Sequence record: MZ234052.1 | Length of the DNA: 64,000 nt | Strand: one strand, 5' to 3' | Origin: Escherichia phage vB_EcoM-PM133 | In this document: piece after piece, positions 1 through 64,000 of the stretch | Position numbering within the stretch: the stretch's first letter is position 1 | Layout: each line of letters starts with the position of its first letter | Program-made: the position numbers and the translations under genes | Notes under the pieces: model-generated | Told to the model about the DNA's origin: nothing | Database searches by the model: none | What the model saw: the letters and a program-made list of their open reading frames with translations, nothing else

Positions 1-1347
1 TTCATTAGCTTTCATTAAAGCATTTTTTCTTTCTTCCGGTGAAAGTTGTTTTAATTTTTCTTCTTCTGCTGCACGTTCTTCGTCAGTAGTCAATGCTTCT
101 TTATTATCTACACCACGAATCCAGTTAGATGCACGAGTTTTCCAGTTCGCAATTTTGTCTAATCCTTTTGCTATTGGGCCAAGATCATCATTCATTCGTT
201 TATCTTGATAATTTGCTACTTTTTCTTGGTCTTCTTTATTAAGAGATGCTCCAGTAGAATTTTGGAAATTTTCTAATGCTCTTCCTTCTACTTCATCAGC
301 AGTATCCTTCATGCCAGGAATGACTCGAAGAATTGCTGCAGATAATTTAGCCATACCTAATTGAATAAGCTCTCCTAAATTATAAAGAACACTTCCAAGC
401 CCTTCAACAATAGCTACTGTTAATCCGCCCCAATCTCCAGCTTCCCAGAACTTTTTAATTTCATCAATAGATTCAAAGATGCTTTGTAATAAAGGGCCCC
501 AAGTTCCTGTTTCGCTTGAGAAAGTTTTAAAATCAGTGCTAAATAAATCCCAGGCTTTTGAAAATTTATCTGACCAGTATTTAAAATGAACCATCAGCAG
601 GTCTATTCCAATAACAACAGCCATTATCAATGCAACCATTTTAGCAGCTTCAATAGCAGCACTGACGGTATACTTAAATAGCATGCTAGATATTTTATCA
701 GTAATTGAAATAGATTTCTTAAATCCGAAATCAACTGTCTTTGTTAATTTATCTAAAGCTTGAGATAATTTTAAGTTAAATGCGTCTCTTTTTTGCTTCT
801 CTTCTGGAGACTCTTGTTTTGGTTCAATTGGCTGAGGAGTAGGGAAAAAATCAGCATCAGGATCATTATTAACTGCTTCAGGAGCCGGTAATAAAGGACC
901 CACAGATTCAGCTGTATCATCCTCGACGACTTTAACAGGAATAGCATTTTCGACTACTGCTAAACTCGTTCCAGTCTGTTGAATTCCAGCTGTTTGAATT
1001 TTTTGTTCTAATAAACTCGTTAATTTATCTAATTTGCTTCCGAGTGATTCGCCTATTTCTTTATTGATATTATTGCCAATTTCAACAGTCTCGGCAATTA
1101 ACTCAGAACCGGCAGTAGTATCACTTACTGCGCTTTCAACGTTATCAATTGCTCCAACTATTTCATTTGATTTTTCTTCAACAGTCTGAGCTATTAATTC
1201 AGAGGCAGCTTGAGCATCATCTAATTTTGTAGAAATGTCATTAAGACCAGATAAAGTATTAGAAGCGGATTTAGCCGCTTCCTGTGTTGGTTTATTATCT
1301 GAAATAACTTTTCTACGCATCGTTTGCATTTCTTGTGGCTTTTTCAT
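1..1347 (-). CDS. 29: gp29 baseplate hub / tail length determinator (partial, 3' end beyond window edge)
   Basis: Minus-strand ATG at 1347 gives [22 protein letters not shown]...; frame stays open to position 1; recalled T4 gp29 N-terminus. Confidence 0.85.
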   Translation of the reverse strand, partial: MKKPQEMQTMRRKVISDNKPTQEAAKSASNTLSGLNDISTKLDDAQAASELIAQTVEEKSNEIVGAIDNVESAVSDTTAGSELIAETVEIGNNINKEIGESLGSKLDKLTSLLEQKIQTAGIQQTGTSLAVVENAIPVKVVEDDTAESVGPLLPAPEAVNNDPDADFFPTPQPIEPKQESPEEKQKRDAFNLKLSQALDKLTKTVDFGFKKSISITDKISSMLFKYTVSAAIEAAKMVALIMAVVIGIDLLMVHFKYWSDKFSKAWDLFSTDFKTFSSETGTWGPLLQSIFESIDEIKKFWEAGDWGGLTVAIVEGLGSVLYNLGELIQLGMAKLSAAILRVIPGMKDTADEVEGRALENFQNSTGASLNKEDQEKVANYQDKRMNDDLGPIAKGLDKIANWKTRASNWIRGVDNKEALTTDEERAAEEEKLKQLSPEERKNALMKANE

Positions 1348-1877
1348 TCAAATAATCCAATAATATTGCCAATTCCGGTTATTGGACCATTAGGGCCAGG
1401 AATTGCTAAAGTTGTAGAAATATCATTTGCCCATTTTAAAACAAATGCTGGCATCTCAAGAAAATTAATTTCTTTAACTTCATCATTGACCTTAAGCAAG
1501 CATTTGGATAACATATCGCTTACAGTTAAAAATTGTTCAAATTTTCCAGGAGGTCTAAAATAAAATGTATTTCCTTGGTATTGAAATTCCAATCTTTGAC
1601 ATACATAAACGTCATTAATATCATAAGTATAACCATCTATTTCTTTACGAGATTTAATCTTTCCATTAAATTCCAATAAATGAATAGAAACGAAATCAAC
1701 TTCTGCCGGTGATAAATTCGGACAAATAGAATCAATAAGAAGTTTTAAATTTTCATCAGGACCTTTAACATCTTTTAAAATGTTATAATGTTTAAGACCC
1801 ATCTTAGGAATAGAAACTTCTTTATTACTTATTGGAAGAACTACTTTCTTCAGTGGTAGTATCAGATTTAAATTCAT
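1344..1877 (-). CDS. 28: gp28 baseplate hub distal subunit
   Basis: 177-aa ORF in the 51-27-28-29 hub gene order; length matches recalled T4 gp28. Confidence 0.8.
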
Positions 1878-2997
1878 TTTTAACCTTAACTGGGTCTATT
1901 GTTTCCAGTTTCGTCGCATTAGTGAACATATATAGATGAGTTACTGAATTATTATTTGATAATTCATGGATAACTTCATCAACGTAAAATTCTGTTTTAA
2001 ATTGGTTTTTACTATCATTAAAAATAATTTTAACACCAGGAGTCAAGTTAAAATTACCGACAGTAGAACATTTAGCATAGCCATCATATTGCGCCATAGT
2101 TTGAAGACGAATAGCTTCTTCATAGCCATTTCTATAAGTCATTTCAGAATAAGCACCTGACCTTGACACTACAATAGAGTTTTCACCCTTTCCTGTAGTA
2201 ATCATTGGCAGTGAAGAATCTAAAAACGAATGAGCATAGATAGTAGCATTTTTCATTGGATCACGTTTATGCGGGTTTGATTTAGTCAACCAAACAAAAT
2301 CATATGCTAATGGATATTTCAATTCTTGGACGAATTGACCTATTAAAGTTGGCTCACCTACAATCATTGGATATGGTTCTTGATTTATCATCATATCATA
2401 GTCCATCATGTTAACTCCCATGATGTCTTGCCATACAAATACGAACTTATCGCTTCCTACCGCTAGAGCAACTTCTCTTACATAGGACAAATAATTTTCA
2501 AATGTACTAGTCCATGGAATATCAGGAACATAAGCATTTATAGCATTTATTGCTGGAGTTAATAACGTGCGATCCTGATAAATGACACCAAGCATTTCCT
2601 TTATAGATTCACCTGCATCAGAGAAAAACGGTCTGCCAAATTTAAGATTTTCTATAGAATGAATAGTTCCCAATTCAATAGCAATGATGTTATCACCCTT
2701 TGAATCTACCGATACGGAAAAGTGCTTACATCCATAAATTCGTGTTTTAACATTATTAATATCGTTTGCATTAGCTACAGAAATCTGAATTATTTCATTT
2801 CCATCCATTTTTGTATGGATATTTTTAGAATCATAAAATTGTAGCATTCCTTCATTTCGACCATAAAGAGAATCCCGCATAGTTAATGTGGTAATAGTAG
2901 CAGCTAATTCAACAAATCTATTATTACTCCAAGCGTCATAACTCTCAAATAATTTAACGCTGAGATTTGGATATCCGGGGCGTTGCAACATACTCAT
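1825..2997 (-). CDS. 27: gp27 baseplate hub subunit
   Basis: 390-aa ORF starting [17 protein letters not shown]; matches recalled T4 gp27. Confidence 0.9.
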
Positions 2998-3746
2998 TGT
3001 TGTTTATCCTTCTCAATCAGTTTTAATACGAATCCGCGCTCAGCAGGAATCATTTTCATTATTGAATTTAAGCTATAATTACTTTTTACAAGTGTGTGAT
3101 TAATTTGATAAAAAGTAAATATCTCATCTGGATTAACTAATAGCTTAAACACATCTACTATATCAGTGTATTTTTTTACATACTTATTACAACACGACAT
3201 ATGCAGTGTTAAATTAATAGGATTCATTGCATCGAGAATTTTTTCTAATGTTTCTATCTCGATGGCATCAACAAGTTCTATTTGACTCGATTCGCTAATT
3301 TCCTTCCAATCATACCACATTTCATCTACTTGAACGGAATGAATATTTTCAGTAATCATCTTTGCTTTATTTTCATAAAACTCAGAAGGAAACTTTAATT
3401 TAATTTTAACATTAGCTACATCAAAATCAGGTTCCTTTAATTCTTTTTGATATATTTCAAATGGAACTGTCTTTTCTTTTTTGCATTTTGGACATACAAA
3501 TGTAACCGGTACTTTAGTTTTACCTATTGACCCTACAAATACCTGCAAAAATATAAATGGTTGCCAAGTCTTCGGATAGTCTCCAAAATAATCGGCAATT
3601 AAATCAGCAATTATTTCTTTTTGTTCTTGTGGTGACCGATGTTCTATATCGTTTCGAACTAACAAAAAATCTCGATAATCTTCTACCGTAAATGGTTTAA
3701 AACGATGAACACCATCTGGTAATTTACAACGAATAATGTTTGCCAT
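2994..3746 (-). CDS. 51: gp51 baseplate hub assembly catalyst
   Basis: 250-aa ORF with CPKCKK zinc-ribbon-like motif; position and length as T4 gp51. Confidence 0.8.
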
Positions 3747-3763
3747 AGATGCTCCTTTTATTC

Positions 3764-3775
3764 TATTTATAAATA
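3764..3775. promoter_or_regulatory. overlapping divergent late promoters (genes 51 and 26)
   Basis: TATTTATAAATA reads TATAAATA on both strands: minus 3764-3771 for gene 51, plus 3768-3775 for gene 26. Confidence 0.6.
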
Positions 3776-3796
3776 TGATAAATAAAGGAGCTAAAT

Positions 3797-4423
3797 ATGT
3801 ATGAATACAAATTTGATGTGAGAGTTGGTTCTAAAATAATCAACTGTCGCGCATTTACTCTTAAAGAATATCTAGAACTTATTACTGCTAAAAAGAATGG
3901 TTCAGTAGAAGAGATTGTTAAAAAGCTAATCAAAGACTGTACAAATGCAAAAGATTTAAACCGCCAAGAATCAGAACTATTACTGATTCATTTATGGGCG
4001 CATTCTCTTGGAGAAGTTAATCACGAAAACTCCTGGAAGTGCACCTGTGGAACTGAAATACCAACCCATATAAATCTATTACATACACAAATAGATGCAC
4101 CAGAAGACCTCTGGTATACACTGGGTGACATTAAAATTAAATTCCATTACCCTAAAATTTTTGATGATAAAAATATAGCCCACATGATAGTATCATGTAT
4201 AGAAACGATTCATGCTAACGGTGAAAGCATTCCAGTTGAAGACTTAAATGAAAAAGAACTGGAAGATTTATATTCTATCATCACAGAGTCAGATATTGTA
4301 GCTATAAAAGATATGCTTTTAAAGCCTACTGTTTATTTGGCTGTTCCAATTAAATGTCCAGAGTGTGGAAAAACTCACGCTCATGTAATAAGAGGACTCA
4401 AAGAATTCTTTGAGCTATTGTAA
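3797..4423 (+). CDS. 26: gp26 baseplate hub subunit
   Basis: 208-aa ORF with RBS AAAGGAG upstream; stop overlaps gp25 start (TAATG). Confidence 0.8.
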
Positions 4424-4821
4424 TGGCAAATATTAATAAGCTTTATTCTGATATTGACCCAGAGATGAAAATGGATTGGAACAAAGACGTTTCAAGATCA
4501 CTTGGATTAAGGTCAATTAAAAATAGTCTTTTAGGAATTATTACAACAAGAAAAGGTTCAAGACCGTTTGACCCTGAATTTGGATGCGATTTATCTGACC
4601 AACTTTTTGAGAATATGACTCCTCTTACTGCTGACACGGTTGAGCGTAATATCGAAAGCGCAGTAAGAAACTATGAGCCACGTATTGATAAATTAGCAGT
4701 TAATGTAATACCGGTTTATGATGATTATACTTTGATAGTAGAAATACGCTTTTCAGTCATCGATAACCCTGATGATATTGAGCAAATAAAACTACAACTG
4801 GCTTCCAGTAATAGAGTATAA
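4423..4821 (+). CDS. 25: gp25 baseplate wedge subunit
   Basis: 132-aa [43 protein letters not shown]; gp25 family. Confidence 0.9.
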   Translation: MANINKLYSDIDPEMKMDWNKDVSRSLGLRSIKNSLLGIITTRKGSRPFDPEFGCDLSDQLFENMTPLTADTVERNIESAVRNYEPRIDKLAVNVIPVYDDYTLIVEIRFSVIDNPDDIEQIKLQLASSNRV

Positions 4822-4847
4822 TGCTTCACGTATAAACGTGGTATAAT
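4822..4847 (+). promoter_or_regulatory. MotA-dependent middle promoter upstream of uvsY
   Basis: MotA box aaTGCTTCA at 4820-4828, 13 nt spacer, TATAAT at 4842-4847, about 40 nt before the uvsY ATG. Confidence 0.5.
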
Positions 4848-4887
4848 GAATCTAAGTCCATCCAATAACAATTGAATAGAGAACAAT

Positions 4888-5301
4888 ATGAGATTAGAAG
4901 ATCTTCAAGAAGAATTGAAGAAAGATGTGTTTATAGATTCGACTAAATTACAGTATGAAGCAGCTAATAATGTGATGTTATATAGTAAATGGCTTAATAA
5001 GCATTCAAGTATTAAAAAGGAAATGCTTAGAATTGAAGCACAGAAAAAAGTTGCTCTTAAAGCTAAATTAGACTACTACTCGGGACGAGGAGATGGTGAT
5101 GAATTTAGTATGGATCGTTACGAGAAATCAGAAATGAAGACAGTTCTATCAGCTGATAAGGATGTTTTAAAAGTTGATACTTCATTACAATATTGGGGAA
5201 TTTTATTGGATTTCTGTAGCGGAGCTCTTGATGCTATTAAATCACGTGGATTTGCTATTAAGCATATTCAAGACATGCGAGCATTTGAGGCTGGAAAATA
5301 A
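4888..5301 (+). CDS. uvsY: UvsY recombination mediator
   Basis: 137-aa ORF MRLEDLQEELKKDVFIDSTKLQYEAANNVMLYSKWLN; recalled T4 UvsY. Confidence 0.85.
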   Translation: MRLEDLQEELKKDVFIDSTKLQYEAANNVMLYSKWLNKHSSIKKEMLRIEAQKKVALKAKLDYYSGRGDGDEFSMDRYEKSEMKTVLSADKDVLKVDTSLQYWGILLDFCSGALDAIKSRGFAIKHIQDMRAFEAGK

Positions 5302-5525
5302 TGAGATATAGCATTGATGATGCTTTTAATTATGAAGAAGAATTTGAAACTGAGATTCAATTCTTAATGAAAAAGCATAATCTTAAGCGTCAGGATATTC
5401 GTATCCTGGCCGATCACCCGTGTGGTGAAGATGTCCTTTATATTAAAGGAAAATTTGCCGGATATCTTGATGAATATTTTTATTCTAAAGATATGGGCAT
5501 TGATATGCATATGAGAGTTGTATAA
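5301..5525 (+). CDS. hypothetical protein (uvsY.-1 position)
   Basis: 74-aa ORF; ATG overlaps the uvsY stop (TAATG). Confidence 0.55.
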   Translation: MRYSIDDAFNYEEEFETEIQFLMKKHNLKRQDIRILADHPCGEDVLYIKGKFAGYLDEYFYSKDMGIDMHMRVV

Positions 5526-5553
5526 ATAGATATATAATTCAGAGGAGACAATC

Positions 5554-5721
5554 ATGTCAGATAAGATTTGTGTTGTCTGTAAAACTCCAATCGATTCTGC
5601 ATTGGTTGTTGAAACAGACAAAGGTCCTGTACATCCTGGGCCTTGCTATAATTACATTAAAGAACTACCAGTTTCAGAAAGTTCGGAAGAACAATTAAAT
5701 GAAACGCAACTTTTGCTATAG
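5554..5721 (+). CDS. small CxxC zinc-ribbon-like protein (uvsY.-2 position)
   Basis: 55-aa ORF below the ORF-track cutoff; RBS GAGGAG; CVVCKT...PGPC motif; followed by a terminator. Confidence 0.45.
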   Translation: MSDKICVVCKTPIDSALVVETDKGPVHPGPCYNYIKELPVSESSEEQLNETQLLL

Positions 5722-5744
5722 TGTGACCTTTAGTCTATAGTTTT

Positions 5745-5773
5745 GGCCCTTCCTTTTTGGTTGGGCCTTTTTT
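5745..5773 (+). terminator. rho-independent terminator after the uvsY operon
   Basis: Hairpin ggccc(13 nt)gggcc followed by TTTTTT. Confidence 0.6.
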
Positions 5774-5776
5774 AAT

Positions 5777-6019
5777 TTAAAAGCTTTCTTCTACTTCATC
5801 GTCTGAATCTTCTAATTCAGCTCTTTTTCCTGCCAAAGCATCTCTGACTGAGATGTCATCAGTATCTTTTAATTCAGTTTCTTTAACTCTTTTCTTATAA
5901 TAAGCTTCAAGTTCTTCTAAACCTTCTAATGTTTGACAAGAGGCAATTTTACCCATAAATTCATCAATAGAAGCTTCATAAAGAAATTGTTTAAATTCTA
6001 GTAACATCTTTTTCTCCAA
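5777..6019 (-). CDS. UvsW.1 small acidic protein
   Basis: 80-aa acidic ORF directly downstream of uvsW on the minus strand. Confidence 0.55.
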   Translation of the reverse strand: MEKKMLLEFKQFLYEASIDEFMGKIASCQTLEGLEELEAYYKKRVKETELKDTDDISVRDALAGKRAELEDSDDEVEESF

Positions 6020-6032
6020 AGGGCCGAAGCCC

Positions 6033-7544
6033 TTATAAATTAACTGTTTTCATTACGTAATTAAATTTTTCATCTGCGTAGCGCTGAATACGATCAATGC
6101 CGTGTTTTAAAAGATAGTTCAAATGAACGTATTTCTTTTTCGTATTAGCAGATTTTGGCTTAACGCCACAATCATCTATGAGGTCCCAGACTGTTGCGAT
6201 TGTTTTAGAACCATGCTTACGTAATACACGACCGATTGTTTGTAATACAATGATTTTTGATTTAACACCGTGTGCTAAAACAACGTGATGCAGATTTTTA
6301 ACTGAAATACCAGTAGAAAATACACCATAACTAGCTACTATAATTATTCCTTTACCGTTTTCAGCTAAGGTTTTCATTATATTGCGGGTTTCGGTATCAA
6401 CTTCCCCTGATACGTAATAAACTTTATCGTATTCATTTTTAATTAAATCGAAAATAGCTTTACCATGCGATACATGTTTAAACATGACAAAAGCGTTTTC
6501 ATCTTTTTGTGCAAGCTTAATAGCCAATTTAGCGATCCATTTATTTCTTTTACTAAGCCCAGTAATAATTTTTATTTCTTCTTGGTAAGTTTTTCCCTTT
6601 AATTTAGTAGTGAACTCATCGGGATAGCGAAGAAAAATACTATTAATTTTTAACTCAGTTACTTGTCCATCTTCCATTAATTTAGAGGTCGTTACTGGCT
6701 TAAATATTTCACCAAACATTCCAACATACTGCATGATATTGGCTTTGCCATCACGTAATGAACCAGACAAACCAAATTTGAACATGCAGTTATTTAAACC
6801 TGATATGATAGATGAAATACTTTTTCCTGTAGCAAGATGACATTCATCATTCATCATCATTCCAAACTGTGAGAACCATTCTTTCGGTTGTTTTACTACA
6901 GTTTGCCATGTACCAACGACGACTGGTGCATCATTTTTATATTTATCATCTTTTGATGCTCCGCCACCAATTTTCTTTATCATTGCATGGCTGAATAAAC
7001 GATAGTCGACGAAGTCATCAGCCATCTGAGTTGTTAGAGCAGTTGTTGGAACAATGATAAGAATTTTACCTTCATAATTTTCCAAATAATATCGCGCAAG
7101 CAAAGCTTGAATTAACGATTTACCAGCGGATGTTGGAAGATTAAGAATTCTACGACGATTAACTAATCCTTCGAACACTGCATCTTTTTGATACCAGTGT
7201 GGTTCAATTCTTTTATTTCCTGAATAGATTTCTAATTTAGAAAGCCATTCATCAAAATCTTTTCTTGATAATTCTTCTTTTTCGTTAATCTGTGGGTCAA
7301 TCCAGGCTTTATAGCCAAAGTTATCACAGAACTTTTTAATTTGCCCGACTAAGCCGAATGGAAGAAGACGATTATAATCTAACAGACGGATTCGTCCATC
7401 CCAGTGGCCATATCTGTACTTCGGATTAAAACGATACCCATCAGCTTCAAAGCTAAAGAAATCACGGAGTTCATGAAATGTACTTTCTTCACAATCAATT
7501 CTCACGTGACTAAAATCATAAAAATGTACTTTAATGTCAGTCAT
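6033..7544 (-). CDS. uvsW: UvsW SF2 DNA/RNA helicase
   Basis: 503-aa ORF with Walker A (PTSAGKS) and DECH box; recalled T4 UvsW. Confidence 0.9.
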   Translation of the reverse strand: MTDIKVHFYDFSHVRIDCEESTFHELRDFFSFEADGYRFNPKYRYGHWDGRIRLLDYNRLLPFGLVGQIKKFCDNFGYKAWIDPQINEKEELSRKDFDEWLSKLEIYSGNKRIEPHWYQKDAVFEGLVNRRRILNLPTSAGKSLIQALLARYYLENYEGKILIIVPTTALTTQMADDFVDYRLFSHAMIKKIGGGASKDDKYKNDAPVVVGTWQTVVKQPKEWFSQFGMMMNDECHLATGKSISSIISGLNNCMFKFGLSGSLRDGKANIMQYVGMFGEIFKPVTTSKLMEDGQVTELKINSIFLRYPDEFTTKLKGKTYQEEIKIITGLSKRNKWIAKLAIKLAQKDENAFVMFKHVSHGKAIFDLIKNEYDKVYYVSGEVDTETRNIMKTLAENGKGIIIVASYGVFSTGISVKNLHHVVLAHGVKSKIIVLQTIGRVLRKHGSKTIATVWDLIDDCGVKPKSANTKKKYVHLNYLLKHGIDRIQRYADEKFNYVMKTVNL

Positions 7545-7573
7545 GTCTAAATACCATGTAATAAATATATCTA

Positions 7574-7581
7574 TATTTATA
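7574..7581 (-). promoter_or_regulatory. late promoter TATAAATA upstream of uvsW
   Basis: Plus-strand tatttata at 7574-7581, about 30 nt upstream of the uvsW start. Confidence 0.5.
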
Positions 7582-7594
7582 CTGAGGAAATATT

Positions 7595-8275
7595 ATGATA
7601 GATAAAGATTATATTGCAGAGCTGAAGGCTCTTGATGATAACAAAGAAGCTAAAGCTAAATTAGCTGAATATGCTGAACAGTTTGGTATAAAGGTCAAAA
7701 AGAATAAATCTTTTGATAATATCGTTGTTGATATTGAAGAAGCCCTCCAGAAGCTCGCTAGTGAACCTATGCCGGAGACTGATGGGTTATCTATTAAAGA
7801 CTTAATTGATGCTGCTGATGCTGCAGAGGGGTTAAAATATGACGATGAAGAAGTCAATCCAGAAGCAGCACTTTTGATTGATTCTCCGGTTAAATCTGAC
7901 ATTAAAATTGAAGTAGTAGAAACAGATAAAATTCCTGAAAATACCACTGTTTTAATTGAAGATACTCCTTTTGTTGAAGAAAAATTCGAACAGGCTGTAG
8001 CTGAGATTATTGAATCTGAAAAGCCGTCTGTATTTACTCTTCCGGAAAACTTTAGCCCGAATCTTCAGTTGATTGGAAAAAATCCAGGATTCTGTACTGT
8101 TCCTTGGTGGATTTATCAATGGATTGCTGAAACTCCTGATTGGAAATCTCACCCAACTAGTTTTGAACATGCGTCAGCACACCAAACTTTATTTAGCTTA
8201 ATTTATTACATTAACCGTGACGGATCAGTTTTAATTCGTGAAACACGCAACTCTTCTTTCGTAACATTAAAATAA
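7595..8275 (+). CDS. inh: Inh, inhibitor of prohead protease gp21
   Basis: 226-aa ORF at the conserved position upstream of hoc; length matches T4 Inh. Confidence 0.7.
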   Translation: MIDKDYIAELKALDDNKEAKAKLAEYAEQFGIKVKKNKSFDNIVVDIEEALQKLASEPMPETDGLSIKDLIDAADAAEGLKYDDEEVNPEAALLIDSPVKSDIKIEVVETDKIPENTTVLIEDTPFVEEKFEQAVAEIIESEKPSVFTLPENFSPNLQLIGKNPGFCTVPWWIYQWIAETPDWKSHPTSFEHASAHQTLFSLIYYINRDGSVLIRETRNSSFVTLK

Positions 8276-8284
8276 GGATAACTT

Positions 8285-9703
8285 ATGACTTTTACAGTTG
8301 ATATAACTCCTAAAACACCGACAGGGGTTATTGATGAAACTAAGCAGTTTACTGCTACACCCAGTGGTGAAACTGGAGGCGGAACTATTACATATGCTTG
8401 GACTGTAGATGATGCTCCACAAGATGGAGCTGAAGCAACTTTTGATTATGTATTAAAAGGACCTGCTGGACAAAAGACTATTAAAGTAGTTGCAACAAAT
8501 ACAGTTCCAGATACTGATGCTGAAACAGCAGAAGCTACTACAACTATCACAGTTCAAAATAAGACACAAACAACTACTTTAGCTGTAACTCCTGGTAGCC
8601 CTGATGCTGGAGTGATTGGAACTCCAATTGAATTTACCGCTGCCTTAGCTTCACAGCCATCAGGTGCAAACGCTACGTATCAATGGCACGTTGACGGTTC
8701 TCCTGTAGACGAAGCAACTGACGCTACATTCAATTACACTCCTGACACAAGCGGAGTTAAAAAAATCAAGTGTGTAGCTCAAGTAACTGCGGCAGATTAT
8801 GATGCACTAAGCGTTACTTCTAATGAAGTATCATTGACTGTTAATAAAAAGGAGCAGACAACTACTTTGGCAGTAACTCCTGATAGTCCTCCAGCGGGAG
8901 TAATCGGAACCCCAGTTCAATTTACTGCTGCCTTAGCTTCTCAACCTGATGGAGCGTCTGCTACGTATCAGTGGTATGTAGATGATTCACAAGTTGGTGG
9001 AGAAACTAACTCTACATTTAGCTATACTCCAACTACAAGTGGAGTAAAAAGAATTAAATGCGTAGCCCAAGTAACTGCTGAAAATTACAATGAAAAGGAA
9101 GTTACTTCTAATGAAGTATCATTGACAGTTAATAAGAAGACAATGAATCCACAGGTTACATTGACTCCTCCTTCTATTAATGTTCAGCAAGATGCTTCGG
9201 CTACATTTACGGCTAATGTTACGGGTGCTCCAGAAGAAGCACAAATTACTTACTCATGGAAGAAAGATTCTTCTCCTGTAGAAGGGTCAACTAACATATA
9301 TACTGTCGATACCTCATCTGTTGGAAGTCAAACTATTGAAGTTACTGCTGTCGTTACTGCAACTGATTACGATAGCAAAACTATTACAGCAGAAGGTCAA
9401 GTTCAGGTAACTGATAAAGTTGCTCCAGAACCAGAAGGTGAACTACCTTATGTTCATCCTCTTCCACATCGTACTTCAGCTTATATCTGGTGCGGTTGGT
9501 GGGTTATGGATGAAATCCAAAAAATGACCGAAGAAGGTAAAGATTGGAAAACTGAAGATCCAGACAGTAAATACTACCTGCATCGTTACACTCTTCAGAA
9601 GATGATGAAAGACTATCCAGAAGTTGATGTTCAAGAATCACGCAATGGATACATCATTCATAAAACTGCTTTAGAAACTGGTATCATCTATACCTATCCA
9701 TAA
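8285..9703 (+). CDS. hoc: Hoc highly immunogenic outer capsid protein, with an extra tandem Ig-like domain
   Basis: 472-aa ORF with Ig-like repeats and C-terminal capsid-binding region (YIWCGWWVMDEIQKM...IIYTYP); about 96 aa longer than recalled T4 Hoc (376 aa). Confidence 0.85.
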   Translation: MTFTVDITPKTPTGVIDETKQFTATPSGETGGGTITYAWTVDDAPQDGAEATFDYVLKGPAGQKTIKVVATNTVPDTDAETAEATTTITVQNKTQTTTLAVTPGSPDAGVIGTPIEFTAALASQPSGANATYQWHVDGSPVDEATDATFNYTPDTSGVKKIKCVAQVTAADYDALSVTSNEVSLTVNKKEQTTTLAVTPDSPPAGVIGTPVQFTAALASQPDGASATYQWYVDDSQVGGETNSTFSYTPTTSGVKRIKCVAQVTAENYNEKEVTSNEVSLTVNKKTMNPQVTLTPPSINVQQDASATFTANVTGAPEEAQITYSWKKDSSPVEGSTNIYTVDTSSVGSQTIEVTAVVTATDYDSKTITAEGQVQVTDKVAPEPEGELPYVHPLPHRTSAYIWCGWWVMDEIQKMTEEGKDWKTEDPDSKYYLHRYTLQKMMKDYPEVDVQESRNGYIIHKTALETGIIYTYP

Positions 9704-9708
9704 TCATA

Positions 9709-9735
9709 AGGGGCTTCGGCCCCTTTCTTCATTTT
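9709..9735 (+). terminator. rho-independent terminator after hoc
   Basis: Hairpin aaggggcttcggcccctt followed by a T-rich tract. Confidence 0.65.
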
Positions 9736-9792
9736 GAAAGCACACAAAACACAATCAGAAAATGATGTATATAATGGCACCAACTCGATAAC

Positions 9793-10008
9793 ATGAGATT
9801 GATTATGAGAACTGAGGTTGTGGTGTTTACTCTTCATGAGTCTGGAAAGTCATTCATTGAAATTGCTCGTGAATTAAACTTACAGGCAAAAGAAGTGGCT
9901 GTATTATGGGCTCGAGCTATGACTGCTAAAAATAAATTTGAAACTCGAGAAAAAGTCGTCTATAGAAAAAGACATATCAATAAAAAGGTGAAAAATGGAA
10001 CAGTATGA
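9793..10008 (+). CDS. hypothetical protein (24.3 position)
   Basis: 71-aa ORF between hoc and rnlB. Confidence 0.45.
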   Translation: MRLIMRTEVVVFTLHESGKSFIEIARELNLQAKEVAVLWARAMTAKNKFETREKVVYRKRHINKKVKNGTV

Positions 10009-10273
10009 TCTTTATGAAAATGAATCTTTTGCTAATCGATTACGCGAAAAAGCACTTAAAAGTAAACAGTTTAAGCTAGAGTGTTTTATTAAAGATTTTT
10101 CGGAACTTGCTAATAAAGCAGCTGAACAAGGTAAAACATATTTTAGTTATTATTGTACTGCTCGCGATAAATTGATTACTGAAGAAATTGGTGATTGGCT
10201 GAGAAAAGAAGGATTTAGCTTTAAAGTCAATAGTGATCAGCGTGATGGTGATTGGTTAGAAATTACATTTTGA
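9995..10273 (+). CDS. hypothetical protein (24.2 position)
   Basis: 92-aa ORF; start overlaps the preceding stop. Confidence 0.5.
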   Translation: MEQYDLYENESFANRLREKALKSKQFKLECFIKDFSELANKAAEQGKTYFSYYCTARDKLITEEIGDWLRKEGFSFKVNSDQRDGDWLEITF

Positions 10274-10282
10274 GGATTAATT

Positions 10283-11287
10283 ATGTTTAAAAAGTATAGC
10301 AGTCTTGAAAATCATTACAACTCTAAATTTATTGAAAAACTTTATAGCTTGGGATTGACTGGTGGGGAGTGGGTAGCTCGTGAAAAGATTCACGGCACAA
10401 ATTTCTCATTGATTATTGAGCGTGATAAAGTAACTTGCGCTAAACGCACTGGTCCTATTCTTCCTGCTGAAGATTTCTTTGGGTATGAAATTATTTTGAA
10501 GAATTACTCTGATTCCATTAAAGCAGTACAAGATATTATGGAAACTTCAGCGGTTGTATCTTATCAAGTTTTTGGCGAATTCGCTGGACCTGGCATTCAG
10601 AAGAATGTCGATTATGGCGATAAAGATTTTTATGTATTTGACATTATTGTTACTACAGAAAGTGGTGATGTGACTTATGTCGATGATTATATGATGGAAT
10701 CATTCTGCAATACATTTAAATTTAAAATGGCTCCACTTTTAGGTCGCGGTAAATTTGAAGAACTTATTAAATTGCCAAATGATTTAGATTCTGTCGTCCA
10801 GGATTATAATTTTACGGTAGACCATGCTGGATTAGTTGATGCAAATAAATGCGTTTGGAATGCTGAAGTAAAAGGCGAAGTATTTACCGCTGAAGGATAT
10901 GTATTGAAACCTTGTTATCCTTCTTGGATGCCTAATGGCAATCGCGTAGCTATCAAATGCAAGAACTCTAAATTTAGTGAAAAGAAAAAGTCTGATAAGC
11001 CTATTAAAGCTAAAGTTGAACTGTCAGAAGCTGATAACAAATTGGTTGGAATTTTAGCTTGTTACGTTACACTGAACCGAGTAAATAACGTTATTTCTAA
11101 AATTGGTGAAATTGGTCCAAAAGATTTTGGAAAGGTGATGGGGCTAACTGTTCAAGATATTTTGGAAGAAACTTCTCGTGAAGGTATTACTCTAACTCAA
11201 GCGGATAATCCTTCTTTGATTAAGAAGGAATTAGTTAAAATGGTACAAGATGTACTTCGTCCGGCTTGGATTGAATTGGTAAGTTAA
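10283..11287 (+). CDS. rnlB: RNA ligase 2 (Rnl2)
   Basis: 334-aa ORF with nucleotidyltransferase motif I KIHGTN; recalled T4 Rnl2. Confidence 0.85.
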
Positions 11288-11291
11288 ATAA

Positions 11292-11320
11292 AAAGGGACC
11301 TTTCGGTCCCTTTGTTTTAT
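11292..11320. terminator. bidirectional terminator between rnlB (plus) and gene 24 (minus)
   Basis: Hairpin aaagggacctttcggtcccttt with U-tracts on both strands. Confidence 0.65.
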
Positions 11321-12600
11321 TCATCAATGATAATTTTTGGTAGCTTAACACCTAATAAAACAGACAAATCTGAACGACCCGCCATTTTATCCATATCTCC
11401 ACCATCAATTACTCTTGCTTCTTTTTCATCTTTTGCTACAGTGTAAGGATTTGCAGATAAAGCATATCTAACTAATAAACCGATAGATGGCTGCAAACTT
11501 TCTGGATCAACTACAACTTTAAATGCACCTACATGTTCAGGGTCATCTAAGTCAAGACCTTCTGTATACGGAGCATAGAAAATTGATCCAACAATTTCTT
11601 TTTCACCAATATTTTCTACTACGCCAACGATTACATAATCTAATGGACTGTTGGTATCGCAATAAAGCGGTAAACCATTAGCTAAGAACCCGTAGGCATT
11701 TTGTGAAAGATATTTGTCATCTTCTGGTTTATGTTTTAACCAACCTGATGCAGCAAGAATCGCAGCGGCACGAGCTGAAGCAACACAGAACGTTGCTGTA
11801 TAAGTTGATTCTTTCTGGATATGTGAAACCATTTCACACACCATTCGGTATAATGAACGACCAGCTTCAGGTGCAGATGCATAACTCAAATCAATGAATC
11901 CAGTATCAGTAATTCCTGTAACTTTATAGCGTTTTGACACTGTAATCAAAGACTGCAGAATATCTTTATTGATTTCATCTGCCATTTCAGTTGCAAGCAA
12001 ATCTTCCAAGAAATTAGGAGCATCGAATCCATTTGCTTCTAAATCTTGTGCTAATTCAACTGTGATACCAGTTTTAAGTTTACGAGATTTAACTGCGGTT
12101 TGCCATTTATTAATCTGAAATCTAGCATCCGCAATTTCACTATCAGAGCTTTCAAATTTGCTTGTTGACGCTGCGTCAGAAAATAGACGAACCTTTAAAA
12201 GAACAATTGCAATCTGAAGAGCTAATTCTAAATCGCTTTCTTCAATATCAGCAAATGGTGTATCTTCTAATACTTTATAAACGATATTATTATATTTGAA
12301 TAAATCGCCCTTATTGAGAGTTAATTTAGACTCTTCTGTTAATTCTGTGATTTGTTCTCGGTCTACATATCCAGCTTCGCCAGCATAAGTAGCACCAGTT
12401 TTAAATGTAAATTCATTGTCTGGGTTAAGGTATTTTATACCATAAAAAGCAGCAACAGGTTGATTAGTTCTTTGCGTTGCTACAATGTCAGAATATATTA
12501 ATTTAGTGGTAGCGCGAGTCAAAGCAACGAGATTTGGGCGACCGATTGAGTTGCTATTCGTTGTGGTTGATTCGCGCAGAAGTTCGTTGATTTTAGCCAT
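11317..12600 (-). CDS. 24: gp24 head vertex protein
   Basis: 427-aa ORF MAKINELLRESTTTNSNSIGRPNLVAL; gp23 paralog. Confidence 0.9.
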   Translation of the reverse strand: MAKINELLRESTTTNSNSIGRPNLVALTRATTKLIYSDIVATQRTNQPVAAFYGIKYLNPDNEFTFKTGATYAGEAGYVDREQITELTEESKLTLNKGDLFKYNNIVYKVLEDTPFADIEESDLELALQIAIVLLKVRLFSDAASTSKFESSDSEIADARFQINKWQTAVKSRKLKTGITVELAQDLEANGFDAPNFLEDLLATEMADEINKDILQSLITVSKRYKVTGITDTGFIDLSYASAPEAGRSLYRMVCEMVSHIQKESTYTATFCVASARAAAILAASGWLKHKPEDDKYLSQNAYGFLANGLPLYCDTNSPLDYVIVGVVENIGEKEIVGSIFYAPYTEGLDLDDPEHVGAFKVVVDPESLQPSIGLLVRYALSANPYTVAKDEKEARVIDGGDMDKMAGRSDLSVLLGVKLPKIIIDE

Positions 12601-12627
12601 TGCGCTTTCCTTTCAGTTTATATGATT

Positions 12628-12635
12628 TATTTATA
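12628..12635 (-). promoter_or_regulatory. late promoter TATAAATA upstream of gene 24
   Basis: Plus-strand tatttata between the gene 23 terminator and the gene 24 start. Confidence 0.6.
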
Positions 12636-12670
12636 CCATAAAAACAACTAAAGGGACCCGAAGGTCCCTT
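12636..12670 (-). terminator. rho-independent terminator after gene 23
   Basis: Minus strand reads aagggaccttcgggtccctt followed by tagttgttttt. Confidence 0.7.
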
Positions 12671-12683
12671 AAATCGTCAAAGA

Positions 12684-14249
12684 TTAGATACCTTTAACAT
12701 ATACACGGCGGAAGTAAGCGTTTTTACCAAGGCTATTCAGAATAGAAGGCATACCGCTCTGGATGCGAGAAGCCGGAGCCTGAGCAGCGGATTCTGCAAA
12801 TGGGTTGATACCGATACCGTAACGAGTTTTGAATCCCATTACCGGTTGGAAGTTCTTCGGATCGGAACCACGCAGCGGAGTCAGAGCTACATATGGAGCA
12901 TAGTAAATACCAGCATCCATTTCGTTCGGACCTTTATAACCTACGGTGAAATAATCCTGTTTAGCATACTGGTCGATATATACACGGTATTTACCACCCA
13001 GAACACCAGCAAATACTGACTTGGTAGTATCAGTGTTAAAGCCAGTAGCCAGACCTTGTGCAGCATAAGAAATGCCGGTATCAACTGAAGCCAGAACGTT
13101 AACTACGTTACGGGAAGCGATAATGAAGTTACCTTCGCCGCGACCAGTCTGACGAGCAATTTCAACTGCTTCTTTGTCAATCTGGAACAACAGAGCTTTA
13201 AAGGATTCACCCGCCCAGCGAGCACCACGAATATCGATTGGGTCCTGGAAGTCAAATACACCAGCTTTAGAACCCGGAGTCAGGGTCATACCAGATTTAC
13301 CAACCTGAGCAGAGTAGTTAATCCAATCAACAACTTCACGGTTGATTTCCAGCATAATTTCGGTAGCCAGAATACCAGACAGTTCAGCATCAGCATCCAT
13401 ACCATGAACAGCGCGAAGGTCTTGTGCTAATTCAATAGAGTAAGCAGCTTTCAGCTGACGAGATTTAGCTTCGATAACTTGCTTATCGATACGGAAGCCC
13501 ATTTCATTCCATGGGTTATCGGTAGAACCGTTAAAACCTTCCTGAAGTTCAGCGATAGAAGTAGCCATACCTTCAGCGATTTCTACCAGTACACCAGCTT
13601 CCATTTGTTTCTTAATTTCAGCATCTAATTTGTCTGCGTCAGATGCGCCTGAATCAATTTGTTTAACTTCTGTAGCTTGCAGATATACTGTACCAGTTTC
13701 CTGGAAGAAGTGAGTGTAAATAGTTCCGACTTCAAGAGTATCACTTGCTTTCAAAGCAGCGAATTTCTTAGCAGCACCCTGACCAGAGAACATTGCATCT
13801 GGACCATACATTGGGTGGAATGCTTCTTTAGCACCGGAAGCGATTGGGTCTTTACCATATACTGCGCGCAGTGCGAATACCTGGCCAGTCGGGCTGTTCA
13901 TTGGCTGAACACCACAAATATCGAAAGCAATCAGGTTAGGAATAGCACGACGTACCATACCCATAACAGCTGGGCCAATCTGAGTTACTGCTCCAGAAGT
14001 CTGACCTGCAGCGATGTTGGTAGCATTGTAACCGTGGTCACCACCGATTTCAGCTTCTGTTAAGAAAGAACCGAATGCCTGAGCAATTTTTTCGTCTTTA
14101 TATTCCGGAGCTGTCTGGAAATCTTTTTCCTGGTTTTCAAAGATTTTAGCGATAATCGCTTGTTTGCTATTAGCAATTTCCGGTAAACCTTCACCTTCCA
14201 GTAATGGCTTCCATTTGTTCAAAAGTTCAGCTTTAGTTTTGATAGTCAT
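12684..14249 (-). CDS. 23: gp23 major capsid protein
   Basis: 521-aa ORF MTIKTKAELLNKWKPLLEGEGLPEIANSKQAIIAKIFENQEKDF; matches recalled T4 gp23. Confidence 0.95.
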   Translation of the reverse strand: MTIKTKAELLNKWKPLLEGEGLPEIANSKQAIIAKIFENQEKDFQTAPEYKDEKIAQAFGSFLTEAEIGGDHGYNATNIAAGQTSGAVTQIGPAVMGMVRRAIPNLIAFDICGVQPMNSPTGQVFALRAVYGKDPIASGAKEAFHPMYGPDAMFSGQGAAKKFAALKASDTLEVGTIYTHFFQETGTVYLQATEVKQIDSGASDADKLDAEIKKQMEAGVLVEIAEGMATSIAELQEGFNGSTDNPWNEMGFRIDKQVIEAKSRQLKAAYSIELAQDLRAVHGMDADAELSGILATEIMLEINREVVDWINYSAQVGKSGMTLTPGSKAGVFDFQDPIDIRGARWAGESFKALLFQIDKEAVEIARQTGRGEGNFIIASRNVVNVLASVDTGISYAAQGLATGFNTDTTKSVFAGVLGGKYRVYIDQYAKQDYFTVGYKGPNEMDAGIYYAPYVALTPLRGSDPKNFQPVMGFKTRYGIGINPFAESAAQAPASRIQSGMPSILNSLGKNAYFRRVYVKGI

Positions 14250-14267
14250 TTGTGTTAACCTTTAAAA

Positions 14268-15077
14268 TTAGAAACGAGATGCGACTTTCGCATATACACT
14301 TACAATATCTTCTGCACCTTGTGCAGATTTATCTTCTACAGCTTCAGTGACGAAATTCAGTCCGGCTGCTTCAGTATCAGGAGTATTTATACTCTCAGTA
14401 ATAGTGCTTTCATCTTTATTAGATTTCTTCACCATTTCTACGATTGCACTCAATTTACTTGAGAATGCATCTGAATAATCCATACCTTCGACCAGAGCAG
14501 AGACTTTTTCTTTTTGAGACTCAGTCAGATCTTTAGTACTTTCGCTCAATGCCACTTCACGCTGCACATAATTGATATATGCGTCACGCTTATTGAGTTC
14601 TTCGAACAGACGAGCTGATTCTTCTTTATGTTCTTGCAGTTCTTCTTCCATTTCAGCTACAACATCAACTGATTCTTCTGGAACAACAACGTTGTGTTCA
14701 ACGAAGAGCTCTTTCAATCCACCAAGCATGGATTCAAACAGTTCGGCTTTGATACCTTTATCTACTGCTAATTTATTTTCAGTGAGCCATTCTTTTGCAA
14801 GATGGTCAAGGAATTTAGAAGCTTGCTCAGCGATTTTCTTCTCAGCTTTTTCTTCTGCTTCTTCTTTATTTTTTTCTACTTCTTCTTCTGCTTTTTCAGC
14901 AATTTTAGCGATATGAGATTCAGCTAATTTAACGGCGTGCTGCTTGACGGTAGCTTCGAATACAGTGCCGAAAGTTTCTTTTGCTTCCGGAGAAATATTA
15001 ACTGATTCGAAAATACTATCAAGAGCAACGGAAGCATCAATTTTCTGCGCTTCGGCAATCAGTTGTTCTTTAAGCAT
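14268..15077 (-). CDS. 22: gp22 prohead core scaffold protein
   Basis: 269-aa Glu/Lys-rich coiled-coil ORF upstream of gene 23. Confidence 0.85.
   Translation of the reverse strand: MLKEQLIAEAQKIDASVALDSIFESVNISPEAKETFGTVFEATVKQHAVKLAESHIAKIAEKAEEEVEKNKEEAEEKAEKKIAEQASKFLDHLAKEWLTENKLAVDKGIKAELFESMLGGLKELFVEHNVVVPEESVDVVAEMEEELQEHKEESARLFEELNKRDAYINYVQREVALSESTKDLTESQKEKVSALVEGMDYSDAFSSKLSAIVEMVKKSNKDESTITESINTPDTEAAGLNFVTEAVEDKSAQGAEDIVSVYAKVASRF
14384..14391 (-). promoter_or_regulatory. late promoter for gene 23, inside the 3' end of gene 22
   Basis: Minus strand reads TATAAATACTCCTGATACTG, about 135 nt upstream of the gene 23 ATG. Confidence 0.55.
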
Positions 15078-15104
15078 TTTGTAGTCCTGTTGTTTAGATA
15101 ATAA

Positions 15105-15112
15105 TATTTATA
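15105..15112 (-). promoter_or_regulatory. late promoter TATAAATA upstream of gene 22
   Basis: Plus-strand tatttata 28 nt upstream of the gene 22 start. Confidence 0.55.
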
Positions 15113-15746
15113 ACGCTTTTTTCATGGCCTCTGCGAGAGCCATATAGGCGTCATCGGCACTTGTATCGGCTTCCGCCGTCTGTGATTCGGTAATTTCCTT
15201 AGGAGTTACCCATGCATCTGGAGCACTTGGACCCCATACTGCATCAACACCTACAGTTAATTTGAATCCTTCGTTTACGATACGATAACCTTTATTTGTG
15301 TCAGTCAATGAACCTAATCCACGAGAAGAAACTCCTGGAATCCATCCGGCACGAATATTAGCTGCTAATTTATCTCCAGGACCGTGGTCACCTTCAATAA
15401 CACGAGCTCGTCCGTATACGTCATTTCCTTTCCACCACATATCTTCTATAATGATAGCGGCTTGCATCGGGTCAACATTAGCGCGTGGAGGATGATTTAA
15501 TTCTCCGAGAGCTTGTTTAGTTAAAACTTGCTCATTAATATAGTCTTTTACCGCTTTTTCTAATATACGTTTTGGATAAAGACGTTTATTTCTATTGACG
15601 ACTTCCGCTTGCATGAATATTCCTTCGATGTATAAACCCGGTTTTAAACCTAAGTCTTTTCCATCATGAGATTCAAGCATTGGTACGCCATCAATAATTT
15701 CGCCAGGTTGACCCCAAGTTTCAATTAGTAATTGGGGTTCATTCAT
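15108..15746 (-). CDS. 21: gp21 prohead core protease
   Basis: 212-aa ORF between 68 and 22; length and order as T4 gp21. Confidence 0.85.
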   Translation of the reverse strand: MNEPQLLIETWGQPGEIIDGVPMLESHDGKDLGLKPGLYIEGIFMQAEVVNRNKRLYPKRILEKAVKDYINEQVLTKQALGELNHPPRANVDPMQAAIIIEDMWWKGNDVYGRARVIEGDHGPGDKLAANIRAGWIPGVSSRGLGSLTDTNKGYRIVNEGFKLTVGVDAVWGPSAPDAWVTPKEITESQTAEADTSADDAYMALAEAMKKAL

Positions 15747-16171
15747 TAGCTTAATCCTAATGCTTTACGGCGTTTAAGAGCTTTTTTACGCTTACGCTGA
15801 GCACGAGATTGACCTGCTGGATTGGCAATCTTCGTTTTGGTAGCTTTACGAGCAATTTGTCTACGTTTTGCTTTAGACAACCCGGTAGTTTGAAATGCAT
15901 TACGTTCGCGGGTTTTGCGATCTTTAGTGCGAGTAATTTCACCACGGGCAGAAACATGTTTAACGATAAATTCATTTAACGGCATATTTTCATTAATAGA
16001 AGCTAATGCAACCGCTAAATCAGTTTCATCATCAAGCATATTCTCGACAATTGTATTTATATCGTCTTTATTTAAAGCAGAAGACAATTCGTCAAAGCGA
16101 CCCTGTGCTTCAGGAATAAGTGCTTCGACATTCTCGAGAACTAATTCATGAGTTTCAGGGATCAGAAGCAT
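15746..16171 (-). CDS. 68: gp68 prohead core protein
   Basis: 141-aa ORF with basic C-terminus; position between 67 and 21. Confidence 0.7.
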
Positions 16172-16409
16172 TATTCATCATCCTCGTCTTCGTCAGAGTC
16201 TTTGTCTTTTTTGTCGTCTTTATCATCACTATCTTCGTCTTCGTCATCATCCTCGTCATCAGGTTCTTCACCTTCGATTAAGAAATTACGAGCGATAGCG
16301 ATTTTTTCTTCTTTAATTAAATCAGTCGTTCTTGCAGCCATGGCTTCAGCAAATAATTTACGAGCGGCTACGAGGTCGTTTGATTTAATAGCTTCAATTA
16401 AACCTTCCA

Positions 16410-16410
<1 letters not shown>
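16171..16410 (-). CDS. 67: gp67 prohead core protein
   Basis: 79-aa ORF with poly-Asp/Glu tail; position after gene 20. Confidence 0.7.
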
Positions 16411-18035
<1,625 letters not shown>

Positions 18036-18067
18036 TTAAGCAGGATGGGGATTTCTCCCCATTCATT

Positions 18068-18559
18068 TTATTCCCAATAATCGAGAGCAAGAGTTACTTC
18101 AAAGGTTTGGATTTCATTGTTTGAATCCCAATCTAATTGAAGTTCACCCACGTTAGTAGGCCACAGACCTTTAATTTCAATTTCTTTTGTTACTGTTTTA
18201 GCATCACGAGCATATTGACGAACAATAGCGCTCTTTTTATACTCTGCAGGTTTTCCACCAGTAATTTCGTTTCCTTGACCAGCAGCAATGCTTTGCCAAT
18301 CAACAAACTTCTGGCGAGCATCATGAGCTTCATCGTTCATTACTGTAACAGTCCAGTCATCGAATGTACGATCGCCTGCTACGTTAATTTTACGGTTCAT
18401 AAATCCAACTGGAATTTTTTCTACAATACCAGCTGGTAAAGCAGTGGCTTTACATTGGAATGTAAAATTTTGTCCAAGATAAGAAATTTCTACTTGGAAT
18501 AAGTTAGGTCGAGCAAAATCACCAGATTCAAACGCTCGTGTTACATCATCTACAAACAT
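18068..18559 (-). CDS. 19: gp19 tail tube protein
   Basis: 163-aa ORF MFVDDVTRAFESGDFARPNLFQVEISYLG; recalled T4 gp19. Confidence 0.95.
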   Translation of the reverse strand: MFVDDVTRAFESGDFARPNLFQVEISYLGQNFTFQCKATALPAGIVEKIPVGFMNRKINVAGDRTFDDWTVTVMNDEAHDARQKFVDWQSIAAGQGNEITGGKPAEYKKSAIVRQYARDAKTVTKEIEIKGLWPTNVGELQLDWDSNNEIQTFEVTLALDYWE

Positions 18560-18573
18560 ATTAGCCTCTGTAG

Positions 18574-18581
18574 TATTTATA
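18574..18581 (-). promoter_or_regulatory. late promoter TATAAATA upstream of gene 19
   Basis: Plus-strand tatttata 15 nt upstream of the gene 19 start; a second copy lies at 18633-18640. Confidence 0.55.
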
Positions 18582-18641
18582 TCCCTATGTTTAACCTAGG
18601 GCATATAGAATTAAAGAATTAAGGATATAGTGTATTTATAT

Positions 18642-18663
18642 GGCCTGCCGAAACAGGCCTTTA
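18642..18663 (-). terminator. RNA hairpin after gene 18 (partial terminator or stability element)
   Basis: ggcctgccgaaacaggcc stem-loop between the gene 18 stop and the gene 19 late promoter; no clear U-tract. Confidence 0.35.
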
Positions 18664-18675
18664 GAATGCACCGTA

Positions 18676-20655
18676 TTAACCAGCAAGACCAGTTAACTCA
18701 TCGAAATCTGCACCAGTAGCAGTTGCGACGAAATTCAAAGTAATATAATTTATACTGCGCGCCGGTTGAATATAGAATGTTGCAACAAACTCATTTCTAT
18801 CAATTACTGACGGAGTGTTATTTGTTGTATCGCAAACTACACGATATTCATAAATTCCACCGAGAGCTTTAATTCCCTGTAAGTATTGGGCAGTTTCTGT
18901 GCGGAATGATGAACGAGTAAACGCGTTGTTTAATTCGAACAAACGATATTTTGAACTACGTCCGATATTCGTTTTCAACATATTAAACAGACGACGAACG
19001 TTAATACGATCAAATGGAGAAGGAACAGAAGTAGCTGTTTTATCACCATACAATACGTAACCATCACCACCTGTACCAGTTACTGGGTTGATAGCTTCTT
19101 GATATAAACGGTCGCGCTGAGCTTGGCGAGTTTCAATAGCAAGTTTAATAACGTTAAGAATCTGACCACGATTATAACCAGCTGGAGACATCCAAGTCTG
19201 AGAAACGTTATCAGTTCTCGCGCATAAACCGGCAATATCAGCTGCTAATGGAACCCAACGATTCACATCATTATATTTGTCATACTGATATTTGTAGTTG
19301 CCGTCGATTGCTGCATAGGTTGAACTGATATTAAAGTTATTATCAGTGTATGAACCTGCCGCAGTTCTCCAGTTAACTAAATTATCTACTGCACGAGTTA
19401 CAGGAATTCCAACAACAGTTTCACGCGGTGGTGAGCACAATACTAAGCAATCTTGGCGAGCATCTCCAATTGAAACGACGTGTTTTTGGACAGTAGATGC
19501 TGTTTCTAAAGATTCACCGGCACAAGAACCCGCAATAAACAACTGAACGTCAACAGATTCGCGGTCAGCAAAGAAGTCCCAAGCTTCCATCAAATCTCCT
19601 GCTGTTACTTCAGCATTTGATGATAATCCACCGGACAGAGTTAAAATTCCAGAGAAGCCTTCTGGCCAGTTTTGCGCAGTTGCGAAAATATATTCTGAAC
19701 CACCTTTTGCGAAAAAGTCATCAATATAGATGTTACTATCGTAAATATCTTTTTCACCACGCTTAGTTGAAAGAACAACGCTTTGAACAATAGCATCATT
19801 TCGACGAACTATAATAGCGTACTGTGAGTCAGTCTGCGGCCCATATCCAAATACTGCCTTGGCAGTAGATGCACGAGTACCACCACCTGGATAAATTGGC
19901 AGTAATGCAGAAGCGCCTTTCGCATAGTCAGCTTTAGATACGATTTCAATTTCAATTTTATCGCCTAATTCGCCTGGATAGAGAGCTACTACTCCTGGAA
20001 TTCCATATTTTTCAAGATTTGCTTGAAAGTCAACCGCTGTCATAGCAGCTTCAGCATTTTCAATTTCAGCTAATAAAATACCAGAATCAGTAATAATTTT
20101 TCCAAGAGTTATTACTGCAGCTAAACCGGAAGAAGATGAAGAAATTTCTGCAGTCCAGTTAGAACCTAATGTTGGGTATTCGCCAACTTCTTTAGCTTTA
20201 GCAATAATTTTTGCAGTAGGAATATTAATTTTCTTAATTTTTCCATCAGCATCTACTTCGGTAATTTTACCTTCTGTTTCAACATCTTCTGAAACATATT
20301 TGACCGTGATTTTATCTCCAACCGCGTAGTTACTACCTGGGGTAGAAATTGTGTATTCAATATTACCAGCAATCGGAGATGAGTTTTTAGCGGTATCTCT
20401 ATCGACAGCGCGCACAACTCGCAAATCATTTCCATATTGTAAGAAATTCATTGCAGACATAAAATAGTCAGCAGTTTCAGCTGTAGGTTGACCAAAAGTA
20501 TTAACTAAATCTACTTCGTTTGTAACCTGTTTAATCTGAAAAGCAGGACCCCACTGGAATTTACCGGCCAAAGCTGCTGTACCAGTAGAGTTATTAACCA
20601 CGGTGCTTTGAACCGTAGTTTCTTTGAGCTCAATGCCCGGAGATAATAAAGTCAT
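18676..20655 (-). CDS. 18: gp18 contractile tail sheath protein
   Basis: 659-aa ORF; length and order as T4 gp18. Confidence 0.95.
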   Translation of the reverse strand: MTLLSPGIELKETTVQSTVVNNSTGTAALAGKFQWGPAFQIKQVTNEVDLVNTFGQPTAETADYFMSAMNFLQYGNDLRVVRAVDRDTAKNSSPIAGNIEYTISTPGSNYAVGDKITVKYVSEDVETEGKITEVDADGKIKKINIPTAKIIAKAKEVGEYPTLGSNWTAEISSSSSGLAAVITLGKIITDSGILLAEIENAEAAMTAVDFQANLEKYGIPGVVALYPGELGDKIEIEIVSKADYAKGASALLPIYPGGGTRASTAKAVFGYGPQTDSQYAIIVRRNDAIVQSVVLSTKRGEKDIYDSNIYIDDFFAKGGSEYIFATAQNWPEGFSGILTLSGGLSSNAEVTAGDLMEAWDFFADRESVDVQLFIAGSCAGESLETASTVQKHVVSIGDARQDCLVLCSPPRETVVGIPVTRAVDNLVNWRTAAGSYTDNNFNISSTYAAIDGNYKYQYDKYNDVNRWVPLAADIAGLCARTDNVSQTWMSPAGYNRGQILNVIKLAIETRQAQRDRLYQEAINPVTGTGGDGYVLYGDKTATSVPSPFDRINVRRLFNMLKTNIGRSSKYRLFELNNAFTRSSFRTETAQYLQGIKALGGIYEYRVVCDTTNNTPSVIDRNEFVATFYIQPARSINYITLNFVATATGADFDELTGLAG

Positions 20656-20683
20656 TTTTAATCCTCTTTAATATGCTTTAATA

Positions 20684-23824
<3,141 letters not shown>

Positions 23825-23865
23825 GATTTCTCCTAATCTGGGCTTTAATTAGTTTATAATATTTA

Positions 23866-25567
<1,702 letters not shown>

Positions 25568-25598
25568 TTAAAATCCTTTGGGGCCTTGCGGCCCCATG

Positions 25599-27056
25599 TT
25601 ATGCTGGTGATAAAAAGGTAGAAAGCAATACCCATTCGCCGTCTTTACGAACGTAAGCTTGGCCATCTTTTGGAGCTTCAGGAATATAACCTGCTTCTTG
25701 TAGAGCTTGAACGCTGCTCTGTAAAGAGGATATATTGTCTTTAGCTGTATTTACTTCATGCGTGACTGCCGCAATGTTGGTTTCATTCGTTTTTATAGAA
25801 TTAGTTAATCCTCGTTCTTCAACAGTTGATCCGTCAGGATTATTTCCATTTATAAGTGAAGTAAGTTCAATAACTTGACCTTTAATTCCTGTTCTATTAT
25901 TTCCTATTTCAACTTGTATATTTTGAACATTATTGTTTAAAACTGAAACTTCTCCTTCAAGCACTGAAACTTTATTTAATAGAGATCCAGAAGGAGACGG
26001 TTGTCCTCCGCTGGAGTCAGTTCCAACAATTTGATTTAACCACGAAACATTCGCTCTTAAACCAGACGAAGTGTTTTCACCAACAATTCCGTTTAAAGAC
26101 TCAATAGAAGTTGTGTGATTTTTAATTTTTCCTTTAATACTAGAAGGAATATCATCTGAACCTATAGAAGTTTCAATAGCCGTTAAGCGCTGTTTAACAC
26201 CTTCACTCTGATTTAATTCATTATTAATAGCTTCAATGCTACTTTTGTTATTATTAATTTCTGTTATTATAGAAACATTTTCTGGGTATCCAATAGAAGA
26301 TTTAATTTCTGCTATATCAGAATTTATTAAAGTTTGTTTATCATCTATAGTGTTTAATCTATTATAAATATTTGGCCCAAAATCTACTGGTTTATTACCA
26401 AGTTCATCACGTAATTTACCAACTTCAACAGTTAATGATCCTACGTCAGATTCAGTAAATTTATTTTCTAATTCGCTTAAACGAATGCCTTGTGAAGATA
26501 ATAATGTACTATTTGTTATTATTCTGTGTTTCATTCCTGTGCTAGCATTACCAACAACAGGAAGACCGTTAATGTCTTGGCCAGAATATTGTCCTAATTC
26601 CTGTTTAATCCACAATAAATCATTTCTAATTGTTCTATAAACAGAGTTTTCTTCATCATTAAATGGACCTATATCAGCAATAATTTTGTCAACTGTATTA
26701 TTAGTTCCAGTTAATATATCAGTGTGTTCACTGGTAAGTGTCTTTAAATTCGATATGTCATTTTTATTAACACTGATCTGCGATAGTGCTTCTATATCTC
26801 CTGATACATCTAAAACTCCTTGAATTGTTTTAATATCTTTCTGTGATGTTTCAATGGCAGTTTTAAGAATTCCCACATTTTCATCAAGAACTTCGACGTT
26901 TTTAAACACGGAAACAATTGGTCTATTCATTGATCCATCATTTCCATACTTAGTACTAGCTCCTAATATTTCTTCACCATTTTTAATCCATGAAATACGT
27001 TCCTGACCTTCGTCAGGAACGCTATCAACAAAAGGTAACTCTTTTAATTCAATCAT
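25599..27056 (-). CDS. wac: fibritin (whisker antigen control)
   Basis: 485-aa coiled-coil ORF ending in the foldon [27 protein letters not shown]. Confidence 0.9.
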
Positions 27057-27065
27057 TTGTAATCC

Positions 27066-28616
27066 TTAGTAATGAACTTTAATAATATAGTTTAATGATA
27101 TATTCCATGGTCTAGTTTCATAACCAATTAATCCTTCACGATTAAGTGTACCATGAGCATCTCTCGGTCCACCTAATTCAAATCCATCATTAGTGAAGTA
27201 TGAAGCATTATCCCAGTCGGAATATTTTCTAGTTCCAAGATATCCTTGATAAACTGACGCGCCAAATGGGCCTTCACTTCTGTTATATTCACCCCAACCA
27301 CCAGCATGTTTATGGTATGACATTTGTTGTGCCTGAACACCACCAACATGCATTCCGTCACATCCTACGCCCAGTCTATCCTTTCCATAGCCATCTTGTC
27401 CACGTTGATTTAAAATATGACCGCCTGTGCCGGCTCCTCTGACGAAAAGACCCCGCATATCAGGAACGCCAGGATTATTCCAATCGCCACCAAATCTTGT
27501 TCCAACTACGTTTCTATAATCAGGAAATTGGTCACCTGACACGGTTCCACCATGACACATAATCCAACCTGGAGGTGCTGAATCACCCGCAAACATCATA
27601 ATAGTTCCAACCGGAACTCGTTCGGACGCATATCTTTCAGTGGCAACAGGTTGATCGCCATTTTTCCACATTCCACCGCGTGACCAAATTCCATTTGCTG
27701 TAAGATGGTCTAAATTTAAAGAACCATTAATAGTTTGTCCACCACGAGTATTAATTACATCTGCGTTCCATGCTAATGCTCCAGAGCTATCACCTTCAGG
27801 GGCAATACCGGCTTGCGTCGTTAATTTAACTACTCCACGCATAGAACCGGTAGCTCCTCGACCATTTAGTGTTTCACCTGTTACTGCAACACCACCCAAA
27901 TTATTATTAATTTCAGTCTGCGTTCCTAGGCGTATAACACCCTTATATTCATGTGTTGCAACAGAATTCATAAAGGTATACGGGGAAATTGCATATCCTT
28001 CGCGGAGAGTTCCTTGACGAATTTGTGCAACAGTAGATAATTGAACTACTCCTCTCACCGATTCTGTTGCAGTGTCTTCTGAAGGAGCTATTTGCGAAAT
28101 TAATTTTATTGCAAGTTTTTGGGTTTTTAGCGGAGTCATCGCAGTAGTATCATCAACTCCAGCCAAAGCTGCAGGTGTAGATGATATTTTAATAACCCCG
28201 TTTGATGACTCAGACGAATATCTATTTTTGAACACATCGTCAGTGTGGTATTTCAGTTTTTGTGGTGTTATTGATGAATTATTATCTGAGCCTTTTAATG
28301 TTTCTTCATTTGTTGAATAACGCGTTAAACCATATTTAGTTTCAGTAGCATTTGGATACAATAATCTTGTTGCTAATGTAGCTGGTGTAACGATTTTAGA
28401 ATTATTAGTTCCATCTAAAACCTCTTGCTCTGACGCAATCATTGCTATTCCTTTAACTTCCATAGTTGCATCAGGAATACCATTTACGCCGATATTACTT
28501 ATTTTTGATAATGCAGACTGTACTGTCGTAACAGTGCCAGGAAAATTCGATCCAGTAGGATCGAATTTAACATATTTTGATTCATTTGATACGTGCTGAT
28601 ATGTATTGTTACTCAT
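27066..28616 (-). CDS. 12: gp12 short tail fiber
   Basis: 516-aa ORF between wac and gene 11; slightly shorter than recalled T4 gp12. Confidence 0.85.
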
Positions 28617-29272
28617 GCTACTCTCTCAAAATAATAAAATACTGTAGGTTGTGTGTGACTATCTAGCGTAACAGTTTGCGCACCTAATAATTGCCAAGTT
28701 CCATACCCAGGTTTAGAAGGAGAAATTATTTCCTGTTTGAAAGTAATTCCTTTATCAGAGTATTGTTCTAAGATATGTTCTTGGTTATCTAAATACTTAA
28801 CTTGTATTTTATTTCCTATGGTAGGATGGTCTTCAAATGAATCAATTGCAATAAATTTTACAACCATTTCCTGTAGAGCTATTCTAACGGCACTAGTAAA
28901 TTCAATTGAAGTCATTCCATTAGTAGCTTTAACTGGAATACCAAACATGTTAACAATAACTGGGTCACCTGATTTGACTGAAGTATCAGTAACAGTTCCT
29001 TCAAATGACCAATAGTCGGTTTGTTGCACGCCAGTAGGAGATACGCCGCTTATATTAACTAATACAGCTCCAACCGGTTGCTCTGCCATATTTCTAACAT
29101 CATTGATAGCAGATTCTACATTCGGGTCATAAAAACCTTTTGCTATTTGTGAAATTGTTACAGCGCCTACTGGCTGATTATTCATAACCGAAATATCATT
29201 TTTCTTAGTTCTAAAACCAAGAAAATCTGCTAAGCGGGAAATAACTCCCGCTTTATTATTAAGTAAACTCAT
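28613..29272 (-). CDS. 11: gp11 baseplate wedge / short-fiber attachment protein
   Basis: Start chosen at [20 protein letters not shown] (219 aa), overlapping the gene 10 stop; ORF track runs 6 codons further. Confidence 0.8.
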
Positions 29273-31077
29273 TATGCAATCCTTATCCAACGGTATACAG
29301 TAATAGACGGTTGAATATTACTAATATTAGTAGGAGGAGTATGTGAAGAGTTTGTTGTTGCGTAGTCTTCACGATATTTTGTATATATAGGACCAGTTTC
29401 GTCTGGGTCATATTGACAACCTCCAATAATAACTGATCCGTTTTCATCTTCAATTAAAACTTTTTCATCAGTTTTAGTCGCAGGAAGATTTGCGTTCTCA
29501 AGTGTCACCGATGTTGTTCCAACTGTTCCACCGGCAGTATGTGAAGGATTTCCGCTAGAATCTAAATCATTATTGTTTAAAGCAAAGTTTGGATCCGTAA
29601 CATCATCATTCCATCCTACTAAAACTTGTCCTTTACCAAATAATTTCCATGAACCAAATCCCATATAAGTCACCGGATTATTTGGATTTATAGCATTTTC
29701 ATAAATTGAACCTACAGGATAAATGCTATCGAAAATAGATGATATTGAATTATACGTTCTAGTATAAGAATCAACTTTTTCAACATTTGGCCAACCGATT
29801 TTATCAAAATCTGTTAAGGCTACATCACCAGTAACTTCGGTAGATGATCCTTTACTAACATAACGGTCATCAGTTAATTCAATAATGTCATCTTTTTCTA
29901 AAAGAGTTCCTAAATCATTATTAAACCATGTTATAACGATTATATCACCTGATTCAAATTTTCTATCAAATAAAAGACTGACAGGTTTTCCATCTTCATA
30001 TTCTATAGAATAATCTGTGTTCGATTCTTTCCATTCACCACCAAGAGATATACATCCTGCTTGCGTATCTGAGTTAGCACCTTCACACAAAAACAGAGGA
30101 TATCCTGCTGTTCCAGCTTGTTGTTGTAAAATTCCATTAAAACGAACTTCAAGAGAATTAGGATTAATAGGTTCTCCAGGAATTAATCCAAATGCAGAGA
30201 ATGGAATTGATTTCATTGTTGATAAATCAGTAACGTAAATACTTCCTTCTAAAGAAGTTTTTGACGTTAATTTTGAATCTAATACTTTTATTTGGCGTCT
30301 TGTATATGAACTTCTCCATTGTGATATACCATCCATAAATGTTTCAATTTGAACAGTGTCACCAATATTACAAGGCTGTCTTAACCTAATATTAAATCCA
30401 TCAAGAGGAATCAATTCTCCTTCATTTTCCCCAGGAGAGCCAAAGTCACTGTTTTCACTAAATACATCGCCGTAATATAATTCATTACCACGGTGTTTTA
30501 CTCGGATGTTATTAACATTATAGCTAGTTCCGCGGAAAACATCTAAAAAGTCCGTTTGTCCTTGAACTTCTACTAAAAATTCTTTACGTGCTACATTACT
30601 AATATCTGAACTAATAATTTTATCAATTTGTTTGTTTTTGACATATTCCCAACGTCCTGGAGCGCAATAAACGAGCTCTAAATCACTAAATTGAGTATTA
30701 ATTTCAACCGATGATGACGACCCTTTAATTGTATCTCCAGAAGCAGCTACTAAAGTAACTGGATTAATGTTCCATGTTGCAAATACATCCCTAGCTCTAA
30801 TTACTTTATTATAATCATTAACAGTTCCTTTAGGAAGTTGTAAAGTTACTCTTCCAGAAGAGGTATTAATAGCGTATGATTTTCCCCACTTAGCTTTTAA
30901 TGTTTGACCGGATGAAGCATTATAAGTTTTCCAGGCACCGGCTGAATATGGAACATCTCCATCGCCAAGTTCATAATAAAGTTCATCAAAGTTTTCATTT
31001 ATTTTTATACCACCTTTACGCAGGTAGTCACCGGTACCATCATCAACAACATTACCGATATTAATATTTTGTTTCAT
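29272..31077 (-). CDS. 10: gp10 baseplate wedge protein
   Basis: 601-aa ORF in the 9-10-11 order. Confidence 0.85.
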
Positions 31078-31943
31078 TATTGAGCCACCCCGATTTTCTG
31101 CGTAGCGATAACTTTAACTGCTGCTCTCATGCCAACGGTAGAAGAACTTATAGTCGCCGTTACATAGTTGGTTTTAATACTAAATGCAATATTAGCAATC
31201 TCGTCTTCTTCTGTTTCATTTCCAACTCTCATGACAGCATACTCAGAAGAAATAACTTCTGAATTAACAGTATCCACAAGAATATTTATTTCTGCTGTTT
31301 TAATTTTTCTTCCATCTACTGATTGGCACGTAACTAGCAATTTAGCCATATTGTATTCAGTGCGATGAAATAGTGGAATATCAACTGATCCGGATGTAGA
31401 AATATTCCATGTACCTTCAGCTGGTGATTCCTTTTGTCCAAACATACTTTCAATAGAATAATTCCAAACCGATGTAGAATTATCAGATGAAATACAGCGT
31501 AAAGTTACTTTACTATATGGGCTAGTTACTACTAAATTACCTGAAACGCCTTTAATTGAATCAATAGCCTGAATCGTTAAAGGATTAGTAACTGATATTG
31601 ATCCATTAGAGTTAATGAATTCAACACAATCGCCAAGTTCTCCTCTTTCAATAATAACTTTAACACCTACAGTAGAGGTATCAATATCATGTCTAGTGCC
31701 AACTTTCACTGGAGTTGCGTACTCTGTAATAGAGTGTTTTTGATAATACCCAGTAGCATGGATAATTTGACCATCTGCTCCAGTGCCATTTGCTACTGCC
31801 ATTTTACGCTGATCGCCAAACGCATTATAAATTGCGTTAAAATCACTATTAATTTTATTACCACCGTCGAATAAGATATCACCAGTAGAAGCGTTACCAA
31901 TTTCGCCGGTATCAATCAATTTCTTTGGTTCTTGAATGAACAT
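31077..31943 (-). CDS. 9: gp9 baseplate wedge / long tail fiber socket
   Basis: 288-aa ORF; late promoter upstream. Confidence 0.85.
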   Translation of the reverse strand: MFIQEPKKLIDTGEIGNASTGDILFDGGNKINSDFNAIYNAFGDQRKMAVANGTGADGQIIHATGYYQKHSITEYATPVKVGTRHDIDTSTVGVKVIIERGELGDCVEFINSNGSISVTNPLTIQAIDSIKGVSGNLVVTSPYSKVTLRCISSDNSTSVWNYSIESMFGQKESPAEGTWNISTSGSVDIPLFHRTEYNMAKLLVTCQSVDGRKIKTAEINILVDTVNSEVISSEYAVMRVGNETEEDEIANIAFSIKTNYVTATISSSTVGMRAAVKVIATQKIGVAQ

Positions 31944-31967
31944 AGCGGTTTCCTTATGAGTTTATAG

Positions 31968-31975
31968 TATTTATA
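31968..31975 (-). promoter_or_regulatory. late promoter TATAAATA upstream of gene 9
   Basis: Plus-strand tatttata between the post-gene-8 hairpin and the gene 9 start. Confidence 0.55.
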
Positions 31976-31980
31976 AAGAA

Positions 31981-32003
31981 AAAGGGAGCCCATGGGCTCC
32001 CTT
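31981..32003 (-). terminator. terminator hairpin after gene 8
   Basis: Palindrome aaagggagcccatgggctccctt followed by a minus-strand T-tract. Confidence 0.55.
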
Positions 32004-32006
32004 AAT

Positions 32007-33011
32007 TTAAAATGTAAACAGAATATTGATTTCTTCTGTCTGATCCATTGCCATGATAATAGGTGGCCTATTTTCCATATAAATCATTTCGCCCGAATGC
32101 CTCATTAAATCTTCTGGGTCATAATAATCCTTTTCAGCTTTAACGTTTGGGTCATTTGGATGAGCTTTAGCTTCAAGAGGATTCGTGATTATTGATATTT
32201 GTCTAAATCCTTTATTTCCTGGCAATGCAGCATCAGGAAAATAAACTGAATCTAAATATGCTTTAAAACGGATAGTATTTGCCTTAACCCGGTAAATTAA
32301 TCCAAAATCATCTTGCTGCCAAGTGAGATTATCTTCATACCCCCATCTAGTTGGATCTTCTTTTAATTCCTCAGGCCAAGGAACTACGATATATTCATTT
32401 GTGCATCTATTTATAGATACATCGGGCGGAATCTCAAAAAGATATTCCCATACATACCCGTCTCCAGGTTCGATTGTTCCTTCCGCATCTCCTCGACCTT
32501 CAGGAGGAGTCATTGACCTAACAGAAGGAGTCCATTTTCCGCCTAATTTAAGGCATTCATCCTTATCAGTTAAAGATGCAATTGAACACATTCCAGTATC
32601 AGGAACATCTAAACAACGATATACTAACCAGCCTGCGCCTGATTCAGTAGCGTTGTAAGGAGCTGAGTTACACACTACAATATCGTTAATTCTAAATGTG
32701 TATGGATCCGGATATCTAGTATCTCCCCAATCTCGACGAGGAATAACTGCGTCAAGCATTGATGGAAGAACCTTTACTGTTCCCATCATATGCGTCCACA
32801 TGTCAGTTACGCCTAATACAGAATCGGTTGGATAAGGTGGGGCAAAGCCCACCTCATTTTCATTTGATGACCACGGTTCTGATCTTCCAAATGTGATAAA
32901 GATAGTGTTTTTATCCGGACCACTTCCAATTGAATTATAAAAATTCAACATTTTTTCTGTTCTAAATTTTGAAGTAACTATCGCACGATAGATAACACTT
33001 GAATCATTCAT
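32007..33011 (-). CDS. 8: gp8 baseplate wedge protein
   Basis: 334-aa ORF; length and order as T4 gp8. Confidence 0.85.
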   Translation of the reverse strand: MNDSSVIYRAIVTSKFRTEKMLNFYNSIGSGPDKNTIFITFGRSEPWSSNENEVGFAPPYPTDSVLGVTDMWTHMMGTVKVLPSMLDAVIPRRDWGDTRYPDPYTFRINDIVVCNSAPYNATESGAGWLVYRCLDVPDTGMCSIASLTDKDECLKLGGKWTPSVRSMTPPEGRGDAEGTIEPGDGYVWEYLFEIPPDVSINRCTNEYIVVPWPEELKEDPTRWGYEDNLTWQQDDFGLIYRVKANTIRFKAYLDSVYFPDAALPGNKGFRQISIITNPLEAKAHPNDPNVKAEKDYYDPEDLMRHSGEMIYMENRPPIIMAMDQTEEINILFTF

Positions 33012-36000
33012 CTATTTTAACCTGTGTTGGATTTTCAGGGTCTCTTGGATTTCCTATATTATCTTTTAGACGTTTATTAACTAAATCCCTAAACTGTGCA
33101 AATGTTGTTCCAGATGCGTCAAATAGAGGACTCATTAACTTGCGTCGTTCAGAAGGCAATTGACCTTGAAATATTGAATTATTATTTTCAGCATTATAGT
33201 CATCAGGAAGAGGATATTTTACACCAGCCATTGGGCCAGGTTCATAAATTGCTTCTCCTGTTACTGAATCATGTTCAATTTCGCCAGTTGGAGTTAATTT
33301 AGCTACTCTATCAGCATATTCAGTAGGCAATCCAGAATCCCATTTGTAGTTTTTATATTTATTAATTATTGTCTCTGTGTGTTTAAGAGTTAAACCGACA
33401 TTAATAAACATAGTTAAAAGCGTGATTGCTATAAATCCAAATCCTACTGGATGAACAAAACGAATAACGTCAGATTTCCAACGAGAAGAAGGTAAATTGG
33501 ATTTAATTTTCATTACATAATATGATCGACTTCTATTAATATAGTCTATATTATTTTGAAGCAAATCCTTTCCTTTAACCCCACGAATAATTTCGCCTTC
33601 AAAACTAGGAAGTCTTTCTGCTTTAACTTCTTGCCCTGCTATTAAACGCCCCAAAAGATTATGTATAGTCACGGTCCATTGCAATTTACCATTAGAATAA
33701 CTTCTTTCTATATAAGTAACATTACATCTTCCTGTAGCTGTATAAATCGTTTGTCCTACTAAATCCTCAGTCAAAGAATCAGATTGAACGATTATATCAT
33801 ATTCAGTACCAGCTCCAGATTCAATTTCAATTTCAACTTCTTCATTATAAAGAACTTTAAAAAGAAATTTGTATGATGCTTCAATTCCTTTAGTAGAATA
33901 AAAATCATAACTACGTGATTCAAAAAATCTTGCAACAGCATCACGTTTGTCAGCATTTAAATAAATGTTTCTTTTATATATCTCTGACCACAAATATTCC
34001 CACGCATGCTCTTCTCGTGGATACTGATTACGAATTAAATTTCGTAAATTATTATACTGAGTTCCGTATCCGTCAGAAAGATATTGAATATATGCTTCAC
34101 AAAATGCCTCAAAATTCGAATCCTGCAACAAATAAGAATCAGGCATCATTGTGCCAATTAATGGTCTTAAATCAGGGTCAGCTAATCCATGCTCTTCTTC
34201 TGGCGACCAAGGAGTCTCATGCTCTTGGTTTTGTAAAAATGCTTTTAAAAATACTCCAGTCGGCTTCCAAATAATTTCTACTGTATCTCTCACACGATAG
34301 TTAAAATCATAATAAGAAATTATTTCACCAGAAGATTTATAAAAAAGCATCCCAGACGCATATTTTTTAAATCCCGTGAATTTAACATTTGGCATTACTA
34401 TCGTACAATCACCATCATCCCAGTATTCATGAACTAATCTATCTGGTGATGTTTCCGGAATATTTTCTATAACTTTAGTGTATTTTAAATCAGCATAAAC
34501 TACTACAGCTCTATTAGAGTTGTTTATCCAACAGCGTGTGTTAGATTTTTTAGACCAATTAAAGAACGGTTCTGCGTAGTATTTCATTGGCTGAGGCGTA
34601 AAAGTTTCCCAATCAGACTTTTCATCTGCTATAAATGCCATCATATGATAATGCTTATCAGCTAACCATTCACGAGGAAATTCATATTTAACGGCACCGA
34701 TTAACTGATATTTTGCTACAGTTTCAGGGTCATTAACAACGTTATCATTTAAAAATTTAAAATTACTCGAAGATAGAGAAACTAATTTACCATCAGTTGA
34801 CATATTCGCATACCCAGGTTGAATACGTCTTCTTTCTTCTTCAGTGTTGCCAAAAACTCTTTTCCACGTTTTTGTGTCATGATTTAAAACATATATTCCT
34901 TTATCAGTAGAATCAATTATTTTTGACGTTCTAGGATTAGCATTTAATGTTTCAACTTCACCGATAATAAGAGCAAAAACTTTATCACCAATAGAATCCA
35001 TTTTATAGCATACTGCTTTAGGATTTCCAGTTATAGTCATTGTATCAGATTCAAATAGCCTTTCCGAATATGTTGGAGATAATGGATCAGAATCTATAGG
35101 TGCATTGCTCGTTTTTATATATCTAACTTTATCTCTGGCAACAACATAGATATAATCATCCGTACAAGTAATGGCTTCAGCTATACGATATACATTCGCT
35201 GGTAAAGTCGCATAAGTGGCAAAAATTTCTACATCAAATCCTAGATGTAATTGGTAGCCAAGTTTAGCGAATGTTATATCCTGTGAACTAAATCTGACAT
35301 CATCAGCTGACCATCTAACATCAGTTGATTTACGGCCATAGAAGATCTTGTCGTATCCTAGAACGTATGTTGTGTTCGCAGATTGGTAATATACTGTCTT
35401 AGATAAAGGATATCCTACACGGTCATTGAAGAGCTTCACAGCTTTCCAGGTTTGTCCTTTATCATTAGATACTTTAACTACGGGTTGATAGCGCTCAAAA
35501 AGATATAGAATCCCTTCTGATTCCATCAAATAAACTCGGTTAATATCCTTACATACTTGCTGAATGGAACCTTGTATTTCATGATACTCATTTTCACCAA
35601 TAATAAAATTACTTATTGATGAAACATCAACATACGATGGGCTGAATTGAAATGATTCATTCATCAATGCAGCCATTATAGTGTCATTGTTAAAATTAAC
35701 ATAATCAGAATTATTAAGAGTAAATTTTTCCTGAATGAATTTATTGGCTAATTGCATTTCAATCATGTTTTGAAATGTATAAGCATTTGTAGCAAAAGTT
35801 TCAAACTCTTCGGTATAAATCCAATCAGACTGCTCAAAATCTTGCGCAGCTGTAGCTACTCTGATAATGTATGATGTCAATGGGTCAGCATCATCAAAAA
35901 AGAAGCTGTTATTTGCAGTATATCCTAAGTTAATCCATCTGTATTGATTACTCGGGAGATTTTCCCCCGAGTTCGTTTTTGTCTCAGCGATTTCTACAAA

Positions 36001-36102
36001 ATAGTAGAAATTAGCACCAACGTCATCCCAGCGTACTTGCACCTGATTTGCGGATAACTTGGAAATTCTGAGACTAGTGACTGAAGGTGCTTTTACTGTC
36101 AT
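33004..36102 (-). CDS. 7: gp7 baseplate wedge protein
   Basis: 1032-aa ORF, exact length of recalled T4 gp7. Confidence 0.9.
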   Translation of the reverse strand: MTVKAPSVTSLRISKLSANQVQVRWDDVGANFYYFVEIAETKTNSGENLPSNQYRWINLGYTANNSFFFDDADPLTSYIIRVATAAQDFEQSDWIYTEEFETFATNAYTFQNMIEMQLANKFIQEKFTLNNSDYVNFNNDTIMAALMNESFQFSPSYVDVSSISNFIIGENEYHEIQGSIQQVCKDINRVYLMESEGILYLFERYQPVVKVSNDKGQTWKAVKLFNDRVGYPLSKTVYYQSANTTYVLGYDKIFYGRKSTDVRWSADDVRFSSQDITFAKLGYQLHLGFDVEIFATYATLPANVYRIAEAITCTDDYIYVVARDKVRYIKTSNAPIDSDPLSPTYSERLFESDTMTITGNPKAVCYKMDSIGDKVFALIIGEVETLNANPRTSKIIDSTDKGIYVLNHDTKTWKRVFGNTEEERRRIQPGYANMSTDGKLVSLSSSNFKFLNDNVVNDPETVAKYQLIGAVKYEFPREWLADKHYHMMAFIADEKSDWETFTPQPMKYYAEPFFNWSKKSNTRCWINNSNRAVVVYADLKYTKVIENIPETSPDRLVHEYWDDGDCTIVMPNVKFTGFKKYASGMLFYKSSGEIISYYDFNYRVRDTVEIIWKPTGVFLKAFLQNQEHETPWSPEEEHGLADPDLRPLIGTMMPDSYLLQDSNFEAFCEAYIQYLSDGYGTQYNNLRNLIRNQYPREEHAWEYLWSEIYKRNIYLNADKRDAVARFFESRSYDFYSTKGIEASYKFLFKVLYNEEVEIEIESGAGTEYDIIVQSDSLTEDLVGQTIYTATGRCNVTYIERSYSNGKLQWTVTIHNLLGRLIAGQEVKAERLPSFEGEIIRGVKGKDLLQNNIDYINRSRSYYVMKIKSNLPSSRWKSDVIRFVHPVGFGFIAITLLTMFINVGLTLKHTETIINKYKNYKWDSGLPTEYADRVAKLTPTGEIEHDSVTGEAIYEPGPMAGVKYPLPDDYNAENNNSIFQGQLPSERRKLMSPLFDASGTTFAQFRDLVNKRLKDNIGNPRDPENPTQVKIDE

Positions 36103-38081
36103 TGTGATATAGGCTCCAAATCGATAGTTAAGTATTGCGGACGTAAATCATTTTCAAATACAATCAGTGAACCATCACGGGTAAAGATAACATCATCGGT
36201 TGGGTCAGAATATAATTCAATAGTCTGAACCTCAAATTTTTCAGATGTTAAATTAATTTTAGCGATATTCCAATAAATCATGTCAGCCGGATAATTTATT
36301 TCACCGATAACATAGTATTTGTCGCGTCCATCAGAATTTGCTAATTTATTAAAATCATTGCCTGTATATGGCTGAATGTTTTCATTTTCTGTAACATCGC
36401 CAGAAGCAAATGGACCAATAATAACTTTACCAATTCCTTTAGAATCTCGGTCTGTTGATACTATGCGAACGTCATATAATACATCTTCTTCTAAACCAGT
36501 ATCAGGATTTACAACCTTTCGTCCAGAATTAAATGAAAACGTATTAGATTCCATAGAACGATCTTTTATTTGATTATTGTATTTAATACCTGCTTCAGGC
36601 GTTTTATAGAAGTTTTGTACTTCACGAACCATTTGAATAGTCGCTGATGAACCAATGACAGAATGATCTGCATCATCTACATAAGTTAACATCTTAGATT
36701 TAGCGAAAGACGAGTTAAAAATTTCTACATCTTCGGTATAATAGCGATCAATTTTATCAATTATTTGACCTTCAAGCCACTGCTCGGATTCTTGTAGTTT
36801 ATTTAAAGCATATGTGACTTTTAAATTAGTCTTAATAAAAAGATAATTAGGAGAAATAATTGATGGCGTAATAGGAGCTAAATTATAGTCTTTGAGATAA
36901 TTTTTAATATCTTCACGCTGTACAGTAGTTAAATACAGACCTGATTTAGGTTTAGCAGCAATAAATGCATACCCAGGTTTAGTAGAATCAGTGAAAGTCT
37001 GAACTGCCTGAATAATAGAACCAAATCTCTCTGAAACGAATGTATCATAGTCAGTCGCAGTTACGCAGCGTTGCTGGGTTTCGCGTTTAATAGTACCCAA
37101 TTCGCGGATACGCTCAATATCTTCTGGATCACCGCCGCCATCTGCCCCAACAAAATCTGGGTCATCGTTTGGATTTTCATTAATATTGATGACAGTTATA
37201 TTTGTTAATGTATCTGCGTATGAAAATCCGACTGCTCCGTTCGCGTCAGCACCATTAGTACTGATGTACTCAATAACAATCGTAGAGTTCTGAGTAGGTT
37301 TAAGACCTCCGATATAATTAGCGGTCAAAGCTCCTTCAGAAGCATTAACAGAAATTTCACCTTCACCAAAATAGAATTCAGTATTTCCATCAATAGTTTC
37401 ACGCATGTAGTAAATTGTCGATGTAGAACCAGCATGAACCATTGACTTTCTTGTCCAGTTAATCCATTCTGCTCCATCAACGTATAATTTAACCTGGTTT
37501 CTATCAATATTTTTATCATAAATGATAATAGGTGTTAATTTATCATAAATGATTTCAGTTCTTACTATACGTCCCTGGGCCAATTTTAAACGCGGAAAAT
37601 ATTGGTTATTTTTATCACGAATAGCAATAACGTCTTCGGTAGAAACGAAGTTATATGGATTAACAGAAGTATCTTTTGCATATGCTAAAAAGCGAGTTCC
37701 GCGAGGAATAGTAATGTAATTCCTATTCAATGCGTCGGTGCATGTTAACATAATTTCGGTCTGCGCAGCGGATTTTGAAGTAGGTAAATATCCGTTATCT
37801 TGTGCAGCTTGAACAACTGAACTTCGTAAGTTAGCAGTACGCATAAAGCTTTCATACACAGCAGCATTACCAAACTGTTGAATGTACAATGTATTATAAG
37901 CTAAAAGGTCACACAGAACGTTTAATCTTGAGCCTTCAAAATCATAATCCAAAAATTCATTTTGGCCATTAAGCCATTCAATGAGGTTTTGTTTTATTTC
38001 AGCAAACGTACCCCCGACGAATATCTCGGGAATAGCATTTGCTGTTCTTGTTAATTGATAATTTACAGGGGTATTTGCCAT
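36099..38081 (-). CDS. 6: gp6 baseplate wedge protein
   Basis: 660-aa ORF; length and order as T4 gp6. Confidence 0.9.
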   Translation of the reverse strand: MANTPVNYQLTRTANAIPEIFVGGTFAEIKQNLIEWLNGQNEFLDYDFEGSRLNVLCDLLAYNTLYIQQFGNAAVYESFMRTANLRSSVVQAAQDNGYLPTSKSAAQTEIMLTCTDALNRNYITIPRGTRFLAYAKDTSVNPYNFVSTEDVIAIRDKNNQYFPRLKLAQGRIVRTEIIYDKLTPIIIYDKNIDRNQVKLYVDGAEWINWTRKSMVHAGSTSTIYYMRETIDGNTEFYFGEGEISVNASEGALTANYIGGLKPTQNSTIVIEYISTNGADANGAVGFSYADTLTNITVININENPNDDPDFVGADGGGDPEDIERIRELGTIKRETQQRCVTATDYDTFVSERFGSIIQAVQTFTDSTKPGYAFIAAKPKSGLYLTTVQREDIKNYLKDYNLAPITPSIISPNYLFIKTNLKVTYALNKLQESEQWLEGQIIDKIDRYYTEDVEIFNSSFAKSKMLTYVDDADHSVIGSSATIQMVREVQNFYKTPEAGIKYNNQIKDRSMESNTFSFNSGRKVVNPDTGLEEDVLYDVRIVSTDRDSKGIGKVIIGPFASGDVTENENIQPYTGNDFNKLANSDGRDKYYVIGEINYPADMIYWNIAKINLTSEKFEVQTIELYSDPTDDVIFTRDGSLIVFENDLRPQYLTIDLEPISQ

Positions 38082-38089
38082 TTTAAATC

Positions 38090-38383
38090 CTATTTAATGA
38101 ATACTTTAGATGATGCCTGAGCCACAGTATCACCGCATGATATTGGATCAGCCATTTGAACAGCTTTCTTTCCAGTGACATATACCTTAGAAGTTCTGGG
38201 TTGTGTCACTCCGCCATGTGTTTCATATGGCTTTTTAATTTCTGTATGTTCTGTAATTGGATCACCTGCTACGAGAACAGCAATTCCTCCAGTGAATACT
38301 TTACTTTGTGTAGCATTCACAACTGTTGGAGGCCACGCTTCATGACCAGCAGTAACACATTTATCATAACTTAATCCTGACAT
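38090..38383 (-). CDS. 5.4: gp5.4 PAAR-repeat spike tip protein
   Basis: 97-aa ORF between genes 5 and 6; recalled T4 gp5.4. Confidence 0.8.
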
Positions 38384-38941
38384 CTATGACCTCTCATACA
38401 CATAGCTTCTTAATTTATTAGCCCAACGACTCCAATTTCCAACTATAGTTTTAGTATAATTTTTAACGAGAGTTTTTCTTACTGGAGCAGGAGGATCTGT
38501 CGGTTCAGTAGTATCAGAAGATGACCTAGAATTACTGCCAGAACCTCCAGATTCACTTTGTTCTTGGTAGTCATATATTAATGTTACTTCGTAAGTGAAT
38601 GTCTTCTGGAGGTTTTGAGGAGCTTTCCATAAATACAACTGAGTATCAGAATCAGTAGGAAGTTCTTCCCATGAAGCAGCAGTTTTAAATTCATCGCCTA
38701 AACGATATTTCAACGCGTCATTTCCAAATCCAAACACAGATTCATATGTTCCGTATAAGCGATTTTCTTCTACTAAAACCCCAGGAGTTTCTTCGTAACT
38801 AGTTATATTTATAGATACTAACGTTTCACCTGTTTCTAATTGAGCGGTAAAGGTGACGTCGATAGAAGAACCTTCCATGGATTCTCCTAAATCAGCGCTC
38901 ATTGGAAGTATATTAGCCAATGTCAATCCTCGATCCATCAA
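38384..38941 (-). CDS. hypothetical protein (5.1 position)
   Basis: 185-aa ORF overlapping the 3' end of gene 5; start codon uncertain. Confidence 0.55.
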
Positions 38942-40640
38942 TTGTGTATTGACCAGATGAAATAGAACTCATAGATGCCATTTTTTCTGTCCAATCACCA
39001 CCAACGTCCCAATCAACTGTCCCAGCAACTTTCCAAGAAAGATTTCCATTTACTGTGTTAGTTTGATTTCCTTCAACTAAAGTGGTAGCATCTCCTTTAA
39101 CTGTAATGTCAGCATTACCTTCAACTACAATAGTAACATTACCTTTAACTAGGATAGTTCCATTGCCTTCAACTGTCTTAGTTTCATCGCCACGTACAAA
39201 TATTGTATTGCTTCCATCTATTTGGTGAAGACGATTATCCATGTTGTAATAAATTTCTGATCCACCGACGTTAGTCTTTTTATCACCGGCTACCAAAAAA
39301 TTACCATCAGCGTTGGTTATATCATACAAATTATCGACAGTTTTTCTTGTTCTTCTTCCTGACGGTGATACTTCTTCATAAGTTCCAGTCGGATGAACTA
39401 ATCTGTATCGTTCTTGCCCAGGAGTATCATCAAATTCCTGAATATGTCCGCTTTCAGTTTCCATTGTATGCACATAAGGATATTCACCTTTATATGAAGA
39501 AACTGGTTCTTTGAATAAAATTCTCGAGTCATTTGGAATAGGAGGGTCAGCCGGGTCAGAAGATTTAGCTACAGTAGCAGCCATTGCTGATAGAGACCTA
39601 GCTGGGGTTTTCACTTCAACACCATATGATTCCAAATTCCCCGTAAGAATAATCATGGTAACACGGGATGCACGGCCTTTTGTTTGTTGATACCACAATG
39701 AATCACGACCGGCTTTATATGCTTTTTCCCAATCTCCGGCTAACATAGCAGTTAACATTGTGTTAAATTTAGCTACACCGCCAACACCCATTTGAAATGC
39801 CATATTTTCTAACGCCATTTGACGAGAACGGTTGACAGCTTGCCAGACTGGTCCTACTTTAGAATGTGATTTAATGTCCCGTTGCATATCAGCCAAATCA
39901 CGTTCAAATAAAGTCGTCGCCTCTTCCATCGTAATAGAACCTGGGTTTCCAGTAATTTCACGACCAACTTGTTTTGATAAAACTTTATTAATTTGAGCCA
40001 TATCACGAACTGGCTGCTTCATGATAAGATGACCAATACCAATTGTCGGATATCCTTCAGTATCCCAATAAACTTTTAGTCTTAATCCTTCATCACGGCG
40101 AAGCATGTCAGCCATTGACATATTTGGATTATCATCGGTTGGAATCTCTGATAGTGGTCTATCATCGGGATTTATTGCAGTGTCTAAGTTACTATCTTGG
40201 ATAATGTTAGAAGACGAATCATATCCTACTTCTCCGCCTTGGTTTAATACATTAGTATCATTTCCTAAACGTCTAGGATATTGCCCAGTTGGGTCAGAAA
40301 ATCCTTCAAGTCTATTCGGTTTTTCGCGAACTATTCCACCATACGTGCCAAGGACAATTCCGTTAGTTTTCCATTTGTCTAAAAAATGACCATAAACTCT
40401 AGTTCCTTCTACCGGTCCAGTAACAGAACCTCCAATTCCAGACATTGCTGCAGAAGTTATAGGTTGAATAACTGACATCCATGGTAATTTTTCAGTTGGA
40501 ATACCCATTACATCGCCTTGTGCTCTTTGAGGTGGATGCAGACCAACCACACGAACACGAACACGACCTAATTTTAATGGGTCCATTCTATCTTCAACAA
40601 CACCAACAAACCAATTAAGGTTATTACTTATCATTTCCAT
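38913..40640 (-). CDS. 5: gp5 baseplate hub with tail lysozyme domain and beta-helix needle
   Basis: 575-aa ORF; lysozyme domain (RRDEGLRLKVYWDTEGYPTIGIGHLI) and C-terminal VxGxxxxx beta-helix repeats. Confidence 0.95.
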   Translation of the reverse strand: MEMISNNLNWFVGVVEDRMDPLKLGRVRVRVVGLHPPQRAQGDVMGIPTEKLPWMSVIQPITSAAMSGIGGSVTGPVEGTRVYGHFLDKWKTNGIVLGTYGGIVREKPNRLEGFSDPTGQYPRRLGNDTNVLNQGGEVGYDSSSNIIQDSNLDTAINPDDRPLSEIPTDDNPNMSMADMLRRDEGLRLKVYWDTEGYPTIGIGHLIMKQPVRDMAQINKVLSKQVGREITGNPGSITMEEATTLFERDLADMQRDIKSHSKVGPVWQAVNRSRQMALENMAFQMGVGGVAKFNTMLTAMLAGDWEKAYKAGRDSLWYQQTKGRASRVTMIILTGNLESYGVEVKTPARSLSAMAATVAKSSDPADPPIPNDSRILFKEPVSSYKGEYPYVHTMETESGHIQEFDDTPGQERYRLVHPTGTYEEVSPSGRRTRKTVDNLYDITNADGNFLVAGDKKTNVGGSEIYYNMDNRLHQIDGSNTIFVRGDETKTVEGNGTILVKGNVTIVVEGNADITVKGDATTLVEGNQTNTVNGNLSWKVAGTVDWDVGGDWTEKMASMSSISSGQYTIDGSRIDIG

Positions 40641-41214
40641 AAGATTTCTCCATTATACGTATAAGGTCGTTCATAAATGAATTAATGTCTGATTTTGCTA
40701 TTATTTTTATTTGACGAAGTTTTTCATTTTCAAGAACAGCATCTTCATACGTATTAACAGCAGCAAGTGCTCCTTCATATTGAGGATATTTTCTAGCTTT
40801 ATCACCTTTATCATACCAAACATATGGATTATCATCGTATGATATTAAATTATAAAATTTTTCACCGTTCTCATTCACATGATATACTATTTGGTCTCCA
40901 CCTACATTTTTGTATTTTTGTATAGATGCTTGATAAGCTGCTTCTTGTGAAGTAATCCATCCATAATACGGGTCATAATTATCATTACACATCAATAAAA
41001 CCCAATACAACTGTGGATTTCCATATATAGTATTTGCTAATTCTTCCGGGCGTGGTGAACCTTTGATATAATAAGTACGTAAGCGGTATCCCGCAAGAGC
41101 GCGTTTAAAATAGTCTTTATAGTTTCTAAAAATATCTGTCATAGGAATAGTCGGCGCGTTTTTATTCACCGTTTTGGCCGCATATTCAATCGGATCAAAA
41201 AATGTAAAGAGCAT
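40624..41214 (-). CDS. 53: gp53 baseplate wedge protein
   Basis: 196-aa ORF; late promoter upstream. Confidence 0.85.
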   Translation of the reverse strand: MLFTFFDPIEYAAKTVNKNAPTIPMTDIFRNYKDYFKRALAGYRLRTYYIKGSPRPEELANTIYGNPQLYWVLLMCNDNYDPYYGWITSQEAAYQASIQKYKNVGGDQIVYHVNENGEKFYNLISYDDNPYVWYDKGDKARKYPQYEGALAAVNTYEDAVLENEKLRQIKIIAKSDINSFMNDLIRIMEKSYGNDK

Positions 41215-41227
41215 GGGCCCTCCTGTT

Positions 41228-41251
41228 TATAAATATATTATCTATTTATAA
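41228..41251. promoter_or_regulatory. divergent late promoters (gene 4 plus, gene 53 minus)
   Basis: Plus TATAAATA at 41228-41235 before gene 4; plus-strand tatttata at 41244-41251 is the minus-strand TATAAATA before gene 53. Confidence 0.6.
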
Positions 41252-41261
41252 GGAGAATCCA

Positions 41262-41714
41262 ATGGCATATTCTGGAAAATGGGTTCCTAAAAATATATCA
41301 AAGTATAGAGGTGACCCTAAAAAAATTACGTATAGATCAAATTGGGAAAAATTCTTTTTTGAATGGTTAGATAAAAATCCAGAAATTATTGCATGGGGTA
41401 GTGAAACAGCAGTAATTCCTTATTTTTGTAATGCAGAAGGGAAAAAACGTAGATACTTCATGGATATTTGGATGAAAGATTCTTCTGGACAAGAATTTTT
41501 TATTGAAATAAAACCTAAAAAAGAAACACAACCACCAGTTAAACCAGCACATCTAACAACCGCAGCGAAGAAAAGATTTATGAATGAAATTTATACATAT
41601 TCTGTTAATACCGACAAATGGAAAGCAGCGCAAGCTTTAGCTGAAAAGCGTGGAATAAAATTTAGAATTCTGACAGAAGATGGATTACGAGCTCTTGGCT
41701 TTAAGGGGGCATAA
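41262..41714 (+). CDS. 4: gp4 head completion protein
   Basis: 150-aa ORF; plus-strand TATAAATA 27 nt upstream. Confidence 0.85.
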
Positions 41715-42538
41715 TGGCTATTTTTCAAATAATTAATGAAAGCACTCCCCAAGTTCCAAAGGTTAAGCAATCATTAAACGAAAAGAAATGGATTCAGATA
41801 GGTCTTGAATATAAAAAGGCCAAAGCAAAAGGAATGACAGGAAAGCAATTTGCTGAAGAAAGAGGAATCAAATACTCTACGTTTACTTCAGCAATGTCAA
41901 AATATGCTTCAGGAATTAAAACGGCTGAAAAGATTCAAAAGCTTGAATCAAAACCAATGAATAAACTCAATAAGCAAGAAAGACAACTGCTTATGATAAA
42001 TTCATTCAGACAAACATTGCGCGATAAAATTCGTAATGAAGGCGCAGCAATTAATAATAAAACCAGAAAGTGGTTTGCTGAAACTATTAAGCAAGTAAAA
42101 GGACATAAAGTTGTTCGCCCGCAGCCGGGACGAATATATGCTTTTGCTTATGATGCTAAACACAAGGAAACTCTTCCTTACTGGGATAAATTTCCTTTGA
42201 TAATTTACCTTGGTTTAGGTAAGCATAATTTAATGTACGGATTGAACTTGCACTATATTCCACCTAAAGCTCGTCAGCAATTCCTAGAAGAGCTTTTAAA
42301 GCAATATGCAAATACACCTACTATTACTAATAAAACGAAATTAAAAATTGATTGGAGTCAAGTGAAAGGATTTAGGGGTGCAGACCAAATGATTAAGGCA
42401 TATATACCTGGTAATGTTATGGGTAGCCTTGTTGAAATCGCCCCGAAAGACTGGGCGAACGTTGTATTAATGCCACTTCAGCAGTTCGTTTCAAAAGGAA
42501 AACGTTTCTCTGCAAACAAAGTCTGGTCAAATATCTAA
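41714..42538 (+). CDS. 2: gp2 DNA end protector protein
   Basis: 274-aa ORF; ATG overlaps the gene 4 stop. Confidence 0.85.
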
Positions 42539-42644
42539 TTCTATTATCTTCCATTCTTTTCTGTTGTTTGTTCTAAATGGAATTGAATGGAAGGGACTTA
42601 GACCCATTATACCACCAACAGTTATAAAGCATTATGAGGAATAT

Positions 42645-43175
42645 ATGTCGCAAGCACTGCAACAAATTTTTAACCAAGCAAATACAACTAACTTTGTAGT
42701 ATCAATACCACATAGTAATACTACATCTGCTTTTACTTTAAATGCTCAGTCAGTTCCTATTCCAGGAATTAGAATACCTGTTACTGATACCGTGACTGGG
42801 CCGTTTGGACTGGGCCGAGCACAACGTCCAGGTGCTACATTTGAGTACGATCCACTCATCGTGAGATTTATAGTTGATGAAGAACTTAAGTCATGGATAG
42901 GAATGTATGAATGGATGCTAGGAACTAGCAACTATCTTACAGGTGAAAATACTGCCCAAAAAACAGGTCCTGAATACATTACGCTTTACATTTTAGATAA
43001 TAGCAAAACTGAAATCGTGATGTCAATAAATTTTTATAAGCCTTGGGTTTCTGACCTATCTGAAGTAGAATTTAGCTACACAGAAGATTCAGACCCAGCT
43101 TTAGTATGCACAGCAACGATTCCTTATACGTATTTTCAAGTAGAAAAAGATGGAAAAATTATAGCGGAAGTTTAA
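42645..43175 (+). CDS. 3: gp3 tail completion / sheath stabiliser
   Basis: Start chosen at MSQALQQIFNQANTTNF (176 aa) with RBS GAGGAA; ORF track extends upstream to 42564. Confidence 0.8.
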   Translation: MSQALQQIFNQANTTNFVVSIPHSNTTSAFTLNAQSVPIPGIRIPVTDTVTGPFGLGRAQRPGATFEYDPLIVRFIVDEELKSWIGMYEWMLGTSNYLTGENTAQKTGPEYITLYILDNSKTEIVMSINFYKPWVSDLSEVEFSYTEDSDPALVCTATIPYTYFQVEKDGKIIAEV

Positions 43176-43199
43176 TGCTTCAGTTTCATGTGTTATAAT
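43176..43199 (+). promoter_or_regulatory. MotA-dependent middle promoter upstream of gene 1
   Basis: TGCTTCA at 43176-43182, 11 nt spacer, extended -10 TGtTATAAT at 43191-43199. Confidence 0.5.
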
Positions 43200-43224
43200 C
43201 TTAACTAAATTTGAGGAGAAACAT

Positions 43225-43949
43225 ATGAAATTAATCTTTTTAAGCGGTGTAAAGCGTAGTGGAAAAGATACTACTGCTGATTTTATCATGAGCAATTATT
43301 CTGCAGTTAAATACCAACTTGCTGGTCCTATTAAGGATGCATTGGCTTATGCATGGGGAGTATTTGCAGCAAATACCGACTATCCTTGCTTAACTCGTAA
43401 AGAGTTTGAAGGAATTGACTATGATCGTGAGACTAATTTAAATCTAACTAAATTAGAAGTAATCACGATTATGGAACAAGCATTTTGCTATCTTAATGGT
43501 AAAAGCCCAATTAAAGGTGTGTTTGTTTTTGATGACGAAGGACAAGAATCAGTTAATTCCGTAGCATTTAACAAGATTATTGACGTTATAAATAATATTG
43601 AAGATCAATGGTCAGTCCGTCGTCTGATGCAAGCCCTAGGTACGGATTTGATTGTTAATAACTTCGACCGCATGTACTGGGTAAAATTATTTGCTTTAGA
43701 TTATCTTGATAAATTTAACTCAGGTTATGATTATTATATCGTTCCTGATACCCGTCAAGATCATGAAATGGATGCGGCTAGGGCGATGGGTGCTACAGTA
43801 ATTCATGTAGTTCGTCCTGGTCAAAAATCCAATGATACACATATTACAGAAGCTGGATTGCCAATTCGTGATGGCGATTTAGTAATTACAAACGATGGTT
43901 CTCTTGAAGAACTTTTTTCTAAAATTAAAAATACACTAAAGGTACTATA

Positions 43950-43950
<1 letters not shown>
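43225..43950 (+). CDS. 1: gp1 deoxynucleoside monophosphate kinase
   Basis: 241-aa ORF with P-loop GVKRSGKDT; RBS GAGGAG. Confidence 0.9.
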
Positions 43951-44647
<697 letters not shown>

Positions 44648-44659
44648 TTTCACAAAGTT

Positions 44660-44689
44660 GTTTACATACTGATGAGGTAGTGATACTAT
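44660..44689 (+). promoter_or_regulatory. T4-type early (sigma70) promoter
   Basis: -35 TTTACA (44661-44666), 17 nt spacer, extended -10 TGaTACTAT (44681-44689); shares a 23-mer with the next promoter. Confidence 0.6.
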
Positions 44690-44698
44690 TACCTCATC
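44671..44698 (+). repeat. promoter-embedded inverted repeat cassette, copy 1
   Basis: Arms gatgaggta / tacctcatc flank the -10 core gtgatactat; related copies at 45036-45068, 45338-45367 and 63944-63973. Confidence 0.6.
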
Positions 44699-44719
44699 AA
44701 AATTAATTAGGAAAATAAA

Positions 44720-45011
44720 ATGAAAACATTTAAAGAATTTACTTCTACTACAACTACCCCGGTTTCTACCATTACCGAAGCTACTCTTACTTCTGAAGTT
44801 ATTAAAGCAAATAAATGACGAGAAGGTAAACCAATGATTAGTCTGGTTGATGGCGAAGAAATCAAAGGTACTGTTTATCTAGGTGATGGGTGGTCTGCTA
44901 AAAAGGATGGTGCTACAATCGTTATCTCTCCTGCTGAAGAAACTGCGTTGTTTAAAGCTAAACACATTTCTGCGGCACATCTCAAGATTATTGCTAAAAA
45001 TCTTTTGTAAT
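44720..45011 (+). pseudogene. ipI-like internal protein gene interrupted by in-frame TGA (codon 33)
   Basis: ATG at 44720 gives MKTFKEFTSTTTTPVSTITE...KANK, then TGA at 44816-44818, then the same frame continues REGKPMISLVDGEEIKGTVYLGDGWSAKKDG... to TAA at 45009-45011. Confidence 0.55.
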
Positions 45012-45029
45012 AAACAATTTCACAAAGTT

Positions 45030-45059
45030 GTTTACATAGGGTTTTAGTTGTGATACTAT
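45030..45059 (+). promoter_or_regulatory. T4-type early promoter
   Basis: -35 TTTACA (45031-45036), 17 nt spacer, -10 TGaTACTAT (45051-45059). Confidence 0.6.
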
Positions 45060-45093
45060 TACCCTATCAAAACAAAACCAAATGGAAATCAAA

Positions 45094-45327
45094 ATGAAAA
45101 CTTACCAAGAATTTATTGCTGAAACTGCTGATGTAAAAGTTGAGTTTATTTACACTGGCAAGAAAGATAAAATGGGTGAAATGCCTCATGGAGTTCTTCG
45201 TGATGCATTAGATAATTTCGGTCAACTCGCCGCAGAAGATTACGGTGATAAAATTGTTGTTACTGGTCCTGCTGCAGTTATTGAAAAATGGGCAGCAGAA
45301 AATAAATCAATTTTTCGTAAAAAATAA
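45094..45327 (+). CDS. internal-protein-like ORF with capsid targeting sequence
   Basis: ATG at 45094 gives MKTYQEFIAE...; early promoter cassette upstream. Confidence 0.6.
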   Translation: MKTYQEFIAETADVKVEFIYTGKKDKMGEMPHGVLRDALDNFGQLAAEDYGDKIVVTGPAAVIEKWAAENKSIFRKK

Positions 45328-45357
45328 GTTTACTTTTAGATAGGGTAGTGATACTAT
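45328..45357 (+). promoter_or_regulatory. T4-type early promoter
   Basis: -35 TTTACT (45329-45334), 17 nt spacer, -10 TACTAT (45352-45357). Confidence 0.55.
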
Positions 45358-45385
45358 TACCCTATCTACTACTGAGGAGAATAAA

Positions 45386-45571
45386 ATGAAACGTTGTGAA
45401 TTAATTCGAAATGTTGCTATTGCAATTTCTGCTTCCGCTTTCAGTTTTTCAATGTTTGTTGGATTTATATGCGGATTATTGACTACGGCAGAAAATGTTT
45501 TTTCACTTGTAGTAGCATTTTTAATTGGTTTAATTGCTATTGTTATGGATAAAATTTCTAAAGGTGAATAA
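45386..45571 (+). CDS. small hydrophobic membrane protein
   Basis: 61-aa ORF with RBS GAGGAG; two predicted transmembrane segments. Confidence 0.5.
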   Translation: MKRCELIRNVAIAISASAFSFSMFVGFICGLLTTAENVFSLVVAFLIGLIAIVMDKISKGE

Positions 45572-45969
45572 TGAACGTTGAATATTATGTATATGCGGAT
45601 TACGAAAATAATCCGTCTAAAGATGAAGATAATCGTTTAGGTGTAGATGCTTTCGATTCCCCTGCGGCGGCATGGCAATGGGTTGAAAGAACCGATATTC
45701 CTTACCGTTATATTGAAGTGGTTGACCACGCAGGAAACAAGTATCCTAAGGAAGCATATGTTGCTTCCGGGAAGGTAAATTTCCTTTTGTTTGCAGGTGA
45801 TAATTATTATCCCCGTGGTGGGTATACCGATTTAATTGCTAAAGCATTCTCTGAAGATGAACTCCGTGACATTATCAAAGAAAATGAAAACAAACCGATG
45901 GATTCTAATCGCTTTGATTGGTGGCAAATCGTAAATGCTAATACTCACACTATTGTTGATGAAGGCTGA
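45571..45969 (+). CDS. hypothetical protein
   Basis: 132-aa ORF; start overlaps the preceding stop. Confidence 0.55.
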   Translation: MNVEYYVYADYENNPSKDEDNRLGVDAFDSPAAAWQWVERTDIPYRYIEVVDHAGNKYPKEAYVASGKVNFLLFAGDNYYPRGGYTDLIAKAFSEDELRDIIKENENKPMDSNRFDWWQIVNANTHTIVDEG

Positions 45970-45971
45970 TA

Positions 45972-46259
45972 ATGATTCTTTATGCGAAAGTATCATCCAT
46001 TGAAAATGGATATAAATATGATCAAGACGCGGCTAAAGCTTTGATTGATGATTATGGCATTTTAACATGTTTTGAAGTTGAAAAGGTTTACATTGACCGT
46101 TCATCTTCTCAAGTTAAATTAGTGAAGGAAGAACGTAAATTTAATACAGTAAATTTTGATTTCTTTATTGAAACAGAAAAAGGTCCTCTTGAATATGATA
46201 TTTTCAAGAATCCTTTGGGTCTTGAATGCATCGTAAATATGTATTATTATAAATGGTAA
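45972..46259 (+). CDS. hypothetical protein
   Basis: 95-aa ORF immediately upstream of the tRNA cluster. Confidence 0.5.
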   Translation: MILYAKVSSIENGYKYDQDAAKALIDDYGILTCFEVEKVYIDRSSSQVKLVKEERKFNTVNFDFFIETEKGPLEYDIFKNPLGLECIVNMYYYKW

Positions 46260-46356
46260 ATATGCTTTAAGAATTATTTGTTATTATTAACTCATATCGC
46301 ACTGATTAATACCCTCTATCATCAAGGGTTCTTGCTTAAGAGCCTTTGTTAATAAT

Positions 46357-46429
46357 TGGGAATTAGCCAAGTTGGTAAGGCACTGGATTTTGATTCCAGG
46401 ATGCAAAGGTTCGAGTCCTTTATTCCCAG
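46357..46429 (+). tRNA. tRNA-Gln (anticodon UUG)
   Basis: Cloverleaf: acceptor tgggaat/attccca, anticodon stem ctgga/tccag, loop ttTTGat; CCA not encoded. Confidence 0.85.
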
Positions 46430-46430
46430 C

Positions 46431-46517
46431 GCGAGAATGGCCAAATTGGTAAAGGCACAGCACTTAAAATGCTGCGGAATGATTTCCTTGTGGGTTCGAG
46501 TCCCACTTCTCGCACCA
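46431..46517 (+). tRNA. tRNA-Leu (anticodon UAA)
   Basis: Acceptor gcgagaa/ttctcgc, loop ctTAAaa, long variable arm; CCA encoded. Confidence 0.85.
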
Positions 46518-46522
46518 AATTT

Positions 46523-46596
<74 letters not shown>

Positions 46597-46606
46597 ATTT
46601 AATTTA

Positions 46607-46680
46607 CTCCGTGTAGCTCAGTTTGGTAGAGCGTCTGCTTTGGGAGCAGAATGTCGTAGGTTCAAATCCTGCCACGGAGA
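46607..46680 (+). tRNA. tRNA-Pro (anticodon UGG)
   Basis: Acceptor ctccgtg/cacggag, D-arm agctcagtttggtagagc, loop ttTGGga. Confidence 0.85.
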
Positions 46681-46682
46681 CT

Positions 46683-46772
46683 GGAGGCGTGGCAGAGTGG
46701 TTTAATGCACCGGTCTTGAAAACCGGCAGTCGCTCCGGCGACTCATAGGTTCAAATCCTATCGCCTCCGCCA
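46683..46772 (+). tRNA. tRNA-Ser (anticodon UGA)
   Basis: Acceptor ggaggcg/cgcctcc, loop ctTGAaa, long variable arm; CCA encoded. Confidence 0.85.
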
Positions 46773-46777
46773 GTTTT

Positions 46778-46853
46778 GCTGATTTAGCTCAGTAGGTAGA
46801 GCAACTCACTTGTAATGAGAAGGTCGGCGGTTCGATTCCGTCAATCAGCACCA
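46778..46853 (+). tRNA. tRNA-Thr (anticodon UGU)
   Basis: Acceptor gctgatt/aatcagc, loop ctTGTaa; CCA encoded. Confidence 0.8.
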
Positions 46854-46854
46854 A

Positions 46855-46929
46855 GGCCCTGTAGCTGGAAGGTTCAAGCAAGCGACTCATAATCGCCAGA
46901 TGGTGGTTCAATTCCACCCAGGGCCACCA
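46855..46929 (+). tRNA. tRNA-Ile (anticodon CAU, probably lysidine-modified; could score as Met)
   Basis: Acceptor ggccctg/cagggcc, loop ctCATaa; T4-like phages carry an AUA-reading tRNA-Ile at this position. Confidence 0.7.
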
Positions 46930-46938
46930 AATTAATTT

Positions 46939-47025
46939 GGGGAGTTATCCCGTAGAGGTAGCGGTGTGGACTGTAAATTCATTGTCATTGCGACTCGGGT
47001 GGTTCGACTCCACCACTCCCCACCA
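46939..47025 (+). tRNA. tRNA-Tyr (anticodon GUA)
   Basis: Acceptor ggggagt/actcccc, loop ctGTAaa, long variable arm; architecture like bacterial tRNA-Tyr. Confidence 0.7.
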
Positions 47026-47029
47026 ATTT

Positions 47030-47104
47030 GGATGTGTAGCTCAATAGCAGAGCGATCGCCTGTTAAGCGATTGGTTATAGGTTCGAATCCTATCACGTCC
47101 GCCA
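47030..47104 (+). tRNA. tRNA-Asn (anticodon GUU)
   Basis: Acceptor ggatgtg/cacgtcc, D-stem gctc/gagc, anticodon stem atcgc/gcgat, loop ctGTTaa; CCA encoded. Confidence 0.75.
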
Positions 47105-47108
47105 AATA

Positions 47109-47184
47109 CGAGGCATAGCTCAGAAGGAAGAGCAAGGACCTTCTAAGTCCTGGGTCGTAGGTTCGATCCCTACTGCCTCGACCA
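47109..47184 (+). tRNA. tRNA-Arg (anticodon UCU)
   Basis: Acceptor cgaggca/tgcctcg, anticodon stem aggac/gtcct, loop ctTCTaa; CCA encoded. Confidence 0.85.
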
Positions 47185-47500
47185 GACAAGAAGCCGGGTC
47201 GCTACCGGCAAGTCGTCGGACTGATGTTCCCTGTTTAAGGACTGGTATTAATAAATCTTTATGTTTTGTTAATGTCCCCTTATATCACAGCAGAAACGGC
47301 GCACCGAATTATCGATTCGAGGAAATATCTTTGCCGTAAGCCGAGTAGCGTTTTTGACGGAACGTTCGGATATGGTCGAGATATGGCCTTTTAAAAATAT
47401 TGAGTAGCGTCAACTGCTTAATAACCGGGTTCGAATCCCGGCGTTTCGTACAAACACTTGCCTTAGCAGGTGGAACCCCGACAAGGTTGCCGCAAGGCTT
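47185..47500 (+). ncRNA. candidate small stable RNA region (rnaC/rnaD-like) with tRNA-like T-arm
   Basis: No ORF; contains ccgggttcgaatcccgg T-arm-like element; lies between tRNA-Arg and a terminator, where T4 encodes stable RNA species 1 and 2. Confidence 0.3.
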
Positions 47501-47528
47501 AGCCCCGACCGAAAGGTTGGGGCTTTTT
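47501..47528 (+). terminator. rho-independent terminator after the tRNA / stable RNA region
   Basis: Hairpin agccccgaccgaaaggttggggct followed by TTTTT. Confidence 0.7.
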
Positions 47529-47530
47529 AG

Positions 47531-47538
47531 TATAAATA
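47531..47538 (+). promoter_or_regulatory. late promoter TATAAATA
   Basis: Directly after the terminator at 47501-47528 and 37 nt before the ATG at 47575. Confidence 0.5.
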
Positions 47539-47574
47539 AGTATATTAAAACCCCGAATTAAAACAGGAAATAAG

Positions 47575-48048
47575 ATGAAATCATATACTCAATTTTTAAA
47601 TGAAGCGGTGTTAAATGAAGCATCTAGCACTGAAATTCAAGCTGTTGCAAAAGCTGCCATTGCCGCGGGTAAATATTCCTATAAAGATGCTTCCGATGAA
47701 TCACGATTCCAATTTGCTCGTGATATGAAAGCCGAAGGATTTACAGGGAATGCAGTTAGTATGGCTTGGAAAAGTTTAGTTGCTACTGGAGCTGCTTTTG
47801 CAAAGGCTTCAGGTAAACCTGCTCCTAAAGCAGATCCTAAAGTCACACAAGAGAAAAATATTGTTAAAGGAATTATCTCCAAATATGAAGCTATCCTTAA
47901 AGAGCTTTTAGTAATCAAAACTGAAGGCCAAAAGCTAGCTCGTGCTTATAGTTTCAAAGATAACCCACATGTTCACTCTCTTGAGTATGTTGAAGACATC
48001 CAAAAAATTATTAAAGACCGCATTTGGTCTGCTAAACAAATCAAATAA
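47575..48048 (+). CDS. hypothetical protein with internal-protein-like N-terminus
   Basis: 157-aa ORF starting MKSYTQFLNEA; TATAAATA late promoter 37 nt upstream. Confidence 0.55.
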   Translation: MKSYTQFLNEAVLNEASSTEIQAVAKAAIAAGKYSYKDASDESRFQFARDMKAEGFTGNAVSMAWKSLVATGAAFAKASGKPAPKADPKVTQEKNIVKGIISKYEAILKELLVIKTEGQKLARAYSFKDNPHVHSLEYVEDIQKIIKDRIWSAKQIK

Positions 48049-48055
48049 CATTCTT

Positions 48056-48084
48056 AGCCCCGACCAAAAGGTTGGGGCTTTTTG
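48056..48084 (+). terminator. rho-independent terminator
   Basis: Hairpin agccccgaccaaaaggttggggct followed by TTTTT; near-copy of the terminator at 47501. Confidence 0.7.
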
Positions 48085-48217
48085 GTATCTAGGCCTTTCC
48101 GGGCCTCTCTAGACATCATTTAGTTTCTACCCTTTATAATATATTATCCTATCTTTTAATTGCCCCTCCCTGCCCTAGAATTCCCTAAAACTTTTTAAAA
48201 AATTTTTTCACAAAACT

Positions 48218-48248
48218 GTTTACACCCCTGTTCTTCCATGGTACTATA
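48218..48248 (+). promoter_or_regulatory. T4-type early promoter
   Basis: -35 TTTACA (48219-48224) with A/T-rich upstream, -10 TACTAT (48243-48248). Confidence 0.5.
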
Positions 48249-48289
48249 CAACTATCAACTACTGATACAAAAACAACTTGGAGAATGAA

Positions 48290-48553
48290 ATGGATAATTA
48301 CGGCGAACTGTTCAACTTCTTTATGAAATGTGTTTCAGAAGATTTCGGTCGTACAGTGAATGATATTAAAGTTATCGGTCCTGACCATCCGATGTTTGAA
48401 ACCTATGCAGTAATGGGTAATGAAGATGGTCAGTGGTATACTGTAAAGGTTGTGATTAACATGTTCACTGCTGAAGGTTATGTTAAACTGTCTTCTAAAG
48501 TTTACCATGATAACGATGAAATCGCAGAAGAATATTTCAATAATATGAAATAA
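48290..48553 (+). CDS. hypothetical protein
   Basis: ATG at 48290 after RBS GGAG; ORF track begins at an upstream TTG (48278). Confidence 0.5.
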   Translation: MDNYGELFNFFMKCVSEDFGRTVNDIKVIGPDHPMFETYAVMGNEDGQWYTVKVVINMFTAEGYVKLSSKVYHDNDEIAEEYFNNMK

Positions 48554-48622
48554 TTGTGTACAAACGCCAAGGACGGTGTTATTATAGACTTATCAAAACA
48601 AATACAGAAAACGGAGAAATAA

Positions 48623-48799
48623 ATGACTACTTTAATTATTTGGTTCGACGAAAATGAAGAAACATACTGCGTGAACATTGGCGAAAGCCCAATGCCAGAA
48701 TTTGAATCTTCGGATAAAAACTCGGTTGTATCTTGGGCTGAAGGTTATAAAGCAGCAAAAGGCGATGTTGAAATAGTTTACAAACTATCCGGAGTATAA
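48623..48799 (+). CDS. hypothetical small protein
   Basis: 58-aa ORF with RBS ACGGAGAAATAAATG; preferred over the antisense ORF 48636..48824. Confidence 0.4.
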   Translation: MTTLIIWFDENEETYCVNIGESPMPEFESSDKNSVVSWAEGYKAAKGDVEIVYKLSGV

Positions 48800-48842
48800 T
48801 ACTCTCATGGATTTTAAATCTCAATTAACCTAAGGAAATACT

Positions 48843-49436
48843 ATGAACACACTGAAGAAAATTGTTGAGTTTATTCACACTAAACTTGGTTCTGCTATGG
48901 CTAAAAATCTATCTGTCGAAGAACAGTATACTGCTGCAGCAGCAAAACTACTTGATAAAATTAAAGATCTAAAAACTGCTTCTGTTAAATCTATTAACGA
49001 AGAAAAACGTATTCGTGAACTTGTTATCGAAAAGAATCGACAGGCCGAATCAAAAGAGCGTGAAATTCGTAAACTTCTTTCCGAAGGCCAAGATGTAACA
49101 ATGCATGCTAAACTCGGTTTACTATATCGTCGAACAGCTGAGCAGTTGACTACTAAGGCTGACGGTTATGCTGAAATGCGAATTGAAATCGCCAAGAAAG
49201 TAGTTGAGTTAGATGATGCTCGTCAAGAACTTGCGGTTAAATTGGAATATATCCGTGAAACTCGTGCAGCGAATGCCCTTGGAATTAGTACTGCCGATGA
49301 TGTAGTTGAAATTGCAGCACTGACTAAGGTTGATATTGAAGATACCCTTGCTCGAGTTGAAACCTTTAACGGTAATATTTCTGGGGTTGAAACTACCTCT
49401 GCCGATGTTCAGGAATACATTAATTCTCTGAAATAA
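48843..49436 (+). CDS. hypothetical coiled-coil protein
   Basis: 197-aa ORF with RBS AAGGAAA; followed by a hairpin. Confidence 0.55.
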
Positions 49437-49440
49437 TGAT

Positions 49441-49460
49441 AAGGGGCTTCGGCCCCTTAT
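49441..49460 (+). terminator. terminator-like hairpin
   Basis: aaggggcttcggcccctt after the stop at 49436; weak U-tract. Confidence 0.4.
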
Positions 49461-49477
49461 ACTTGGAGTAAATAGGA

Positions 49478-50092
49478 ATGAAAATGAAAATGCAAAGTGA
49501 TTTCAATTCAATGTTTGAAGAGTTCCAAAAACAGGTTGATGTTCCAGACCAATTACTAAATGCTCTTAAACGCATGGCAGAAGGACGTAATTACTATTGG
49601 GGGTCTTCATATGAAACTGATGAAAGCCTTTCCGGAAGATTTTCTAGAGGTAAAAAGTCTTTAATACGTCCTGGAATACTCATTAACAGTATTGAATCAA
49701 TTCATTCATTGACGTGTGATTTTGATGTTGAATTTACTGATTTCATTTCTCCTGAATGGACGGTTTGTTATTTAAACGACGATTTTGATTATCTCGGTGT
49801 TTATAGTTTAAGTGACGCATGGTTTAAACGTAATTTACAAAAGTCAAATTTATTTTATATTGATACTACTGTAAAATTTCAGGGCAAGAAATATTTCTTT
49901 ACTCTTATAGTTGATTCTGAAACGAAGCATGAAAATAAACGTATTCTTAGTAAAAAGAATATCTTAACTATTGTTGATGATCTTTTTGATAAATTTGTAG
50001 AAAATCCCAATTTTGAAAGTGATTTATTACTAGAAAAATTTGTTAAGGAATGTAGAGAATATGTCAAAACCATCACTATACCTTCCAAGTAA
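49478..50092 (+). CDS. hypothetical protein
   Basis: 204-aa ORF; C-terminus KFVKECREYVK overlaps the next gene's start. Confidence 0.55.
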   Translation: MKMKMQSDFNSMFEEFQKQVDVPDQLLNALKRMAEGRNYYWGSSYETDESLSGRFSRGKKSLIRPGILINSIESIHSLTCDFDVEFTDFISPEWTVCYLNDDFDYLGVYSLSDAWFKRNLQKSNLFYIDTTVKFQGKKYFFTLIVDSETKHENKRILSKKNILTIVDDLFDKFVENPNFESDLLLEKFVKECREYVKTITIPSK

Positions 50093-50453
50093 ACCTGTGA
50101 AGTATGAACCAAAGCGTCAGATAATTTCTACTGATGTGTTAATAGGTCCTGTTATACTCATATCATTTGTAATTCTATTGATTATTGGAGGTGTTTTAGA
50201 TGTTATGACTGATATTGATTCTGGCGAAATACTTGTGTTAATGCTAATTCTTCCATTAATAGTTCCACTTTTATTAGTACCCGTAAATTGGGTAGGATAC
50301 TGGTATCAAGGAAGACATTATCGTAAACGTGTACGTGATTGGAAAGCTCAGTGTAAAAAGATTAAAAAGGAACACCGGCTTAAGCTAGATATGTATGAAT
50401 TTGATGAAATTATGAAATTTGTTAAGGAATCACGATGCAAAAGCCAAAACTAA
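50061..50453 (+). CDS. small membrane protein (paralog family)
   Basis: Start chosen at MSKPSLYL; two transmembrane helices; C-terminus FVKESRCKSQN. Confidence 0.5.
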   Translation: MSKPSLYLPSKPVKYEPKRQIISTDVLIGPVILISFVILLIIGGVLDVMTDIDSGEILVLMLILPLIVPLLLVPVNWVGYWYQGRHYRKRVRDWKAQCKKIKKEHRLKLDMYEFDEIMKFVKESRCKSQN

Positions 50454-50797
50454 ATAAAGTCAAATATTCGTTTCCTGAGGCACTATTAATTCTTGCTGTA
50501 TCAGTATTTGCAGCTCTTGCGGGTAGTCTTATTGGATTGTTAATTGACTGTTTTATTTTAAATATCGACGGCACAGTAATTATAACAGAGGTTTGGAGTG
50601 AACTTCGTTTTACTATAGCGATTTCATTATTTTCATTCTTTGGTACCATGTTATATTTTCATTATGATAATTTTAAAATAAATTGGCAAAGAAAAAAGGA
50701 TTACAAAATACAATTAAAGGAATATAATAGCTATATGTCTTATATTGAAAAAGAATCAATGGAAGAGTTTGTGAGTGATTGTAGGAAAATTAAATGA
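50435..50797 (+). CDS. small membrane protein (paralog family)
   Basis: 120-aa ORF; two transmembrane helices; C-terminus EEFVSDCRKIK. Confidence 0.55.
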   Translation: MQKPKLNKVKYSFPEALLILAVSVFAALAGSLIGLLIDCFILNIDGTVIITEVWSELRFTIAISLFSFFGTMLYFHYDNFKINWQRKKDYKIQLKEYNSYMSYIEKESMEEFVSDCRKIK

Positions 50798-51282
50798 TTT
50801 TAAAAACTCGCTGGTATGATTTAGATGATGGGGACGATGGCATTTCAGTTGATAGAGTTGACTGGAATGGTTGTTCTGAAGATATGAAAAATTTGTTGAT
50901 TAGGGAGTTTAGAATGGGATATCAAGCAGCTAAGCCATTTACTGTAACAGATGATAAGTTCGTATGTATTCAAAACGGTCGCGCTAAGTTAACGAATGCT
51001 GATTGGTTCACAGATAAGAAGGTTCTTCTGTGGTATATCATTAGTCTTCCTATATCATCGTTCGTATTTTACTTTTTTATAAAAAATCCAATGGACAGAA
51101 TAGGAGATTGGGTTCTTTTAACTATACTTGTTAATATTTTTACAGCAGCAGTATTATCAGGAATATGGCGTATGTTCATTGAAATGCCATGGCGTTTACG
51201 CAGACAACAAAAGATTTTTGATGAAAAGAAATATACTCAAAATTTAAATAACTTTATCACTGAATGCAGGAAATTAAAATGA
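50794..51282 (+). CDS. small membrane protein (paralog family)
   Basis: 162-aa ORF; transmembrane helices; C-terminus NNFITECRKLK. Confidence 0.55.
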   Translation: MILKTRWYDLDDGDDGISVDRVDWNGCSEDMKNLLIREFRMGYQAAKPFTVTDDKFVCIQNGRAKLTNADWFTDKKVLLWYIISLPISSFVFYFFIKNPMDRIGDWVLLTILVNIFTAAVLSGIWRMFIEMPWRLRRQQKIFDEKKYTQNLNNFITECRKLK

Positions 51283-51711
51283 AAACATTATCAGCTGGTA
51301 TTATCTTTATGACAGAAGATAAAGATTTATTTATGGGACGAGTTACCGGTTCTCGTAAACCTGGAATGATTGCACATCGCTGGGATATTCCAAAGGGGCG
51401 TGTAGAAAGTTCTGATTTGAATGCACTGGAAGCTGCAAAAAGAGAATGCTCAGAAGAGACTGGTTTTATCGATTATAATCCAGACCTTCTAGAAGACTTA
51501 GGTGTATTTAAATATTCTAGTAATAAAGACTTACAGTTATTTTATTATACGATTCCAGTAGAGCATGAGATGTTTAGAAATTGCCATTGCGAGTCTTATT
51601 TTGAAAATAAAGATGGCGTTATGATTCCAGAGATGGATGCTTTTGCTCTTATTCCTCGTACTCAGTGGCAATATGTGATGGGTCCTTCACTTTACCGAAT
51701 AATGAACAGCC

Positions 51712-51719
<8 letters not shown>
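51264..51719 (+). CDS. nudE: Nudix hydrolase NudE
   Basis: 151-aa ORF with Nudix box GRVESSDLNALEAAKRECSEETGF; alternative start at 51279 (ATGA overlap). Confidence 0.8.
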
Positions 51720-52250
<531 letters not shown>

Positions 52251-52254
52251 AGTT

Positions 52255-52284
52255 GTTTACTTTCTCCTAGAATTGTGATAGTAT
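52255..52284 (+). promoter_or_regulatory. T4-type early promoter upstream of denV
   Basis: -35 GTTTAC (52255-52260), 17 nt spacer, -10 TGaTAGTAT (52276-52284). Confidence 0.55.
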
Positions 52285-52309
52285 ATTCACAGTTACTTGG
52301 AGGGATAAA

Positions 52310-52726
52310 ATGACTCGTATTAATTTGACTTTAGTATCTGAACTTGCTGATCAACATTTAATCGCAGAATACCGTGAATTGCCGCGTGTTTTTGGTATAG
52401 TTCGTAAGCATGTGGCAAACGGTAAGCGCGTTAAAGATTTTAAAATATCTTCTAAATTTATTTTAGGTTCTGGTCATGTTACTTTCTTTTACGATAAGTT
52501 AGAATTTTTGCGAAAGCGTCAATTAGACATTATAACGGAATGCTTAAAACGAGGGTTCAGTATAAAAGATACTGAAGTTCCTGACATCAGCGATATTCCA
52601 GTAGAATGGAAAAATGATTATAATCCATGCAAATCAGCTATTAAATTGAGTCAACAACGACTTGATGAAAAAATTTTAATGAAACCACATTGGTATAAGT
52701 ATTACGGTAAAAATATTTACATTTAA
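52310..52726 (+). CDS. denV: endonuclease V, pyrimidine dimer DNA glycosylase
   Basis: 138-aa [32 protein letters not shown]; diverged from recalled T4 endoV at several positions. Confidence 0.9.
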
Positions 52727-52735
52727 AGGAAACAT

Positions 52736-53053
52736 ATGAAAACATATCAAGAATTTATTGCAGAATCTGCCGCAGGACAACGTGTAGAAGGCGGTTATAT
52801 TTGGATTGAACAAGTTGAGCCGCCGAGTCGCACTTCTACAGGTAAATGGAAAATCACTGTTGATGGTCCTGGTGGTAAACGTAGGACTCTTAAAGAAATT
52901 AACGGGTACTATGAAGAAGCTCTTTCAGACGCGGGTACTTATATGATGCAAATTATGATTAAAAACCCAGAAAATCGTTTTGCAGCTAGAGTTTTTCGTC
53001 GTATTGGAAATAAGCTTTACGACGCATATTCTAAAAATTTTCCTAAAGAATAA
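52736..53053 (+). CDS. internal protein with capsid targeting sequence
   Basis: 105-aa ORF starting MKTYQEFIAE; RBS AAAGGAAACATATG. Confidence 0.6.
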   Translation: MKTYQEFIAESAAGQRVEGGYIWIEQVEPPSRTSTGKWKITVDGPGGKRRTLKEINGYYEEALSDAGTYMMQIMIKNPENRFAARVFRRIGNKLYDAYSKNFPKE

Positions 53054-53069
53054 AAATTAAAGGAATCAT

Positions 53070-53543
53070 ATGAAAACATATCAAGAATTTATCACTGAAG
53101 CAGCTATTAATTCTCAAATTATTGCTGAATCTTTTACTGATCTTTTGAAATTTAAAAAAGGTCAAAAAATCACTGCTGTATTGGATGATGGTACAGAAGT
53201 TGAGATGGATGTACAGGGATATAATTATGCAGTAGATGGAAAACTGTATAATAAATCTCATGCTAAATTTGATTCATTTGACGACTTTGTTAATACAGTT
53301 GAAGATGAAAAAACTCGTCGATCCATTGCAACCGGTGATGCTAAGGTTCTTATGGCACATGGTCATGAACGCATTCGCGCTAAACAGAATAAAATGGGCG
53401 AAGATAATTTCGCATTAGTTGGTTATCAATCTGGTAAACAAACTTATGGTTATCAACGTACTGCTACCATGTATAATAAAAATGGTAAAATTGCCTTTGT
53501 AAATAGTAAAGGTTCTATTCAGTACGTTAAATCGTTCAAATAA
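53070..53543 (+). CDS. internal protein with capsid targeting sequence
   Basis: 157-aa ORF starting MKTYQEFITEAA; RBS AAAGGAATCATATG. Confidence 0.6.
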   Translation: MKTYQEFITEAAINSQIIAESFTDLLKFKKGQKITAVLDDGTEVEMDVQGYNYAVDGKLYNKSHAKFDSFDDFVNTVEDEKTRRSIATGDAKVLMAHGHERIRAKQNKMGEDNFALVGYQSGKQTYGYQRTATMYNKNGKIAFVNSKGSIQYVKSFK

Positions 53544-53678
53544 TATGGGAACAGCCTGGACCTCATTTGAGGTATTCCCGTCAACCTGTGATAAGGTCGA
53601 GCCAAAGCGCGGTAATGGGTAATGCAGGAATGGACAACTCATGTGCCATGGAATGGCCCAAAAATTAAGAGAGAAAAT

Positions 53679-54218
53679 ATGAGAACATTTTTAACTGGCC
53701 CGTATCTATCCCTGATGAATGCTTTTACACACCATTCTGATGCTAGAGTAGAAGAAATTTGTAAAAACGAATATATCCCGCCATTTGAAGAATTACTTAA
53801 GCAGTACTGCACACTTCGTATAGATGGTGGACGTCAATCTGGTAAATCAATTGCTGTGACTAACTTTGCTGCTAATTGGCTGTATGATGGCGGAACAGTT
53901 ATTGTTCTTTCTAATACTTCAGCTTACGCTAAAATTTCTGCAAATAACATTAAAAAGGAATTTTCGCGTTATTCTAATGATGATATACGTTTTCGTTTAT
54001 TTACTGATTCTGTACGCAGTTTTATTGGTAATAAAGGAAGCAAGTTCAGAGGTTTATCGCTTTCGCGAATTTTGTATATAATTGATGAGCCTGTCAAATC
54101 TCCTGATATGGATAAGATTTATAGCGTCCATATTGACACTGTACACTACTGCTGTAATAGTAAATGTTGTATTGGTGGTATTACTCGTCCACAGTTTTTC
54201 GTAATCGGAATGCAATAA
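53679..54218 (+). CDS. small P-loop NTPase-like protein
   Basis: Start chosen at MRTFLTGPYL; Walker A GGRQSGKS and Walker B-like ILYIIDEP. Confidence 0.5.
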   Translation: MRTFLTGPYLSLMNAFTHHSDARVEEICKNEYIPPFEELLKQYCTLRIDGGRQSGKSIAVTNFAANWLYDGGTVIVLSNTSAYAKISANNIKKEFSRYSNDDIRFRLFTDSVRSFIGNKGSKFRGLSLSRILYIIDEPVKSPDMDKIYSVHIDTVHYCCNSKCCIGGITRPQFFVIGMQ

Positions 54219-54544
54219 TGACAGACACACAGCTTTTCGAATATCTCTATTTTTCGCCAAAAACTATTAAAAATAAATTGGTAAATCATTTTGAAATTTT
54301 GGCAAATAACAACATTTTAAGCGAATTTTATCCCAAGCAATACAAATTACAAAAAGGTGTATTCAAAGGATGCAGAGTTTTGTGCACTGCTCCTAACGCA
54401 CAGTTAATGAATAAAATTCCATATTTTACCATGGAATTTATTGATGGACCTTTTAAAGGACTAATCACCCAAAGTTTAATGGCATATGATTCTGAGCCAT
54501 TTTTAATTAAAGAACAATCTTGGATAAATTTATTTTCTAATTGA
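54218..54544 (+). CDS. hypothetical protein
   Basis: Start chosen at MTDTQLFEY (ATGA overlap); ORF track extends upstream to 54164. Confidence 0.5.
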
Positions 54545-54551
54545 GGTTTAT

Positions 54552-54914
54552 ATGAAAGCATATCAAATTCTTGAAGGCACACATAAAGGTACTATTTATT
54601 TTGAAGATGGTATTCAAGCACGAATTATTGTCTCTAAAACCTTTAAAGAGGACTCTTTTGTAGACCCAGAAATTTTCTACGGTTTGCATGCTCGTGAAAT
54701 TGAAATTGAGCCACAGCCTACAGTTAAAATTGAAGGTGGTCAACACCTGAACGTTAACGTTCTGCGTCGTGAAACTCTGGAAGATGCAGTTAAGCATCCG
54801 GAAAAATATCCGCAGCTGACCATCCGTGTATCCGGTTATGCAGTTCGCTTTAACTCTCTGACTCCGGAACAGCAGCGCGACGTTATTGCTCGTACCTTTA
54901 CTGAGAGCTTATAA
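54552..54914 (+). CDS. GrcA/YfiD-like autonomous glycyl radical cofactor
   Basis: 120-aa ORF; C-terminus ...[33 protein letters not shown] carries the glycyl-radical motif RVSGY and matches recalled E. coli GrcA. Confidence 0.8.
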
Positions 54915-55135
54915 TGGCAAAGATAATTATTGAAGGTTCTAAAGATGTGCTAAATGCTTTCGCCGAGTGGTTTAGTAATTCAGGCGAACAGCAATTTAAC
55001 GAAGCGTGGAATATGGGTGATATTGATGGAATTTATCCTACTACAGAAATTTCTGTTCAGGGATATGGCATTCATGAACCTATTCGTTTAGTTGAATACG
55101 ATTTATGTACTGGTGAGGAAGTCAAATATGATTGA
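54914..55135 (+). CDS. hypothetical protein
   Basis: 73-aa ORF; ATG overlaps the preceding stop. Confidence 0.45.
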   Translation: MAKIIIEGSKDVLNAFAEWFSNSGEQQFNEAWNMGDIDGIYPTTEISVQGYGIHEPIRLVEYDLCTGEEVKYD

Positions 55136-55394
55136 AGATATTAAAGGTTATAAGCCACATACCGACGAAAAAATCGGTAAAGTAAATGCTATTAAAGACG
55201 CTGAAGTTCGTTTAGGACTTATCTTTGATGCTTTATATGATGAATTCTGGGAAGCACTAGATAATTGCGAAGACTTTGAACTCGCGAAGAATTATGCTGA
55301 AAGCCTCGATCAGTTAGCTATTGCTAAAACGAAACTCAAAGAAGCCAGTATGTGGGCTTGTCGTGCTGTGTTCCAACCAGAGGAAAAATACTAA
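55128..55394 (+). CDS. hypothetical protein
   Basis: Start chosen at [11 protein letters not shown], overlapping the preceding stop. Confidence 0.45.
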
Positions 55395-55672
55395 TGGCTC
55401 AATTAAGCGCAGGGTTTGGTTATGAGTATTATACTGCCCCTCGTCGTGTGTCTGCTGCTCCTAAGAAAATTCAAAGTCTTGATGACTTCCAGGAAGTAGT
55501 CCGTAACGCTTTCCAGGACTATGCACGGTATCTTAAAGAAGATTCACAGGACTGTCTCGAAGAAGATGAAATTGCTTACTATACGCAGCGTCTTGAACAG
55601 CTCAAAAATCTACATGAGGTTCGTGCAGAAGTTTCAAAGTCTATGAATAAATTGATTAGATTTAAAGAATAA
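55394..55672 (+). CDS. hypothetical protein
   Basis: Start chosen at [13 protein letters not shown] (TAATG overlap). Confidence 0.5.
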
Positions 55673-55675
55673 CTG

Positions 55676-55704
55676 TTTACTTTTCCTCTTGACTGTGGTA
55701 TAAT
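55676..55704 (+). promoter_or_regulatory. T4-type early promoter upstream of regB
   Basis: -35 TTTACT (55677-55682), 16 nt spacer, extended -10 TGgTATAAT (55696-55704). Confidence 0.65.
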
Positions 55705-55731
55705 TTTTCTATCAGTTAAGAGGAGAACAAC

Positions 55732-56193
55732 ATGACTATCAATACAGAAGTTTTTATCCGTCGAAATAAGCTTCGTCGTCATTTTGAGTCGGAGTTTCGT
55801 CAAATTAACAATGAGATTCGTGAGGCATCAAAAGCAGCAGGAGTCTCATCGTTTCATCTAAAATATTCTCAACATCTTCTTGATCGTGCAATTCAACGGG
55901 AGATTGATGAGACATATGTTTTTGAATTATTCCATAAAATAAAAGACCATGTTTTAGAAGTTAATGAATTCCTGAGTATGCCTCCGCGTCCTGACATTGA
56001 CGAGGATTTTATTGATGGGGTTGAATATCGTCCTGGACGTTTAGAAATCACAGATGGAAATCTTTGGCTTGGATTTACGGTTTGTAAGCCTAATGAGAAG
56101 TTCAAAGACCCGTCACTTCAATGCAGGATGGCAATTATCAACAGTCGTCGTTTACCAGGAAAGGCTTCTAAAGCAGTAATTAAAACTCAATGA
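55732..56193 (+). CDS. regB: RegB sequence-specific endoribonuclease
   Basis: 153-aa ORF MTINTEVFIRRNKLRRHFESEFRQINNEIREASK; early promoter and RBS GAGGAG upstream. Confidence 0.8.
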   Translation: MTINTEVFIRRNKLRRHFESEFRQINNEIREASKAAGVSSFHLKYSQHLLDRAIQREIDETYVFELFHKIKDHVLEVNEFLSMPPRPDIDEDFIDGVEYRPGRLEITDGNLWLGFTVCKPNEKFKDPSLQCRMAIINSRRLPGKASKAVIKTQ

Positions 56194-56200
56194 GGTAAGC

Positions 56201-56746
56201 ATGAGAAAAGCACTACTCGCTGGTCTATTGGCCATTTCAATGATGGCACATAGCTCCGAGCATACTTTCAGTAATGTCCAACTCGATAACATGCGTTACG
56301 CGTATCAATTCGGGGAACAATTTTCTAAGGATGGAAAATATAAAACACACAAAAATATCCACAAGAGCGGATTGGGTCATATAATGGCTGCTATTTTATG
56401 GCAAGAAAGCTCTGGCGGAGTTAATTTAAAATCTAAAGCAAAGCATCACGCCTACGGAATGTTCCAAAATTATTTGCCTACTATGCGAGCAAGAGTTAAG
56501 GAACTTGGTTATAATATGACCGATGCTGAAATAAAAAGAATGTTGAATAAACGGTCCAATTCAGCTTCCTGGGCGTACATTGAACTTTCTTATTGGTTAA
56601 ATATACATAAGGGCGATATAAGAAAAGCAATATCCTCTTATAATTCGGGATGGAATGTTAAAGCAGGTTCTAAATATGCTTCTGAAGTCCTAGAAAAGGC
56701 TAATTACCTTAAAAATAATAAACTTTTGGAAATAGTAAATGACTAA
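56201..56746 (+). CDS. secreted lytic-transglycosylase-like protein
   Basis: 181-aa ORF with signal peptide MRKALLAGLLAISMMAHS and SLT-like motifs WQESSGG, GMFQ, SYNSGW. Confidence 0.5.
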   Translation: MRKALLAGLLAISMMAHSSEHTFSNVQLDNMRYAYQFGEQFSKDGKYKTHKNIHKSGLGHIMAAILWQESSGGVNLKSKAKHHAYGMFQNYLPTMRARVKELGYNMTDAEIKRMLNKRSNSASWAYIELSYWLNIHKGDIRKAISSYNSGWNVKAGSKYASEVLEKANYLKNNKLLEIVND

Positions 56747-57080
56747 AATTTTGGTTTTATGTATAGGATTAATTTCATTTTCTGCGTTAGCAGATACATC
56801 ATATACTGAAATTAGAGAGTATGTAAACCGTACTGCAGCGGATTATTGCGGGAAAAATAAAGCATGCCAAGCTGAATTTGCGCAGAAATTAATATATGCA
56901 TATAAAGACGGAGAAAGAGATAAATCAAGCAGATACAAAAATGATACATTGTTAAAACGATATGCTAAAAAGTGGAATACCTTAGAATGTTCAGTTGCGG
57001 AGGAGAAAGATAAAGCCGCTTGTCATTCAATGGTTGACCGTTTGGTAGATTCTTATAATCGAGGATTGAGTACTAGATGA
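56739..57080 (+). CDS. periplasmic Cys-containing small protein
   Basis: 113-aa ORF with signal peptide MTKILVLCIGLISFSALA and four Cys. Confidence 0.5.
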   Translation: MTKILVLCIGLISFSALADTSYTEIREYVNRTAADYCGKNKACQAEFAQKLIYAYKDGERDKSSRYKNDTLLKRYAKKWNTLECSVAEEKDKAACHSMVDRLVDSYNRGLSTR

Positions 57081-57556
57081 TTGTAAAATATATCAAGGGC
57101 GATATTGTCGCCCTATTTCTTCAAGGTAATATTATTGCGCACGGGTGCAATTGTTTTCATACTATGGGTTCAGGTGTAGCTGGTCAATTAGCAAGAGCCT
57201 ATCCCAAAATTTTAGAAATAGATAAAACCACTACTGAGTACGGTTCTCGTGATAAATTAGGCGATATGTCTATTGTTTTTAAACATAAACCTAATGGTTT
57301 TGGTATATGCTATAACCTGTATACGCAATACGAACCAGGTCCTAATCTTGATTATGGTGCTTTAGTAAACTGCATGATAGAATTAAATCTACAGGCAGAA
57401 ACCCTTTTGTTTAAACCAGTAATTTACATTCCACGCATAGGTTGTGGTATTGCTGGCGGCGATTGGGATAAGGTTTCTAAATTAATCGACATGTTTACTC
57501 CTGATATTGATTTAATAGTGGTGGATTATGAAAGTGCATTACCCACATCCGTTTGA
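57077..57556 (+). CDS. macro-domain-like protein (putative ADP-ribose binding / hydrolase)
   Basis: 159-aa ORF; KGDIV...IAHGCNCFHTMGSGVAGQLARAYP and PRIGCGIAGGDWD resemble macro-domain motifs (GDIT...NAAN...GGGVxxAI; PAISTGVYG). Confidence 0.5.
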   Translation: MIVKYIKGDIVALFLQGNIIAHGCNCFHTMGSGVAGQLARAYPKILEIDKTTTEYGSRDKLGDMSIVFKHKPNGFGICYNLYTQYEPGPNLDYGALVNCMIELNLQAETLLFKPVIYIPRIGCGIAGGDWDKVSKLIDMFTPDIDLIVVDYESALPTSV

Positions 57557-57740
57557 TCCTAAAAACAAAGCAGTAATTATTCGTCAATGGGAACGCATTT
57601 GCCGTACTAAATGTCCAATTAATAGTCCACATGATGTAGATAAAGACTACATTGGAACATTCGTTGAATATACCTTTATTGATAAGAAAGGTCGTAAACA
57701 ACATGTAGAAGAATATTGCTTAAAGGTTACATGGTTATGA
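57528..57740 (+). CDS. hypothetical protein
   Basis: 70-aa ORF overlapping the preceding gene's 3' end. Confidence 0.4.
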   Translation: MKVHYPHPFDPKNKAVIIRQWERICRTKCPINSPHDVDKDYIGTFVEYTFIDKKGRKQHVEEYCLKVTWL

Positions 57741-57943
57741 GCCAAACTAGTATTCTTAAAAATGCCCACTGTGAAAAGTGTAAGTGGCCGGTTGTTTTTG
57801 CTTTATGCAACGATGAAATGGCTTGTGATTTCGATTATTGGTGCTATTGTTCTAATAAAGGATGCATCAATCATAAAGGTGAAGGATTTTATTCAGGATT
57901 TTATCCTTATCCTGATTTCGTTAAAGAAGGTAAACCAAAATGA
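57731..57943 (+). CDS. Cys-rich small protein (possible zinc binding)
   Basis: CEKCK...C..C...C.C..C..GC pattern; start at 57731 or 57737. Confidence 0.45.
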   Translation: MVMSQTSILKNAHCEKCKWPVVFALCNDEMACDFDYWCYCSNKGCINHKGEGFYSGFYPYPDFVKEGKPK

Positions 57944-58113
57944 ATAGTTTTGAGTTACAATACGAAGTGTTACGTGAGCTTGATAATTTAATTGAACTCG
58001 CTGTTAATAAAGGTTTTGCCATTGGAATCGGTCAAAAAGATACTGGTCATTTAACTATGGAAATATTTAAGCAAAAGCGAATTATTTTAAAACTCCTGGA
58101 AATTAATATATGA
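57940..58113 (+). CDS. hypothetical small protein
   Basis: 57-aa ORF translationally coupled to both neighbours. Confidence 0.4.
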   Translation: MNSFELQYEVLRELDNLIELAVNKGFAIGIGQKDTGHLTMEIFKQKRIILKLLEINI

Positions 58114-58295
58114 GTCTGAGCAAAGAACAAAAAGATAAATTGTTTGAGCTTATCCATGAACTTCTAGATGAGCATATAGAAGCAAACACCTTTTATGATG
58201 AATACGGCCCGCTATCTCCCGAACAGCAGGAAGAATTTGCTGATCGGTTTGATAAGAAAGAAAATGAATTAATAGCTTATGTGAATACGCTTTAA
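58110..58295 (+). CDS. hypothetical acidic protein
   Basis: 61-aa ORF immediately upstream of tk. Confidence 0.5.
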   Translation: MSLSKEQKDKLFELIHELLDEHIEANTFYDEYGPLSPEQQEEFADRFDKKENELIAYVNTL

Positions 58296-58304
58296 GAAGG
58301 TGAT

Positions 58305-58886
58305 ATGGCGAGTTTAATTTTTACTTATGCAGCAATGAATGCTGGAAAATCTGCTTCTCTTTTGACTGCTGCGCATAATTATAAAGAACGTGGAATGAGT
58401 GTATTAGTTCTTAAGCCTGCTATTGATACTCGCGATTCTGTCTGCGAAGTCGTTTCTCGCATTGGAATTAAACAGGAAGCGAATATTATTACAGATGATA
58501 TGGATATTTTCGAGTTCTATAAATGGGCTGAAGCACAAAAAGATATTCATTGCGTATTTGTAGATGAAGCCCAATTTTTAAAAACTGAACAAGTACATCA
58601 ATTGAGCCGAATTGTTGATACATATAATGTTCCTGTTATGGCTTATGGATTAAGGACTGATTTCGCTGGAAAATTATTTGAAGGTTCTAAAGAACTTTTA
58701 GCGATTGCAGATAAACTTATTGAACTAAAGGCAGTTTGTCATTGCGGCAAAAAAGCGATTATGACAGCTCGATTAATGGAAGATGGAACACCAGTTAAAG
58801 AAGGTAATCAAATCTGTATTGGTGATGAAATTTATGTTTCTTTGTGTAGAAAACATTGGAATGAATTAACTAAAAAGCTCGGTTAG
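58305..58886 (+). CDS. tk: thymidine kinase
   Basis: 193-aa ORF with P-loop NAGKSASL and CHCGKKA zinc motif; recalled T4 Tk. Confidence 0.95.
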   Translation: MASLIFTYAAMNAGKSASLLTAAHNYKERGMSVLVLKPAIDTRDSVCEVVSRIGIKQEANIITDDMDIFEFYKWAEAQKDIHCVFVDEAQFLKTEQVHQLSRIVDTYNVPVMAYGLRTDFAGKLFEGSKELLAIADKLIELKAVCHCGKKAIMTARLMEDGTPVKEGNQICIGDEIYVSLCRKHWNELTKKLG

Positions 58887-58895
58887 TGCAAAAGT

Positions 58896-58903
58896 TATAA
58901 ATA
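58896..58903 (+). promoter_or_regulatory. late promoter TATAAATA upstream of the rI region
   Basis: TATAAATA 26 nt upstream of the ATG at 58929. Confidence 0.45.
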
Positions 58904-58928
58904 GGTTTATCTAACTAAAGGGGTATAT

Positions 58929-59141
58929 ATGCTACAATTAACTGAAAAGCAACTTCGCAATCTTACTGTGCTTCAATTAGATGAAATTCGTAGGGAAGTT
59001 GGAAATGTTATTTCAGCTTTGCGTCGAGAAGTATCACTCAACCAATCTCCGGCAGACTATACTAGATTGCGAAATTTTGAAAAATACCTTGATAAAGTTA
59101 AGGCCGTGCATCGGCATAAAGTAAATACAGGACAAAAATGA
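58929..59141 (+). CDS. hypothetical protein (rI.1 position)
   Basis: 70-aa ORF; TATAAATA late promoter upstream. Confidence 0.5.
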
Positions 59142-59153
59142 TAGGAGGCCTTT

Positions 59154-59447
59154 ATGGCCTTAAAAGCAACGGCACTATTTGCCATGCTAGGATTAGCATT
59201 TGCTTTATCTCCACCAATTGAAGCGAATGTCGATCCTCATTTTGATAAATTTATGGAATCTGGTATTAGACACGTTTATATGCTTTTTGAAAACAAAAGC
59301 GTAGAATCATCTGAACAGTTCTATAGTTTTATGCGAACGACTTATAAAAATGACCCGTGCTCTTCCGATTTTGAATGTATAGAGCGAGGCGCGGAGATGG
59401 CACAATCATACGCTAGAATTATGAACATTAAATTGGAGACTGAATGA
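59154..59447 (+). CDS. rI: RI lysis inhibition regulator (periplasmic antiholin)
   Basis: 97-aa ORF MALKATALFAMLGLAFALSPPIEANVDPHFDKFMESGIRH; recalled T4 RI. Confidence 0.85.
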   Translation: MALKATALFAMLGLAFALSPPIEANVDPHFDKFMESGIRHVYMLFENKSVESSEQFYSFMRTTYKNDPCSSDFECIERGAEMAQSYARIMNIKLETE

Positions 59448-59830
59448 AATTCAGCGACTTTTCACAAAGTGGAAAACCTTCAAAGGCAGATGAATACTTA
59501 GGTTTATTAATGGCTGCACAAGCTTATTTTCATTCTGCACATTTTGAAACTAAAAGTTATGCTAGACACAAAGCATACGATTTTATTTTCTCCGAGTTGC
59601 CAGATTTGATTGATAAATTTGGTGAGCAATATTTGGGGTATTCTGGTAGAAAATACACGCCTTCAATTCCAGATGCCAGTAAACTTCCTACCGACACAAT
59701 TAAAATGATTGATCGCATACTAGACCAATCTAACAGCATTTATAAAGAAATGCCTCCAGCCATTCAAAGCACGATAGATGATATTACTGGAATGTTTTAC
59801 CAGAGTAAGTATCTTCTTTCCCTCGAATAA
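59444..59830 (+). CDS. hypothetical protein (rI.-1 position)
   Basis: 128-aa ORF; terminator downstream. Confidence 0.55.
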
Positions 59831-59834
59831 CATT

Positions 59835-59858
59835 AGTCTCCTTCGGGAGACTTTTTTC
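59835..59858 (+). terminator. rho-independent terminator
   Basis: Hairpin agtctccttcgggagact followed by TTTTTT. Confidence 0.7.
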
Positions 59859-59867
59859 ATTTTGCCG

Positions 59868-59897
59868 GTTTACTTTCCGTTTGAGCTGTGGTACTAT
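59868..59897 (+). promoter_or_regulatory. T4-type early promoter
   Basis: -35 TTTACT (59869-59874), 17 nt spacer, -10 TGgTACTAT (59889-59897). Confidence 0.55.
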
Positions 59898-59925
59898 ACA
59901 ACTATCGGATAAAGAGGAGAACATC

Positions 59926-60114
59926 ATGAAAATTGAAGCACTCAATCAAGAAGGAAATATCTACGTCATCATTAATGGTGATTTTTTCGTCGACATGGAT
60001 GAAGTTACTAGTGAAGAACTTGTAGAACTTCTTAAGAATCGTTATAATATGTGTGATGAAGTTGCAACTCACATGGCGTGTGCAATATTCTCTCTTTCAT
60101 ATGTGGTGGAATAA
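59926..60114 (+). CDS. hypothetical protein
   Basis: ATG at 59926 after RBS AAAGAGGAGAA; ORF track starts at an upstream TTG (59881). Confidence 0.45.
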
Positions 60115-60317
60115 TGATTAGTATCGAACAAGCTGATAAAATTAAGGAATTGGTAGCTTTAATTCGTAAAGCAGATGAGGAACTTAGTGACTTTGCTTGG
60201 TTTTCGTCAGGCATTGCAAATAAAGGCGCTGAAGAACTTGAAGCTAAAGTTGATAATGCTATAGAAGCGTTAGATATGTTTCTTGATGAAATTATCGATC
60301 ATAATACGAGAGTGTAA
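60114..60317 (+). CDS. hypothetical protein
   Basis: Start chosen at [13 protein letters not shown] (ATGA overlap). Confidence 0.45.
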   Translation: MISIEQADKIKELVALIRKADEELSDFAWFSSGIANKGAEELEAKVDNAIEALDMFLDEIIDHNTRV

Positions 60318-60319
60318 GT

Positions 60320-60514
60320 ATGCTAACACGCGAACAGTTTGAAAAAATCATTAAATTAGCACGTGATATTGAAATAGATTCATATCAATTAGCAGTTGAG
60401 CATTGTGAAGGATATTCATACGATGGTATAGAAGCAGCTAAAAAGGATTTGGATAAATCTAAAGCTAAGTTAGTTCAATATCTTGAAATGATTAGGTGGA
60501 ACAATGAAAACTGA
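60320..60514 (+). CDS. hypothetical protein
   Basis: 64-aa ORF MLTREQFEKIIKLARDIE. Confidence 0.45.
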   Translation: MLTREQFEKIIKLARDIEIDSYQLAVEHCEGYSYDGIEAAKKDLDKSKAKLVQYLEMIRWNNEN

Positions 60515-60677
60515 AAAGCAGATGTTTTTAATGAAACTAATTGAAGAATATGCTAATGCAGTTTCTGACTATGAGTGTTCTTCTCGGGAAAGAGGTACAG
60601 CTTTCGCCAAAGAAGAAATGAAAATCATGGTTGATGCTCACACAAAGCTTCAGAATTTTATTGAAAACGTCATTTAA
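60504..60677 (+). CDS. hypothetical small protein
   Basis: 57-aa ORF MKTEKQMFLMKLIEEY with RBS GGTGGA. Confidence 0.35.
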   Translation: MKTEKQMFLMKLIEEYANAVSDYECSSRERGTAFAKEEMKIMVDAHTKLQNFIENVI

Positions 60678-60680
60678 TGG

Positions 60681-60721
60681 TTTACAAGTTGACAAGATTA
60701 CTATATCATAATCTTGTCAAC
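60681..60721 (+). promoter_or_regulatory. early promoter overlapped by a 13-bp perfect inverted repeat
   Basis: -35 TTTACA (60681-60686), -10 candidates TATCAT/CATAAT (60703-60710); arms gttgacaagatta (60688-60700) and taatcttgtcaac (60709-60721). Confidence 0.5.
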
Positions 60722-60868
60722 TGCCAAGGAGAAGAGAATGAAAGTTTTGTTTGTTGTGTATGTGATGATTCAATATAATTATCCAATGTTTACTTATAAT
60801 CTGGTGAACAACATTATTGATATTATTCAAAGGAGTATGTAATTGTGGGTGAGTCGAAGAGAATCAAT

Positions 60869-61402
60869 ATGAAACGATTAGTATTAGAAGTTAGTCCGCT
60901 TTTTGGTGAATTAGCTATAGAAAAAGTAAATAATATGTATCGTTTGACACAAGAAGACGATATGCTATATTTTACGCCTAGTGAAATCATTCATTTAACC
61001 CAAATTGAATATCCTTATACTGATAAAATAGTAAGCATCAATGATGAGCACAAAATTCATTTTTATTCTTCATGCCCAGGATTTAATATTAAAAGTGAGT
61101 CAATGTGTTTATCAGTTATCCATTGGGATAGTTTTATAGATAAGATTAAATATTTTTATTATTCTAATGAAAGAAAACATAGTTTAAAATGGCTCAAAAA
61201 TTGCAATGCTATTATTACTAACGCTTGCAATCAGAATGATGAAACTGTTTTAAACGTATCAAAATGCTATGAAGATGGTGATGTCTTAACTATTCGTCAA
61301 ATTGATGATTTTCGATCGTATATTGTCACATTTACCAAAGACGAAGCTATTGCGCTAAAGACTTATCTCGATTCTGTCATTCCAACTATGATTTCAAAGT
61401 GA
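60869..61402 (+). CDS. hypothetical protein, paralog A of a tandem pair
   Basis: Start chosen at MKRLVLEV; ORF track begins at an upstream GTG (60845); C-terminus KDEAIALKTYLDSVIPTM. Confidence 0.5.
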   Translation: MKRLVLEVSPLFGELAIEKVNNMYRLTQEDDMLYFTPSEIIHLTQIEYPYTDKIVSINDEHKIHFYSSCPGFNIKSESMCLSVIHWDSFIDKIKYFYYSNERKHSLKWLKNCNAIITNACNQNDETVLNVSKCYEDGDVLTIRQIDDFRSYIVTFTKDEAIALKTYLDSVIPTMISK

Positions 61403-61408
61403 GGAAAT

Positions 61409-61930
61409 ATGTTTATTTCAAGTGGAAGTGGTTTAATTCGTGTTGAATTTAAAAATGACATCTTTCTTATTCAAGGAGATGATATTATTAAAATGAGTTA
61501 TGACGAAATCAAGAAAATTTGTCATGCTCTTGAAAGTCATGGAAAAGTGAACGCTGTTATTGATATTGGCGATTTATGGGTGACACTTTATGAAGTATCC
61601 GAAGGATTTAACATTGAAGATGAAAATAACATTTTAGCTATTGATAAAAGAAGTGATTTGTTTGATGTATTAAAAGTTTATGAACAGTCAAATGGCGGAA
61701 GAAAAGCTGTATTGATTTATCAAAAACCGCATTCATGTGGAACTGCTTCAATCATTTCAGATATTGAAGATGAAACTGATACTTATATGTGTGTTTTAAA
61801 AGCTGGTGGTGACCGTCATCCGGATTTTATTTCTATTCGTCAAAACAATGAAGAAATTTCATTATCAAAATCAGAAGCTGAAGCTATGATTAAGTATTTA
61901 ACAACTGTTACACCTTCAATGAAAGGATAA
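61409..61930 (+). CDS. hypothetical protein, paralog B of a tandem pair
   Basis: 173-aa ORF; C-terminus SKSEAEAMIKYLTTVTPSM resembles the upstream gene. Confidence 0.5.
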   Translation: MFISSGSGLIRVEFKNDIFLIQGDDIIKMSYDEIKKICHALESHGKVNAVIDIGDLWVTLYEVSEGFNIEDENNILAIDKRSDLFDVLKVYEQSNGGRKAVLIYQKPHSCGTASIISDIEDETDTYMCVLKAGGDRHPDFISIRQNNEEISLSKSEAEAMIKYLTTVTPSMKG

Positions 61931-61932
61931 TT

Positions 61933-62394
61933 ATGATTATTAATGAAAACTCTTGGCACTATAAATTATTCAAATTGTTTAACGATGAATGGCAACGACC
62001 TAAGACGCTGTGCGCATACTTTTGGTCTATTGTTATCCCTACATTTTTCGTTTCTTTTTTCGGATGTACTATACTCGTAGGTCTAACTATCATCTGCGCA
62101 GAAATCATACAGAAATGGCTTATTTTTGGTAGTTTATGGACTCTTATTCCATCAGCATTTATACTTGCCATTTTGCTTGTTTTACTTATTATCGGTTCAT
62201 TTGTTATTCCTGCACAACTGCGTGAAAAATATAAAGATTATAAATGGAAAAAGGATTATGCTTTACACGTAGAAAATATTGATAGGGCGTATAAAGGTTT
62301 ACCTCCTATTCAACCCAAGAAATCGATTATCGTTGAATTTTTAAAAGCTCGTAAAGCTAAAGTATGTCCTGTTATTGAATATAAGGCTGAATGA
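61933..62394 (+). CDS. small membrane protein
   Basis: 153-aa ORF with two or three hydrophobic helices. Confidence 0.5.
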   Translation: MIINENSWHYKLFKLFNDEWQRPKTLCAYFWSIVIPTFFVSFFGCTILVGLTIICAEIIQKWLIFGSLWTLIPSAFILAILLVLLIIGSFVIPAQLREKYKDYKWKKDYALHVENIDRAYKGLPPIQPKKSIIVEFLKARKAKVCPVIEYKAE

Positions 62395-63404
62395 TGAAAA
62401 CAGTAATGAAAAGCTATTTTGGTAGTCATCTTTATGGAACTTCTACCCCAGAATCTGATGTAGATTTTAAAGAAATCTTTGTTCCTCCTGCTCGTGATAT
62501 TCTTATCGGAAATGTTAAAGAGCACATGAGTAAAAACACTAACAACACATCATCTAAAAACACTAAAGATGATATTGACCATGAACTATACAGTCTTAAA
62601 TATTTCTTTAAATTAGCAGCAGATGGTGAAACTGTAGCGTTAGATATGCTTCACACTCCACCTGAACTAGTGGTTAAATCTGATTTGCCTGATGTGTGGA
62701 AGTTTATTCAAGACAACCGTTCTCGTTTTTATACGACTAACATGAAATCCTATTTAGGATATGTCCGTAAGCAAGCTTCTAAATACGGCGTTAAGGGTTC
62801 TCGTTTGGCTGCATTACGTGATGTATTGAAAGTAGTTAATCAAATCCCTGAGCAATGGGTTGATTACCAAGAAGATGGTTCTATTAAGCAGCGTCGTACT
62901 AAAGTTGAAGATATTAAGCATCGTCTTCCAGAAAACGAATTCTGTGAATGGGTGTTCCATAATCATGAGAAAACAGGCCCACAGACGTTCTACACAGTGT
63001 TGGGTCGTAAATATCAGACAACGCTTTCTCTTATTGAGCTTAAGCAGTCACTGAACAAATTAGATGCTGAATACGGTGAACGTGCTCGTAAGGCCGAAGC
63101 CAATGAAGGTATTGACTGGAAAGCTCTGAGTCATGCTTGCCGTGGTGGACTCCAACTATTGGAAATTTACAAAACTGGTGACTTGGTTTATCCACTCCAA
63201 GATGCTCCATTTATTCTCGACGTGAAGTTGGGTAAACATCCATTTAAAACGGTTCAAGAGTTTTTGGAAGATGTGGTCGATCAAGTAGAAGCAGCATCTA
63301 CTGAAGCTTCTAAGAACGGTATGCAGCAAAAAGTAGACATGGGTTTTTGGGATGACTTCCTTGAGAGGGTTTATCTTGAAAACCACCGAAGTTATTATAA
63401 ATGA
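62391..63404 (+). CDS. Pol-beta-superfamily nucleotidyltransferase-like protein
   Basis: 337-aa ORF; N-terminal GSHLYGTSTPESDVDF fits the NTase motif hG[GS]x9-13Dh[DE]h, with downstream ALDMLH acidic residue; terminator after the stop. Confidence 0.55.
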   Translation: MMKTVMKSYFGSHLYGTSTPESDVDFKEIFVPPARDILIGNVKEHMSKNTNNTSSKNTKDDIDHELYSLKYFFKLAADGETVALDMLHTPPELVVKSDLPDVWKFIQDNRSRFYTTNMKSYLGYVRKQASKYGVKGSRLAALRDVLKVVNQIPEQWVDYQEDGSIKQRRTKVEDIKHRLPENEFCEWVFHNHEKTGPQTFYTVLGRKYQTTLSLIELKQSLNKLDAEYGERARKAEANEGIDWKALSHACRGGLQLLEIYKTGDLVYPLQDAPFILDVKLGKHPFKTVQEFLEDVVDQVEAASTEASKNGMQQKVDMGFWDDFLERVYLENHRSYYK

Positions 63405-63406
63405 TA

Positions 63407-63430
63407 GGGAGCCTTCGGGCTCCCTTTTTT
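63407..63430 (+). terminator. rho-independent terminator after the nucleotidyltransferase-like gene
   Basis: Hairpin gggagccttcgggctccc followed by TTTTTT. Confidence 0.7.
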
Positions 63431-63454
63431 ATTTCAAAAATTTTTCACAAAATT

Positions 63455-63484
63455 GTTTACAAGCATAAAGCTTTATGGTACTAT
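63455..63484 (+). promoter_or_regulatory. T4-type early promoter
   Basis: -35 TTTACA (63456-63461), 17 nt spacer, -10 TGgTACTAT (63476-63484). Confidence 0.6.
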
Positions 63485-63521
63485 ACAACTATCAAAACAA
63501 ACACTTAAACGGAAAAACAAA

Positions 63522-63671
63522 ATGAAAATTACACCAATTGAAGTAAAAAAGTTGATTGATACAGAAGAAATTTCAGAGTGTTTTGAAAGTTTCTTAGAAG
63601 ATGCAACTGAAGATAATGCAGTTTATCTCGCTCAGAAAATTATCGAAACTTATTTGGAGAAGAATCAATGA
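63522..63671 (+). CDS. hypothetical small acidic protein
   Basis: ATG at 63522 downstream of an early promoter; ORF track starts upstream inside the promoter. Confidence 0.4.
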   Translation: MKITPIEVKKLIDTEEISECFESFLEDATEDNAVYLAQKIIETYLEKNQ

Positions 63672-63931
63672 CAGTTTACGTAGATGTTTTAATGAATCAT
63701 GGATGGAAACTTCGCGGTCATCCAACTAAAAATTGTCATATGTTCACTGATGGAGATATTGAAGAGCTTCATGAAATGGCAGAAGCAATAGGAATGAAAC
63801 GTTCTTGGTTTCAAGATAAACGCATTAAACATTATGACTTACACGCTCGCCGACGCCAAAAAGCTGTAGAACTTGGAGCTGTAGAAGTATCTCGCCGTGA
63901 AGCAGTAAAAATTTGGCGAACGTTAAAATAA
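63668..63931 (+). CDS. hypothetical protein
   Basis: 87-aa ORF with ATGA overlap to the preceding gene. Confidence 0.5.
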   Translation: MTVYVDVLMNHGWKLRGHPTKNCHMFTDGDIEELHEMAEAIGMKRSWFQDKRIKHYDLHARRRQKAVELGAVEVSRREAVKIWRTLK

Positions 63932-63934
63932 ATT

Positions 63935-63964
63935 GTTTACAGAAGGGTAGTAGTGTGATACTAT
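63935..63964 (+). promoter_or_regulatory. T4-type early promoter
   Basis: -35 TTTACA (63936-63941), 17 nt spacer, -10 TGaTACTAT (63956-63964). Confidence 0.55.
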
Positions 63965-64000
63965 TACCCTATCAAAACAAATGTGAGATTGGAGAATAAA

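Follow-up and report, generated by a model that had tools for sequence, protein, structure and literature searches.

The hoc locus

The window analysed here is the whole 64,000-nucleotide stretch of DNA from Escherichia phage vB_EcoM-PM133 (MZ234052.1), and the feature under study is an open reading frame of 472 codons plus a stop codon, found in the list of open reading frames (Table 1). A phmmer search matched its product to the Hoc protein of bacteriophage T4 (PDB 5vf3_Z, 376 aa) with an E-value of 1.6e-224. The product also matches PHROG 1149, "Hoc-like head decoration", with an E-value of 5e-141, and it has Pfam matches to PKD, Ig_2, Ig_3, and I-set. The order of genes around it is the T4 arrangement, namely uvsW, inh, hoc, 24.3, 24.2, rnlB, gene 24, and gene 23, and this order agrees with the annotated loci of T4, T6, slur14, and UGKSEcP2. 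An earlier reading of this DNA made from the sequence alone (hereafter, the sequence-only reading) had named the gene hoc, and the phmmer match, the PHROG match, and the order of the locus all agree with that name.

Table 1. Coordinates of hoc and of the domains of its product in the window.
Feature	Position	Strand	Evidence
hoc, highly immunogenic outer capsid / head decoration protein	8285..9703	+	ORF, phmmer, PHROG 1149, synteny
Ig-like domain 1 (D1; aa 1-94)	8285..8566	+	aligns with T4 1-94; AlphaFold2 beta-sandwich, pLDDT 83-93
Domain-2 unit 1 (D2a; aa 95-190, type A), extra relative to T4	8567..8854	+	repeat unit
Domain-2 unit 2 (D2b; aa 191-286, type B)	8855..9142	+	near-identical alignment to T4 95-190
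Ig-like domain 3 (D3; aa 287-376)	9143..9412	+	aligns with T4 191-280; Pfam Ig_3 / I-set at 289-373; AlphaFold2 strands to 376
C-terminal capsid-binding domain (aa 377-472)	9413..9700	+	aligns with T4 281-376

Two further features of this locus differ among the records compared. In the window, the interval between uvsW (6033-7544, minus strand) and inh (7595-8275, plus strand), at positions 7545-7594, is without a homing endonuclease gene. A 618-nt homing endonuclease gene lies just upstream of inh in T4 strain 147 (segE), T6, and Bas39, and it adjoins uvsW where uvsW is annotated. In the sequences compared, this mobile gene near hoc is therefore polymorphic, being present in some phages and absent from others. 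In the records of T6 (NC_054907; L026:1719-2850) and Bas39 FriedrichMiescher (L027:1719-3138), hoc is annotated as two overlapping coding sequences, "Hoc part 1" and "part 2". This split annotation implies a frameshift, and the cause could be either genuine pseudogene formation in a non-essential gene or an error in sequencing.

Domain architecture of the window Hoc

The alignment of the window protein to T4 Hoc falls into two blocks, in which residues 1-117 align with T4 residues 1-117 and residues 191-472 align with T4 residues 95-376. Thus, the window protein exceeds T4 Hoc by exactly one 96-aa unit. [quoted passage not shown] That length is borne out by PDB 5vf3_Z and by the T4 hoc coding sequence of 1131 nt, that domain count agrees with PMC10385173, and the alignment identifies the extra domain as a 96-aa domain-2-type unit. 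T4 Hoc (PDB 5vf3, 8t1x) and the window Hoc share their locus, and their D1, D3, and capsid-binding domains are collinear and nearly identical. T4 domain 2 is the counterpart of window unit 2, to which it is 91% identical in nucleotide sequence (dS 0.25). The two proteins differ in the domain-2-type unit that the window Hoc carries between D1 and the T4-type domain 2, which gives it four Ig-like domains rather than three.

Only a few substitutions separate residues 377-472 from residues 281-376 of T4 Hoc, the segment defined as the T4 capsid-binding domain (PMC10385173). When searched alone, this segment matches PHROG 1149 (E 1e-54) and PHROG 21694 (E 7e-43), and it is almost invariant across 48 homologues. 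Each domain-2 unit, when searched alone, matches one and the same segment of the PHROG 1149 profile.

We modelled the window Hoc with AlphaFold2 using 48 homologues and obtained a mean pLDDT of 83.4. The model predicts four Ig-like beta-sandwich domains over residues 1-376, with pLDDT values above 83, and the pattern of strands is identical in units 1 and 2. The C-terminal domain is poorly modelled, with pLDDT values below 50 at residues 381-403. A Foldseek search of the PDB ranked four-Ig arrays highest, namely Dscam1, ICAM-5 D1-D4, and Sidekick, and RB49 Hoc (3shs) is also among the matches.

A tandem duplication of domain 2

A direct-repeat search of the gene revealed a 288-nt direct repeat in which positions 8549-8836 and 8837-9124 are 74% identical. 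Likewise, Tandem Repeats Finder reports a repeat at 8570-9139 with a period of 288, 2.0 copies, 76% matches, and a score of 665. When the protein is compared with itself, the best offset is exactly 96 aa, at which 72 of 96 residues are identical for units that start at residues 93-95. We adopted the units given in Table 1, which are adjacent and in frame, measure 288 nt each, and are 74% identical in DNA. The sequence-only reading had placed two adjacent Ig-like domains at residues 93-189 and 190-285 (nt 8561-9139); the self-comparison confirms the pair, and the limits are right within the ambiguity of the register. The remaining pairs of Ig-like domains within the window Hoc share only 29-37 identical residues, so units 1 and 2 resemble each other far more than their common fold alone would lead one to expect. 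The tandem internal duplication in the window Hoc is therefore real, and the gene is almost certainly a Tequatrovirus hoc allele that carries the domain-2 module twice, as 96-aa units in tandem, in the order D1, D2a, D2b, D3, and capsid-binding domain.

The protein identity of these two neighbouring Ig-like domains (8567-9142) is 75%, which is unusually high for adjacent Ig domains. According to PMC4660218, adjacent homologous domains of multidomain proteins have in general diverged from each other, presumably as a safeguard against misfolding. Neighbouring units with 75% identity would offer a natural test case for the avoidance of misfolding.

Divergence of the two units

Units 1 and 2 differ at 74 of 288 nucleotides, and 43 of these differences fall at third codon positions. 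By codon, there are 32 synonymous differences and 24 amino acid changes, and the method of Nei and Gojobori yields a dS of 1.12, a dN of 0.17, and an omega of 0.15. Both units are thus under purifying selection. The longest identical run between them is 26 nt. The amino acid differences lean toward loops (15 of 43 loop positions as compared with 9 of 53 strand positions), a marginal tendency that is suggestive only (Fisher p = 0.058).

When D1, D3, and the C-terminal domain of the window Hoc are compared with those of other Tequatroviruses, dS ranges from 0.06 to 0.38. Given that dS between the two units is 1.12, the unit types must have separated long before the alleles in which they are found diverged.

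Distribution of the two-unit allele

The window hoc gene is 100% identical in nine GenBank phage genomes, including that of vB_EcoM-CHD2BS1, and these nine records form a single submission series (vB_EcoM MZ2340xx). The full-length 1419-nt gene is also found at 93-99% identity in phages from many laboratories and hosts, among them UPWr_E4, PYps55T, a51, G4498, UAB_60, PST, and HP3. The other 472-aa Tequatrovirus alleles (among them those of vB_EcoM-CHD2BS1, UPWr_E4, PST, HP3, G4498, and moskry) are identical to the window allele or 93-99% identical to it, carry two units, and show no difference of substance from it. The GenBank record for moskry has a repeat_region annotated inside hoc.

With unit 1 as the query, a search hit 616 records, which together contained 890 matches. 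When 60 records were sampled at even spacing, 30 of them showed at least two unit matches. These figures put the share of Tequatrovirus records with two domain-2 units or more at roughly 35-50%, a rough range that is bracketed by the sample and by the overall matches and that counts unit matches per record.

Among the best-scoring 120 clusters of a large protein collection, Hoc is 376 aa long in 77, 472 aa in 29, and 568 or 570 aa in 8. Intact reading frames of 376, 472, 570, and 664 aa correspond to one, two, three, and four domain-2 units, respectively, and the spacing of the units is always exactly 96 aa. The 1713-nt hoc gene of UGKSEcP2 (L003:2213-3925) is intact and encodes a 570-aa protein with three domain-2 units. 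The 1995-nt hoc genes of slur14 (L001:2215-4209) and Sfk20 (L002:2219-4213) are likewise intact and encode 664-aa proteins with four. These three Hoc proteins share with the window Hoc the unit, the 96-aa period, and the type of the first unit. They differ from it in carrying one or two further unit types (C and D), both of which the window Hoc lacks.

The window hoc is thus an ordinary, common, and already deposited allele, and variation in the number of Hoc domains is already known. We found no description of a domain-2 copy number of one to four within Tequatrovirus in the open-access literature that we searched.

Unit types and changes in copy number

Clustering of 186 units from 130 Hoc proteins yielded four main types, which we call A, B, C, and D. 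Window unit 1 is of type A, and window unit 2 is of type B, the type found in T4. Arrays with a single unit consist of type C in 43 clusters, type B in 30, type A in 8, and type D in 3. Arrays of more than one type have the compositions CB (15), AB (11), ACD (3), ABD (3), AD (3), ABC (2), AC (2), ABCD (2), and BD (1). Across the 130 proteins, type A always stands first in its array or alone, and in none of 27 arrays does it follow another unit. Type D always stands last or alone, and in none of 12 arrays does it precede another unit. In most arrays the units form an ordered subset of A-B-C-D, and the CB arrays of 15 clusters are the exception. The closest relatives of window unit 1 are themselves first units, namely those of UGKSEcP2 (dS 0.014), slur14 (dS 0.156), and L007 (dS 0.17); the dS between window unit 1 and T4 domain 2 is 0.86.

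Ordered subsets of A-B-C-D fit a model in which unequal crossing-over would have removed units from an ancestral array. A model of pure deletion does not account for the CB arrays or for the mosaic units, and assembly from divergent domain-2 alleles may also have taken place.

A one-unit change can be followed in the hoc gene of locus L004 (3153-4283), which encodes a 376-aa protein. Through D1, this gene has 1 mismatch in 270 nt relative to the window. From about nucleotide 325 onward, it follows the window sequence at an offset of 288 nt, and each stretch of 30 nt has 0-2 mismatches. The region of the joint resembles unit 1 first and then unit 2, although it also contains a few private substitutions. 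As read from these matches, L004 hoc is the window allele minus unit 1, and its hybrid joint points to the gain or loss of one unit by unequal recombination. The D3 of L004 is only 93% identical to that of the window, although its D1 matches.

The ends of the units are highly conserved in DNA. D1 closes with a sequence ("ACAGTTCAAAATAAGACA") similar to that at the unit ends ("ACTGTTAATAAAAAG" and "ACAGTTAATAAGAAGACA"), so short homologies were available for the first duplication event. The number of units would shift between one and four in the population when homologous recombination takes place unequally between these conserved ends, and the ends used would be those that encode "...VTSNEVSLTVNKK / QTTTLAVTP...". 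The two units of the window Hoc are old paralogues or allelic cassettes, both kept by purifying selection.

Fibre length and adhesion

Hoc serves as a T4 display platform for vaccines and as a model protein for the adherence of phages to mucus. The fibre formed by the three Ig-like domains and the capsid-binding domain of T4 Hoc is 180 Angstrom long (PMC10385173). The binding of mucin by Ig-like domains has been shown for the Hoc proteins of T4, PNJ-6, and PNJ-9, and in PNJ-9 Hoc the binding of MUC2 has been mapped to S183, L184, and T185 of domain 2 (PMC11853027). The window Hoc has the residues N-E-V-S-L-T at positions 180-185 and again at positions 276-281, such that S-L-T is kept in both units.

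Given its near-identity to that of T4, the unchanged C-terminal domain would still seat the window Hoc at the centres of gp23 hexamers. The fibre of the window Hoc would be about one Ig domain longer than that of T4, or roughly 40-45 Angstrom more, and two surfaces of the domain-2 type, each with S-L-T, would raise its reach or its avidity for mucin glycans. In view of published work on Hoc, a longer fibre with a second domain-2 adhesion surface is plausible; the sequence-only reading had likewise linked the extra domain to a lengthened capsid fibre and to adherence. Natural alleles with one to four units provide a ready series with which to determine the effect of fibre length and domain valency on adhesion, gut persistence, and immunogenicity, and the number of Hoc units matters for the choice of therapeutic T4-like phages.

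Origin and maintenance of the extra unit

The probability that the repeat is an assembly artefact, or that it arose by very recent replication slippage in the window isolate, is negligible. Assembly errors can occur at tandem repeats, and all nine identical records belong to the one MZ2340xx submission series. However, 74 of 288 nucleotides differ between the copies (dS about 1.1), no identical run is longer than 26 nt, and the reading frame is intact. Furthermore, the same 1419-nt architecture is present at 93-99% identity in phages from many laboratories (PST, HP3, a51, G4498, UAB_60, and UPWr_E4), and a 472-aa Hoc is found in 29 of the best 120 clusters. We rejected mis-assembly and recent slippage on the basis of the divergence between the copies. 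The sequence-only reading had dismissed both for the same reason, citing many synonymous differences, and these are borne out by the 32 synonymous codon differences and by the prevalence of third-position changes. Accounts of how the two units came together are a different matter. During co-infection, recombination out of register could have brought in the extra unit from a divergent hoc allele, in which case the two units would once have been alleles of a single domain and would only later have come to lie in tandem. All four types also occur as the sole domain 2 of 376-aa Hoc proteins, as the counts of single-unit arrays above show, the dS between the units (1.1) far exceeds the divergence of the flanking domains (0.06-0.38), hoc alleles are mosaic, as the identical D1 and 93%-identical D3 of L004 illustrate, and the CB arrays break the A-B-C-D order. 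These observations make capture a possible but on balance doubtful origin, set as they are against the strict placement of type A (never after another unit in 27 arrays) and type D (never before one in 12 arrays) and against the prevalence of ordered A-B-C-D subsets, which is what losses from one ancestral array are expected to produce. Capture and duplication within the lineage are rivals with regard to history; with either, the outcome is a tandem duplication of domain 2.

With regard to function, the extra domain could be a neutral spacer that has no effect on adhesion, its copy number drifting since hoc is non-essential. We consider this unlikely. The gene is dispensable in the laboratory (PMC10580926), the copy number varies freely from one to four, and frameshifts divide hoc in two in the records of T6 (RefSeq) and Bas39. 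Against this, both units have been held under purifying selection (omega 0.15) with their frames intact over a dS of about 1, and the lean of the differences toward loops described above, no more than suggestive (p = 0.058), points the same way. A more far-reaching possibility, to which we give somewhat less than an even chance, is that domain 2 of Tequatrovirus Hoc is a standing copy-number polymorphism of four ordered, ancient cassettes (A-B-C-D, present as one to four units) that would be maintained and reshuffled by unequal recombination and tuned by selection on fibre length, glycan avidity, or escape from anti-Hoc antibodies. If it is true, this ordered-cassette polymorphism would be a phage counterpart of the bacterial Ig-repeat adhesins of variable length. 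The population pattern of ordered ancient domain-2 cassettes is the sole part of this work that is possibly worth a short comparative study.

Hoc proteins of other lineages

Variation in the string of Ig-like domains extends beyond Tequatrovirus domain 2. A published survey of 650 Hoc homologues describes strings of one to ten Ig-like domains (PMC10385173). The Hoc of a Klebsiella phage has been reported to carry an additional Ig-like domain, and domain number varies widely among Hoc proteins (PMC13435897). The Hoc of Serratia phage Muldoon has 10 Ig domains, and that of PNJ-9 is without domain 3 (PMC13435897, PMC10385173, PMC11853027). The comparison in PMC13390416 covers two 376-aa Hoc proteins only and so does not bear on domain number.

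Duplications of domain 3 surfaced among 20 related IMG/VR loci. In Klebsiella phage Marfa (L011:2922-4337, 471 aa), a domain-3-type unit is duplicated, with 72 identities in 90 residues at an offset of 94. The Hoc of Dhakavirus IME341 (L008:2922-4340, 472 aa) likewise has an extra domain-3-type Ig unit. Since close relatives of both phages have hoc genes of 1134 nt, these domain-3-type duplications are independent. Thus, Marfa and IME341 have duplicated a domain-3-type unit, whereas the window Hoc has duplicated domain 2. As in the window Hoc, the Hoc proteins of Marfa, IME341, Klebsiella phage PMBT63, Serratia phage Muldoon, and PNJ-9 combine a conserved capsid-binding domain with a variable string of Ig-like domains. 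A T4-like contig from IMG/VR (L017:717-4040) contains a 1107-aa open reading frame that ends in the Hoc C-terminal motif. Its product is probably a many-domain Hoc like that of Muldoon.

What the first reader, a model, noticed from the sequence alone, without database searches (positions are those of the whole stretch)
44646..45370. Conserved early-promoter cassette with an inverted repeat wrapped around the -10 element
The 14-mer gtgatactattacc recurs at 44680, 45050, 45348 and 63955, each flanked by inverted arms (gatgaggta/tacctcatc; agatagggta/taccctatct; agggta/taccct). The -35 region is also shared: the 23-mer aatttcacaaagttgtttacata is identical at 44646 and 45016. A second family, atggtactatacaactatc, recurs at 48239, 59889 and 63477. 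The inverted repeats could be operator sites for a phage regulator, RNase or RegB processing hairpins at the 5' ends of early transcripts, or recombination hotspots driving shuffling of the internal-protein genes.
Basis: seen in the sequence. Interest (0 to 1): 0.45.

Follow-up and report, generated by a model that had tools for sequence, protein, structure and literature searches.

The report
T4 early promoter stem-loop cassettes (PeSLs)
The repeats are copies of a known T4-type phage module, a strong early promoter whose -10 box sits in the loop of a hairpin, and recombination between copies swaps the small injected "internal protein" genes they flank; this is a real feature but already described.

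Summary
The window is Escherichia phage vB_EcoM-PM107, a Tequatrovirus. The finding lies in the ipI internal-protein locus, between 57B and trna.4.

**Observation.** All reported repeats exist and are far beyond chance. The four copies of GTGATACTATTACC are the extended -10 regions of T4-type early promoters (TTTACW-N17-TACTAT). Each is enclosed by an inverted repeat that folds much better than shuffled sequence.

**Extent.** Three further early promoters in the window have unrelated arms around their -10. So do dozens of promoters in other T4-like genomes, and their arms differ by compensatory changes.

**Second family.** The "second family" promoters have no such hairpin. Each instead sits downstream of a canonical terminator.

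**Recombination.** T4 and several metagenomic relatives carry chimeric cassettes. Their crossover points fall inside the shared -10 core or the shared -35 23-mer, exactly where internal-protein ORFs are gained, lost or replaced.

**Prior work.** This is the published PeSL (promoter-early stem-loop) element of Arbiol 2010 and Comeau 2014. The same papers credit Repoila 1994 with noting it at the T-even IP loci.

The promoter-cassette and recombination readings hold. The operator and 5'-end-processing readings do not.

**Open point.** How the hairpin itself acts remains inferred. The most likely role is a 3'-end or attenuator element in read-through RNA.

Novelty: already known.

The parts
44646..44719 (+). 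Cassette 1, upstream of ipI. Shared 23-mer 44646-44668; -35 TTTACA 44661-44666; 5' arm GATGAGGTA 44671-44679; TGn plus -10 TACTAT 44684-44689; 3' arm TACCTCATC 44690-44698; leader and Shine-Dalgarno sequence up to the ATG at 44720.
   Evidence: Fold -17.4 kcal/mol, z = -7.1. Identical cassette upstream of T4 ipI.
45016..45093 (+). Cassette 2, upstream of an extra internal-protein gene (MKTYQEFIAE leader, ATG 45094). 23-mer 45016-45038; -35 TTTACA 45031-45036; outer arms ATAGGGT 45036-45042 and ACCCTAT 45061-45067; -10 TACTAT 45054-45059.
   Evidence: Fold -12.6 kcal/mol, z = -3.4. Its 5' half is found in the T4 chimeric cassette.
45314..45385 (+). Cassette 3, upstream of trna.4 (ATG 45386). 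-35 TTTACT 45329-45334; arms AGATAGGGTA 45338-45347 and TACCCTATCT 45358-45367; -10 TACTAT 45352-45357; Shine-Dalgarno sequence and RegB-like GGAGAATAAAA 45376-45386.
   Evidence: Fold -18.5 kcal/mol, z = -5.6. Its 3' half is found in the T4 chimeric cassette. RegB consensus from PMC3014915.
63921..64000 (+). Cassette 4, at the end of the window, in the nrdC-proximal region. -35 TTTACA 63936-63941; arms AGGGTA 63944-63949 and TACCCT 63965-63970; -10 TACTAT 63959-63964; GGAGAATAAA 63991-64000.
   Evidence: Fold -16.1 kcal/mol, z = -5.2. The downstream gene starts at record position 1.
52256..52309 (+). Early promoter between lysozyme e and denV, with unrelated arms AATTGTGA 52271-52278 and TCACAGTT 52287-52294 (one G.U pair) around the -10 TAGTAT 52279-52284.
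   Evidence: Fold -10.3 kcal/mol, z = -2.8. Related to the T4 cassette upstream of ipIII.
55676..55720 (+). Early promoter with arms CTTGACTG 55688-55695 and CAGTTAAG 55713-55720 (one G.U pair) around the -10 TATAAT 55699-55704.
   Evidence: Fold -8.4 kcal/mol, z = -3.3 on the + strand, but only -2.6 kcal/mol, z = -0.1 on the - strand.
60681..60722 (+). Early promoter with a perfect 14-bp inverted repeat, 60687-60700 with 60709-60722, around the -10 TATCAT 60704-60709.
   Evidence: Fold -17.5 kcal/mol, z = -7.7.
48192..48256 (+). Second-family early promoter (-35 at 48219, -10 at 48242-48247) with no hairpin around the -10. A canonical terminator lies upstream at 48056-48079.
   Evidence: z = +0.45. 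Terminator.
59835..59906 (+). Canonical terminator 59835-59852 with a T-run, directly followed by a second-family promoter (-35 at 59869, -10 at 59892-59897).
   Evidence: Hairpin around the -10 is marginal, z = -1.5.
63406..63493 (+). Canonical terminator 63406-63425 with a T-run, directly followed by a second-family promoter (-35 at 63456, -10 at 63479-63484).
   Evidence: z = -0.12.

Best explanation
Each copy is a PeSL-type composite regulatory cassette of a T4-like phage, that is, a promoter-early stem-loop.

**The promoter.** It is a strong host sigma-70 early promoter with these parts:
- an A/T-rich upstream block;
- a -35 GTTTAC;
- a 17-nt spacer;
- a TGn extended -10 TACTAT;
- a conserved start region ATCAAAAC;
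- then a Shine-Dalgarno sequence and ATG.

**The hairpin.** The two arms of the inverted repeat occupy the only sequence-free segments of this compact intergenic module. These are the -35/-10 spacer and the stretch from the -10 to just past the start site. The -10 therefore ends up in the loop.

**Shown here:**
- The hairpins are far more stable than chance.
- They occur at many promoters with unrelated arm sequences.
- Pairing is maintained by compensatory and G.U changes across T4-like genomes.
- Non-allelic cassettes have recombined within their shared -10 core or -35 block, exactly at the points where internal-protein ORFs are present, absent or replaced.

**Inferred:**
- The cassette's own transcript starts about 7 nt after the -10 and cannot form the hairpin.
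- The hairpin therefore forms only in RNA that reads through from the upstream gene.
- There it most likely marks or protects the 3' end of the upstream transcription unit. It would act as an attenuator, terminator or exonuclease barrier and so insulate neighbouring early units.
- Canonical terminators do this job at the promoters that lack the hairpin.

**Consequence.** The cassettes repeat 14 to about 60 bp of near-identical sequence every few hundred bases. This makes them substrates for homologous recombination, which inserts, deletes and swaps the ORFs between them, each arriving with its own promoter.
For: **Identity of the locus.**
- The window is 100% identical to Escherichia phage vB_EcoM-PM107, and the region has the order 57A-57B-ipI-trna.4-tRNAs.
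- The consensus TTTACW-N17-TAYWAT for PST/T4 PeSLs comes from PMC4122927.

**Hairpin stability.**
- 7 of 10 early promoters in the window fold with z between -2.8 and -7.7.
- 36 of 71 unique promoter-like 39-mers from 57B-linked loci have z < -2.5. Intragenic regex hits sit near z = 0.
- Among exact matches to GTTTAC-N15-TGATACTAT in IMG/VR, the rows with z < -4 are all followed by a Shine-Dalgarno sequence and look like T4-type early promoters. Most other matches sit near z = 0. The contigs themselves were not classified.

**Covariation.**
- Arm pairs include AGGGCTAT/ATAGCCCT against AGGGTTAT/ATAACCCT, and also AGGTCTATAG/CTATAGACCT, GTGTAGGAGC/GCTCCTACAC and AAGGCCAT/ATGGCCTT.
- On an unselected ungapped alignment of 41 promoters, a fixed-register test gives 52.9% of cells paired against 32-44% for slid partners. 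The covariation score is 0.203 against 0.08-0.12, and 2 of 500 shuffles reach it.

**Complementary distribution with terminators.**
- In the window, 3 of 3 hairpin-less promoters have an upstream GC-rich terminator with a T-run, against 0 of 7 hairpin promoters.
- Across 172 instances the counts are 2/74 against 26/98, Fisher p = 1.4e-5.
- At cluster level the counts are 0/28 against 23/80, p = 8e-4.

**Recombination.**
- The T4 cassette upstream of trna.4 equals the 5' half of window cassette 2 joined to the 3' half of cassette 3, and T4 lacks the ORF between them.
- L035 lacks ipI, with 57B joined to cassette 2 through the shared 23-mer.
- L028 and L019 carry cassette chimeras and a duplicated core.
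- L003/L004 and L034 each have a different internal-protein ORF in the same slot between the flanking cassettes.

**Literature.**
- One RB49 stem-loop terminated transcription in a lacZ reporter.
- A crossover was mapped in the loop.
- PeSL-like elements were noted at both T-even IP loci (PMC2839356).
Against: - **No U-tract.** None follows the 3' arm. The flanks are ATCAAAAUUAAUU, CAAAACAAAACC and ACUACUGAGG. These are therefore not canonical intrinsic terminators.
- **Indirect termination evidence.** The only published termination assay used a GC-rich RB49 stem, not these AT-richer T-even stems.
- **No end mapping.** No mapped 5' or 3' RNA ends were available for this locus. The T4 GenBank and RefSeq records annotate no promoters here.
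- **Strand test inconclusive.** G.T against A.C mismatches inside arms, which should favour the sense strand if RNA matters, came out 9 against 3, p = 0.15.
- **Terminator association may reflect descent.** It weakens with coarser clustering (p = 0.058 at Hamming distance 8 or less; uninformative at 12 or less) and could partly reflect descent of whole cassette families.
- **Many promoters have neither element.** 72 of the 172 instances have neither a hairpin nor a canonical terminator.
- **Crossover position.** Crossovers at the -10 core may only reflect that it is the longest identical stretch, not any special activity of the hairpin.
Confidence: 0.78

Rival explanations
1. The inverted repeat acts at the DNA level. 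A hairpin or cruciform in single-stranded or supercoiled DNA would expose the -10 to tune or shut off the promoter, or would attract structure-specific nucleases such as T4 endonuclease VII that start recombination.
For: - Crossovers in chimeric cassettes fall in the loop/-10 core.
- Arbiol et al. mapped one RB49 crossover in the loop and saw the stem-loops block sequencing of single-stranded template.
- Hairpins are also predicted on the minus strand for most copies.
- Hinton's review notes that the mechanism of early-promoter shut-off is unknown.
Against: - Arms of 5-10 bp separated by 6-18 nt are poor candidates for cruciform extrusion from duplex DNA (general knowledge of cruciform energetics, not tested here).
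- Several stems depend on G.U pairs and are much weaker on the minus strand, for example 55676 at -8.4 against -2.6 and 63936 at -16.1 against -10.5.
- The complementary distribution with RNA terminators is not predicted by a DNA-level role.
Confidence: 0.15
2. The inverted repeats are operators bound by a dimeric phage or host regulator that controls early promoters.
For: Dyad symmetry centred on the -10 is typical of repressor operators. Four copies in this window share RGGTA...TACCY.
Against: - Other early promoters in the same genome carry unrelated arms at the same position: TTGTGA/TCACA, CTTGACTG/CAGTTAAG and GTTGACAAGATT/AATCTTGTCAAC.
- Across genomes the arms change by compensatory substitutions, while loop size and register vary.
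- Pairing is what is conserved, not a sequence.
Confidence: 0.03
3. The hairpins are RNase or RegB processing or stabilising structures at the 5' ends of the transcripts made from these same promoters.
For: Cassettes 3 and 4 contain GGAGAATAAA(A), which matches the RegB consensus GGAGRAYARAA.
Against: - With sigma-70 geometry the start lies about 7 nt after the -10, in the last bases of the 3' arm. The 5' arm is therefore not transcribed from this promoter (inference).
- The GGAG sites are in the Shine-Dalgarno sequence, 10-25 nt downstream of the hairpin.
- RNA structure is reported to protect against RegB, not recruit it.
Confidence: 0.02
4. The inverted repeat has no function of its own. 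It would be a by-product of the partly palindromic extended -10 core and of repeated gene conversion among cassettes.
For: - The inner pairs (AGTG/TATT, or AT/AT) use promoter-consensus bases.
- Chimeric cassettes with broken hairpins exist and persist, with MFE of -7.0 and -4.9 in L019 and L028.
- Many early promoters have no hairpin.
Against: - Arms lying wholly outside the consensus pair in dozens of unrelated sequence versions.
- z-scores reach -7 or beyond against roughly 0 for most other matches of the same promoter pattern.
- There are compensatory changes.
- There is a non-random relation to terminators.
Confidence: 0.05

Closest known systems
PeSLs (promoter-early stem-loops) of the T4-like phages RB49/phi1 (Arbiol et al. 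2010, PMC2839356)
   Same: - An intergenic composite of an A/T-rich block, -35, -10, a stem-loop, a Shine-Dalgarno sequence and ATG.
- The stem-loop is commonly between the -35 and -10 or overlapping the -10.
- The elements are repeated across hyperplastic regions.
- Recombination between copies removes or inserts the ORF in between, and one crossover was mapped in the loop.
   Different: - RB49/phi1 promoters are near-perfect TTGACA/TATAAT and their stems are polyG/polyC rich.
- Here the promoters are T4-type (GTTTAC, TGn-TACTAT) and the stems are AT-richer with G.U pairs.
- The authors themselves call the T-even IP-locus elements analogues, not homologues.
- Terminator activity was shown only for an RB49 stem.
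PeSLs of the PST/T4 pair (Comeau, Arbiol, Krisch 2014, PMC4122927)
   Same: Same genus. Same promoter consensus TTTACW-N17-TAYWAT. Association with indels, including five internal-protein differences between PST and T4.
   Different: [quoted passage not shown]
- The copies here, and many in other Tequatroviruses, wrap the -10 itself.
- The upstream-terminator arrangement corresponds to the window's second family.
Conserved untranslated blocks at the two T-even internal-protein loci (Repoila et al. 1994, EMBO J; cited in PMC2839356 and PMC4122927, original not readable here)
   Same: The same loci (ipI, and ipII/ipIII). Variable ORFs share a capsid-targeting leader, flanked by conserved promoter-containing sequences proposed to mediate shuffling.
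   Different: None that I could establish. This appears to be the same phenomenon seen in a newer isolate.
Rho-independent (intrinsic) terminators
   Same: A stable RNA hairpin at the end of a transcription unit, with a distribution complementary to true terminators in these genomes.
   Different: - There is no U-tract after the stem.
- The stems are mostly less GC-rich.
- They overlap a promoter.
Integron attC / gene-cassette systems (an analogy raised in the PeSL papers)
   Same: Short repeated structured sites flank small adaptive ORFs, and circular intermediates (mini-circles) have been reported for PeSLs.
   Different: There is no dedicated integrase. Exchange is attributed to general homologous recombination. 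Each cassette brings its own promoter.

Membership tests
PeSL (promoter-early stem-loop cassette of T4-like phages) | Sigma-70-type early promoter with -35 and -10 boxes about 17 nt apart (for T4/PST: TTTACW-N17-TAYWAT) | tested here: met
   TTTACA or TTTACT, N17, TACTAT at all four copies, plus TGn. Consensus.
PeSL (promoter-early stem-loop cassette of T4-like phages) | [quoted passage not shown] | tested here: met
   For example gatttaaaataatttcacaaagttg before the -35 of cassette 1, containing the 57B stop codon at 44645-44647.
PeSL (promoter-early stem-loop cassette of T4-like phages) | A sequence able to form a stable stem-loop within or next to the promoter (between -35 and -10, or overlapping the -10) | tested here: met
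   z = -3.4 to -7.1 for the four copies. Arms covary across genomes.
PeSL (promoter-early stem-loop cassette of T4-like phages) | Shine-Dalgarno sequence and start codon of the downstream gene at the 3' end of the element | tested here: met
   ATG at 44720, 45094, 45386 and record position 1, each preceded by a Shine-Dalgarno-like sequence.
PeSL (promoter-early stem-loop cassette of T4-like phages) | Located in hyperplastic regions and associated with insertion, deletion or replacement of the flanked ORFs | tested here: met
   Chimeric cassettes and alternative ORF content at the ipI locus in T4, KAW1E185, PYps55T, L004, L034, L035, L028 and L019.
PeSL (promoter-early stem-loop cassette of T4-like phages) | Promoter activity in vivo | not testable with these tools
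   Needs a reporter assay or 5'-end mapping. No promoter features are annotated in the T4 records.
PeSL (promoter-early stem-loop cassette of T4-like phages) | Stem-loop attenuates or terminates upstream transcription | not testable with these tools
   Only indirect support: the complementary distribution with canonical terminators. There is no U-tract.
PeSL (promoter-early stem-loop cassette of T4-like phages) | Formation of mini-circles by recombination between neighbouring copies | not testable with these tools
   Needs inverse PCR on infected cells or virions.
Intrinsic terminator | GC-rich hairpin immediately followed by a U-tract | tested here: not met
   The terminator scan reports none at the four cassettes. 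The 3' flanks are A-rich.
Repressor operator | A conserved dyad-symmetric recognition sequence shared by the regulated promoters | tested here: not met
   Arms are unrelated between promoters of one genome and covary between genomes.
RegB cleavage site | Unpaired GGAG (consensus GGAGRAYARAA) in an intergenic translation-initiation region | tested here: inconclusive
   The motif is present at 45376-45386 and 63991-64000, but in the Shine-Dalgarno sequence and not in the inverted repeat. Cleavage is untestable here.

The most novel reading that the evidence does not exclude
The hairpins that wrap the -10 might be a distinct, U-tract-less class of transcription-unit boundary that functionally replaces intrinsic terminators in Tequatrovirus early regions. 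They could work by pausing, by Rho- or RNase E-coupled 3'-end formation, or by protecting ends from exonucleases. Alternatively, they could act on the non-template DNA strand to modulate the promoter that contains them, for instance contributing to the still unexplained shut-off of T4 early promoters. The near-exclusive distribution of hairpins and canonical terminators found here (2/74 against 26/98) has, to my knowledge, not been quantified before and fits the first version.
Probability: 0.12. Interest if true: 0.5.

Novelty: already known. Interest (0 to 1): 0.15.

Why it matters
The cassettes explain how T4-like phages quickly exchange small injected anti-defence proteins, such as IPI against GmrSD and IPIII against an unknown system. 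Each swapped gene arrives with a ready-made strong promoter. That is relevant to host-range evolution and to engineering therapeutic phages.

This is established knowledge, so the present window adds only another example. It also adds a modest quantitative point: hairpins around the -10 and canonical terminators are nearly mutually exclusive upstream of early genes.

Tried and rejected
1. **Strand-asymmetry test.** I counted G.T against A.C mismatches inside arms to decide between an RNA-level and a DNA-level role. The first, naive count (16 against 19) was contaminated by chance one-pair extensions and likely non-T4 contigs. The stricter version gave 9 against 3, p = 0.15. The result is inconclusive.
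2. **Single-register covariation test.** It is significant but modest, because different promoter families use different registers and loop sizes. Register-free fold z-scores are more informative.
3. **Experimental start sites.** T4 RefSeq and GenBank annotate no promoters at this locus. Miller 2003 and Repoila 1994 are not in the held library. A literature search for T4 start-site mapping found nothing usable.
4. **Rfam.** The scan of 44000-64000 found only tRNAs.
5. **Roadblock model, rejected.** In this model the upstream polymerase would be released by hairpin formation on colliding with polymerase bound at the promoter. By the time the 3' arm leaves the exit channel, the elongating enzyme is already past the promoter.
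6. **Cruciform extrusion from duplex DNA, considered unlikely.** The arms are short and the spacers are long. This rests on general knowledge and was not tested.
7. **Whether cassette 4 precedes another internal-protein gene.** It does not. The downstream gene, at the start of the record, is a 322-aa protein annotated as thioredoxin.
Full report
**Source and context.** The 2.5 kb around the finding is 100% identical to Escherichia phage vB_EcoM-PM107 (MZ234042, Tequatrovirus). It matches 877 phage records, mostly T4-like coliphages. The window corresponds to record positions 105417-169416. The gene order is gene 1 (dNMP kinase), 57A, 57B (44189-44647), ipI, an extra internal-protein (IP) gene, trna.4 and the tRNA cluster. 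The finding therefore sits in the ipI locus, one of the two polymorphic IP loci of T-even phages.

**Checking the observation.**
- GTGATACTATTACC is exact at 44680, 45050, 45348 and 63955.
- The 23-mer is exact at 44646 and 45016.
- The second family lies at 48238, 59888 (one mismatch) and 63475, which is 1-2 nt from the reported coordinates.
- The inverted arms are as described for three copies.
- The copy at 45050 has wider-spaced arms, ATAGGGT and ACCCTAT.
- Folding the 39 nt around each -10 gives -17.4, -12.6, -18.5 and -16.1 kcal/mol, with z-scores of -7.1, -3.4, -5.6 and -5.2. No shuffle out of 200 folds as well.

**What the copies are.** A regex scan of the window finds ten clear T4-type early promoters on the + strand, with -35 boxes starting at 44661, 45031, 45329, 48219, 52256, 55676, 59869, 60681, 63456 and 63936.
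- All fit TTTACW-N17-TAYWAT, the consensus published for PST/T4.
- Each has a TGn extended -10 and an A/T-rich upstream block, followed by a Shine-Dalgarno sequence and ATG 30-40 nt downstream.
- The 23-mer is the upstream block plus the -35.

**The hairpin is general, not specific to one repeat family.**
- Three further promoters carry unrelated arms around their -10:
  - 52256 has AATTGTGA/TCACAGTT.
  - 55676 has CTTGACTG/CAGTTAAG.
  - 60681 has a perfect 14-bp stem with z = -7.7.
- In 36 IMG/VR loci found through 57B, 36 of 71 unique promoter-like 39-mers have z < -2.5. Intragenic regex hits sit near zero.
- Exact matches to GTTTAC-N15-TGATACTAT across IMG/VR separate by fold score.
  - The rows with z < -4 are all followed by a Shine-Dalgarno sequence and look like T4-type early promoters.
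  - Most other matches sit near z = 0, which gives a rough built-in control.
  - I did not classify the contigs.
- Arms differ by compensatory changes. Examples are AGGGCTAT/ATAGCCCT against AGGGTTAT/ATAACCCT, and also AGGTCTATAG/CTATAGACCT, GTGTAGGAGC/GCTCCTACAC and AAGGCCAT/ATGGCCTT.
- Orthologous copies differ by wobble-preserving changes, such as TACCTCATC to TATCTCATC and GATAGGG to GATGGGG.
- On an unselected, ungapped alignment of 41 promoters, a single fixed register gives 52.9% of cells paired against 32-44% when partners are slid. The covariation score is 0.203 against 0.08-0.12, and 2 of 500 shuffles reach the observed values.

**Recombination at the cassettes.**
- T4 has only two cassettes here. 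The one upstream of ipI equals window cassette 1.
- The one upstream of trna.4 has the 5' half of cassette 2 and the 3' half of cassette 3, joined within the shared gtgatactattaccctatc. T4 lacks the IP ORF that lies between cassettes 2 and 3 in the window.
- L035 lacks ipI, with 57B joined to cassette 2 through the shared 23-mer.
- PYps55T and L004 carry a different 85-aa IP in the ipI slot, and L034 carries a 102-aa one.
- L028 and L019 carry chimeras of 5' and 3' halves from different cassettes, with weakened hairpins, and L019 has a duplicated core.
- The three cassettes of T4's second IP locus (e-ipIII-ipII-denV) also have the -10 between inverted arms.

**Relation to terminators.**
- No U-tract follows any of the 3' arms, and the terminator scan finds none there.
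- The three promoters without a hairpin around the -10 are each preceded by a canonical GC-rich tetraloop terminator with a T-run, at 48056-48079, 59835-59852 and 63406-63425.
- Across 172 promoter instances that are followed by a Shine-Dalgarno sequence and ATG, a terminator lies within 150 nt upstream of 2 of 74 hairpin promoters and 26 of 98 others (p = 1.4e-5).
- After clustering, the counts are 0/28 against 23/80 (p = 8e-4) at Hamming distance 4 or less, and 0/16 against 13/59 (p = 0.058) at 8 or less.
- Relatedness is only crudely controlled, so I treat this as supportive and not decisive.

**Mechanism.**
- Shown: the anatomy, the excess stability, the covariation and the chimeric junctions.
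- Inferred, step 1: transcripts from each cassette start about 7 nt after the -10, inside the last bases of the 3' arm. They therefore cannot form the hairpin.
- Inferred, step 2: the hairpin then exists only in RNA reading through from upstream, or in single-stranded DNA.
- Inferred, step 3: given the terminator complementarity, the most likely role is a boundary or 3'-end element for the upstream unit.
- Inferred, step 4: in these 70-nt intergenic spaces, the spacer and the start-proximal region are the only places free to carry arms. That would explain why the -10 ends up in the loop.
- A test for sense-strand bias (G.T against A.C inside arms) gave 9 against 3, which is not significant.

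**Comparison with what is known.**
- Arbiol et al. 2010 defined PeSLs in RB49/phi1. They noted that stem-loops are most commonly between the -35 and -10 or overlapping the -10.
- They showed terminator activity for one stem, promoter activity, mini-circles and a crossover in the loop.
- They stated that Repoila et al. 1994 had seen PeSL-like, AT-richer analogues based on T4 early promoters at both T-even IP loci.
- Comeau et al. 2014 extended PeSLs to PST/T4.
- Recombination between short homologies that deletes ipIII has been seen in experimental evolution of T4.
- Every sequence-level defining feature of a PeSL is met here. The functional features cannot be tested with these tools.

- The promoter-cassette and recombination-hotspot readings are supported.
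- The operator reading is contradicted by arm diversity.
- The 5'-end processing reading is contradicted by geometry.
- RegB-type GGAG motifs exist, but in the Shine-Dalgarno sequences.

**Overall verdict.** The feature is real and non-random, and it is already described. Interest is low. The only mildly new element is the quantified mutual exclusion between hairpins around the -10 and canonical terminators.

Noticed in passing
window 44720-45010 (stop codon at 44816-44818): The ipI gene has an in-frame TGA where T4 has GGA (Gly32), plus a 3-nt insertion adding a Thr codon. It is annotated as two small ORFs of 32 and 58 aa. IPI, the GmrSD inhibitor, is probably non-functional in this phage, unless this is a sequencing error shared with PM108.
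   Followed up: partly
window 51756-53543: The second internal-protein locus is rearranged relative to T4. Lysozyme e is followed directly by a hybrid promoter cassette (-35 at 52256) and denV (52310-52726). Two ORFs whose 5' ends encode an MKTYQEFI-type leader lie after denV, at 52736-53053 and 53070-53543, behind T4 ipII/ipIII-type translation leaders but without their own promoter cassette. The T4 order is e-ipIII-ipII-denV.
   Followed up: partly
window 47498-47533 and 48053-48088: Two 94%-identical copies of a 36-nt intrinsic terminator (AGCCCCGACC-loop-GGTTGGGGCT plus a T-run) flank a 157-aa ORF at 47575-48048. Its N-terminus, MKSYTQFLNEA, resembles the internal-protein capsid-targeting leader. 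This looks like an ORF cassette bounded by repeated terminators instead of repeated promoters.
   Followed up: no
window 48538-48598: A degenerate copy of the promoter cassette (GTGTAC...TATTAT...TATCAAAA) overlaps the end of ORF 48278-48553. It resembles the degraded 'half PeSLs' described by Comeau et al. 2014.
   Followed up: no
window 45376-45386 and 63991-64000: The Shine-Dalgarno regions of cassettes 3 and 4 read GGAGAATAAA(A), a full match to the published strong RegB cleavage consensus GGAGRAYARAA.
   Followed up: partly
window 60687-60722: A perfect 14-bp inverted repeat around the -10 TATCAT contains TTGACA in its 5' arm, and the consensus scan calls promoter-like sites on both strands here.
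   Followed up: no
L028 4473-4530, L028 4806-4860, L019 4847-4900, L019 5178-5240: Metagenomic T4-like contigs carry chimeric cassettes, with the 5' arm of one cassette type joined to the 3' arm of another. Their hairpins are weakened or broken. In L019 the core gatactattacctcatcaa is tandemly duplicated, which suggests recent non-allelic exchange or slippage at the -10 core.
   Followed up: partly
window 48056-48079, 59835-59852, 63406-63425 against the hairpin promoters: Canonical terminators and hairpins around the -10 are almost mutually exclusive upstream of early genes. Across T4-like loci the counts are 2/74 against 26/98. I did not find this quantified in the PeSL papers I could read.
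   Followed up: yes

What the first reader, a model, noticed from the sequence alone, without database searches (positions are those of the whole stretch)
44720..45011. ipI-like internal protein gene interrupted by an in-frame UGA in a leaky UGA-C context
A single 97-codon frame encodes an internal-protein-like product but has TGA at codon 33 (44816-44818), immediately followed by C. UGA-C is the most readthrough-prone stop context in E. coli. Joined across the stop the product is 96 aa, close to the ~95 aa I recall for the T4 IPI precursor (mature IPI* 76 aa after removal of a 19-residue targeting peptide), so cleavage after Glu20 here would give the same mature size. IPI protects glucosylated-hmC DNA from GmrS/GmrD-type restriction. 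This is either a natural opal pseudogene (host range consequence) or a low-level readthrough product; a sequencing error is also possible.
Basis: partly seen in the sequence, partly recalled or inferred. Interest (0 to 1): 0.6.

Follow-up and report, generated by a model that had tools for sequence, protein, structure and literature searches.

The report
Nonsense-mutated T4 ipI anti-restriction gene
This is the well-known phage T4 gene ipI, which makes an injected inhibitor of a host restriction enzyme, knocked out by a single G-to-T change that turns an invariant glycine codon into a stop; it is an ordinary loss-of-function allele, not a new recoding signal.

Summary
Frame 44720-45010 is the true orthologue of T4 ipI (Pfam IPI_T4, E=1.5e-52). 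With Gly restored, its mature part is 100% identical to the solved IPI* structure 2JUB. Codon 33 (44816-44818) is TGA followed by C.

The stop is a single G>T change of the GGA Gly codon found in T4 and in the nearest intact 96-aa alleles (phages G28 and ECML-134, 2 and 4 nt away). The +4 C is simply the first base of the ancestral CGA codon, so the "leaky context" is inherited, not evolved.

Only 3 of about 530 phage records with ipI carry the TGA. They are not independent. The window is the lab-bred phage PM107/PM108 (Loose et al. 2021). It acquired a 513-592 bp ipI cassette from its wastewater ancestor 101117BS1 by recombination, replacing the backbone's 85-aa "ip5" gene. Three separately sequenced clones agree, so a sequencing error is unlikely.

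Against a functional readthrough:
- The Gly is invariant in all homologues.
- The phage has no suppressor tRNA.
- No RNA structure flanks the stop.
- The stop is not conserved in any other lineage.

Other public assemblies show independent ipI frameshifts.

Verdict: a recent null, or at most weakly leaky, allele of a dispensable, narrow-target anti-GmrSD gene. Low interest.

The parts
44642..44702 (+). Promoter plus stem-loop cassette upstream of ipI (copy 1 of 3; TTTACA-N17-TACTAT, with a hairpin enclosing the -10 box)
   Evidence: 61-nt direct-repeat family D1. Promoter-like site at 44661-44689. Hairpin of -17.4 kcal/mol, z -5.4. Matches the PST/T4-type PeSL promoter consensus TTTACW..N17..TAYWAT (PMC4122927).
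44720..44779 (+). ipI codons 1-20: capsid-targeting leader MKTFKEFTSTTTTPVSTITE, ending in the I-T-E cleavage motif
   Evidence: Translation. The mature 2JUB chain starts at residue 21. The leader aligns with all homologues. One extra Thr codon relative to T4, shared with the intact alleles of G28 and ECML-134.
44780..44815 (+). ipI codons 21-32: the first 12 residues of mature IPI* (ATLTSEVIKANK), all that remains before the stop
44816..44818 (+). Opal codon TGA replacing GGA (Gly; residue 13 of mature IPI*). G>T transversion at 44816; the next base, C, belongs to the ancestral CGA Arg codon
   Evidence: Alignments with T4 and with G28 and ECML-134. Gly is invariant in all homologues covering the column.
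44819..45010 (+). Rest of the ipI frame (codons 34-96 plus TAA), still identical in protein sequence to T4 IPI*
44834..45010 (+). Secondary 58-aa ORF (ATG = Met38 of T4 IPI), preceded by GAAGG. It is annotated as a separate 'hypothetical protein' in PM107 and 101117BS1. It lacks the capsid-targeting leader
   Evidence: ORF list. Annotations PM107_242 and 101117BS1_238. Sequence shown.
44445..45036 (+). Tract identical to ancestor 101117BS1 (minimum 44503-45015), inserted into a G3G7/CHD16UKE1-type backbone. Left crossover at 44445-44502 inside 57B/acb1; right crossover at 45016-45036 inside the conserved promoter box
   Evidence: Mismatch maps against all four ancestors.
45012..45072 (+). Promoter plus stem-loop cassette, copy 2. 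It contains the right-hand crossover and drives the next internal-protein gene
45094..45327 (+). Neighbouring intact internal-protein gene (77 aa, leader MKTYQEFIAE). It is absent from T4 at this locus, and its allele is that of the G3G7/CHD16UKE1 backbone
   Evidence: PHROG 8111 'internal virion protein', E=1.2e-52. Allele comparison.

Best explanation
The feature is a recent nonsense (opal) allele of ipI, the T4 gene for internal protein I. Normally the 95-96 aa precursor is targeted into the prohead by its N-terminal leader. The head protease trims it to the 76-aa IPI*, which is packed at about 360 copies per head and injected with the DNA to block CT596/Eco94-type GmrSD type IV restriction of glucosyl-hmC DNA. 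Here a single G>T change converts the invariant Gly codon 33 (GGA) into TGA. Translation therefore mostly ends after 32 residues, leaving the leader plus 12 residues. At most a few per cent of ribosomes would read through, inserting Trp at an invariant Gly. The 58-aa downstream ORF, if made, lacks the leader and cannot be packaged. The phage is therefore expected to behave as an ipI-null or very weak hypomorph and to be restricted on hosts with an IPI*-sensitive GmrSD. It pays no cost on hosts without that enzyme, and ipI is dispensable there. The mutation arose in, or before the isolation of, the wastewater phage 101117BS1. During laboratory breeding it moved as a roughly 0.5-kb cassette into the PM107/PM108 backbone. 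The move was by homologous recombination, with one crossover in 57B/acb1 and one in the repeated promoter/stem-loop box. It displaced the backbone's alternative 85-aa internal-protein gene. Shown here: gene identity, the exact mutation, its rarity, its single origin, the recombination tract, the invariance of the Gly, and the absence of a suppressor tRNA or RNA structure. Inferred: loss of anti-GmrSD function, and neutrality of the allele on the hosts used.
For: Identity: Pfam IPI_T4, E=1.5e-52; 100% match of residues 21-96 (Gly restored) to PDB 2JUB; synteny 57A-57B-ipI-...-trna.4 as in T4. Mutation: GGA in T4; only 2 nt differ from the intact 96-aa allele of G28, namely T44816G and one synonymous site. 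Rarity: a 52-nt probe that needs the T to seed megablast hits only PM107, PM108 and 101117BS1, out of about 530 records with ipI. The allele has 0 hits in IMG/VR, JGI metagenomes and GTDB genomes. Single origin and transfer: PM107 and PM108 were bred from CHD16UKE1, G3G7, CHD94UKE2 and 101117BS1 (PMC8614997). Only 101117BS1 has ipI; the other three carry an 85-aa gene at that slot. The window is identical to 101117BS1 over 44445-45036 and to G3G7/CHD16UKE1 from 45016 onward. Not an error: Illumina/SPAdes assemblies of three separately purified clones agree. Against useful readthrough: Gly and the motif KANKGREGKPMI are invariant even in homologues of 37-66% identity; none of the 10 phage tRNAs has a TCA anticodon; there is no RNA structure around the stop (z=+1.24); the reporter UGA readthrough in K-12 is only about 2-4% (PMC10570021). 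Dispensability and decay: public assemblies show independent ipI frameshifts, namely +C, -C and +G, plus a 1-nt deletion (the T of GGT GAT). T4 delta-ip1 is viable but plates at 1e-6 to 1e-7 on GmrSD hosts (PMC4437046). Each Ip inhibits only one GmrSD subtype (PMC12373910).
Against: No functional data exist for this allele. UGA followed by C is a documented weak termination signal in E. coli (PMC5289835), so some full-length W33 protein will be made; whether a handful of copies per capsid protects is unknown. The rest of the frame carries no further damage, which is equally compatible with a very recent null and with continued selection on a readthrough product. The allele survived 20 rounds of breeding and replaced an intact ip gene in PM107/108. 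That could be hitchhiking, but the data do not exclude a selective advantage. Raw reads were not available to me.
Confidence: 0.85

Rival explanations
1. Functional hypomorph by readthrough. tRNA-Trp reads the UGA-C at a few per cent. The resulting G33W precursor is packaged through its intact leader and processed, and the few copies injected still give useful protection against GmrSD, or a deliberately lowered dose.
For: +4 C weakens termination at UGA in E. coli (PMC5289835). Reporter UGA readthrough is 2-4% in K-12 (PMC10570021). The leader and the whole downstream frame are intact. About 360 copies per head normally would leave roughly 7-15 copies.
Against: The C is ancestral (GGA CGA), so the context was not selected. 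The stop occurs in one lineage only. The replaced Gly lies in the most conserved motif of the family and never varies. There is no suppressor tRNA and no stimulatory structure. Dose matters for Ip inhibitors: wild-type T4 could not disarm the highly expressed ECOR21 GmrSD without extra Ip2 (PMC12373910). From my own knowledge, natural E. coli carry a more active RF2 than K-12, which would lower readthrough further.
Confidence: 0.08
2. Sequencing or assembly artefact: the real phage has GGA.
For: Raw reads were not examined. All three records come from one laboratory and one pipeline.
Against: The same T is in three separately plaque-purified and sequenced phages: one ancestor and two bred progeny. 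It lies inside a 592-bp tract that is otherwise identical between them. It is a substitution outside any homopolymer, in MiSeq/SPAdes consensus. No other genuine T4-shared gene in the 64-kb window has an internal stop.
Confidence: 0.03
3. Split gene with a functional C-terminal product. Ribosomes reinitiate at ATG 44834 (GAAGG seven nt upstream), and the 58-aa fragment acts in the cytoplasm.
For: An ATG with a Shine-Dalgarno-like GAAGG lies 16 nt after the stop. Gene callers annotate this ORF.
Against: The same ATG and GAAGG are present in every intact ipI (Met38), so they are not a new feature. The fragment lacks the leader needed for packaging and injection, and it lacks the N-terminal helix of a fold whose integrity is reported as required for activity (PMC3012670). 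An inhibitor made only after DNA entry comes too late to protect the incoming genome (inference).
Confidence: 0.02

Closest known systems
T4 ipI / IPI* (Pfam PF11634, PDB 2JUB), the injected inhibitor of CT596- and Eco94-type GmrSD
   Same: Same gene at the same locus. Same leader and cleavage motif. The mature sequence is identical apart from the stop.
   Different: Codon 33 is TGA instead of GGA. There is one extra Thr in the leader, which intact alleles of G28 and ECML-134 also have.
Laboratory ipI-deficient T4 mutants (deletion eG506; missense HA35 and KAI-)
   Same: The expected phenotype is the same: viable on ordinary hosts and restricted about 1e-6-fold on GmrSD hosts (PMC4437046).
   Different: This one is a nonsense allele found in a wastewater isolate and its bred descendants. 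Its phenotype has not been tested.
Natural presence/absence and decay polymorphism of internal-protein genes at the ipI locus of T-even phages (Repoila et al. 1994, as cited in PMC12373910 and PMC3012670)
   Same: ipI alternates with other leader-bearing genes at this slot. ipI occupies it in 189 records and the 85-aa 'ip5' in 252. Frameshifted ipI copies occur in metagenome assemblies.
   Different: Here the loss is by point nonsense mutation rather than cassette replacement or frameshift.
Programmed UGA readthrough in phages (Q-beta A1 protein; from my own knowledge)
   Same: A UGA that tRNA-Trp can read at a few per cent, with an in-frame continuation.
   Different: In Q-beta the stop is conserved and the extension is essential. 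Here the stop is private to one lineage and replaces an invariant residue.
[quoted passage not shown]
   Same: Three 61-nt copies flank the small genes at this locus, each with TTTACA-N17-TACTAT and a hairpin. The right crossover of the ipI cassette falls inside one copy.
   Different: Only one of the two crossovers is in a cassette; the other is in the 57B/acb1 coding sequence. This is ordinary homologous recombination between about 98%-identical genomes.

Membership tests
T4 ipI (IPI_T4, PF11634) | Sequence match above the curated family threshold | tested here: met
   175.9 bits against a cut-off of 25, covering profile positions 1-76 of 76. PHROG 4363 'internal virion protein', E=1.8e-46. 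2JUB, E=1.2e-44.
T4 ipI (IPI_T4, PF11634) | Position between 57B (acb1) and the trna.4-trna.2/tRNA cluster | tested here: met
   Annotated neighbourhoods of PM107 and T4.
T4 ipI (IPI_T4, PF11634) | N-terminal capsid-targeting leader ending in an (I/L)-x-E protease site, directly before mature residue Ala1 | tested here: met
   MKTFKEF...ITE|ATLT. Actual packaging and cleavage cannot be tested here.
T4 ipI (IPI_T4, PF11634) | Uninterrupted reading frame giving the full precursor | tested here: not met
   TGA at codon 33. It is therefore filed as a nonsense allele or pseudogene of ipI, not as a working member.
T4 ipI (IPI_T4, PF11634) | Inhibition of CT596- or Eco94-type GmrSD after injection | not testable with these tools
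   Needs plating assays. Literature values for T4 and T4 delta-ip1 are in PMC4437046.
Programmed stop-codon readthrough | The stop codon is conserved among relatives that keep the downstream frame | tested here: not met
   Only 3 of about 530 records carry it, all tracing to one isolate. All 38 homologous protein clusters that cover this position have Gly.
Programmed stop-codon readthrough | A dedicated stimulatory context, structure or suppressor tRNA | tested here: not met
   The +4 C is ancestral. No structure was found (z=+1.24). There is no tRNA with a TCA anticodon.
Programmed stop-codon readthrough | A detectable and required readthrough product | not testable with these tools
   Needs virion mass spectrometry or a reporter assay.
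PeSL cassette (flanking element) | Early-promoter consensus TTTACW-N17-TAYWAT combined with a stem-loop, repeated next to variable small genes | tested here: met
   Consensus quoted from PMC4122927. Promoter and terminator activity were not tested.

The most novel reading that the evidence does not exclude
The opal allele is maintained because a strongly reduced IPI* dose, or none, is advantageous on some clinical E. coli, for example if a host defence senses IPI*. On this reading its spread into the bred phages PM107/PM108, displacing an intact ip5 gene, reflects selection rather than hitchhiking. The UGA-C would then act as a crude dose-reducing switch that reverts easily.
Probability: 0.04. 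Interest if true: 0.55.

Novelty: already known. Interest (0 to 1): 0.13.

Why it matters
The biological importance is modest. It is one more example of anti-defence accessory genes of T-even phages being gained, swapped and lost according to which GmrSD variants their hosts carry.

There is a practical point. PM107 and PM108 were bred as candidate therapeutic phages. At this locus they carry a dead ipI in place of the ancestors' intact 85-aa internal-protein gene. That predicts sensitivity to IPI*-sensitive GmrSD enzymes, and possibly to whatever the lost gene countered.

There is also an annotation point. GenBank lists the gene as two hypothetical proteins in PM107 and 101117BS1, and as nothing in PM108. 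It should be marked as an ipI pseudogene.

Tried and rejected
- **Suppressor tRNA.** ARAGORN finds 10 phage tRNAs, none with a TCA anticodon.
- **Stimulatory RNA structure.** Folding 44800-44860 gives nothing above shuffles.
- **Independent natural occurrences of the TGA allele.** None found in IMG/VR, JGI metagenome contigs or GTDB genomes. The other contigs that encode the 58-aa ORF have frameshifts or an N gap, not the TGA.
- **Three independent records.** Rejected after reading Loose et al. 2021: PM107 and PM108 descend from 101117BS1.
- **AlphaFold model of IPI, to place Gly13.** The model was poor (pLDDT 51.7) and was not used.
- **Primary IPI* papers.** Bair 2007, Rifat 2008 and Repoila 1994 are not held in the library. 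Their content is cited only through papers that quote them.
- **Stop-context statistics in the window.** TGA-C ends about 2 of 90 putative genes, against about 4 expected from base composition. This is uninformative.
- **General sloppiness of the assembly.** Rejected: no other genuine T4-shared gene has an internal stop. The apparent stops in uvsW and nrdC.11 are annotation effects.

Full report
**1. What is in the sequence**

The + strand frame starting at ATG 44720 reads MKTFKEFTSTTTTPVSTITEATLTSEVIKANK, then TGA (44816-44818), then REGKPMISLVDGEE...IAKNLL, ending at TAA 45008-45010. The base after TGA is C, the first base of a CGA codon.

**2. Identity**

- With the stop bridged, the 96-aa product matches Pfam IPI_T4 over the whole model (175.9 bits, cut-off 25).
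- It also matches PHROG 4363, "internal virion protein".
- Residues 21-96, with Gly at the stop position, are identical to the 76-residue chain of PDB 2JUB, "Internal protein I".
- The DNA is 97.9% identical to T4 ipI across the query, including the flanking sequence.
- The gene sits where ipI sits in T4: after gene 1, 57A and 57B (now Acb1), and before trna.4/3/2 and the tRNA cluster.

So this is ipI itself, not merely an ipI-like gene.

**3. The mutation**

- T4 has GGA (Gly) at this codon; the window has TGA.
- The window also has one extra ACT (Thr) in the leader, which explains 96 aa against 95 aa.
- That 96-aa form exists intact in phages vB_EcoM-G28 (manure, Germany) and ECML-134.
- The window's gene differs from G28's by only two bases: T44816 (G in G28) and a synonymous T44878C.
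- The stop is therefore a one-step G>T transversion of a working allele.
- The following C is the ancestral first base of the Arg codon. The "leaky UGA-C context" is inherited by accident, not evolved.

**4. How common is it, and is it real?**

About 530 phage records match the locus. I used a 52-nt probe centred on the T, which can seed megablast only if the T is present. It hits three records: PM107, PM108 and 101117BS1. Exact-pattern scans of IMG/VR, JGI metagenome contigs and GTDB genomes found no further copy.

The window is 100% identical to PM107/PM108. Its coordinates correspond to the last 64,000 bases of the PM107 record.

Loose et al. 2021 (PMC8614997) show that PM107 and PM108 are laboratory-bred "epsilon-squared" phages. 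They were obtained by 20 rounds of Appelmans-type co-propagation of four wastewater myoviruses on 24 uropathogenic E. coli strains. The four ancestors were CHD16UKE1, G3G7, CHD94UKE2 and 101117BS1. Each phage was plaque-purified and sequenced on MiSeq with SPAdes assembly. The three records therefore trace to one source, 101117BS1. They are still three separately purified and sequenced clones, which makes a consensus substitution error very unlikely.

As a control, I ran tblastn of all T4 ORFs from T4 50-121 kb against the window. ipI is the only genuine shared gene with an internal stop. The apparent stops in uvsW and nrdC.11 are annotation effects.

**5. How the allele reached this genome**

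- Only 101117BS1 has ipI. The other three ancestors carry a different 85-aa leader-bearing gene at that slot (MKTFKEFATKTTITE|SSHGMEVKL...).
- That gene is annotated "ip5" in phage fFiEco06 and is present in 252 records, against 189 for ipI.
- Mismatch maps show the window is identical to 101117BS1 over 44445-45036. It is identical to G3G7/CHD16UKE1 from 45016 to at least 48500, and to G3G7 over 44180-44502.
- The ipI(opal) cassette (minimum 44503-45015) was therefore recombined into a G3G7/CHD16UKE1-type backbone.
  - The left crossover is inside 57B/acb1.
  - The right crossover is at 45016-45036, inside the conserved box AATTTCACAAAGTTGTTTACATA.
- That box is part of a 61-nt cassette present three times: 44642-44702, 45012-45072 and 45310-45370. 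Each copy has a TTTACA-N17-TACTAT promoter-like site and a strong hairpin around the -10 box (-13.7 to -18.5 kcal/mol, z -4.2 to -5.4).
- This matches the PST/T4-type PeSL consensus of Comeau et al. 2014 (PMC4122927).
- Two further short 101117BS1-like patches lie upstream, at about 43083-43165 and 44118-44190.

**6. What the allele does (inference)**

Established background:
- IPI is made as a precursor, targeted to the prohead by its leader, and trimmed to the 76-aa IPI*.
- IPI* is packed at about 360 copies per head and injected with the DNA.
- There it inhibits CT596- and Eco94-type GmrSD. T4 delta-ip1 plates at 1e-6 to 1e-7 on such hosts but is otherwise viable (PMC4437046; PMC3012670).
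- Ip1, Ip2 and Ip3 each block only one GmrSD subtype (PMC12373910).

With TGA at codon 33, the main product is the 20-residue leader plus 12 residues.

Readthrough by tRNA-Trp is physically expected at a low level. UGA with +4 C is a documented weak terminator (PMC5289835), and a K-12 reporter gave 2% at 37 C and 4% at 25 C (PMC10570021). Four results argue against a useful readthrough product:
- It would put Trp at a Gly that is invariant in all 38 homologous clusters covering the column. That Gly lies inside KANKGREGKPMI, the only block conserved even in the 37-66%-identity homologues P0035 and P0039.
- No phage tRNA has a TCA anticodon.
- No RNA structure flanks the stop.
- The stop is not conserved in any other lineage.

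The 58-aa ORF from ATG 44834 uses a Met and a GAAGG that every intact ipI also has. Its product would lack the leader, so it could not be injected.

The best reading is a null or very weak hypomorph. It would be neutral on hosts without an IPI*-sensitive GmrSD.

**7. ipI is often lost**

Other assemblies that yield a truncated ipI gene call carry independent lesions:
- +C (L007, L009) and -C (L014) in the C4 run of the leader.
- +G at the same Gly codon (L006).
- A 1-nt deletion (the T of GGT GAT) (L015).
- A truncated gene in phage BYEP02 (P0034).

Some of these may be assembly errors. Together with the alternation of ipI and ip5 at this slot, they fit relaxed or fluctuating selection on a narrow-target accessory gene. 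The window still has three intact leader-bearing genes, at 45094-45327, 52736-53053 and 53070-53543. None is an orthologue of T4 ipII or ipIII.

**8. Comparison and verdict**

The feature works like, and is, a knocked-out copy of a known gene. It fails the one membership criterion that matters for function, an open frame. It also fails both testable criteria for programmed readthrough: conservation of the stop, and a dedicated signal.

The novelty is nil in kind. The specific allele appears unreported and is mis-annotated in GenBank, as two hypothetical proteins in PM107 and 101117BS1 and as nothing in PM108.

The residual interesting possibility is that loss or dose reduction of IPI* was selected during breeding. 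I rate that at about 4%.

Interest: 0.13.

Noticed in passing
window 44445-45036 (also 43083-43165 and 44118-44190): The window is a laboratory-made mosaic. Short tracts identical to ancestor 101117BS1 are embedded in a G3G7/CHD16UKE1-type backbone. The ipI tract swaps one internal-protein cassette (85-aa 'ip5') for another. Its right crossover lies inside a repeated promoter/stem-loop box, so it is a directly documented case of cassette exchange at this hyperplastic locus.
   Followed up: yes
window 44642-44702, 45012-45072, 45310-45370: Three copies of a 61-nt PeSL-like cassette (TTTACA-N17-TACTAT plus a 10-14 bp hairpin enclosing the -10 box). One copy precedes each of ipI, the 77-aa ip gene and trna.4.
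   Followed up: partly
window 45094-45327, 52736-53053, 53070-53543: Three intact ORFs with the MKTYQEFI(A/T)E capsid-targeting leader (77, 105 and 157 aa). They are not orthologues of T4 ipII or ipIII (only a 33%-identity partial hit of ipII to the 157-aa ORF). Their targets are unknown.
   Followed up: partly
L006, L007, L009, L014, L015 (metagenome and Logan contigs); P0034 (phage BYEP02): Independent frameshifted or truncated ipI copies in other T4-like genomes: +C and -C in the leader's C4 run, +G at the same Gly codon, and a 1-nt deletion (the T of GGT GAT). Some may be assembly errors.
   Followed up: partly
L011 (CHD16UKE1) about 5570-6025, equivalent to window 44279-44285: Ancestor CHD16UKE1 has a net -2 indel inside 57B/acb1 and a shortened annotated CDS. 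This suggests a disrupted anti-CBASS Acb1 gene in that phage. It is not present in the window.
   Followed up: no
window 6009-7538 (- strand): There is a stop codon where RefSeq T4 annotates a fused 587-aa UvsW. From my own knowledge, this probably reflects the UvsW/UvsW.1 two-gene arrangement and a known T4 sequence discrepancy, which the RefSeq record itself flags. It is not a disruption.
   Followed up: partly
window 46357-47184: The tRNA cluster has 10 genes (Gln, Leu, Gly, Pro, Ser, Thr, Met, Tyr, Asn, Arg) and no segB, whereas T4 has 8 tRNAs with segB inserted.
   Followed up: no
L001/L002 (GenBank MZ234042, MZ234051), L003 (MZ234018): Annotation inconsistency. PM107 and 101117BS1 list the two halves of ipI as separate hypothetical proteins. 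PM108 skips the locus altogether (locus tag 00226 is missing). 57B is 'hypothetical' although it matches Acb1.
   Followed up: yes

Follow-up and report, generated by a model that had tools for sequence, protein, structure and literature searches.

Two small stand-alone proteins, Y06I of phage T4 and YfiD (GrcA) of Escherichia coli, are the two experimentally validated spare-part proteins of pyruvate formate-lyase (PFL). As that work is summarised, O2-cleaved PFL regains activity with these proteins after PFL-AE installs the radical (Wagner et al. 2001, via PMC8683613). Residues 1-60 of GrcA are disordered and residues 61-127 duplicate PFL 693-759; the N-terminal half is needed for efficient binding and activation (PMC8683613). 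In an earlier comparative study, a role in nucleotide metabolism was guessed with a Pfam match as the sole basis (PMC1524935). The gene, vs.6 in T4, and its biochemical role are already textbook-level T4 knowledge, and the annotation of another copy adds nothing new. The phage annotations that read 'GrcA' hide a phage-specific N-terminal half of unknown specificity.

A precedent for exchange with the host inside a gene is found in the psbA and psbD genes of cyanophages, where host-phage intragenic recombination has been described (Sullivan et al. 2006, PMC1484495). Like these, vs.6 is a host-derived metabolic gene of T4-like phages in which segments have been exchanged with the host copy. It differs in having a short tract (157 nt) with fixed limits and up to 100% host identity, in a direction that is apparently host to phage only, and in that sister genera take the alleles of different host species. 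T-even phages are considered to be mostly closed to DNA from the chromosome of the host. Against that view stands a host-identical tract that is unique in 64 kb and that has the own-host allele in sister genera. A literature search, with the main T4 genome review (PMC150520) outside its scope, gave no description of the patch in vs.6, of where it ends or of how it tracks the host. The evolutionary pattern (patch and host tracking) may therefore be new, while gene and function are known.

The DNA analysed, called the window here, is a stretch of 64,000 nucleotides from Escherichia phage vB_EcoM-PM133 (MZ234052.1) and is a segment of a Tequatrovirus (T4-like) genome. From 54100 to 55400 it shows 100% identity to Escherichia phage vB_EcoM-PM107 and 98% to many T4-like coliphages. 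The gene (Table 1) is a real entry of the ORF list, encodes 120 amino acids with the two terminal sequences given in the initial annotation, and is 100% identical to a vB_EcoM-PM107 CDS annotated 'autonomous glycyl radical cofactor'. Around it lies a conserved block, denV - ipII/ipIII-like - vs.8 - vs.7 - vs.6 - vs.5 - vs.4 - vs.3 - regB, and the order from vs.8 to regB is the same in T4 (NC_000866). T4 vs.6 (NP_049730, which carries the GrcA annotation in RefSeq) agrees with the window protein in 119/120 residues, the sole change being R73H in T4. The two are similar over their full length, both lie between vs.7 and vs.5 within the denV-regB region, and both have an E. coli-type core; at the DNA level T4 vs.6 differs by a few synonymous changes, mainly in the last 28 nt.

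The Shine-Dalgarno-like GAGG of vs.6 overlaps the stop codon of upstream vs.7, which ends at 54544 (vs.7 coordinates being those annotated in the identical phage vB_EcoM-PM107), and its TAA overlaps the ATG of vs.5 (54914-55135) as TAATG. These stop/start and stop/RBS overlaps (54912-54916 and 54542-54546) suggest translational coupling along the vs.8-vs.3 block. A promoter and terminator scan around vs.6 found sites no more numerous than in shuffled sequence.

Table 1. Features of the vs.6 locus (window positions)
Feature	Position	Strand	Basis
vs.6/Y06I-type gene, GrcA-like autonomous glycyl-radical cofactor	54552..54914	+	ORF list, orthology, Pfam, PDB, PHROG
Shine-Dalgarno-like GAGG, 5 nt upstream of ATG	54543..54546	+	read from sequence
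Phage-type AT-rich 5' part, N-terminal half	54552..54729	+	GC 0.34, GC3 0.20; no E. coli match
Patch very probably derived from the host, 157 nt, most of structured glycyl-radical domain (aa 61-111)	54730..54886	+	100% identity to grcA
Phage-type 3' tail, last 9 codons + stop	54887..54914	+	four synonymous differences from E. coli
GGT codon of Gly95, predicted glycyl-radical site (= GrcA G102, PFL G734)	54834..54836	+	sequence, GrcA/PFL alignment

The protein almost certainly belongs to the vs.6/GrcA type. The initial annotation had read the ORF as a glycyl-radical protein with about 60 C-terminal residues like those of GrcA, and both family searches and alignment bear this out. Pfam Gly_radical (PF01228) matches amino acids 61-101 with E=2.8e-18 (66.8 bits against a cut-off of 22.2), and residues 61-120 are identical to E. 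coli GrcA 68-127 at 60/60 positions. The motif RVSGYAV includes Gly95, whose equivalence to the radical glycines of GrcA and PFL rests on the sequence, the GrcA/PFL chain alignment and the residue numbering in PMC8683613. The E. coli GrcA structure (PDB 6OWR) is matched over amino acids 22-120 (E=8.6e-42), the PFL C-terminus over residues 697-759 (E=5e-26), and phrog_1209 over the full length (1-120, 1.2e-62). At 120 amino acids the protein also falls into the class of stand-alone small proteins of ~14 kDa whose C-terminal half duplicates PFL ~693-759. In this it resembles E. coli GrcA/YfiD (P68066; 6OWR), also stand-alone, ~14 kDa and with a structured C-terminal glycyl-radical domain.

The N-terminal half is probably a homologue of GrcA's, but it is short by 7 residues and has no counterpart of the LLNSFWLLD segment. 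It aligns with GrcA 28-67 at 35% amino acid identity over 40 residues (pairwise E=5e-6), the first ~20 residues being without alignment. Because this half is diverged, the protein falls short of the NCBIfam TIGR04365 GrcA equivalog cut-off of 170 bits, scoring 153.3 bits over amino acids 20-120 only, as compared with 233.9 for E. coli GrcA. The setting differs as well: E. coli grcA lies between ung and eamB, the window gene in an early-region phage operon.

By orthology to Y06I, one residue apart, the window protein should rescue O2-cleaved PFL via Gly95. The host activase PflA would install the radical on this residue, and the structured C-terminal domain would replace the PFL C-terminus that is lost when oxygen cleaves at Gly734. 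Production of acetyl-CoA, ATP and formate would then be maintained in the infected cell under microaerobic conditions, and a sustained fermentative ATP supply is a plausible benefit to the phage. Formate is the reductant of class III ribonucleotide reductase, and its supply may matter for phage NrdD. Repair of the phage anaerobic ribonucleotide reductase itself had also been proposed. This idea is rejected: there is no evidence for direct repair, and the C-terminal domain is of the PFL type and identical to that of GrcA. The companion proposal, that host PFL could be repaired, agrees with what has already been reported for T4 Y06I, as that report is summarised (Wagner et al. 2001, via PMC8683613), and would extend to the window protein by its sequence.

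At the DNA level the gene is a mosaic of three zones, a 157-nt core between a phage-type 5' half, which is old and evolves fast, and a 28-nt tail. BLASTN against 5,426 complete E. coli genomes matched just ORF bases 179-363 (54730-54914), to grcA in every genome and at 97.3-97.8%; the 5' half of the ORF had no nucleotide match in any of them. Near-identity to grcA over the 3' ~180 nt only is what had been predicted, and the breakpoint expected near 54730 lies there. In a base-by-base comparison, 28 mismatches in the 50 nt from 54680 to 54729 give way at 54730 to an unbroken 157/157 identity to E. coli grcA that ends at 54886. Mismatches then return at 54887, 54905, 54909 and 54911, all synonymous, and the encoded amino acids match GrcA. 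None of the 5,426 E. coli genomes shares these four tail bases (maximum 97.8%). Replacement of the 3' part from the host, as first suggested, is supported for 54730-54886 but not for the last 28 nt, which are phage-like.

Identity to grcA along the gene runs at ~45-50%, then at 100% over 157 nt, then at 86% over the last 28 nt, an abrupt phage-host break inside one gene that includes synonymous sites. Homologs without the patch show 73-90% in the core, 54-64% in the tail and 25-58% upstream. A BLAST alignment of a Mosigvirus copy that reaches grcA position 155 comes from run-on through weak similarity and does not lengthen the tract, whose run of identity begins at the same base. Composition follows the same division, as the initial annotation had noticed in describing a diverged, AT-rich, phage-type 5' half and a GC-richer 3' part with CTG, CGT and CCG codons. 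The first 60 codons have GC 0.34 and GC3 0.20, the last 60 GC 0.49 and GC3 0.42, and CTG (x5), CCG (x3) and CGT/CGC (x6) are all confined to the latter. The mean GC of the window is 0.357, and only 1.7% of 183-nt windows are as GC-rich as the 3' part. The mosaic is not peculiar to this phage: the patch was present in every Tequatrovirus and Mosigvirus record seen, among them T4, and ~505 phage records have an E. coli-type core at 95% or better.

That the core is host-derived can be held with high confidence. By megablast the grcA patch is the only strong match of the whole 64-kb window to the 5,426 E. coli genomes. The first 40 kb of the window had no match in the E. coli collection, and the other listed match, in the tRNA-Tyr region at 46936-47028, is at 88% and on some E. 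coli plasmid records. Over the core stretch, E. coli grcA is 92-93% or less identical to that of any other genus, and the donor of the core is Escherichia. The C-termini of PflB and TdcE have the same fold and glycyl-radical motif as the window protein, and pflB and tdcE were considered as donors; their 3' ends show ~76-84% DNA identity as against 100% for grcA, which rules them out.

Could an ancient whole-gene homolog have been held host-identical in its C-terminal domain by purifying and codon-usage selection, with no recombination at all? At the protein level the last 60 residues of GrcA do indeed scarcely vary, whether in Enterobacterales such as Escherichia and Erwinia or in Pasteurellaceae, and grcA shows codon bias. 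Selection on the protein does not, however, fix synonymous sites. Host genera with the same protein domain differ by 7-15% in DNA, and phages with a near-same domain but no patch (RB49, Dhakavirus/Gaprivervirus-like contigs, T5-like phages and jumbo phages) have only ~72-88% DNA identity to any host. With unpatched homologs at ~75-88%, the chance of a 157-nt run at ~0.8 identity is 0.8^157 ~ 6e-16. Bases at synonymous sites are specific to the host species at 19/19 positions, and the last 28 nt differ from grcA despite the same amino acids. Persistence without recombination is on these grounds very improbable. Still less credit can be given to transfer from phage to host or to an artefact of assembly or contamination. 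Both directions of exchange have been reported for cyanophage psbA (PMC1484495), but the GC and codons of the vs.6 core are host-like and not phage-like. Along host grcA the divergence is even: between E. coli and K. pneumoniae it amounts to 15.9% for the 5' half and 12.3% for the core, without discontinuity. In the E. coli genome inspected, grcA is flanked by ung and eamB. A phage-type head or tail occurs in none of the 5,426 E. coli genomes. Because the host genes are even and no E. coli genome has the phage-type ends, it is the phage gene that is mosaic, the transfer having gone from host to phage. As for artefact, >500 phage genomes sequenced independently of each other have the patch, the T4 reference among them.

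The host grcA alleles used in these comparisons came from a scan of genome contigs that gave 80 species. K. pneumoniae was not among them, and its allele was taken from a chromosome that PLSDB wrongly lists as a plasmid (CP125156.1). The 'plasmid' set of PLSDB includes whole or partial chromosomes, such as CP125156.1 (a 5.37-Mb K. pneumoniae sequence) and LR134122.1. The grcA of K. aerogenes NCTC10006 in PLSDB has an extra A in an A-run that truncates the annotated CDS, probably an assembly error.

Divergence between phage genera is also distributed by zone. Compared with Mosigvirus mogra, the window gene differs by 10.0% in the 5' half, 0.6% in the core and 10.7% in the tail (flanks against core, Fisher p=7e-5). 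Compared with vB_KpnM_17-11, a Jiaodavirus, the values are 27.8%, 12.3% and 28.6%, and the core value is the same as that between E. coli and K. pneumoniae themselves. Synonymous codon differences between phage genera number 13/60 in the 5' half as against 4/60 in the last 60 codons, and at the nucleotide level one of those four falls in the core and three in the tail. Judged by these rates, the head and the 28-nt tail diverge as the phage backbone does and reflect phage phylogeny, and the core follows the host.

In the Jiaodavirus phages, which infect Klebsiella, the 5' half is AT-rich, of the phage type and clearly homologous, and the phage-type tail is shared as well; the core between them is like that of K. 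pneumoniae. In KPV15 the core matches K. pneumoniae grcA at 154/155 positions (99.4%), beyond which the last 25 nt hold 9 mismatches; in vB_KpnM_17-11 it matches at 96.8%. E. coli and K. pneumoniae grcA are distinguished by 19 diagnostic core sites. Coliphages have the E. coli base at 17-19/19 of them (19/19 in the window, T4 and mogra), whereas KPV15 has the K. pneumoniae base at 19/19. The best match is to the phage's own host in more than one lineage, the coliphages being 98.7-100% identical to E. coli and KPV15 99.4% identical to K. pneumoniae, and 106 phage records carry a K. pneumoniae-type core at 95-99%. No Salmonella-type core occurs in the phage collection (best match 83.8%); pSe_SNUABM_01, a Tequatrovirus isolated on Salmonella, has an E. 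coli core (99.4%). Since the core of the Klebsiella phages is of K. pneumoniae type and has the same limits, it is highly probable that replacement took place in no fewer than two independent events, and probable that it was repeated. The evidence leans, with less assurance, towards conversion that is recurrent or ongoing.

Within Jiaodavirus the pattern is reversed, the core being more diverged than the flanks. Between phiA85 and PKO111 the flanks differ at 7/408 positions and the core at 17/155 (p=8e-6), and between Nispero and phiA85 at 2/408 and 6/155 (p=0.007). Such a reversal would be the expected product of repeated overwriting from different or newer donor alleles, and would be hard to obtain from one capture followed by drift. 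The core of PKO111 is 91% identical to K. pneumoniae and ~90% to K. aerogenes-type alleles; an exact-pattern scan of metagenome contigs for its donor returned only three K. aerogenes-type bacterial alleles at ~90%, and none above 91%. Its core codons include the AT-ending TTG, CCA, GGA and ACA, which suggests partial decay of an older patch. With no donor above 91%, part of the Jiaodavirus heterogeneity could reflect old-patch decay and not new donors.

The best overall reading, and a likely one, is that the gene is a vs.6 ortholog whose core comes from repeated host-to-phage gene conversion bounded by drops in homology. T4 has recombination-dependent replication and can rescue markers when homologous DNA containing cytosine is present in the cell; the DNA of the phage is modified with hmC, and that of the host is degraded. 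Homologous recombination during infection, either as gene conversion or as marker rescue, would overwrite the vs.6 core with host grcA DNA. A heteroduplex with the host strand would be stable only across the core, so that tract ends would be set where phage-host similarity collapses and the ends of the paired host strand would be trimmed there. The 5' limit would correspond to the boundary between the disordered and structured halves, the 3' limit to the stop and the final codons, where conservation is poor. Each conversion would raise identity and should ease the next, for which reason the core would track the host species of the lineage. This recombination mechanism is put forward from sequence comparison. 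At the 5' junction only ~8 nt of shared sequence lie upstream, which is unusual for a tract bounded purely by homology. Nor is conversion inevitable, since Dhakavirus/Gaprivervirus-like, RB49 and T5-like phages that infect the same host, E. coli, keep unconverted cores (72-83%).

Set against repeated conversion is a history of few discrete captures, in which one E. coli-type replacement spread by phage-phage recombination, one Klebsiella-type replacement occurred in the Jiaodavirus ancestor, and drift did the rest. All coliphage copies have the same limits and very similar tails, T-even phages are well known to recombine readily with each other, and the E. coli-type core common to Tequatrovirus and Mosigvirus could have spread in this way after a single capture. 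The AT-ending codons of the PKO111 core, for which no closer donor was found, also speak for old-patch decay. A few captures do not easily explain, however, why the Jiaodavirus core is 3-8 times more diverged than the adjoining 5' half and upstream DNA, or why KPV15 and PKO111 stand at 99.4% and 91% to K. pneumoniae when the Jiaodavirus 5' halves compared (KPV15's not among them) differ by 0-4%. Several coliphage cores, moreover, show 100% identity to modern E. coli even now, with flanks that differ by 10% between genera. We consider discrete captures an unlikely account, though one with some weight.

Repeated conversion could be carried further. The vs.6 core might be a self-reinforcing recombination sink, the sole T-even site that regularly copies chromosomal DNA of the current host, and this in a phage that is strictly lytic and breaks down host DNA; we offer this tentatively, at slightly less than even chances. 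If true, the core would be a natural record of the host species in which a phage recently replicated, with pSe_SNUABM_01, still carrying its E. coli core, and the Jiaodaviruses with their Klebsiella cores as examples. If conversion is ongoing, vs.6 would provide a simple assay for homologous exchange from host to lytic phage (its frequency, minimal homology and enzyme dependence) and a marker sequence from which the recent host species of T-even therapy phages could be read. It would also be a case of auxiliary metabolic genes kept compatible with their host partners.

Several copies of vs.6 are damaged or depart from the forms described above. In KPV15, despite the freshest K. pneumoniae-type core (99.4%), the gene is frameshifted by a 1-nt deletion in the 5' half (L028:1500-1862). 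In RB55 (KM607002; L167:1016-1372), where vs.6 is unannotated in the GenBank record, a 13-bp deletion removes CGGTTATGCAGTT and with it the Gly-radical codons (SGYAV), and shifts the frame. The RB55 deletion suggests that vs.6 is dispensable in laboratory propagation, or else it is a sequencing error. In RB16/RB43-like and KP15-like contigs (L014-L020) the C-terminal domain of vs.6 has GC 0.46-0.49, compared with 0.38-0.42 upstream, and is 82-87% identical to enterobacterial grcA, the KP15-like copies having the Klebsiella-type LLDAVEH. These domains may be older, decayed host patches.

Some features of the surrounding DNA can be recorded as well. The vs.8 homolog (53622-54218) contains a Walker-A-like GGRQSGKS and has a weak PHROG match to the ATPase region of the terminase large subunit (E=5.7e-6); from its sequence it may be an uncharacterised P-loop NTPase. 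Two adjacent ORFs at the T4 ipII/ipIII position, 52736-53053 and 53070-53543, both begin with MKTYQEFI(A/T)E, which resembles the capsid-targeting leader of T4 internal proteins; in the annotation of the identical phage record both are merely hypothetical. Further upstream, at 46357-47184 on the + strand, 10 tRNA genes (Gln, Leu, Gly, Pro, Ser, Thr, Met, Tyr, Asn and Arg) are clustered.

What the first reader, a model, noticed from the sequence alone, without database searches (positions are those of the whole stretch)
57077..57556. Macro-domain-like early gene product (candidate ADP-ribose hydrolase)
The 159-aa ORF has motif spacing typical of macro domains: KGDIV (compare GDIT), IAHGCNCFHTMGSGVAGQLARAYP (compare NAAN...GGGVDGAIHRAAGP) and PRIGCGIAGGDWD (compare PAISTGVYG). 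T4-like phages use ADP-ribosylation offensively (Alt, ModA, ModB), and hosts use it defensively (DarT ADP-ribosylates phage DNA). A phage macro domain could reverse host ADP-ribosylation or tune the phage's own modifications. It sits among small early genes and a periplasmic-protein cluster upstream of tk.
Basis: inference. Interest (0 to 1): 0.5.

Follow-up and report, generated by a model that had tools for sequence, protein, structure and literature searches.

The report
T4 tk.4/adfM anti-DarT macrodomain gene

Summary

Two points go beyond the annotation. First, the window copy is a divergent allele, only 57% identical to T4 Tk.4, lying between flanks that are about 98-100% identical. Second, the Tk.4 family lacks the catalytic lysine of DarG, TARG1 and PhiKZ AdfM. 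It has an invariant Gln84, with Asn25 and Gly122/Gly124. This matches the active site of SCO6735, which cleaves thymidine-linked ADP-ribose from DNA.

The most likely function is removal of DarT2-added ADP-ribose from phage DNA. That is inferred by orthology and active-site conservation and has not been shown for this allele. Verdict: interpretation supported, already known, low interest.

The parts
57077..57556 (+). tk.4 / adfM coding sequence: 159 aa, a single ALC1-like macrodomain
57061..57065 (+). Shine-Dalgarno-like GAGGA upstream of the ATG; the ATG overlaps the vs stop codon (ATGA, 57077-57080), suggesting translational coupling
   Evidence: Read directly from the sequence. Function is inferred.
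57140..57184 (+). Codons H22-G36 (HGCNCFHTMGSGVAG): phosphate-binding loop 1. Includes invariant H22, G23, N25 (57149-57151), C26, G33 and A35. N25 is the equivalent of SCO6735 Asn27 and PhiKZ AdfM Asn23.
   Evidence: Family alignment of 91 sequences. HMMER alignments to SCO6735, BT1257 and DarG. Mutagenesis in the literature: SCO6735 N27S is nearly inactive (PMC9411070); PhiKZ N23A is reduced (PMC13309987).
57314..57340 (+). Codons N80-G88 (NLYTQYEPG). The invariant Gln84 (57326-57328) occupies the position of the catalytic Lys of TARG1 (K84) and DarG (K80), and of the essential Gln85 of SCO6735.
   Evidence: Q84, N80 and Y82 are invariant in 91/91 sequences. The profile alignment pairs 'NlYtQ' with TARG1 'yLiTK' and BT1257 'NmigQ'. 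Family member P0089 pairs 'naytQ' with SCO6735 'nmigQ' and Mtb DarG 'nfptK'. SCO6735 Q85A is dead.
57431..57466 (+). Codons P119-W130 (PRIGCGIAGGDW): diphosphate-binding loop 2. G122 and G124 are invariant and correspond to SCO6735 Gly126/Gly128. A126 occupies the position of TARG1 Asp125.
   Evidence: SCO6735 G128E is reduced.
57105..57530 (+). Allele-replacement segment. This stretch is deeply diverged from T4 tk.4 (nucleotide identity falls to 33-55%; 57% aa identity overall), while vs upstream and tk.3 downstream are about 98-100% identical to T4.
   Evidence: DNA alignment. BLASTP 89/155 identical residues. Codon-by-codon profile showing both synonymous and non-synonymous differences. Window-type core found in 304 phage records and T4-type core in 375.
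57096..57114 (+). GC-rich 8-bp hairpin (AGGGCGAT-ATT-GTCGCCCT) within codons 7-13, at the 5' edge of the allele-swap segment. Role unknown.
   Evidence: Terminator-like scan. MFE -12.9 kcal/mol, z = -3.2, 1 of 200 shuffles as good. Conserved with loop variation, one compensatory pair change in L019, and a different hairpin at the same codons in L027.
57528..57556 (+). 29-nt out-of-frame overlap of the tk.4 3' end with the tk.3 start (T4 has a 4-nt ATGA overlap). It encodes the tk.4 C-terminal tail (the last residues, ...ESALPTSV); residues 157-159 are predicted disordered.
   Evidence: pLDDT below 50 for residues 157-159.

Best explanation
The ORF is the Tequatrovirus early gene tk.4, now also called adfM (anti-DarT factor, macrodomain). 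It encodes a stand-alone ALC1-like macrodomain. When an infected cell activates the DarTG2 toxin-antitoxin defence, DarT2 attaches ADP-ribose to thymidines in single-stranded phage DNA (TNTC motifs) and blocks replication. Tk.4 most likely binds the ADP-ribose through its two glycine-rich loops and hydrolyses the ribose-thymine N-glycosidic bond, restoring unmodified DNA. In effect it acts as a phage-carried substitute for the DarG antitoxin. Unlike DarG, TARG1 and the PhiKZ AdfM, it has no catalytic lysine. It carries the invariant Gln84/Asn25/Gly122/Gly124 constellation of SCO6735, so catalysis probably follows the lysine-independent route proposed for SCO6735, in which Gln positions the distal ribose and a water molecule does the chemistry. 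What is shown: the macro fold, orthology to T4 tk.4 and the active-site pattern (here), and that T4 tk.4 is required to resist DarTG2 (literature). What is inferred: that this 57%-identical allele does the same, that the protection is enzymatic, and the SCO6735-like chemistry.
For: Macro fold. Orthology: same position as T4 tk.4 between vs and tk.3, BLASTP E=1e-69, 57% identity over 155 aa. Genetics of the orthologue: tk.4 was the single HIDEN-SEQ hit on a DarTG2 host, and a clean knockout was sensitised. T4 lacking AdfA and AdfN stays DarTG2-resistant, which implied another factor. Active site: Q84, N25, G122 and G124 are invariant in 91 homologues and align with SCO6735 Gln85, Asn27 and Gly126/128. 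These residues are required for SCO6735 to cleave thymidine-linked ADP-ribose from DarT-modified DNA (PMC9411070; confirmed with synthetic substrates in PMC12879935). A phage macrodomain removing DarT2 ADP-ribose from DNA in vitro has precedent in PhiKZ gp104. The best hit in PADLOC and in NCBIfam is DarG, although weak. T-even BASEL phages, which include Bas41 FriedrichZschokke with the window-type allele (99.5% identical region), are described as DarTG2-resistant.
Against: No biochemical activity has been published for any Tk.4-type protein; the T4 evidence is genetic only. The window allele is only 57% identical to the T4 protein that was tested. The catalytic Lys of DarG and TARG1 is absent, so the DarG mechanism cannot apply as such. 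The long basic mobile loop that SCO6735 uses for DNA binding (Lys89/Lys94) is also absent; the window has a shorter QYEPGPNLDY loop. Close structural relatives include Poa1p, an ADP-ribose-1''-phosphate phosphatase, so the fold alone does not fix the substrate.
Confidence: 0.7

Rival explanations
1. Housekeeping small-molecule enzyme: an ADP-ribose-1''-phosphate phosphatase or O-acetyl-ADP-ribose deacetylase, as implied by the common database label 'phosphatase' / 'A1pp'.
Against: The label is a historical name for the domain, not a tested activity. T4 has no known pathway that makes Appr-1''-p. This activity would not explain the DarTG2-specific phenotype of T4 delta-tk.4. The active-site residues match the DNA-acting SCO6735.
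Confidence: 0.06
2. Eraser for the phage's own ADP-ribosylation (Alt, ModA, ModB) or ModB RNAylation, tuning the timing of host take-over.
For: T4-like phages encode three ADP-ribosyltransferases (established knowledge; PMC9503650). An early-expressed hydrolase could in principle reset those marks.
Against: Alt and Mod enzymes modify arginine, a linkage not known to be cleaved by ALC1-like macrodomains (established knowledge of the family). In the T4 transposon screen tk.4 was reported as depleted specifically in the presence of DarTG2. There is no genomic linkage to alt or mod in this window.
Confidence: 0.05
3. Non-catalytic anti-toxin. Lacking the catalytic lysine, the macrodomain protects by binding, either shielding ADP-ribosylated DNA or directly inhibiting DarT2 in the way AdfA and AdfB do.
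For: Absence of the DarG/TARG1 lysine. Other anti-DarT factors (AdfA, AdfB) are direct DarT inhibitors. Many macrodomains are pure readers.
Against: SCO6735 has the same Gln-for-Lys substitution and is a highly active ADPr-thymidine hydrolase, and its Gln is essential. The invariance of Q84, N25 and H22 across 91 diverse homologues is typical of a catalytic site. The protein lacks the C-terminal DarT-binding domain of DarG (159 aa; it matches only the first ~140 positions of the 338-position model).
Confidence: 0.07
4. Hydrolase aimed at a different nucleic-acid ADP-ribosylation (for example RNA uracil ADP-ribosylation, or another DarT-like toxin clade), with the window allele having a specificity different from the T4 allele.
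For: There are two deeply diverged alleles between near-identical flanks, both common: 304 and 375 phage records. ALC1-like macrodomains (TARG1, SCO6735, DarG) appear in recent papers on RNA ADP-ribosylation and its reversal (titles).
Against: All catalytic-site residues are identical between the two alleles. The differences are spread through the rest of the protein at both synonymous and non-synonymous sites, which is what ancient neutral divergence followed by recombination would give. The T-even BASEL phages, among which Bas41 carries the window-type allele, are described as DarTG2-resistant.
Confidence: 0.1

Closest known systems
T4 Tk.4 = AdfM (anti-DarT factor Macrodomain; bioRxiv 10.1101/2025.11.20.689424)
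   Same: Same genomic slot (vs - tk.4 - tk.3), same length class, alignable over 155 aa without gaps at 57% identity, and the same invariant active-site residues.
   Different: A deeply diverged allele with 43% of residues different and a 4-residue longer C-terminus that overlaps tk.3 by 29 nt. The window allele itself has not been tested.
Streptomyces coelicolor SCO6735 (PDB 5E3B) and Bacteroides BT1257 (2AFC/2FG1): Gln-type ALC1-like macrodomains
   Different: The mobile loop after the Gln is 5 residues shorter and lacks the two lysines that SCO6735 uses for DNA binding. SCO6735 is a bacterial DNA-damage-inducible protein, not a phage counter-defence gene.
DarG antitoxin macrodomain (M. tuberculosis 5M3I, T. 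aquaticus 5M31/5M3E)
   Different: Only 27.6 bits on the DarG model (cutoff 250). The catalytic Lys80 is replaced by Gln. There is no C-terminal DarT-binding domain and no adjacent darT.
PhiKZ gp104 'AdfM' (Cell Rep 2026, PMC13309987)
   Same: A stand-alone phage macrodomain that counters DarTG2. In-vitro removal of DarT2 ADP-ribose from DNA has been shown for it. The conserved Asn in loop 1 is shared. Both fall in PHROG 335.
   Different: A different sub-lineage. gp104 is strongly DarG-like (9e-25 to 5M3I; 138 bits on the DarG model) and keeps the FPTK lysine. Pairwise BLASTP to the window protein is only E~1e-3 over 33 residues. The shared name therefore covers two independently recruited macrodomains.
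Human TARG1/OARD1 (4J5S) and yeast Poa1p (6LFR)
   Same: Top Foldseek hits (5.5e-10 and 4.6e-9), same ALC1-like class. TARG1 also removes ADPr from thymidine in DNA (title of PMC8501950).
   Different: The TARG1 catalytic dyad Lys84/Asp125 is replaced by Gln84/Ala126. Poa1p acts on a small-molecule phosphate ester.

Membership tests
Macro domain superfamily (Pfam PF01661) | Profile match above the curated gathering score | tested here: met
   33.1 bits against a cutoff of 22, E=6.1e-8, covering profile positions 2-117 of 118.
Macro domain superfamily (Pfam PF01661) | Three-layer alpha/beta/alpha macro fold | tested here: met
Macro domain superfamily (Pfam PF01661) | Binds ADP-ribose in the cleft between the two Gly-rich loops | not testable with these tools
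   Both loops are present and conserved. Binding itself needs experiment.
ALC1-like macrodomain class (TARG1 / DarG / SCO6735 / Poa1p) | Closest sequence and structural neighbours belong to this class rather than to the MacroD, PARG or viral nsP3 classes | tested here: met
AdfM of T4 (tk.4) | Positional orthology: the gene lies between vs and tk.3 in a Tequatrovirus genome | tested here: met
   T4 annotation. DNA alignment with near-identical flanks. Window 100% identical to Tequatrovirus records.
AdfM of T4 (tk.4) | Full-length sequence homology to T4 Tk.4 | tested here: met
   BLASTP 57% identity, 74% positives, no gaps, E=1e-69.
AdfM of T4 (tk.4) | Required for phage growth on a DarTG2-expressing host | not testable with these tools
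   Shown only for the T4 allele. Indirect support: the T-even BASEL phages (Bas41 carries the window-type allele) are described as DarTG2-resistant.
SCO6735-type (Gln) thymidine-ADPr DNA hydrolase | Gln at the position of the TARG1/DarG catalytic Lys (SCO6735 Gln85) | tested here: met
   Q84 is invariant in 91/91 sequences and aligned Q-to-Q with SCO6735 and BT1257, and Q-to-K with TARG1 and DarG.
SCO6735-type (Gln) thymidine-ADPr DNA hydrolase | Asn27 and Gly128 equivalents required for activity | tested here: met
   N25 and G124 are invariant and aligned.
SCO6735-type (Gln) thymidine-ADPr DNA hydrolase | Extended basic mobile loop (Lys89, Lys94) that aids DNA binding | tested here: not met
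   From the Gln to the conserved Tyr the window has 10 residues (QYEPGPNLDY) with no Lys. SCO6735 has 15 (QHGMKTGSKGAPVRY).
SCO6735-type (Gln) thymidine-ADPr DNA hydrolase | Hydrolysis of DarT-modified ssDNA in vitro | not testable with these tools
   Needs purified protein.
DarG antitoxin (NCBIfam NF048014, PADLOC PDLC02990) | Equivalog-level profile score | tested here: not met
   27.6 bits against a cutoff of 250. PhiKZ gp104 scores 137.8. PADLOC gives 27.7 against 132.9 bits.
DarG antitoxin (NCBIfam NF048014, PADLOC PDLC02990) | Catalytic Lys80 | tested here: not met
   Replaced by Gln84, with no Lys nearby.
DarG antitoxin (NCBIfam NF048014, PADLOC PDLC02990) | C-terminal DarT-binding domain and an adjacent darT gene | tested here: not met
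   The protein is 159 aa and matches only model positions 2-138 of 338. The neighbours are vs, vs.1, regB, tk.3 and tk. A bacterial family member also has no DarT neighbour.
Poa1p-type ADP-ribose-1''-phosphate phosphatase | Poa1p active-site residues (His23, Ser30, Phe152 were the mutated positions) | tested here: inconclusive
   H22 aligns with Poa1p His23 and T29 with Ser30 (alignment). H22 is also conserved in SCO6735, TARG1 and BT1257, so it does not discriminate. The Poa1p residue at the Gln84 position could not be read from the outputs.

The most novel reading that the evidence does not exclude
The two deeply diverged tk.4 alleles that circulate between near-identical flanks in Tequatroviruses (window-type and T4-type, 57% identical, each in hundreds of genomes) may be maintained because they neutralise different ADP-ribosylating toxins or substrates, such as different DarT2 clades or RNA rather than DNA. 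The Tk.4 lineage would then be a lysine-independent, SCO6735-derived eraser recruited independently of the DarG-derived AdfM of jumbo phages.
Probability: 0.15. Interest if true: 0.5.

Novelty: already known. Interest (0 to 1): 0.22.

Why it matters
It matters mainly as confirmation. A sequence-only reader correctly predicted both the fold and the counter-defence role, and recent genetics on T4 established that role.

Three smaller points remain open. No Tk.4-type protein has been assayed biochemically. Its active site is of the lysine-free SCO6735 kind rather than the DarG kind to which the literature compared it. And the name AdfM now covers two macrodomain lineages that are only distantly related. 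The common allele dimorphism offers a ready-made natural experiment on the specificity of anti-DarT factors.

Tried and rejected

2. An 'orphan DarG antitoxin' origin for Tk.4 was rejected. The DarG model scores are weak (about 28 bits against 138 for PhiKZ gp104), the catalytic Lys is absent and there is no DarT-binding domain.

3. I looked for a DarT neighbour beside a bacterial family member (P0089, Pelagimonas). None was present, but only one genome was examined.

4. I tried to read the Poa1p residue at the Gln84 position. The HMMER output for Poa1p breaks before that segment and Poa1p never ranked in a displayed top five, so this is unresolved.

5. I looked for direct DarTG2 plating data on a phage with the window-type allele. 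I found only a general statement that T-even phages are DarTG2-resistant, plus the identification of FriedrichZschokke as Bas41.

6. Literature searches for other work on tk.4 found only the 2006 comparative-genomics note of an A1pp match and the 2025 preprint.

7. The promoter scan gave no more sites than shuffled sequence (14 against a mean of 18.2), so no promoter is claimed. Terminator-like hairpins were enriched (11 against 2.7).

Full report
**Observation.** Its ATG overlaps the stop codon of the upstream gene (ATGA), and a GAGGA lies 11 nt upstream. Pfam Macro (PF01661) matches almost end to end at 33.1 bits, above the 22-bit gathering cutoff. A single-sequence search of the PDB finds only macrodomains at significant E-values: BT1257 1.4e-10, yeast Poa1p 1.2e-9, SCO6735 1e-7, M. 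tuberculosis DarG 2.4e-5 and TARG1 9e-3.

**Identity of the gene.** The window is a Tequatrovirus. A 3.2-kb stretch around the ORF is 100% identical to Escherichia phage vB_EcoM-PM107 and 95-99% identical to several hundred T4-like phages. The gene order is regB, vs.1, vs, this ORF, tk.3, small ORFs, tk, rI.1, rI, which is the T4 order, so the ORF is tk.4. RefSeq T4 calls tk.4 'phosphatase; contains A1pp phosphatase motif'. Many GenBank records call the identical or near-identical protein 'macro domain protein'. A 2006 comparative-genomics paper already noted the A1pp match of tk.4 orthologues (PMC1524935). Homologues occur in 2,773 phage records across many genera.

**What is published about function.**
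- A November 2025 preprint (bioRxiv 10.1101/2025.11.20.689424) screened a T4 transposon library on a DarTG2-expressing host. tk.4 was the single significant hit, and a clean knockout sensitised T4 to DarTG2. The authors renamed the gene adfM and proposed, without biochemistry, that it removes ADP-ribose from DNA.
- This filled a gap noted earlier: T4 lacking AdfA and AdfN remained DarTG2-resistant (PMC11257639).
- Independently, a 2026 Cell Reports paper gave the name AdfM to PhiKZ gp104. It showed that the purified protein removes DarT2-added ADP-ribose from a DNA oligonucleotide (PMC13309987).

**Active site.** This is where the analysis adds to the annotation.
- In the 91-sequence alignment H22, G23, N25, C26, G33, A35, D49, N80, Y82, Q84, P119, G122, G124 and W130 are invariant.
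- Profile-to-PDB alignments pair the family's 'NlYtQ' with TARG1 'yLiTK' and BT1257 'NmigQ', and pair 'iGcGiaggdW' with TARG1 'iGcGldrlqW'. So Gln84 occupies the position of TARG1 Lys84, and Ala126 that of Asp125.
- A family member (P0089) aligns Q-to-Q with SCO6735 'nmigQ' and Q-to-K with Mtb DarG 'nfptK'. Its 'hgcNc' aligns with SCO6735 'hvcNd'.
- The SCO6735 paper reports that the enzyme lacks the DarG/TARG1 lysine yet efficiently cleaves thymidine-linked ADP-ribose from DarT-modified DNA. Q85A is dead, N27S is nearly dead and G128E is reduced. It proposes a water-mediated mechanism in which Gln85 positions the distal ribose (PMC9411070). A 2026 JACS paper confirms SCO6735 activity on synthetic ADPr-thymidine oligonucleotides.
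- Every one of those required residues is invariant in the Tk.4 family.
- One SCO6735 feature is missing: the mobile loop after the Gln is 5 residues shorter and has no lysines.

**Relation to DarG and to the other 'AdfM'.**
- PhiKZ gp104 hits the DarG macrodomains at 9e-25 and 3e-19 and keeps 'FPTK'. It scores 137.8 bits on NCBIfam DarG and 132.9 on PADLOC DarG.
- The window protein scores 27.6 and 27.7 bits on those models, and T4 Tk.4 scores 30.3 and 36.
- Pairwise BLASTP between Tk.4 and gp104 is marginal, E about 1e-3 over 23-33 residues.
- Tk.4 also lacks DarG's C-terminal DarT-binding domain and has no DarT neighbour. A bacterial family member in Pelagimonas is likewise a stand-alone gene.

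So Tk.4 works like DarG but is not a member of the DarG family, and the name AdfM now covers two separately recruited macrodomain lineages. All three proteins fall in the broad PHROG 335, labelled 'phosphatase'.

**The allele.**
- The window protein is only 57% identical (89/155) to T4 Tk.4, although vs upstream and tk.3 downstream are about 98-100% identical to T4 at the DNA level.
- Divergence begins around codon 10-15, deepens to 33-55% nucleotide identity, and ends at the tk.3 start. It involves synonymous and non-synonymous sites alike. That pattern indicates old alleles exchanged by recombination rather than recent rapid change.
- Both alleles are common. The window-type core is found full-length in 304 phage records and the T4-type core in 375.
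- The catalytic-site residues are the same in both. The published experiment was done on the other allele, so function here rests on orthology plus active-site conservation.
- Indirect support: the T-even BASEL phages are described as DarTG2-resistant, and one of them, Bas41 FriedrichZschokke, is 99.5% identical to the window in this region.

**Mechanism and rivals.** The best-supported explanation (confidence about 0.7) is an early-expressed, stand-alone macrodomain. It would remove DarT2-installed ADP-ribose from thymidines in phage single-stranded DNA by a lysine-independent, Gln/Asn-dependent route like that of SCO6735. The rivals are:
- A small-molecule Appr-1''-p phosphatase or OAADPr deacetylase (0.06).
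- An eraser of the phage's own Alt/Mod marks (0.05).
- A non-catalytic binder or DarT inhibitor (0.07).
- A hydrolase whose window-type allele has a different nucleic-acid or toxin specificity (0.10).

Each is addressed, with the result that would refute it, in the Rival explanations section of this report.

**Side observations.**
- A GC-rich 8-bp hairpin sits inside codons 7-13 (57096-57114). Its MFE is -12.9 kcal/mol with z = -3.2. It is conserved in T4 and in all relatives that encode KGDIVAL, with the loop varying while the stem is kept. One compensatory G-C to A-T change occurs in a 59%-identical orthologue, and a different hairpin sits at the same codons in a 44%-identical one. Other lineages lack it. 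It lies at the 5' edge of the allele-swap segment, and its role is unknown.
- The interval between tk.3 and tk differs from T4 and carries a Phage_zn_bind ORF.

**Verdict.** Novelty is 'already known': the domain annotation dates from the 2000s and the counter-defence role from 2025. Residual interest is low (0.22). It lies in the missing biochemistry, the SCO6735-type rather than DarG-type active site, and the common allele dimorphism.

Noticed in passing
window 57096-57114 (+): A stable GC-rich hairpin (AGGGCGAT-ATT-GTCGCCCT; -12.9 kcal/mol, z -3.2) lies inside codons 7-13 of tk.4. It is built from GC-rich codons that are unusual for this AT-rich genome and is followed by a T-rich stretch. 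It is conserved in T4 and relatives, with loop variation, one compensatory pair change (L019) and a different hairpin at the same codons in L027. Other lineages lack it. It could be an attenuator, an mRNA-stability element or a recombination boundary.
   Followed up: partly
window 57105-57530 compared with T4 (L002): tk.4 is a divergence island: 57% aa identity to T4 Tk.4 between flanks that are ~98-100% identical at the DNA level. Both allele classes are common in sequenced phages (304 and 375 records).
   Followed up: yes
literature: T4 Tk.4 and PhiKZ gp104: Two groups independently used the name AdfM for macrodomains that are only distantly related (BLASTP E~1e-3). PhiKZ gp104 is DarG-like with the catalytic Lys. 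T4 Tk.4 is SCO6735/BT1257-like with Gln. This is a nomenclature collision that hides a mechanistic difference.
   Followed up: yes
window 56201-56746 (vs.1) and 56739-57080 (vs): Both upstream genes have signal-peptide-like N-termini, and vs.1 has an SLT lytic transglycosylase domain (Pfam E=1e-5). It is odd that vs, annotated 'valyl-tRNA synthetase modifier', looks exported. The HIDEN-SEQ preprint reports vs as the gene most depleted in minimal medium.
   Followed up: no
window 57716-58295: The interval between tk.3 and tk is not collinear with T4 (only ~69% identity over 180 nt). It encodes a 75-aa Phage_zn_bind (PF23895) ORF plus two small ORFs in place of T4 tk.2/tk.1, so there is a second mosaic patch next to tk.4.
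   Followed up: partly
window 57528-57556: In this allele tk.4 runs 29 nt into tk.3 in another frame, whereas T4 has a 4-nt ATGA overlap. The extra C-terminal residues are predicted disordered, which suggests a by-product of the recombination junction.
   Followed up: partly
window 59835-59852 (+): A strong terminator-like hairpin (AGTCTCCTTCGGGAGACT followed by TTTTTCATTT) lies after rI.-1. The corresponding position is annotated as a terminator in phage R5505. It probably ends the regB-to-rI.-1 early/middle transcription unit that includes tk.4.
   Followed up: no
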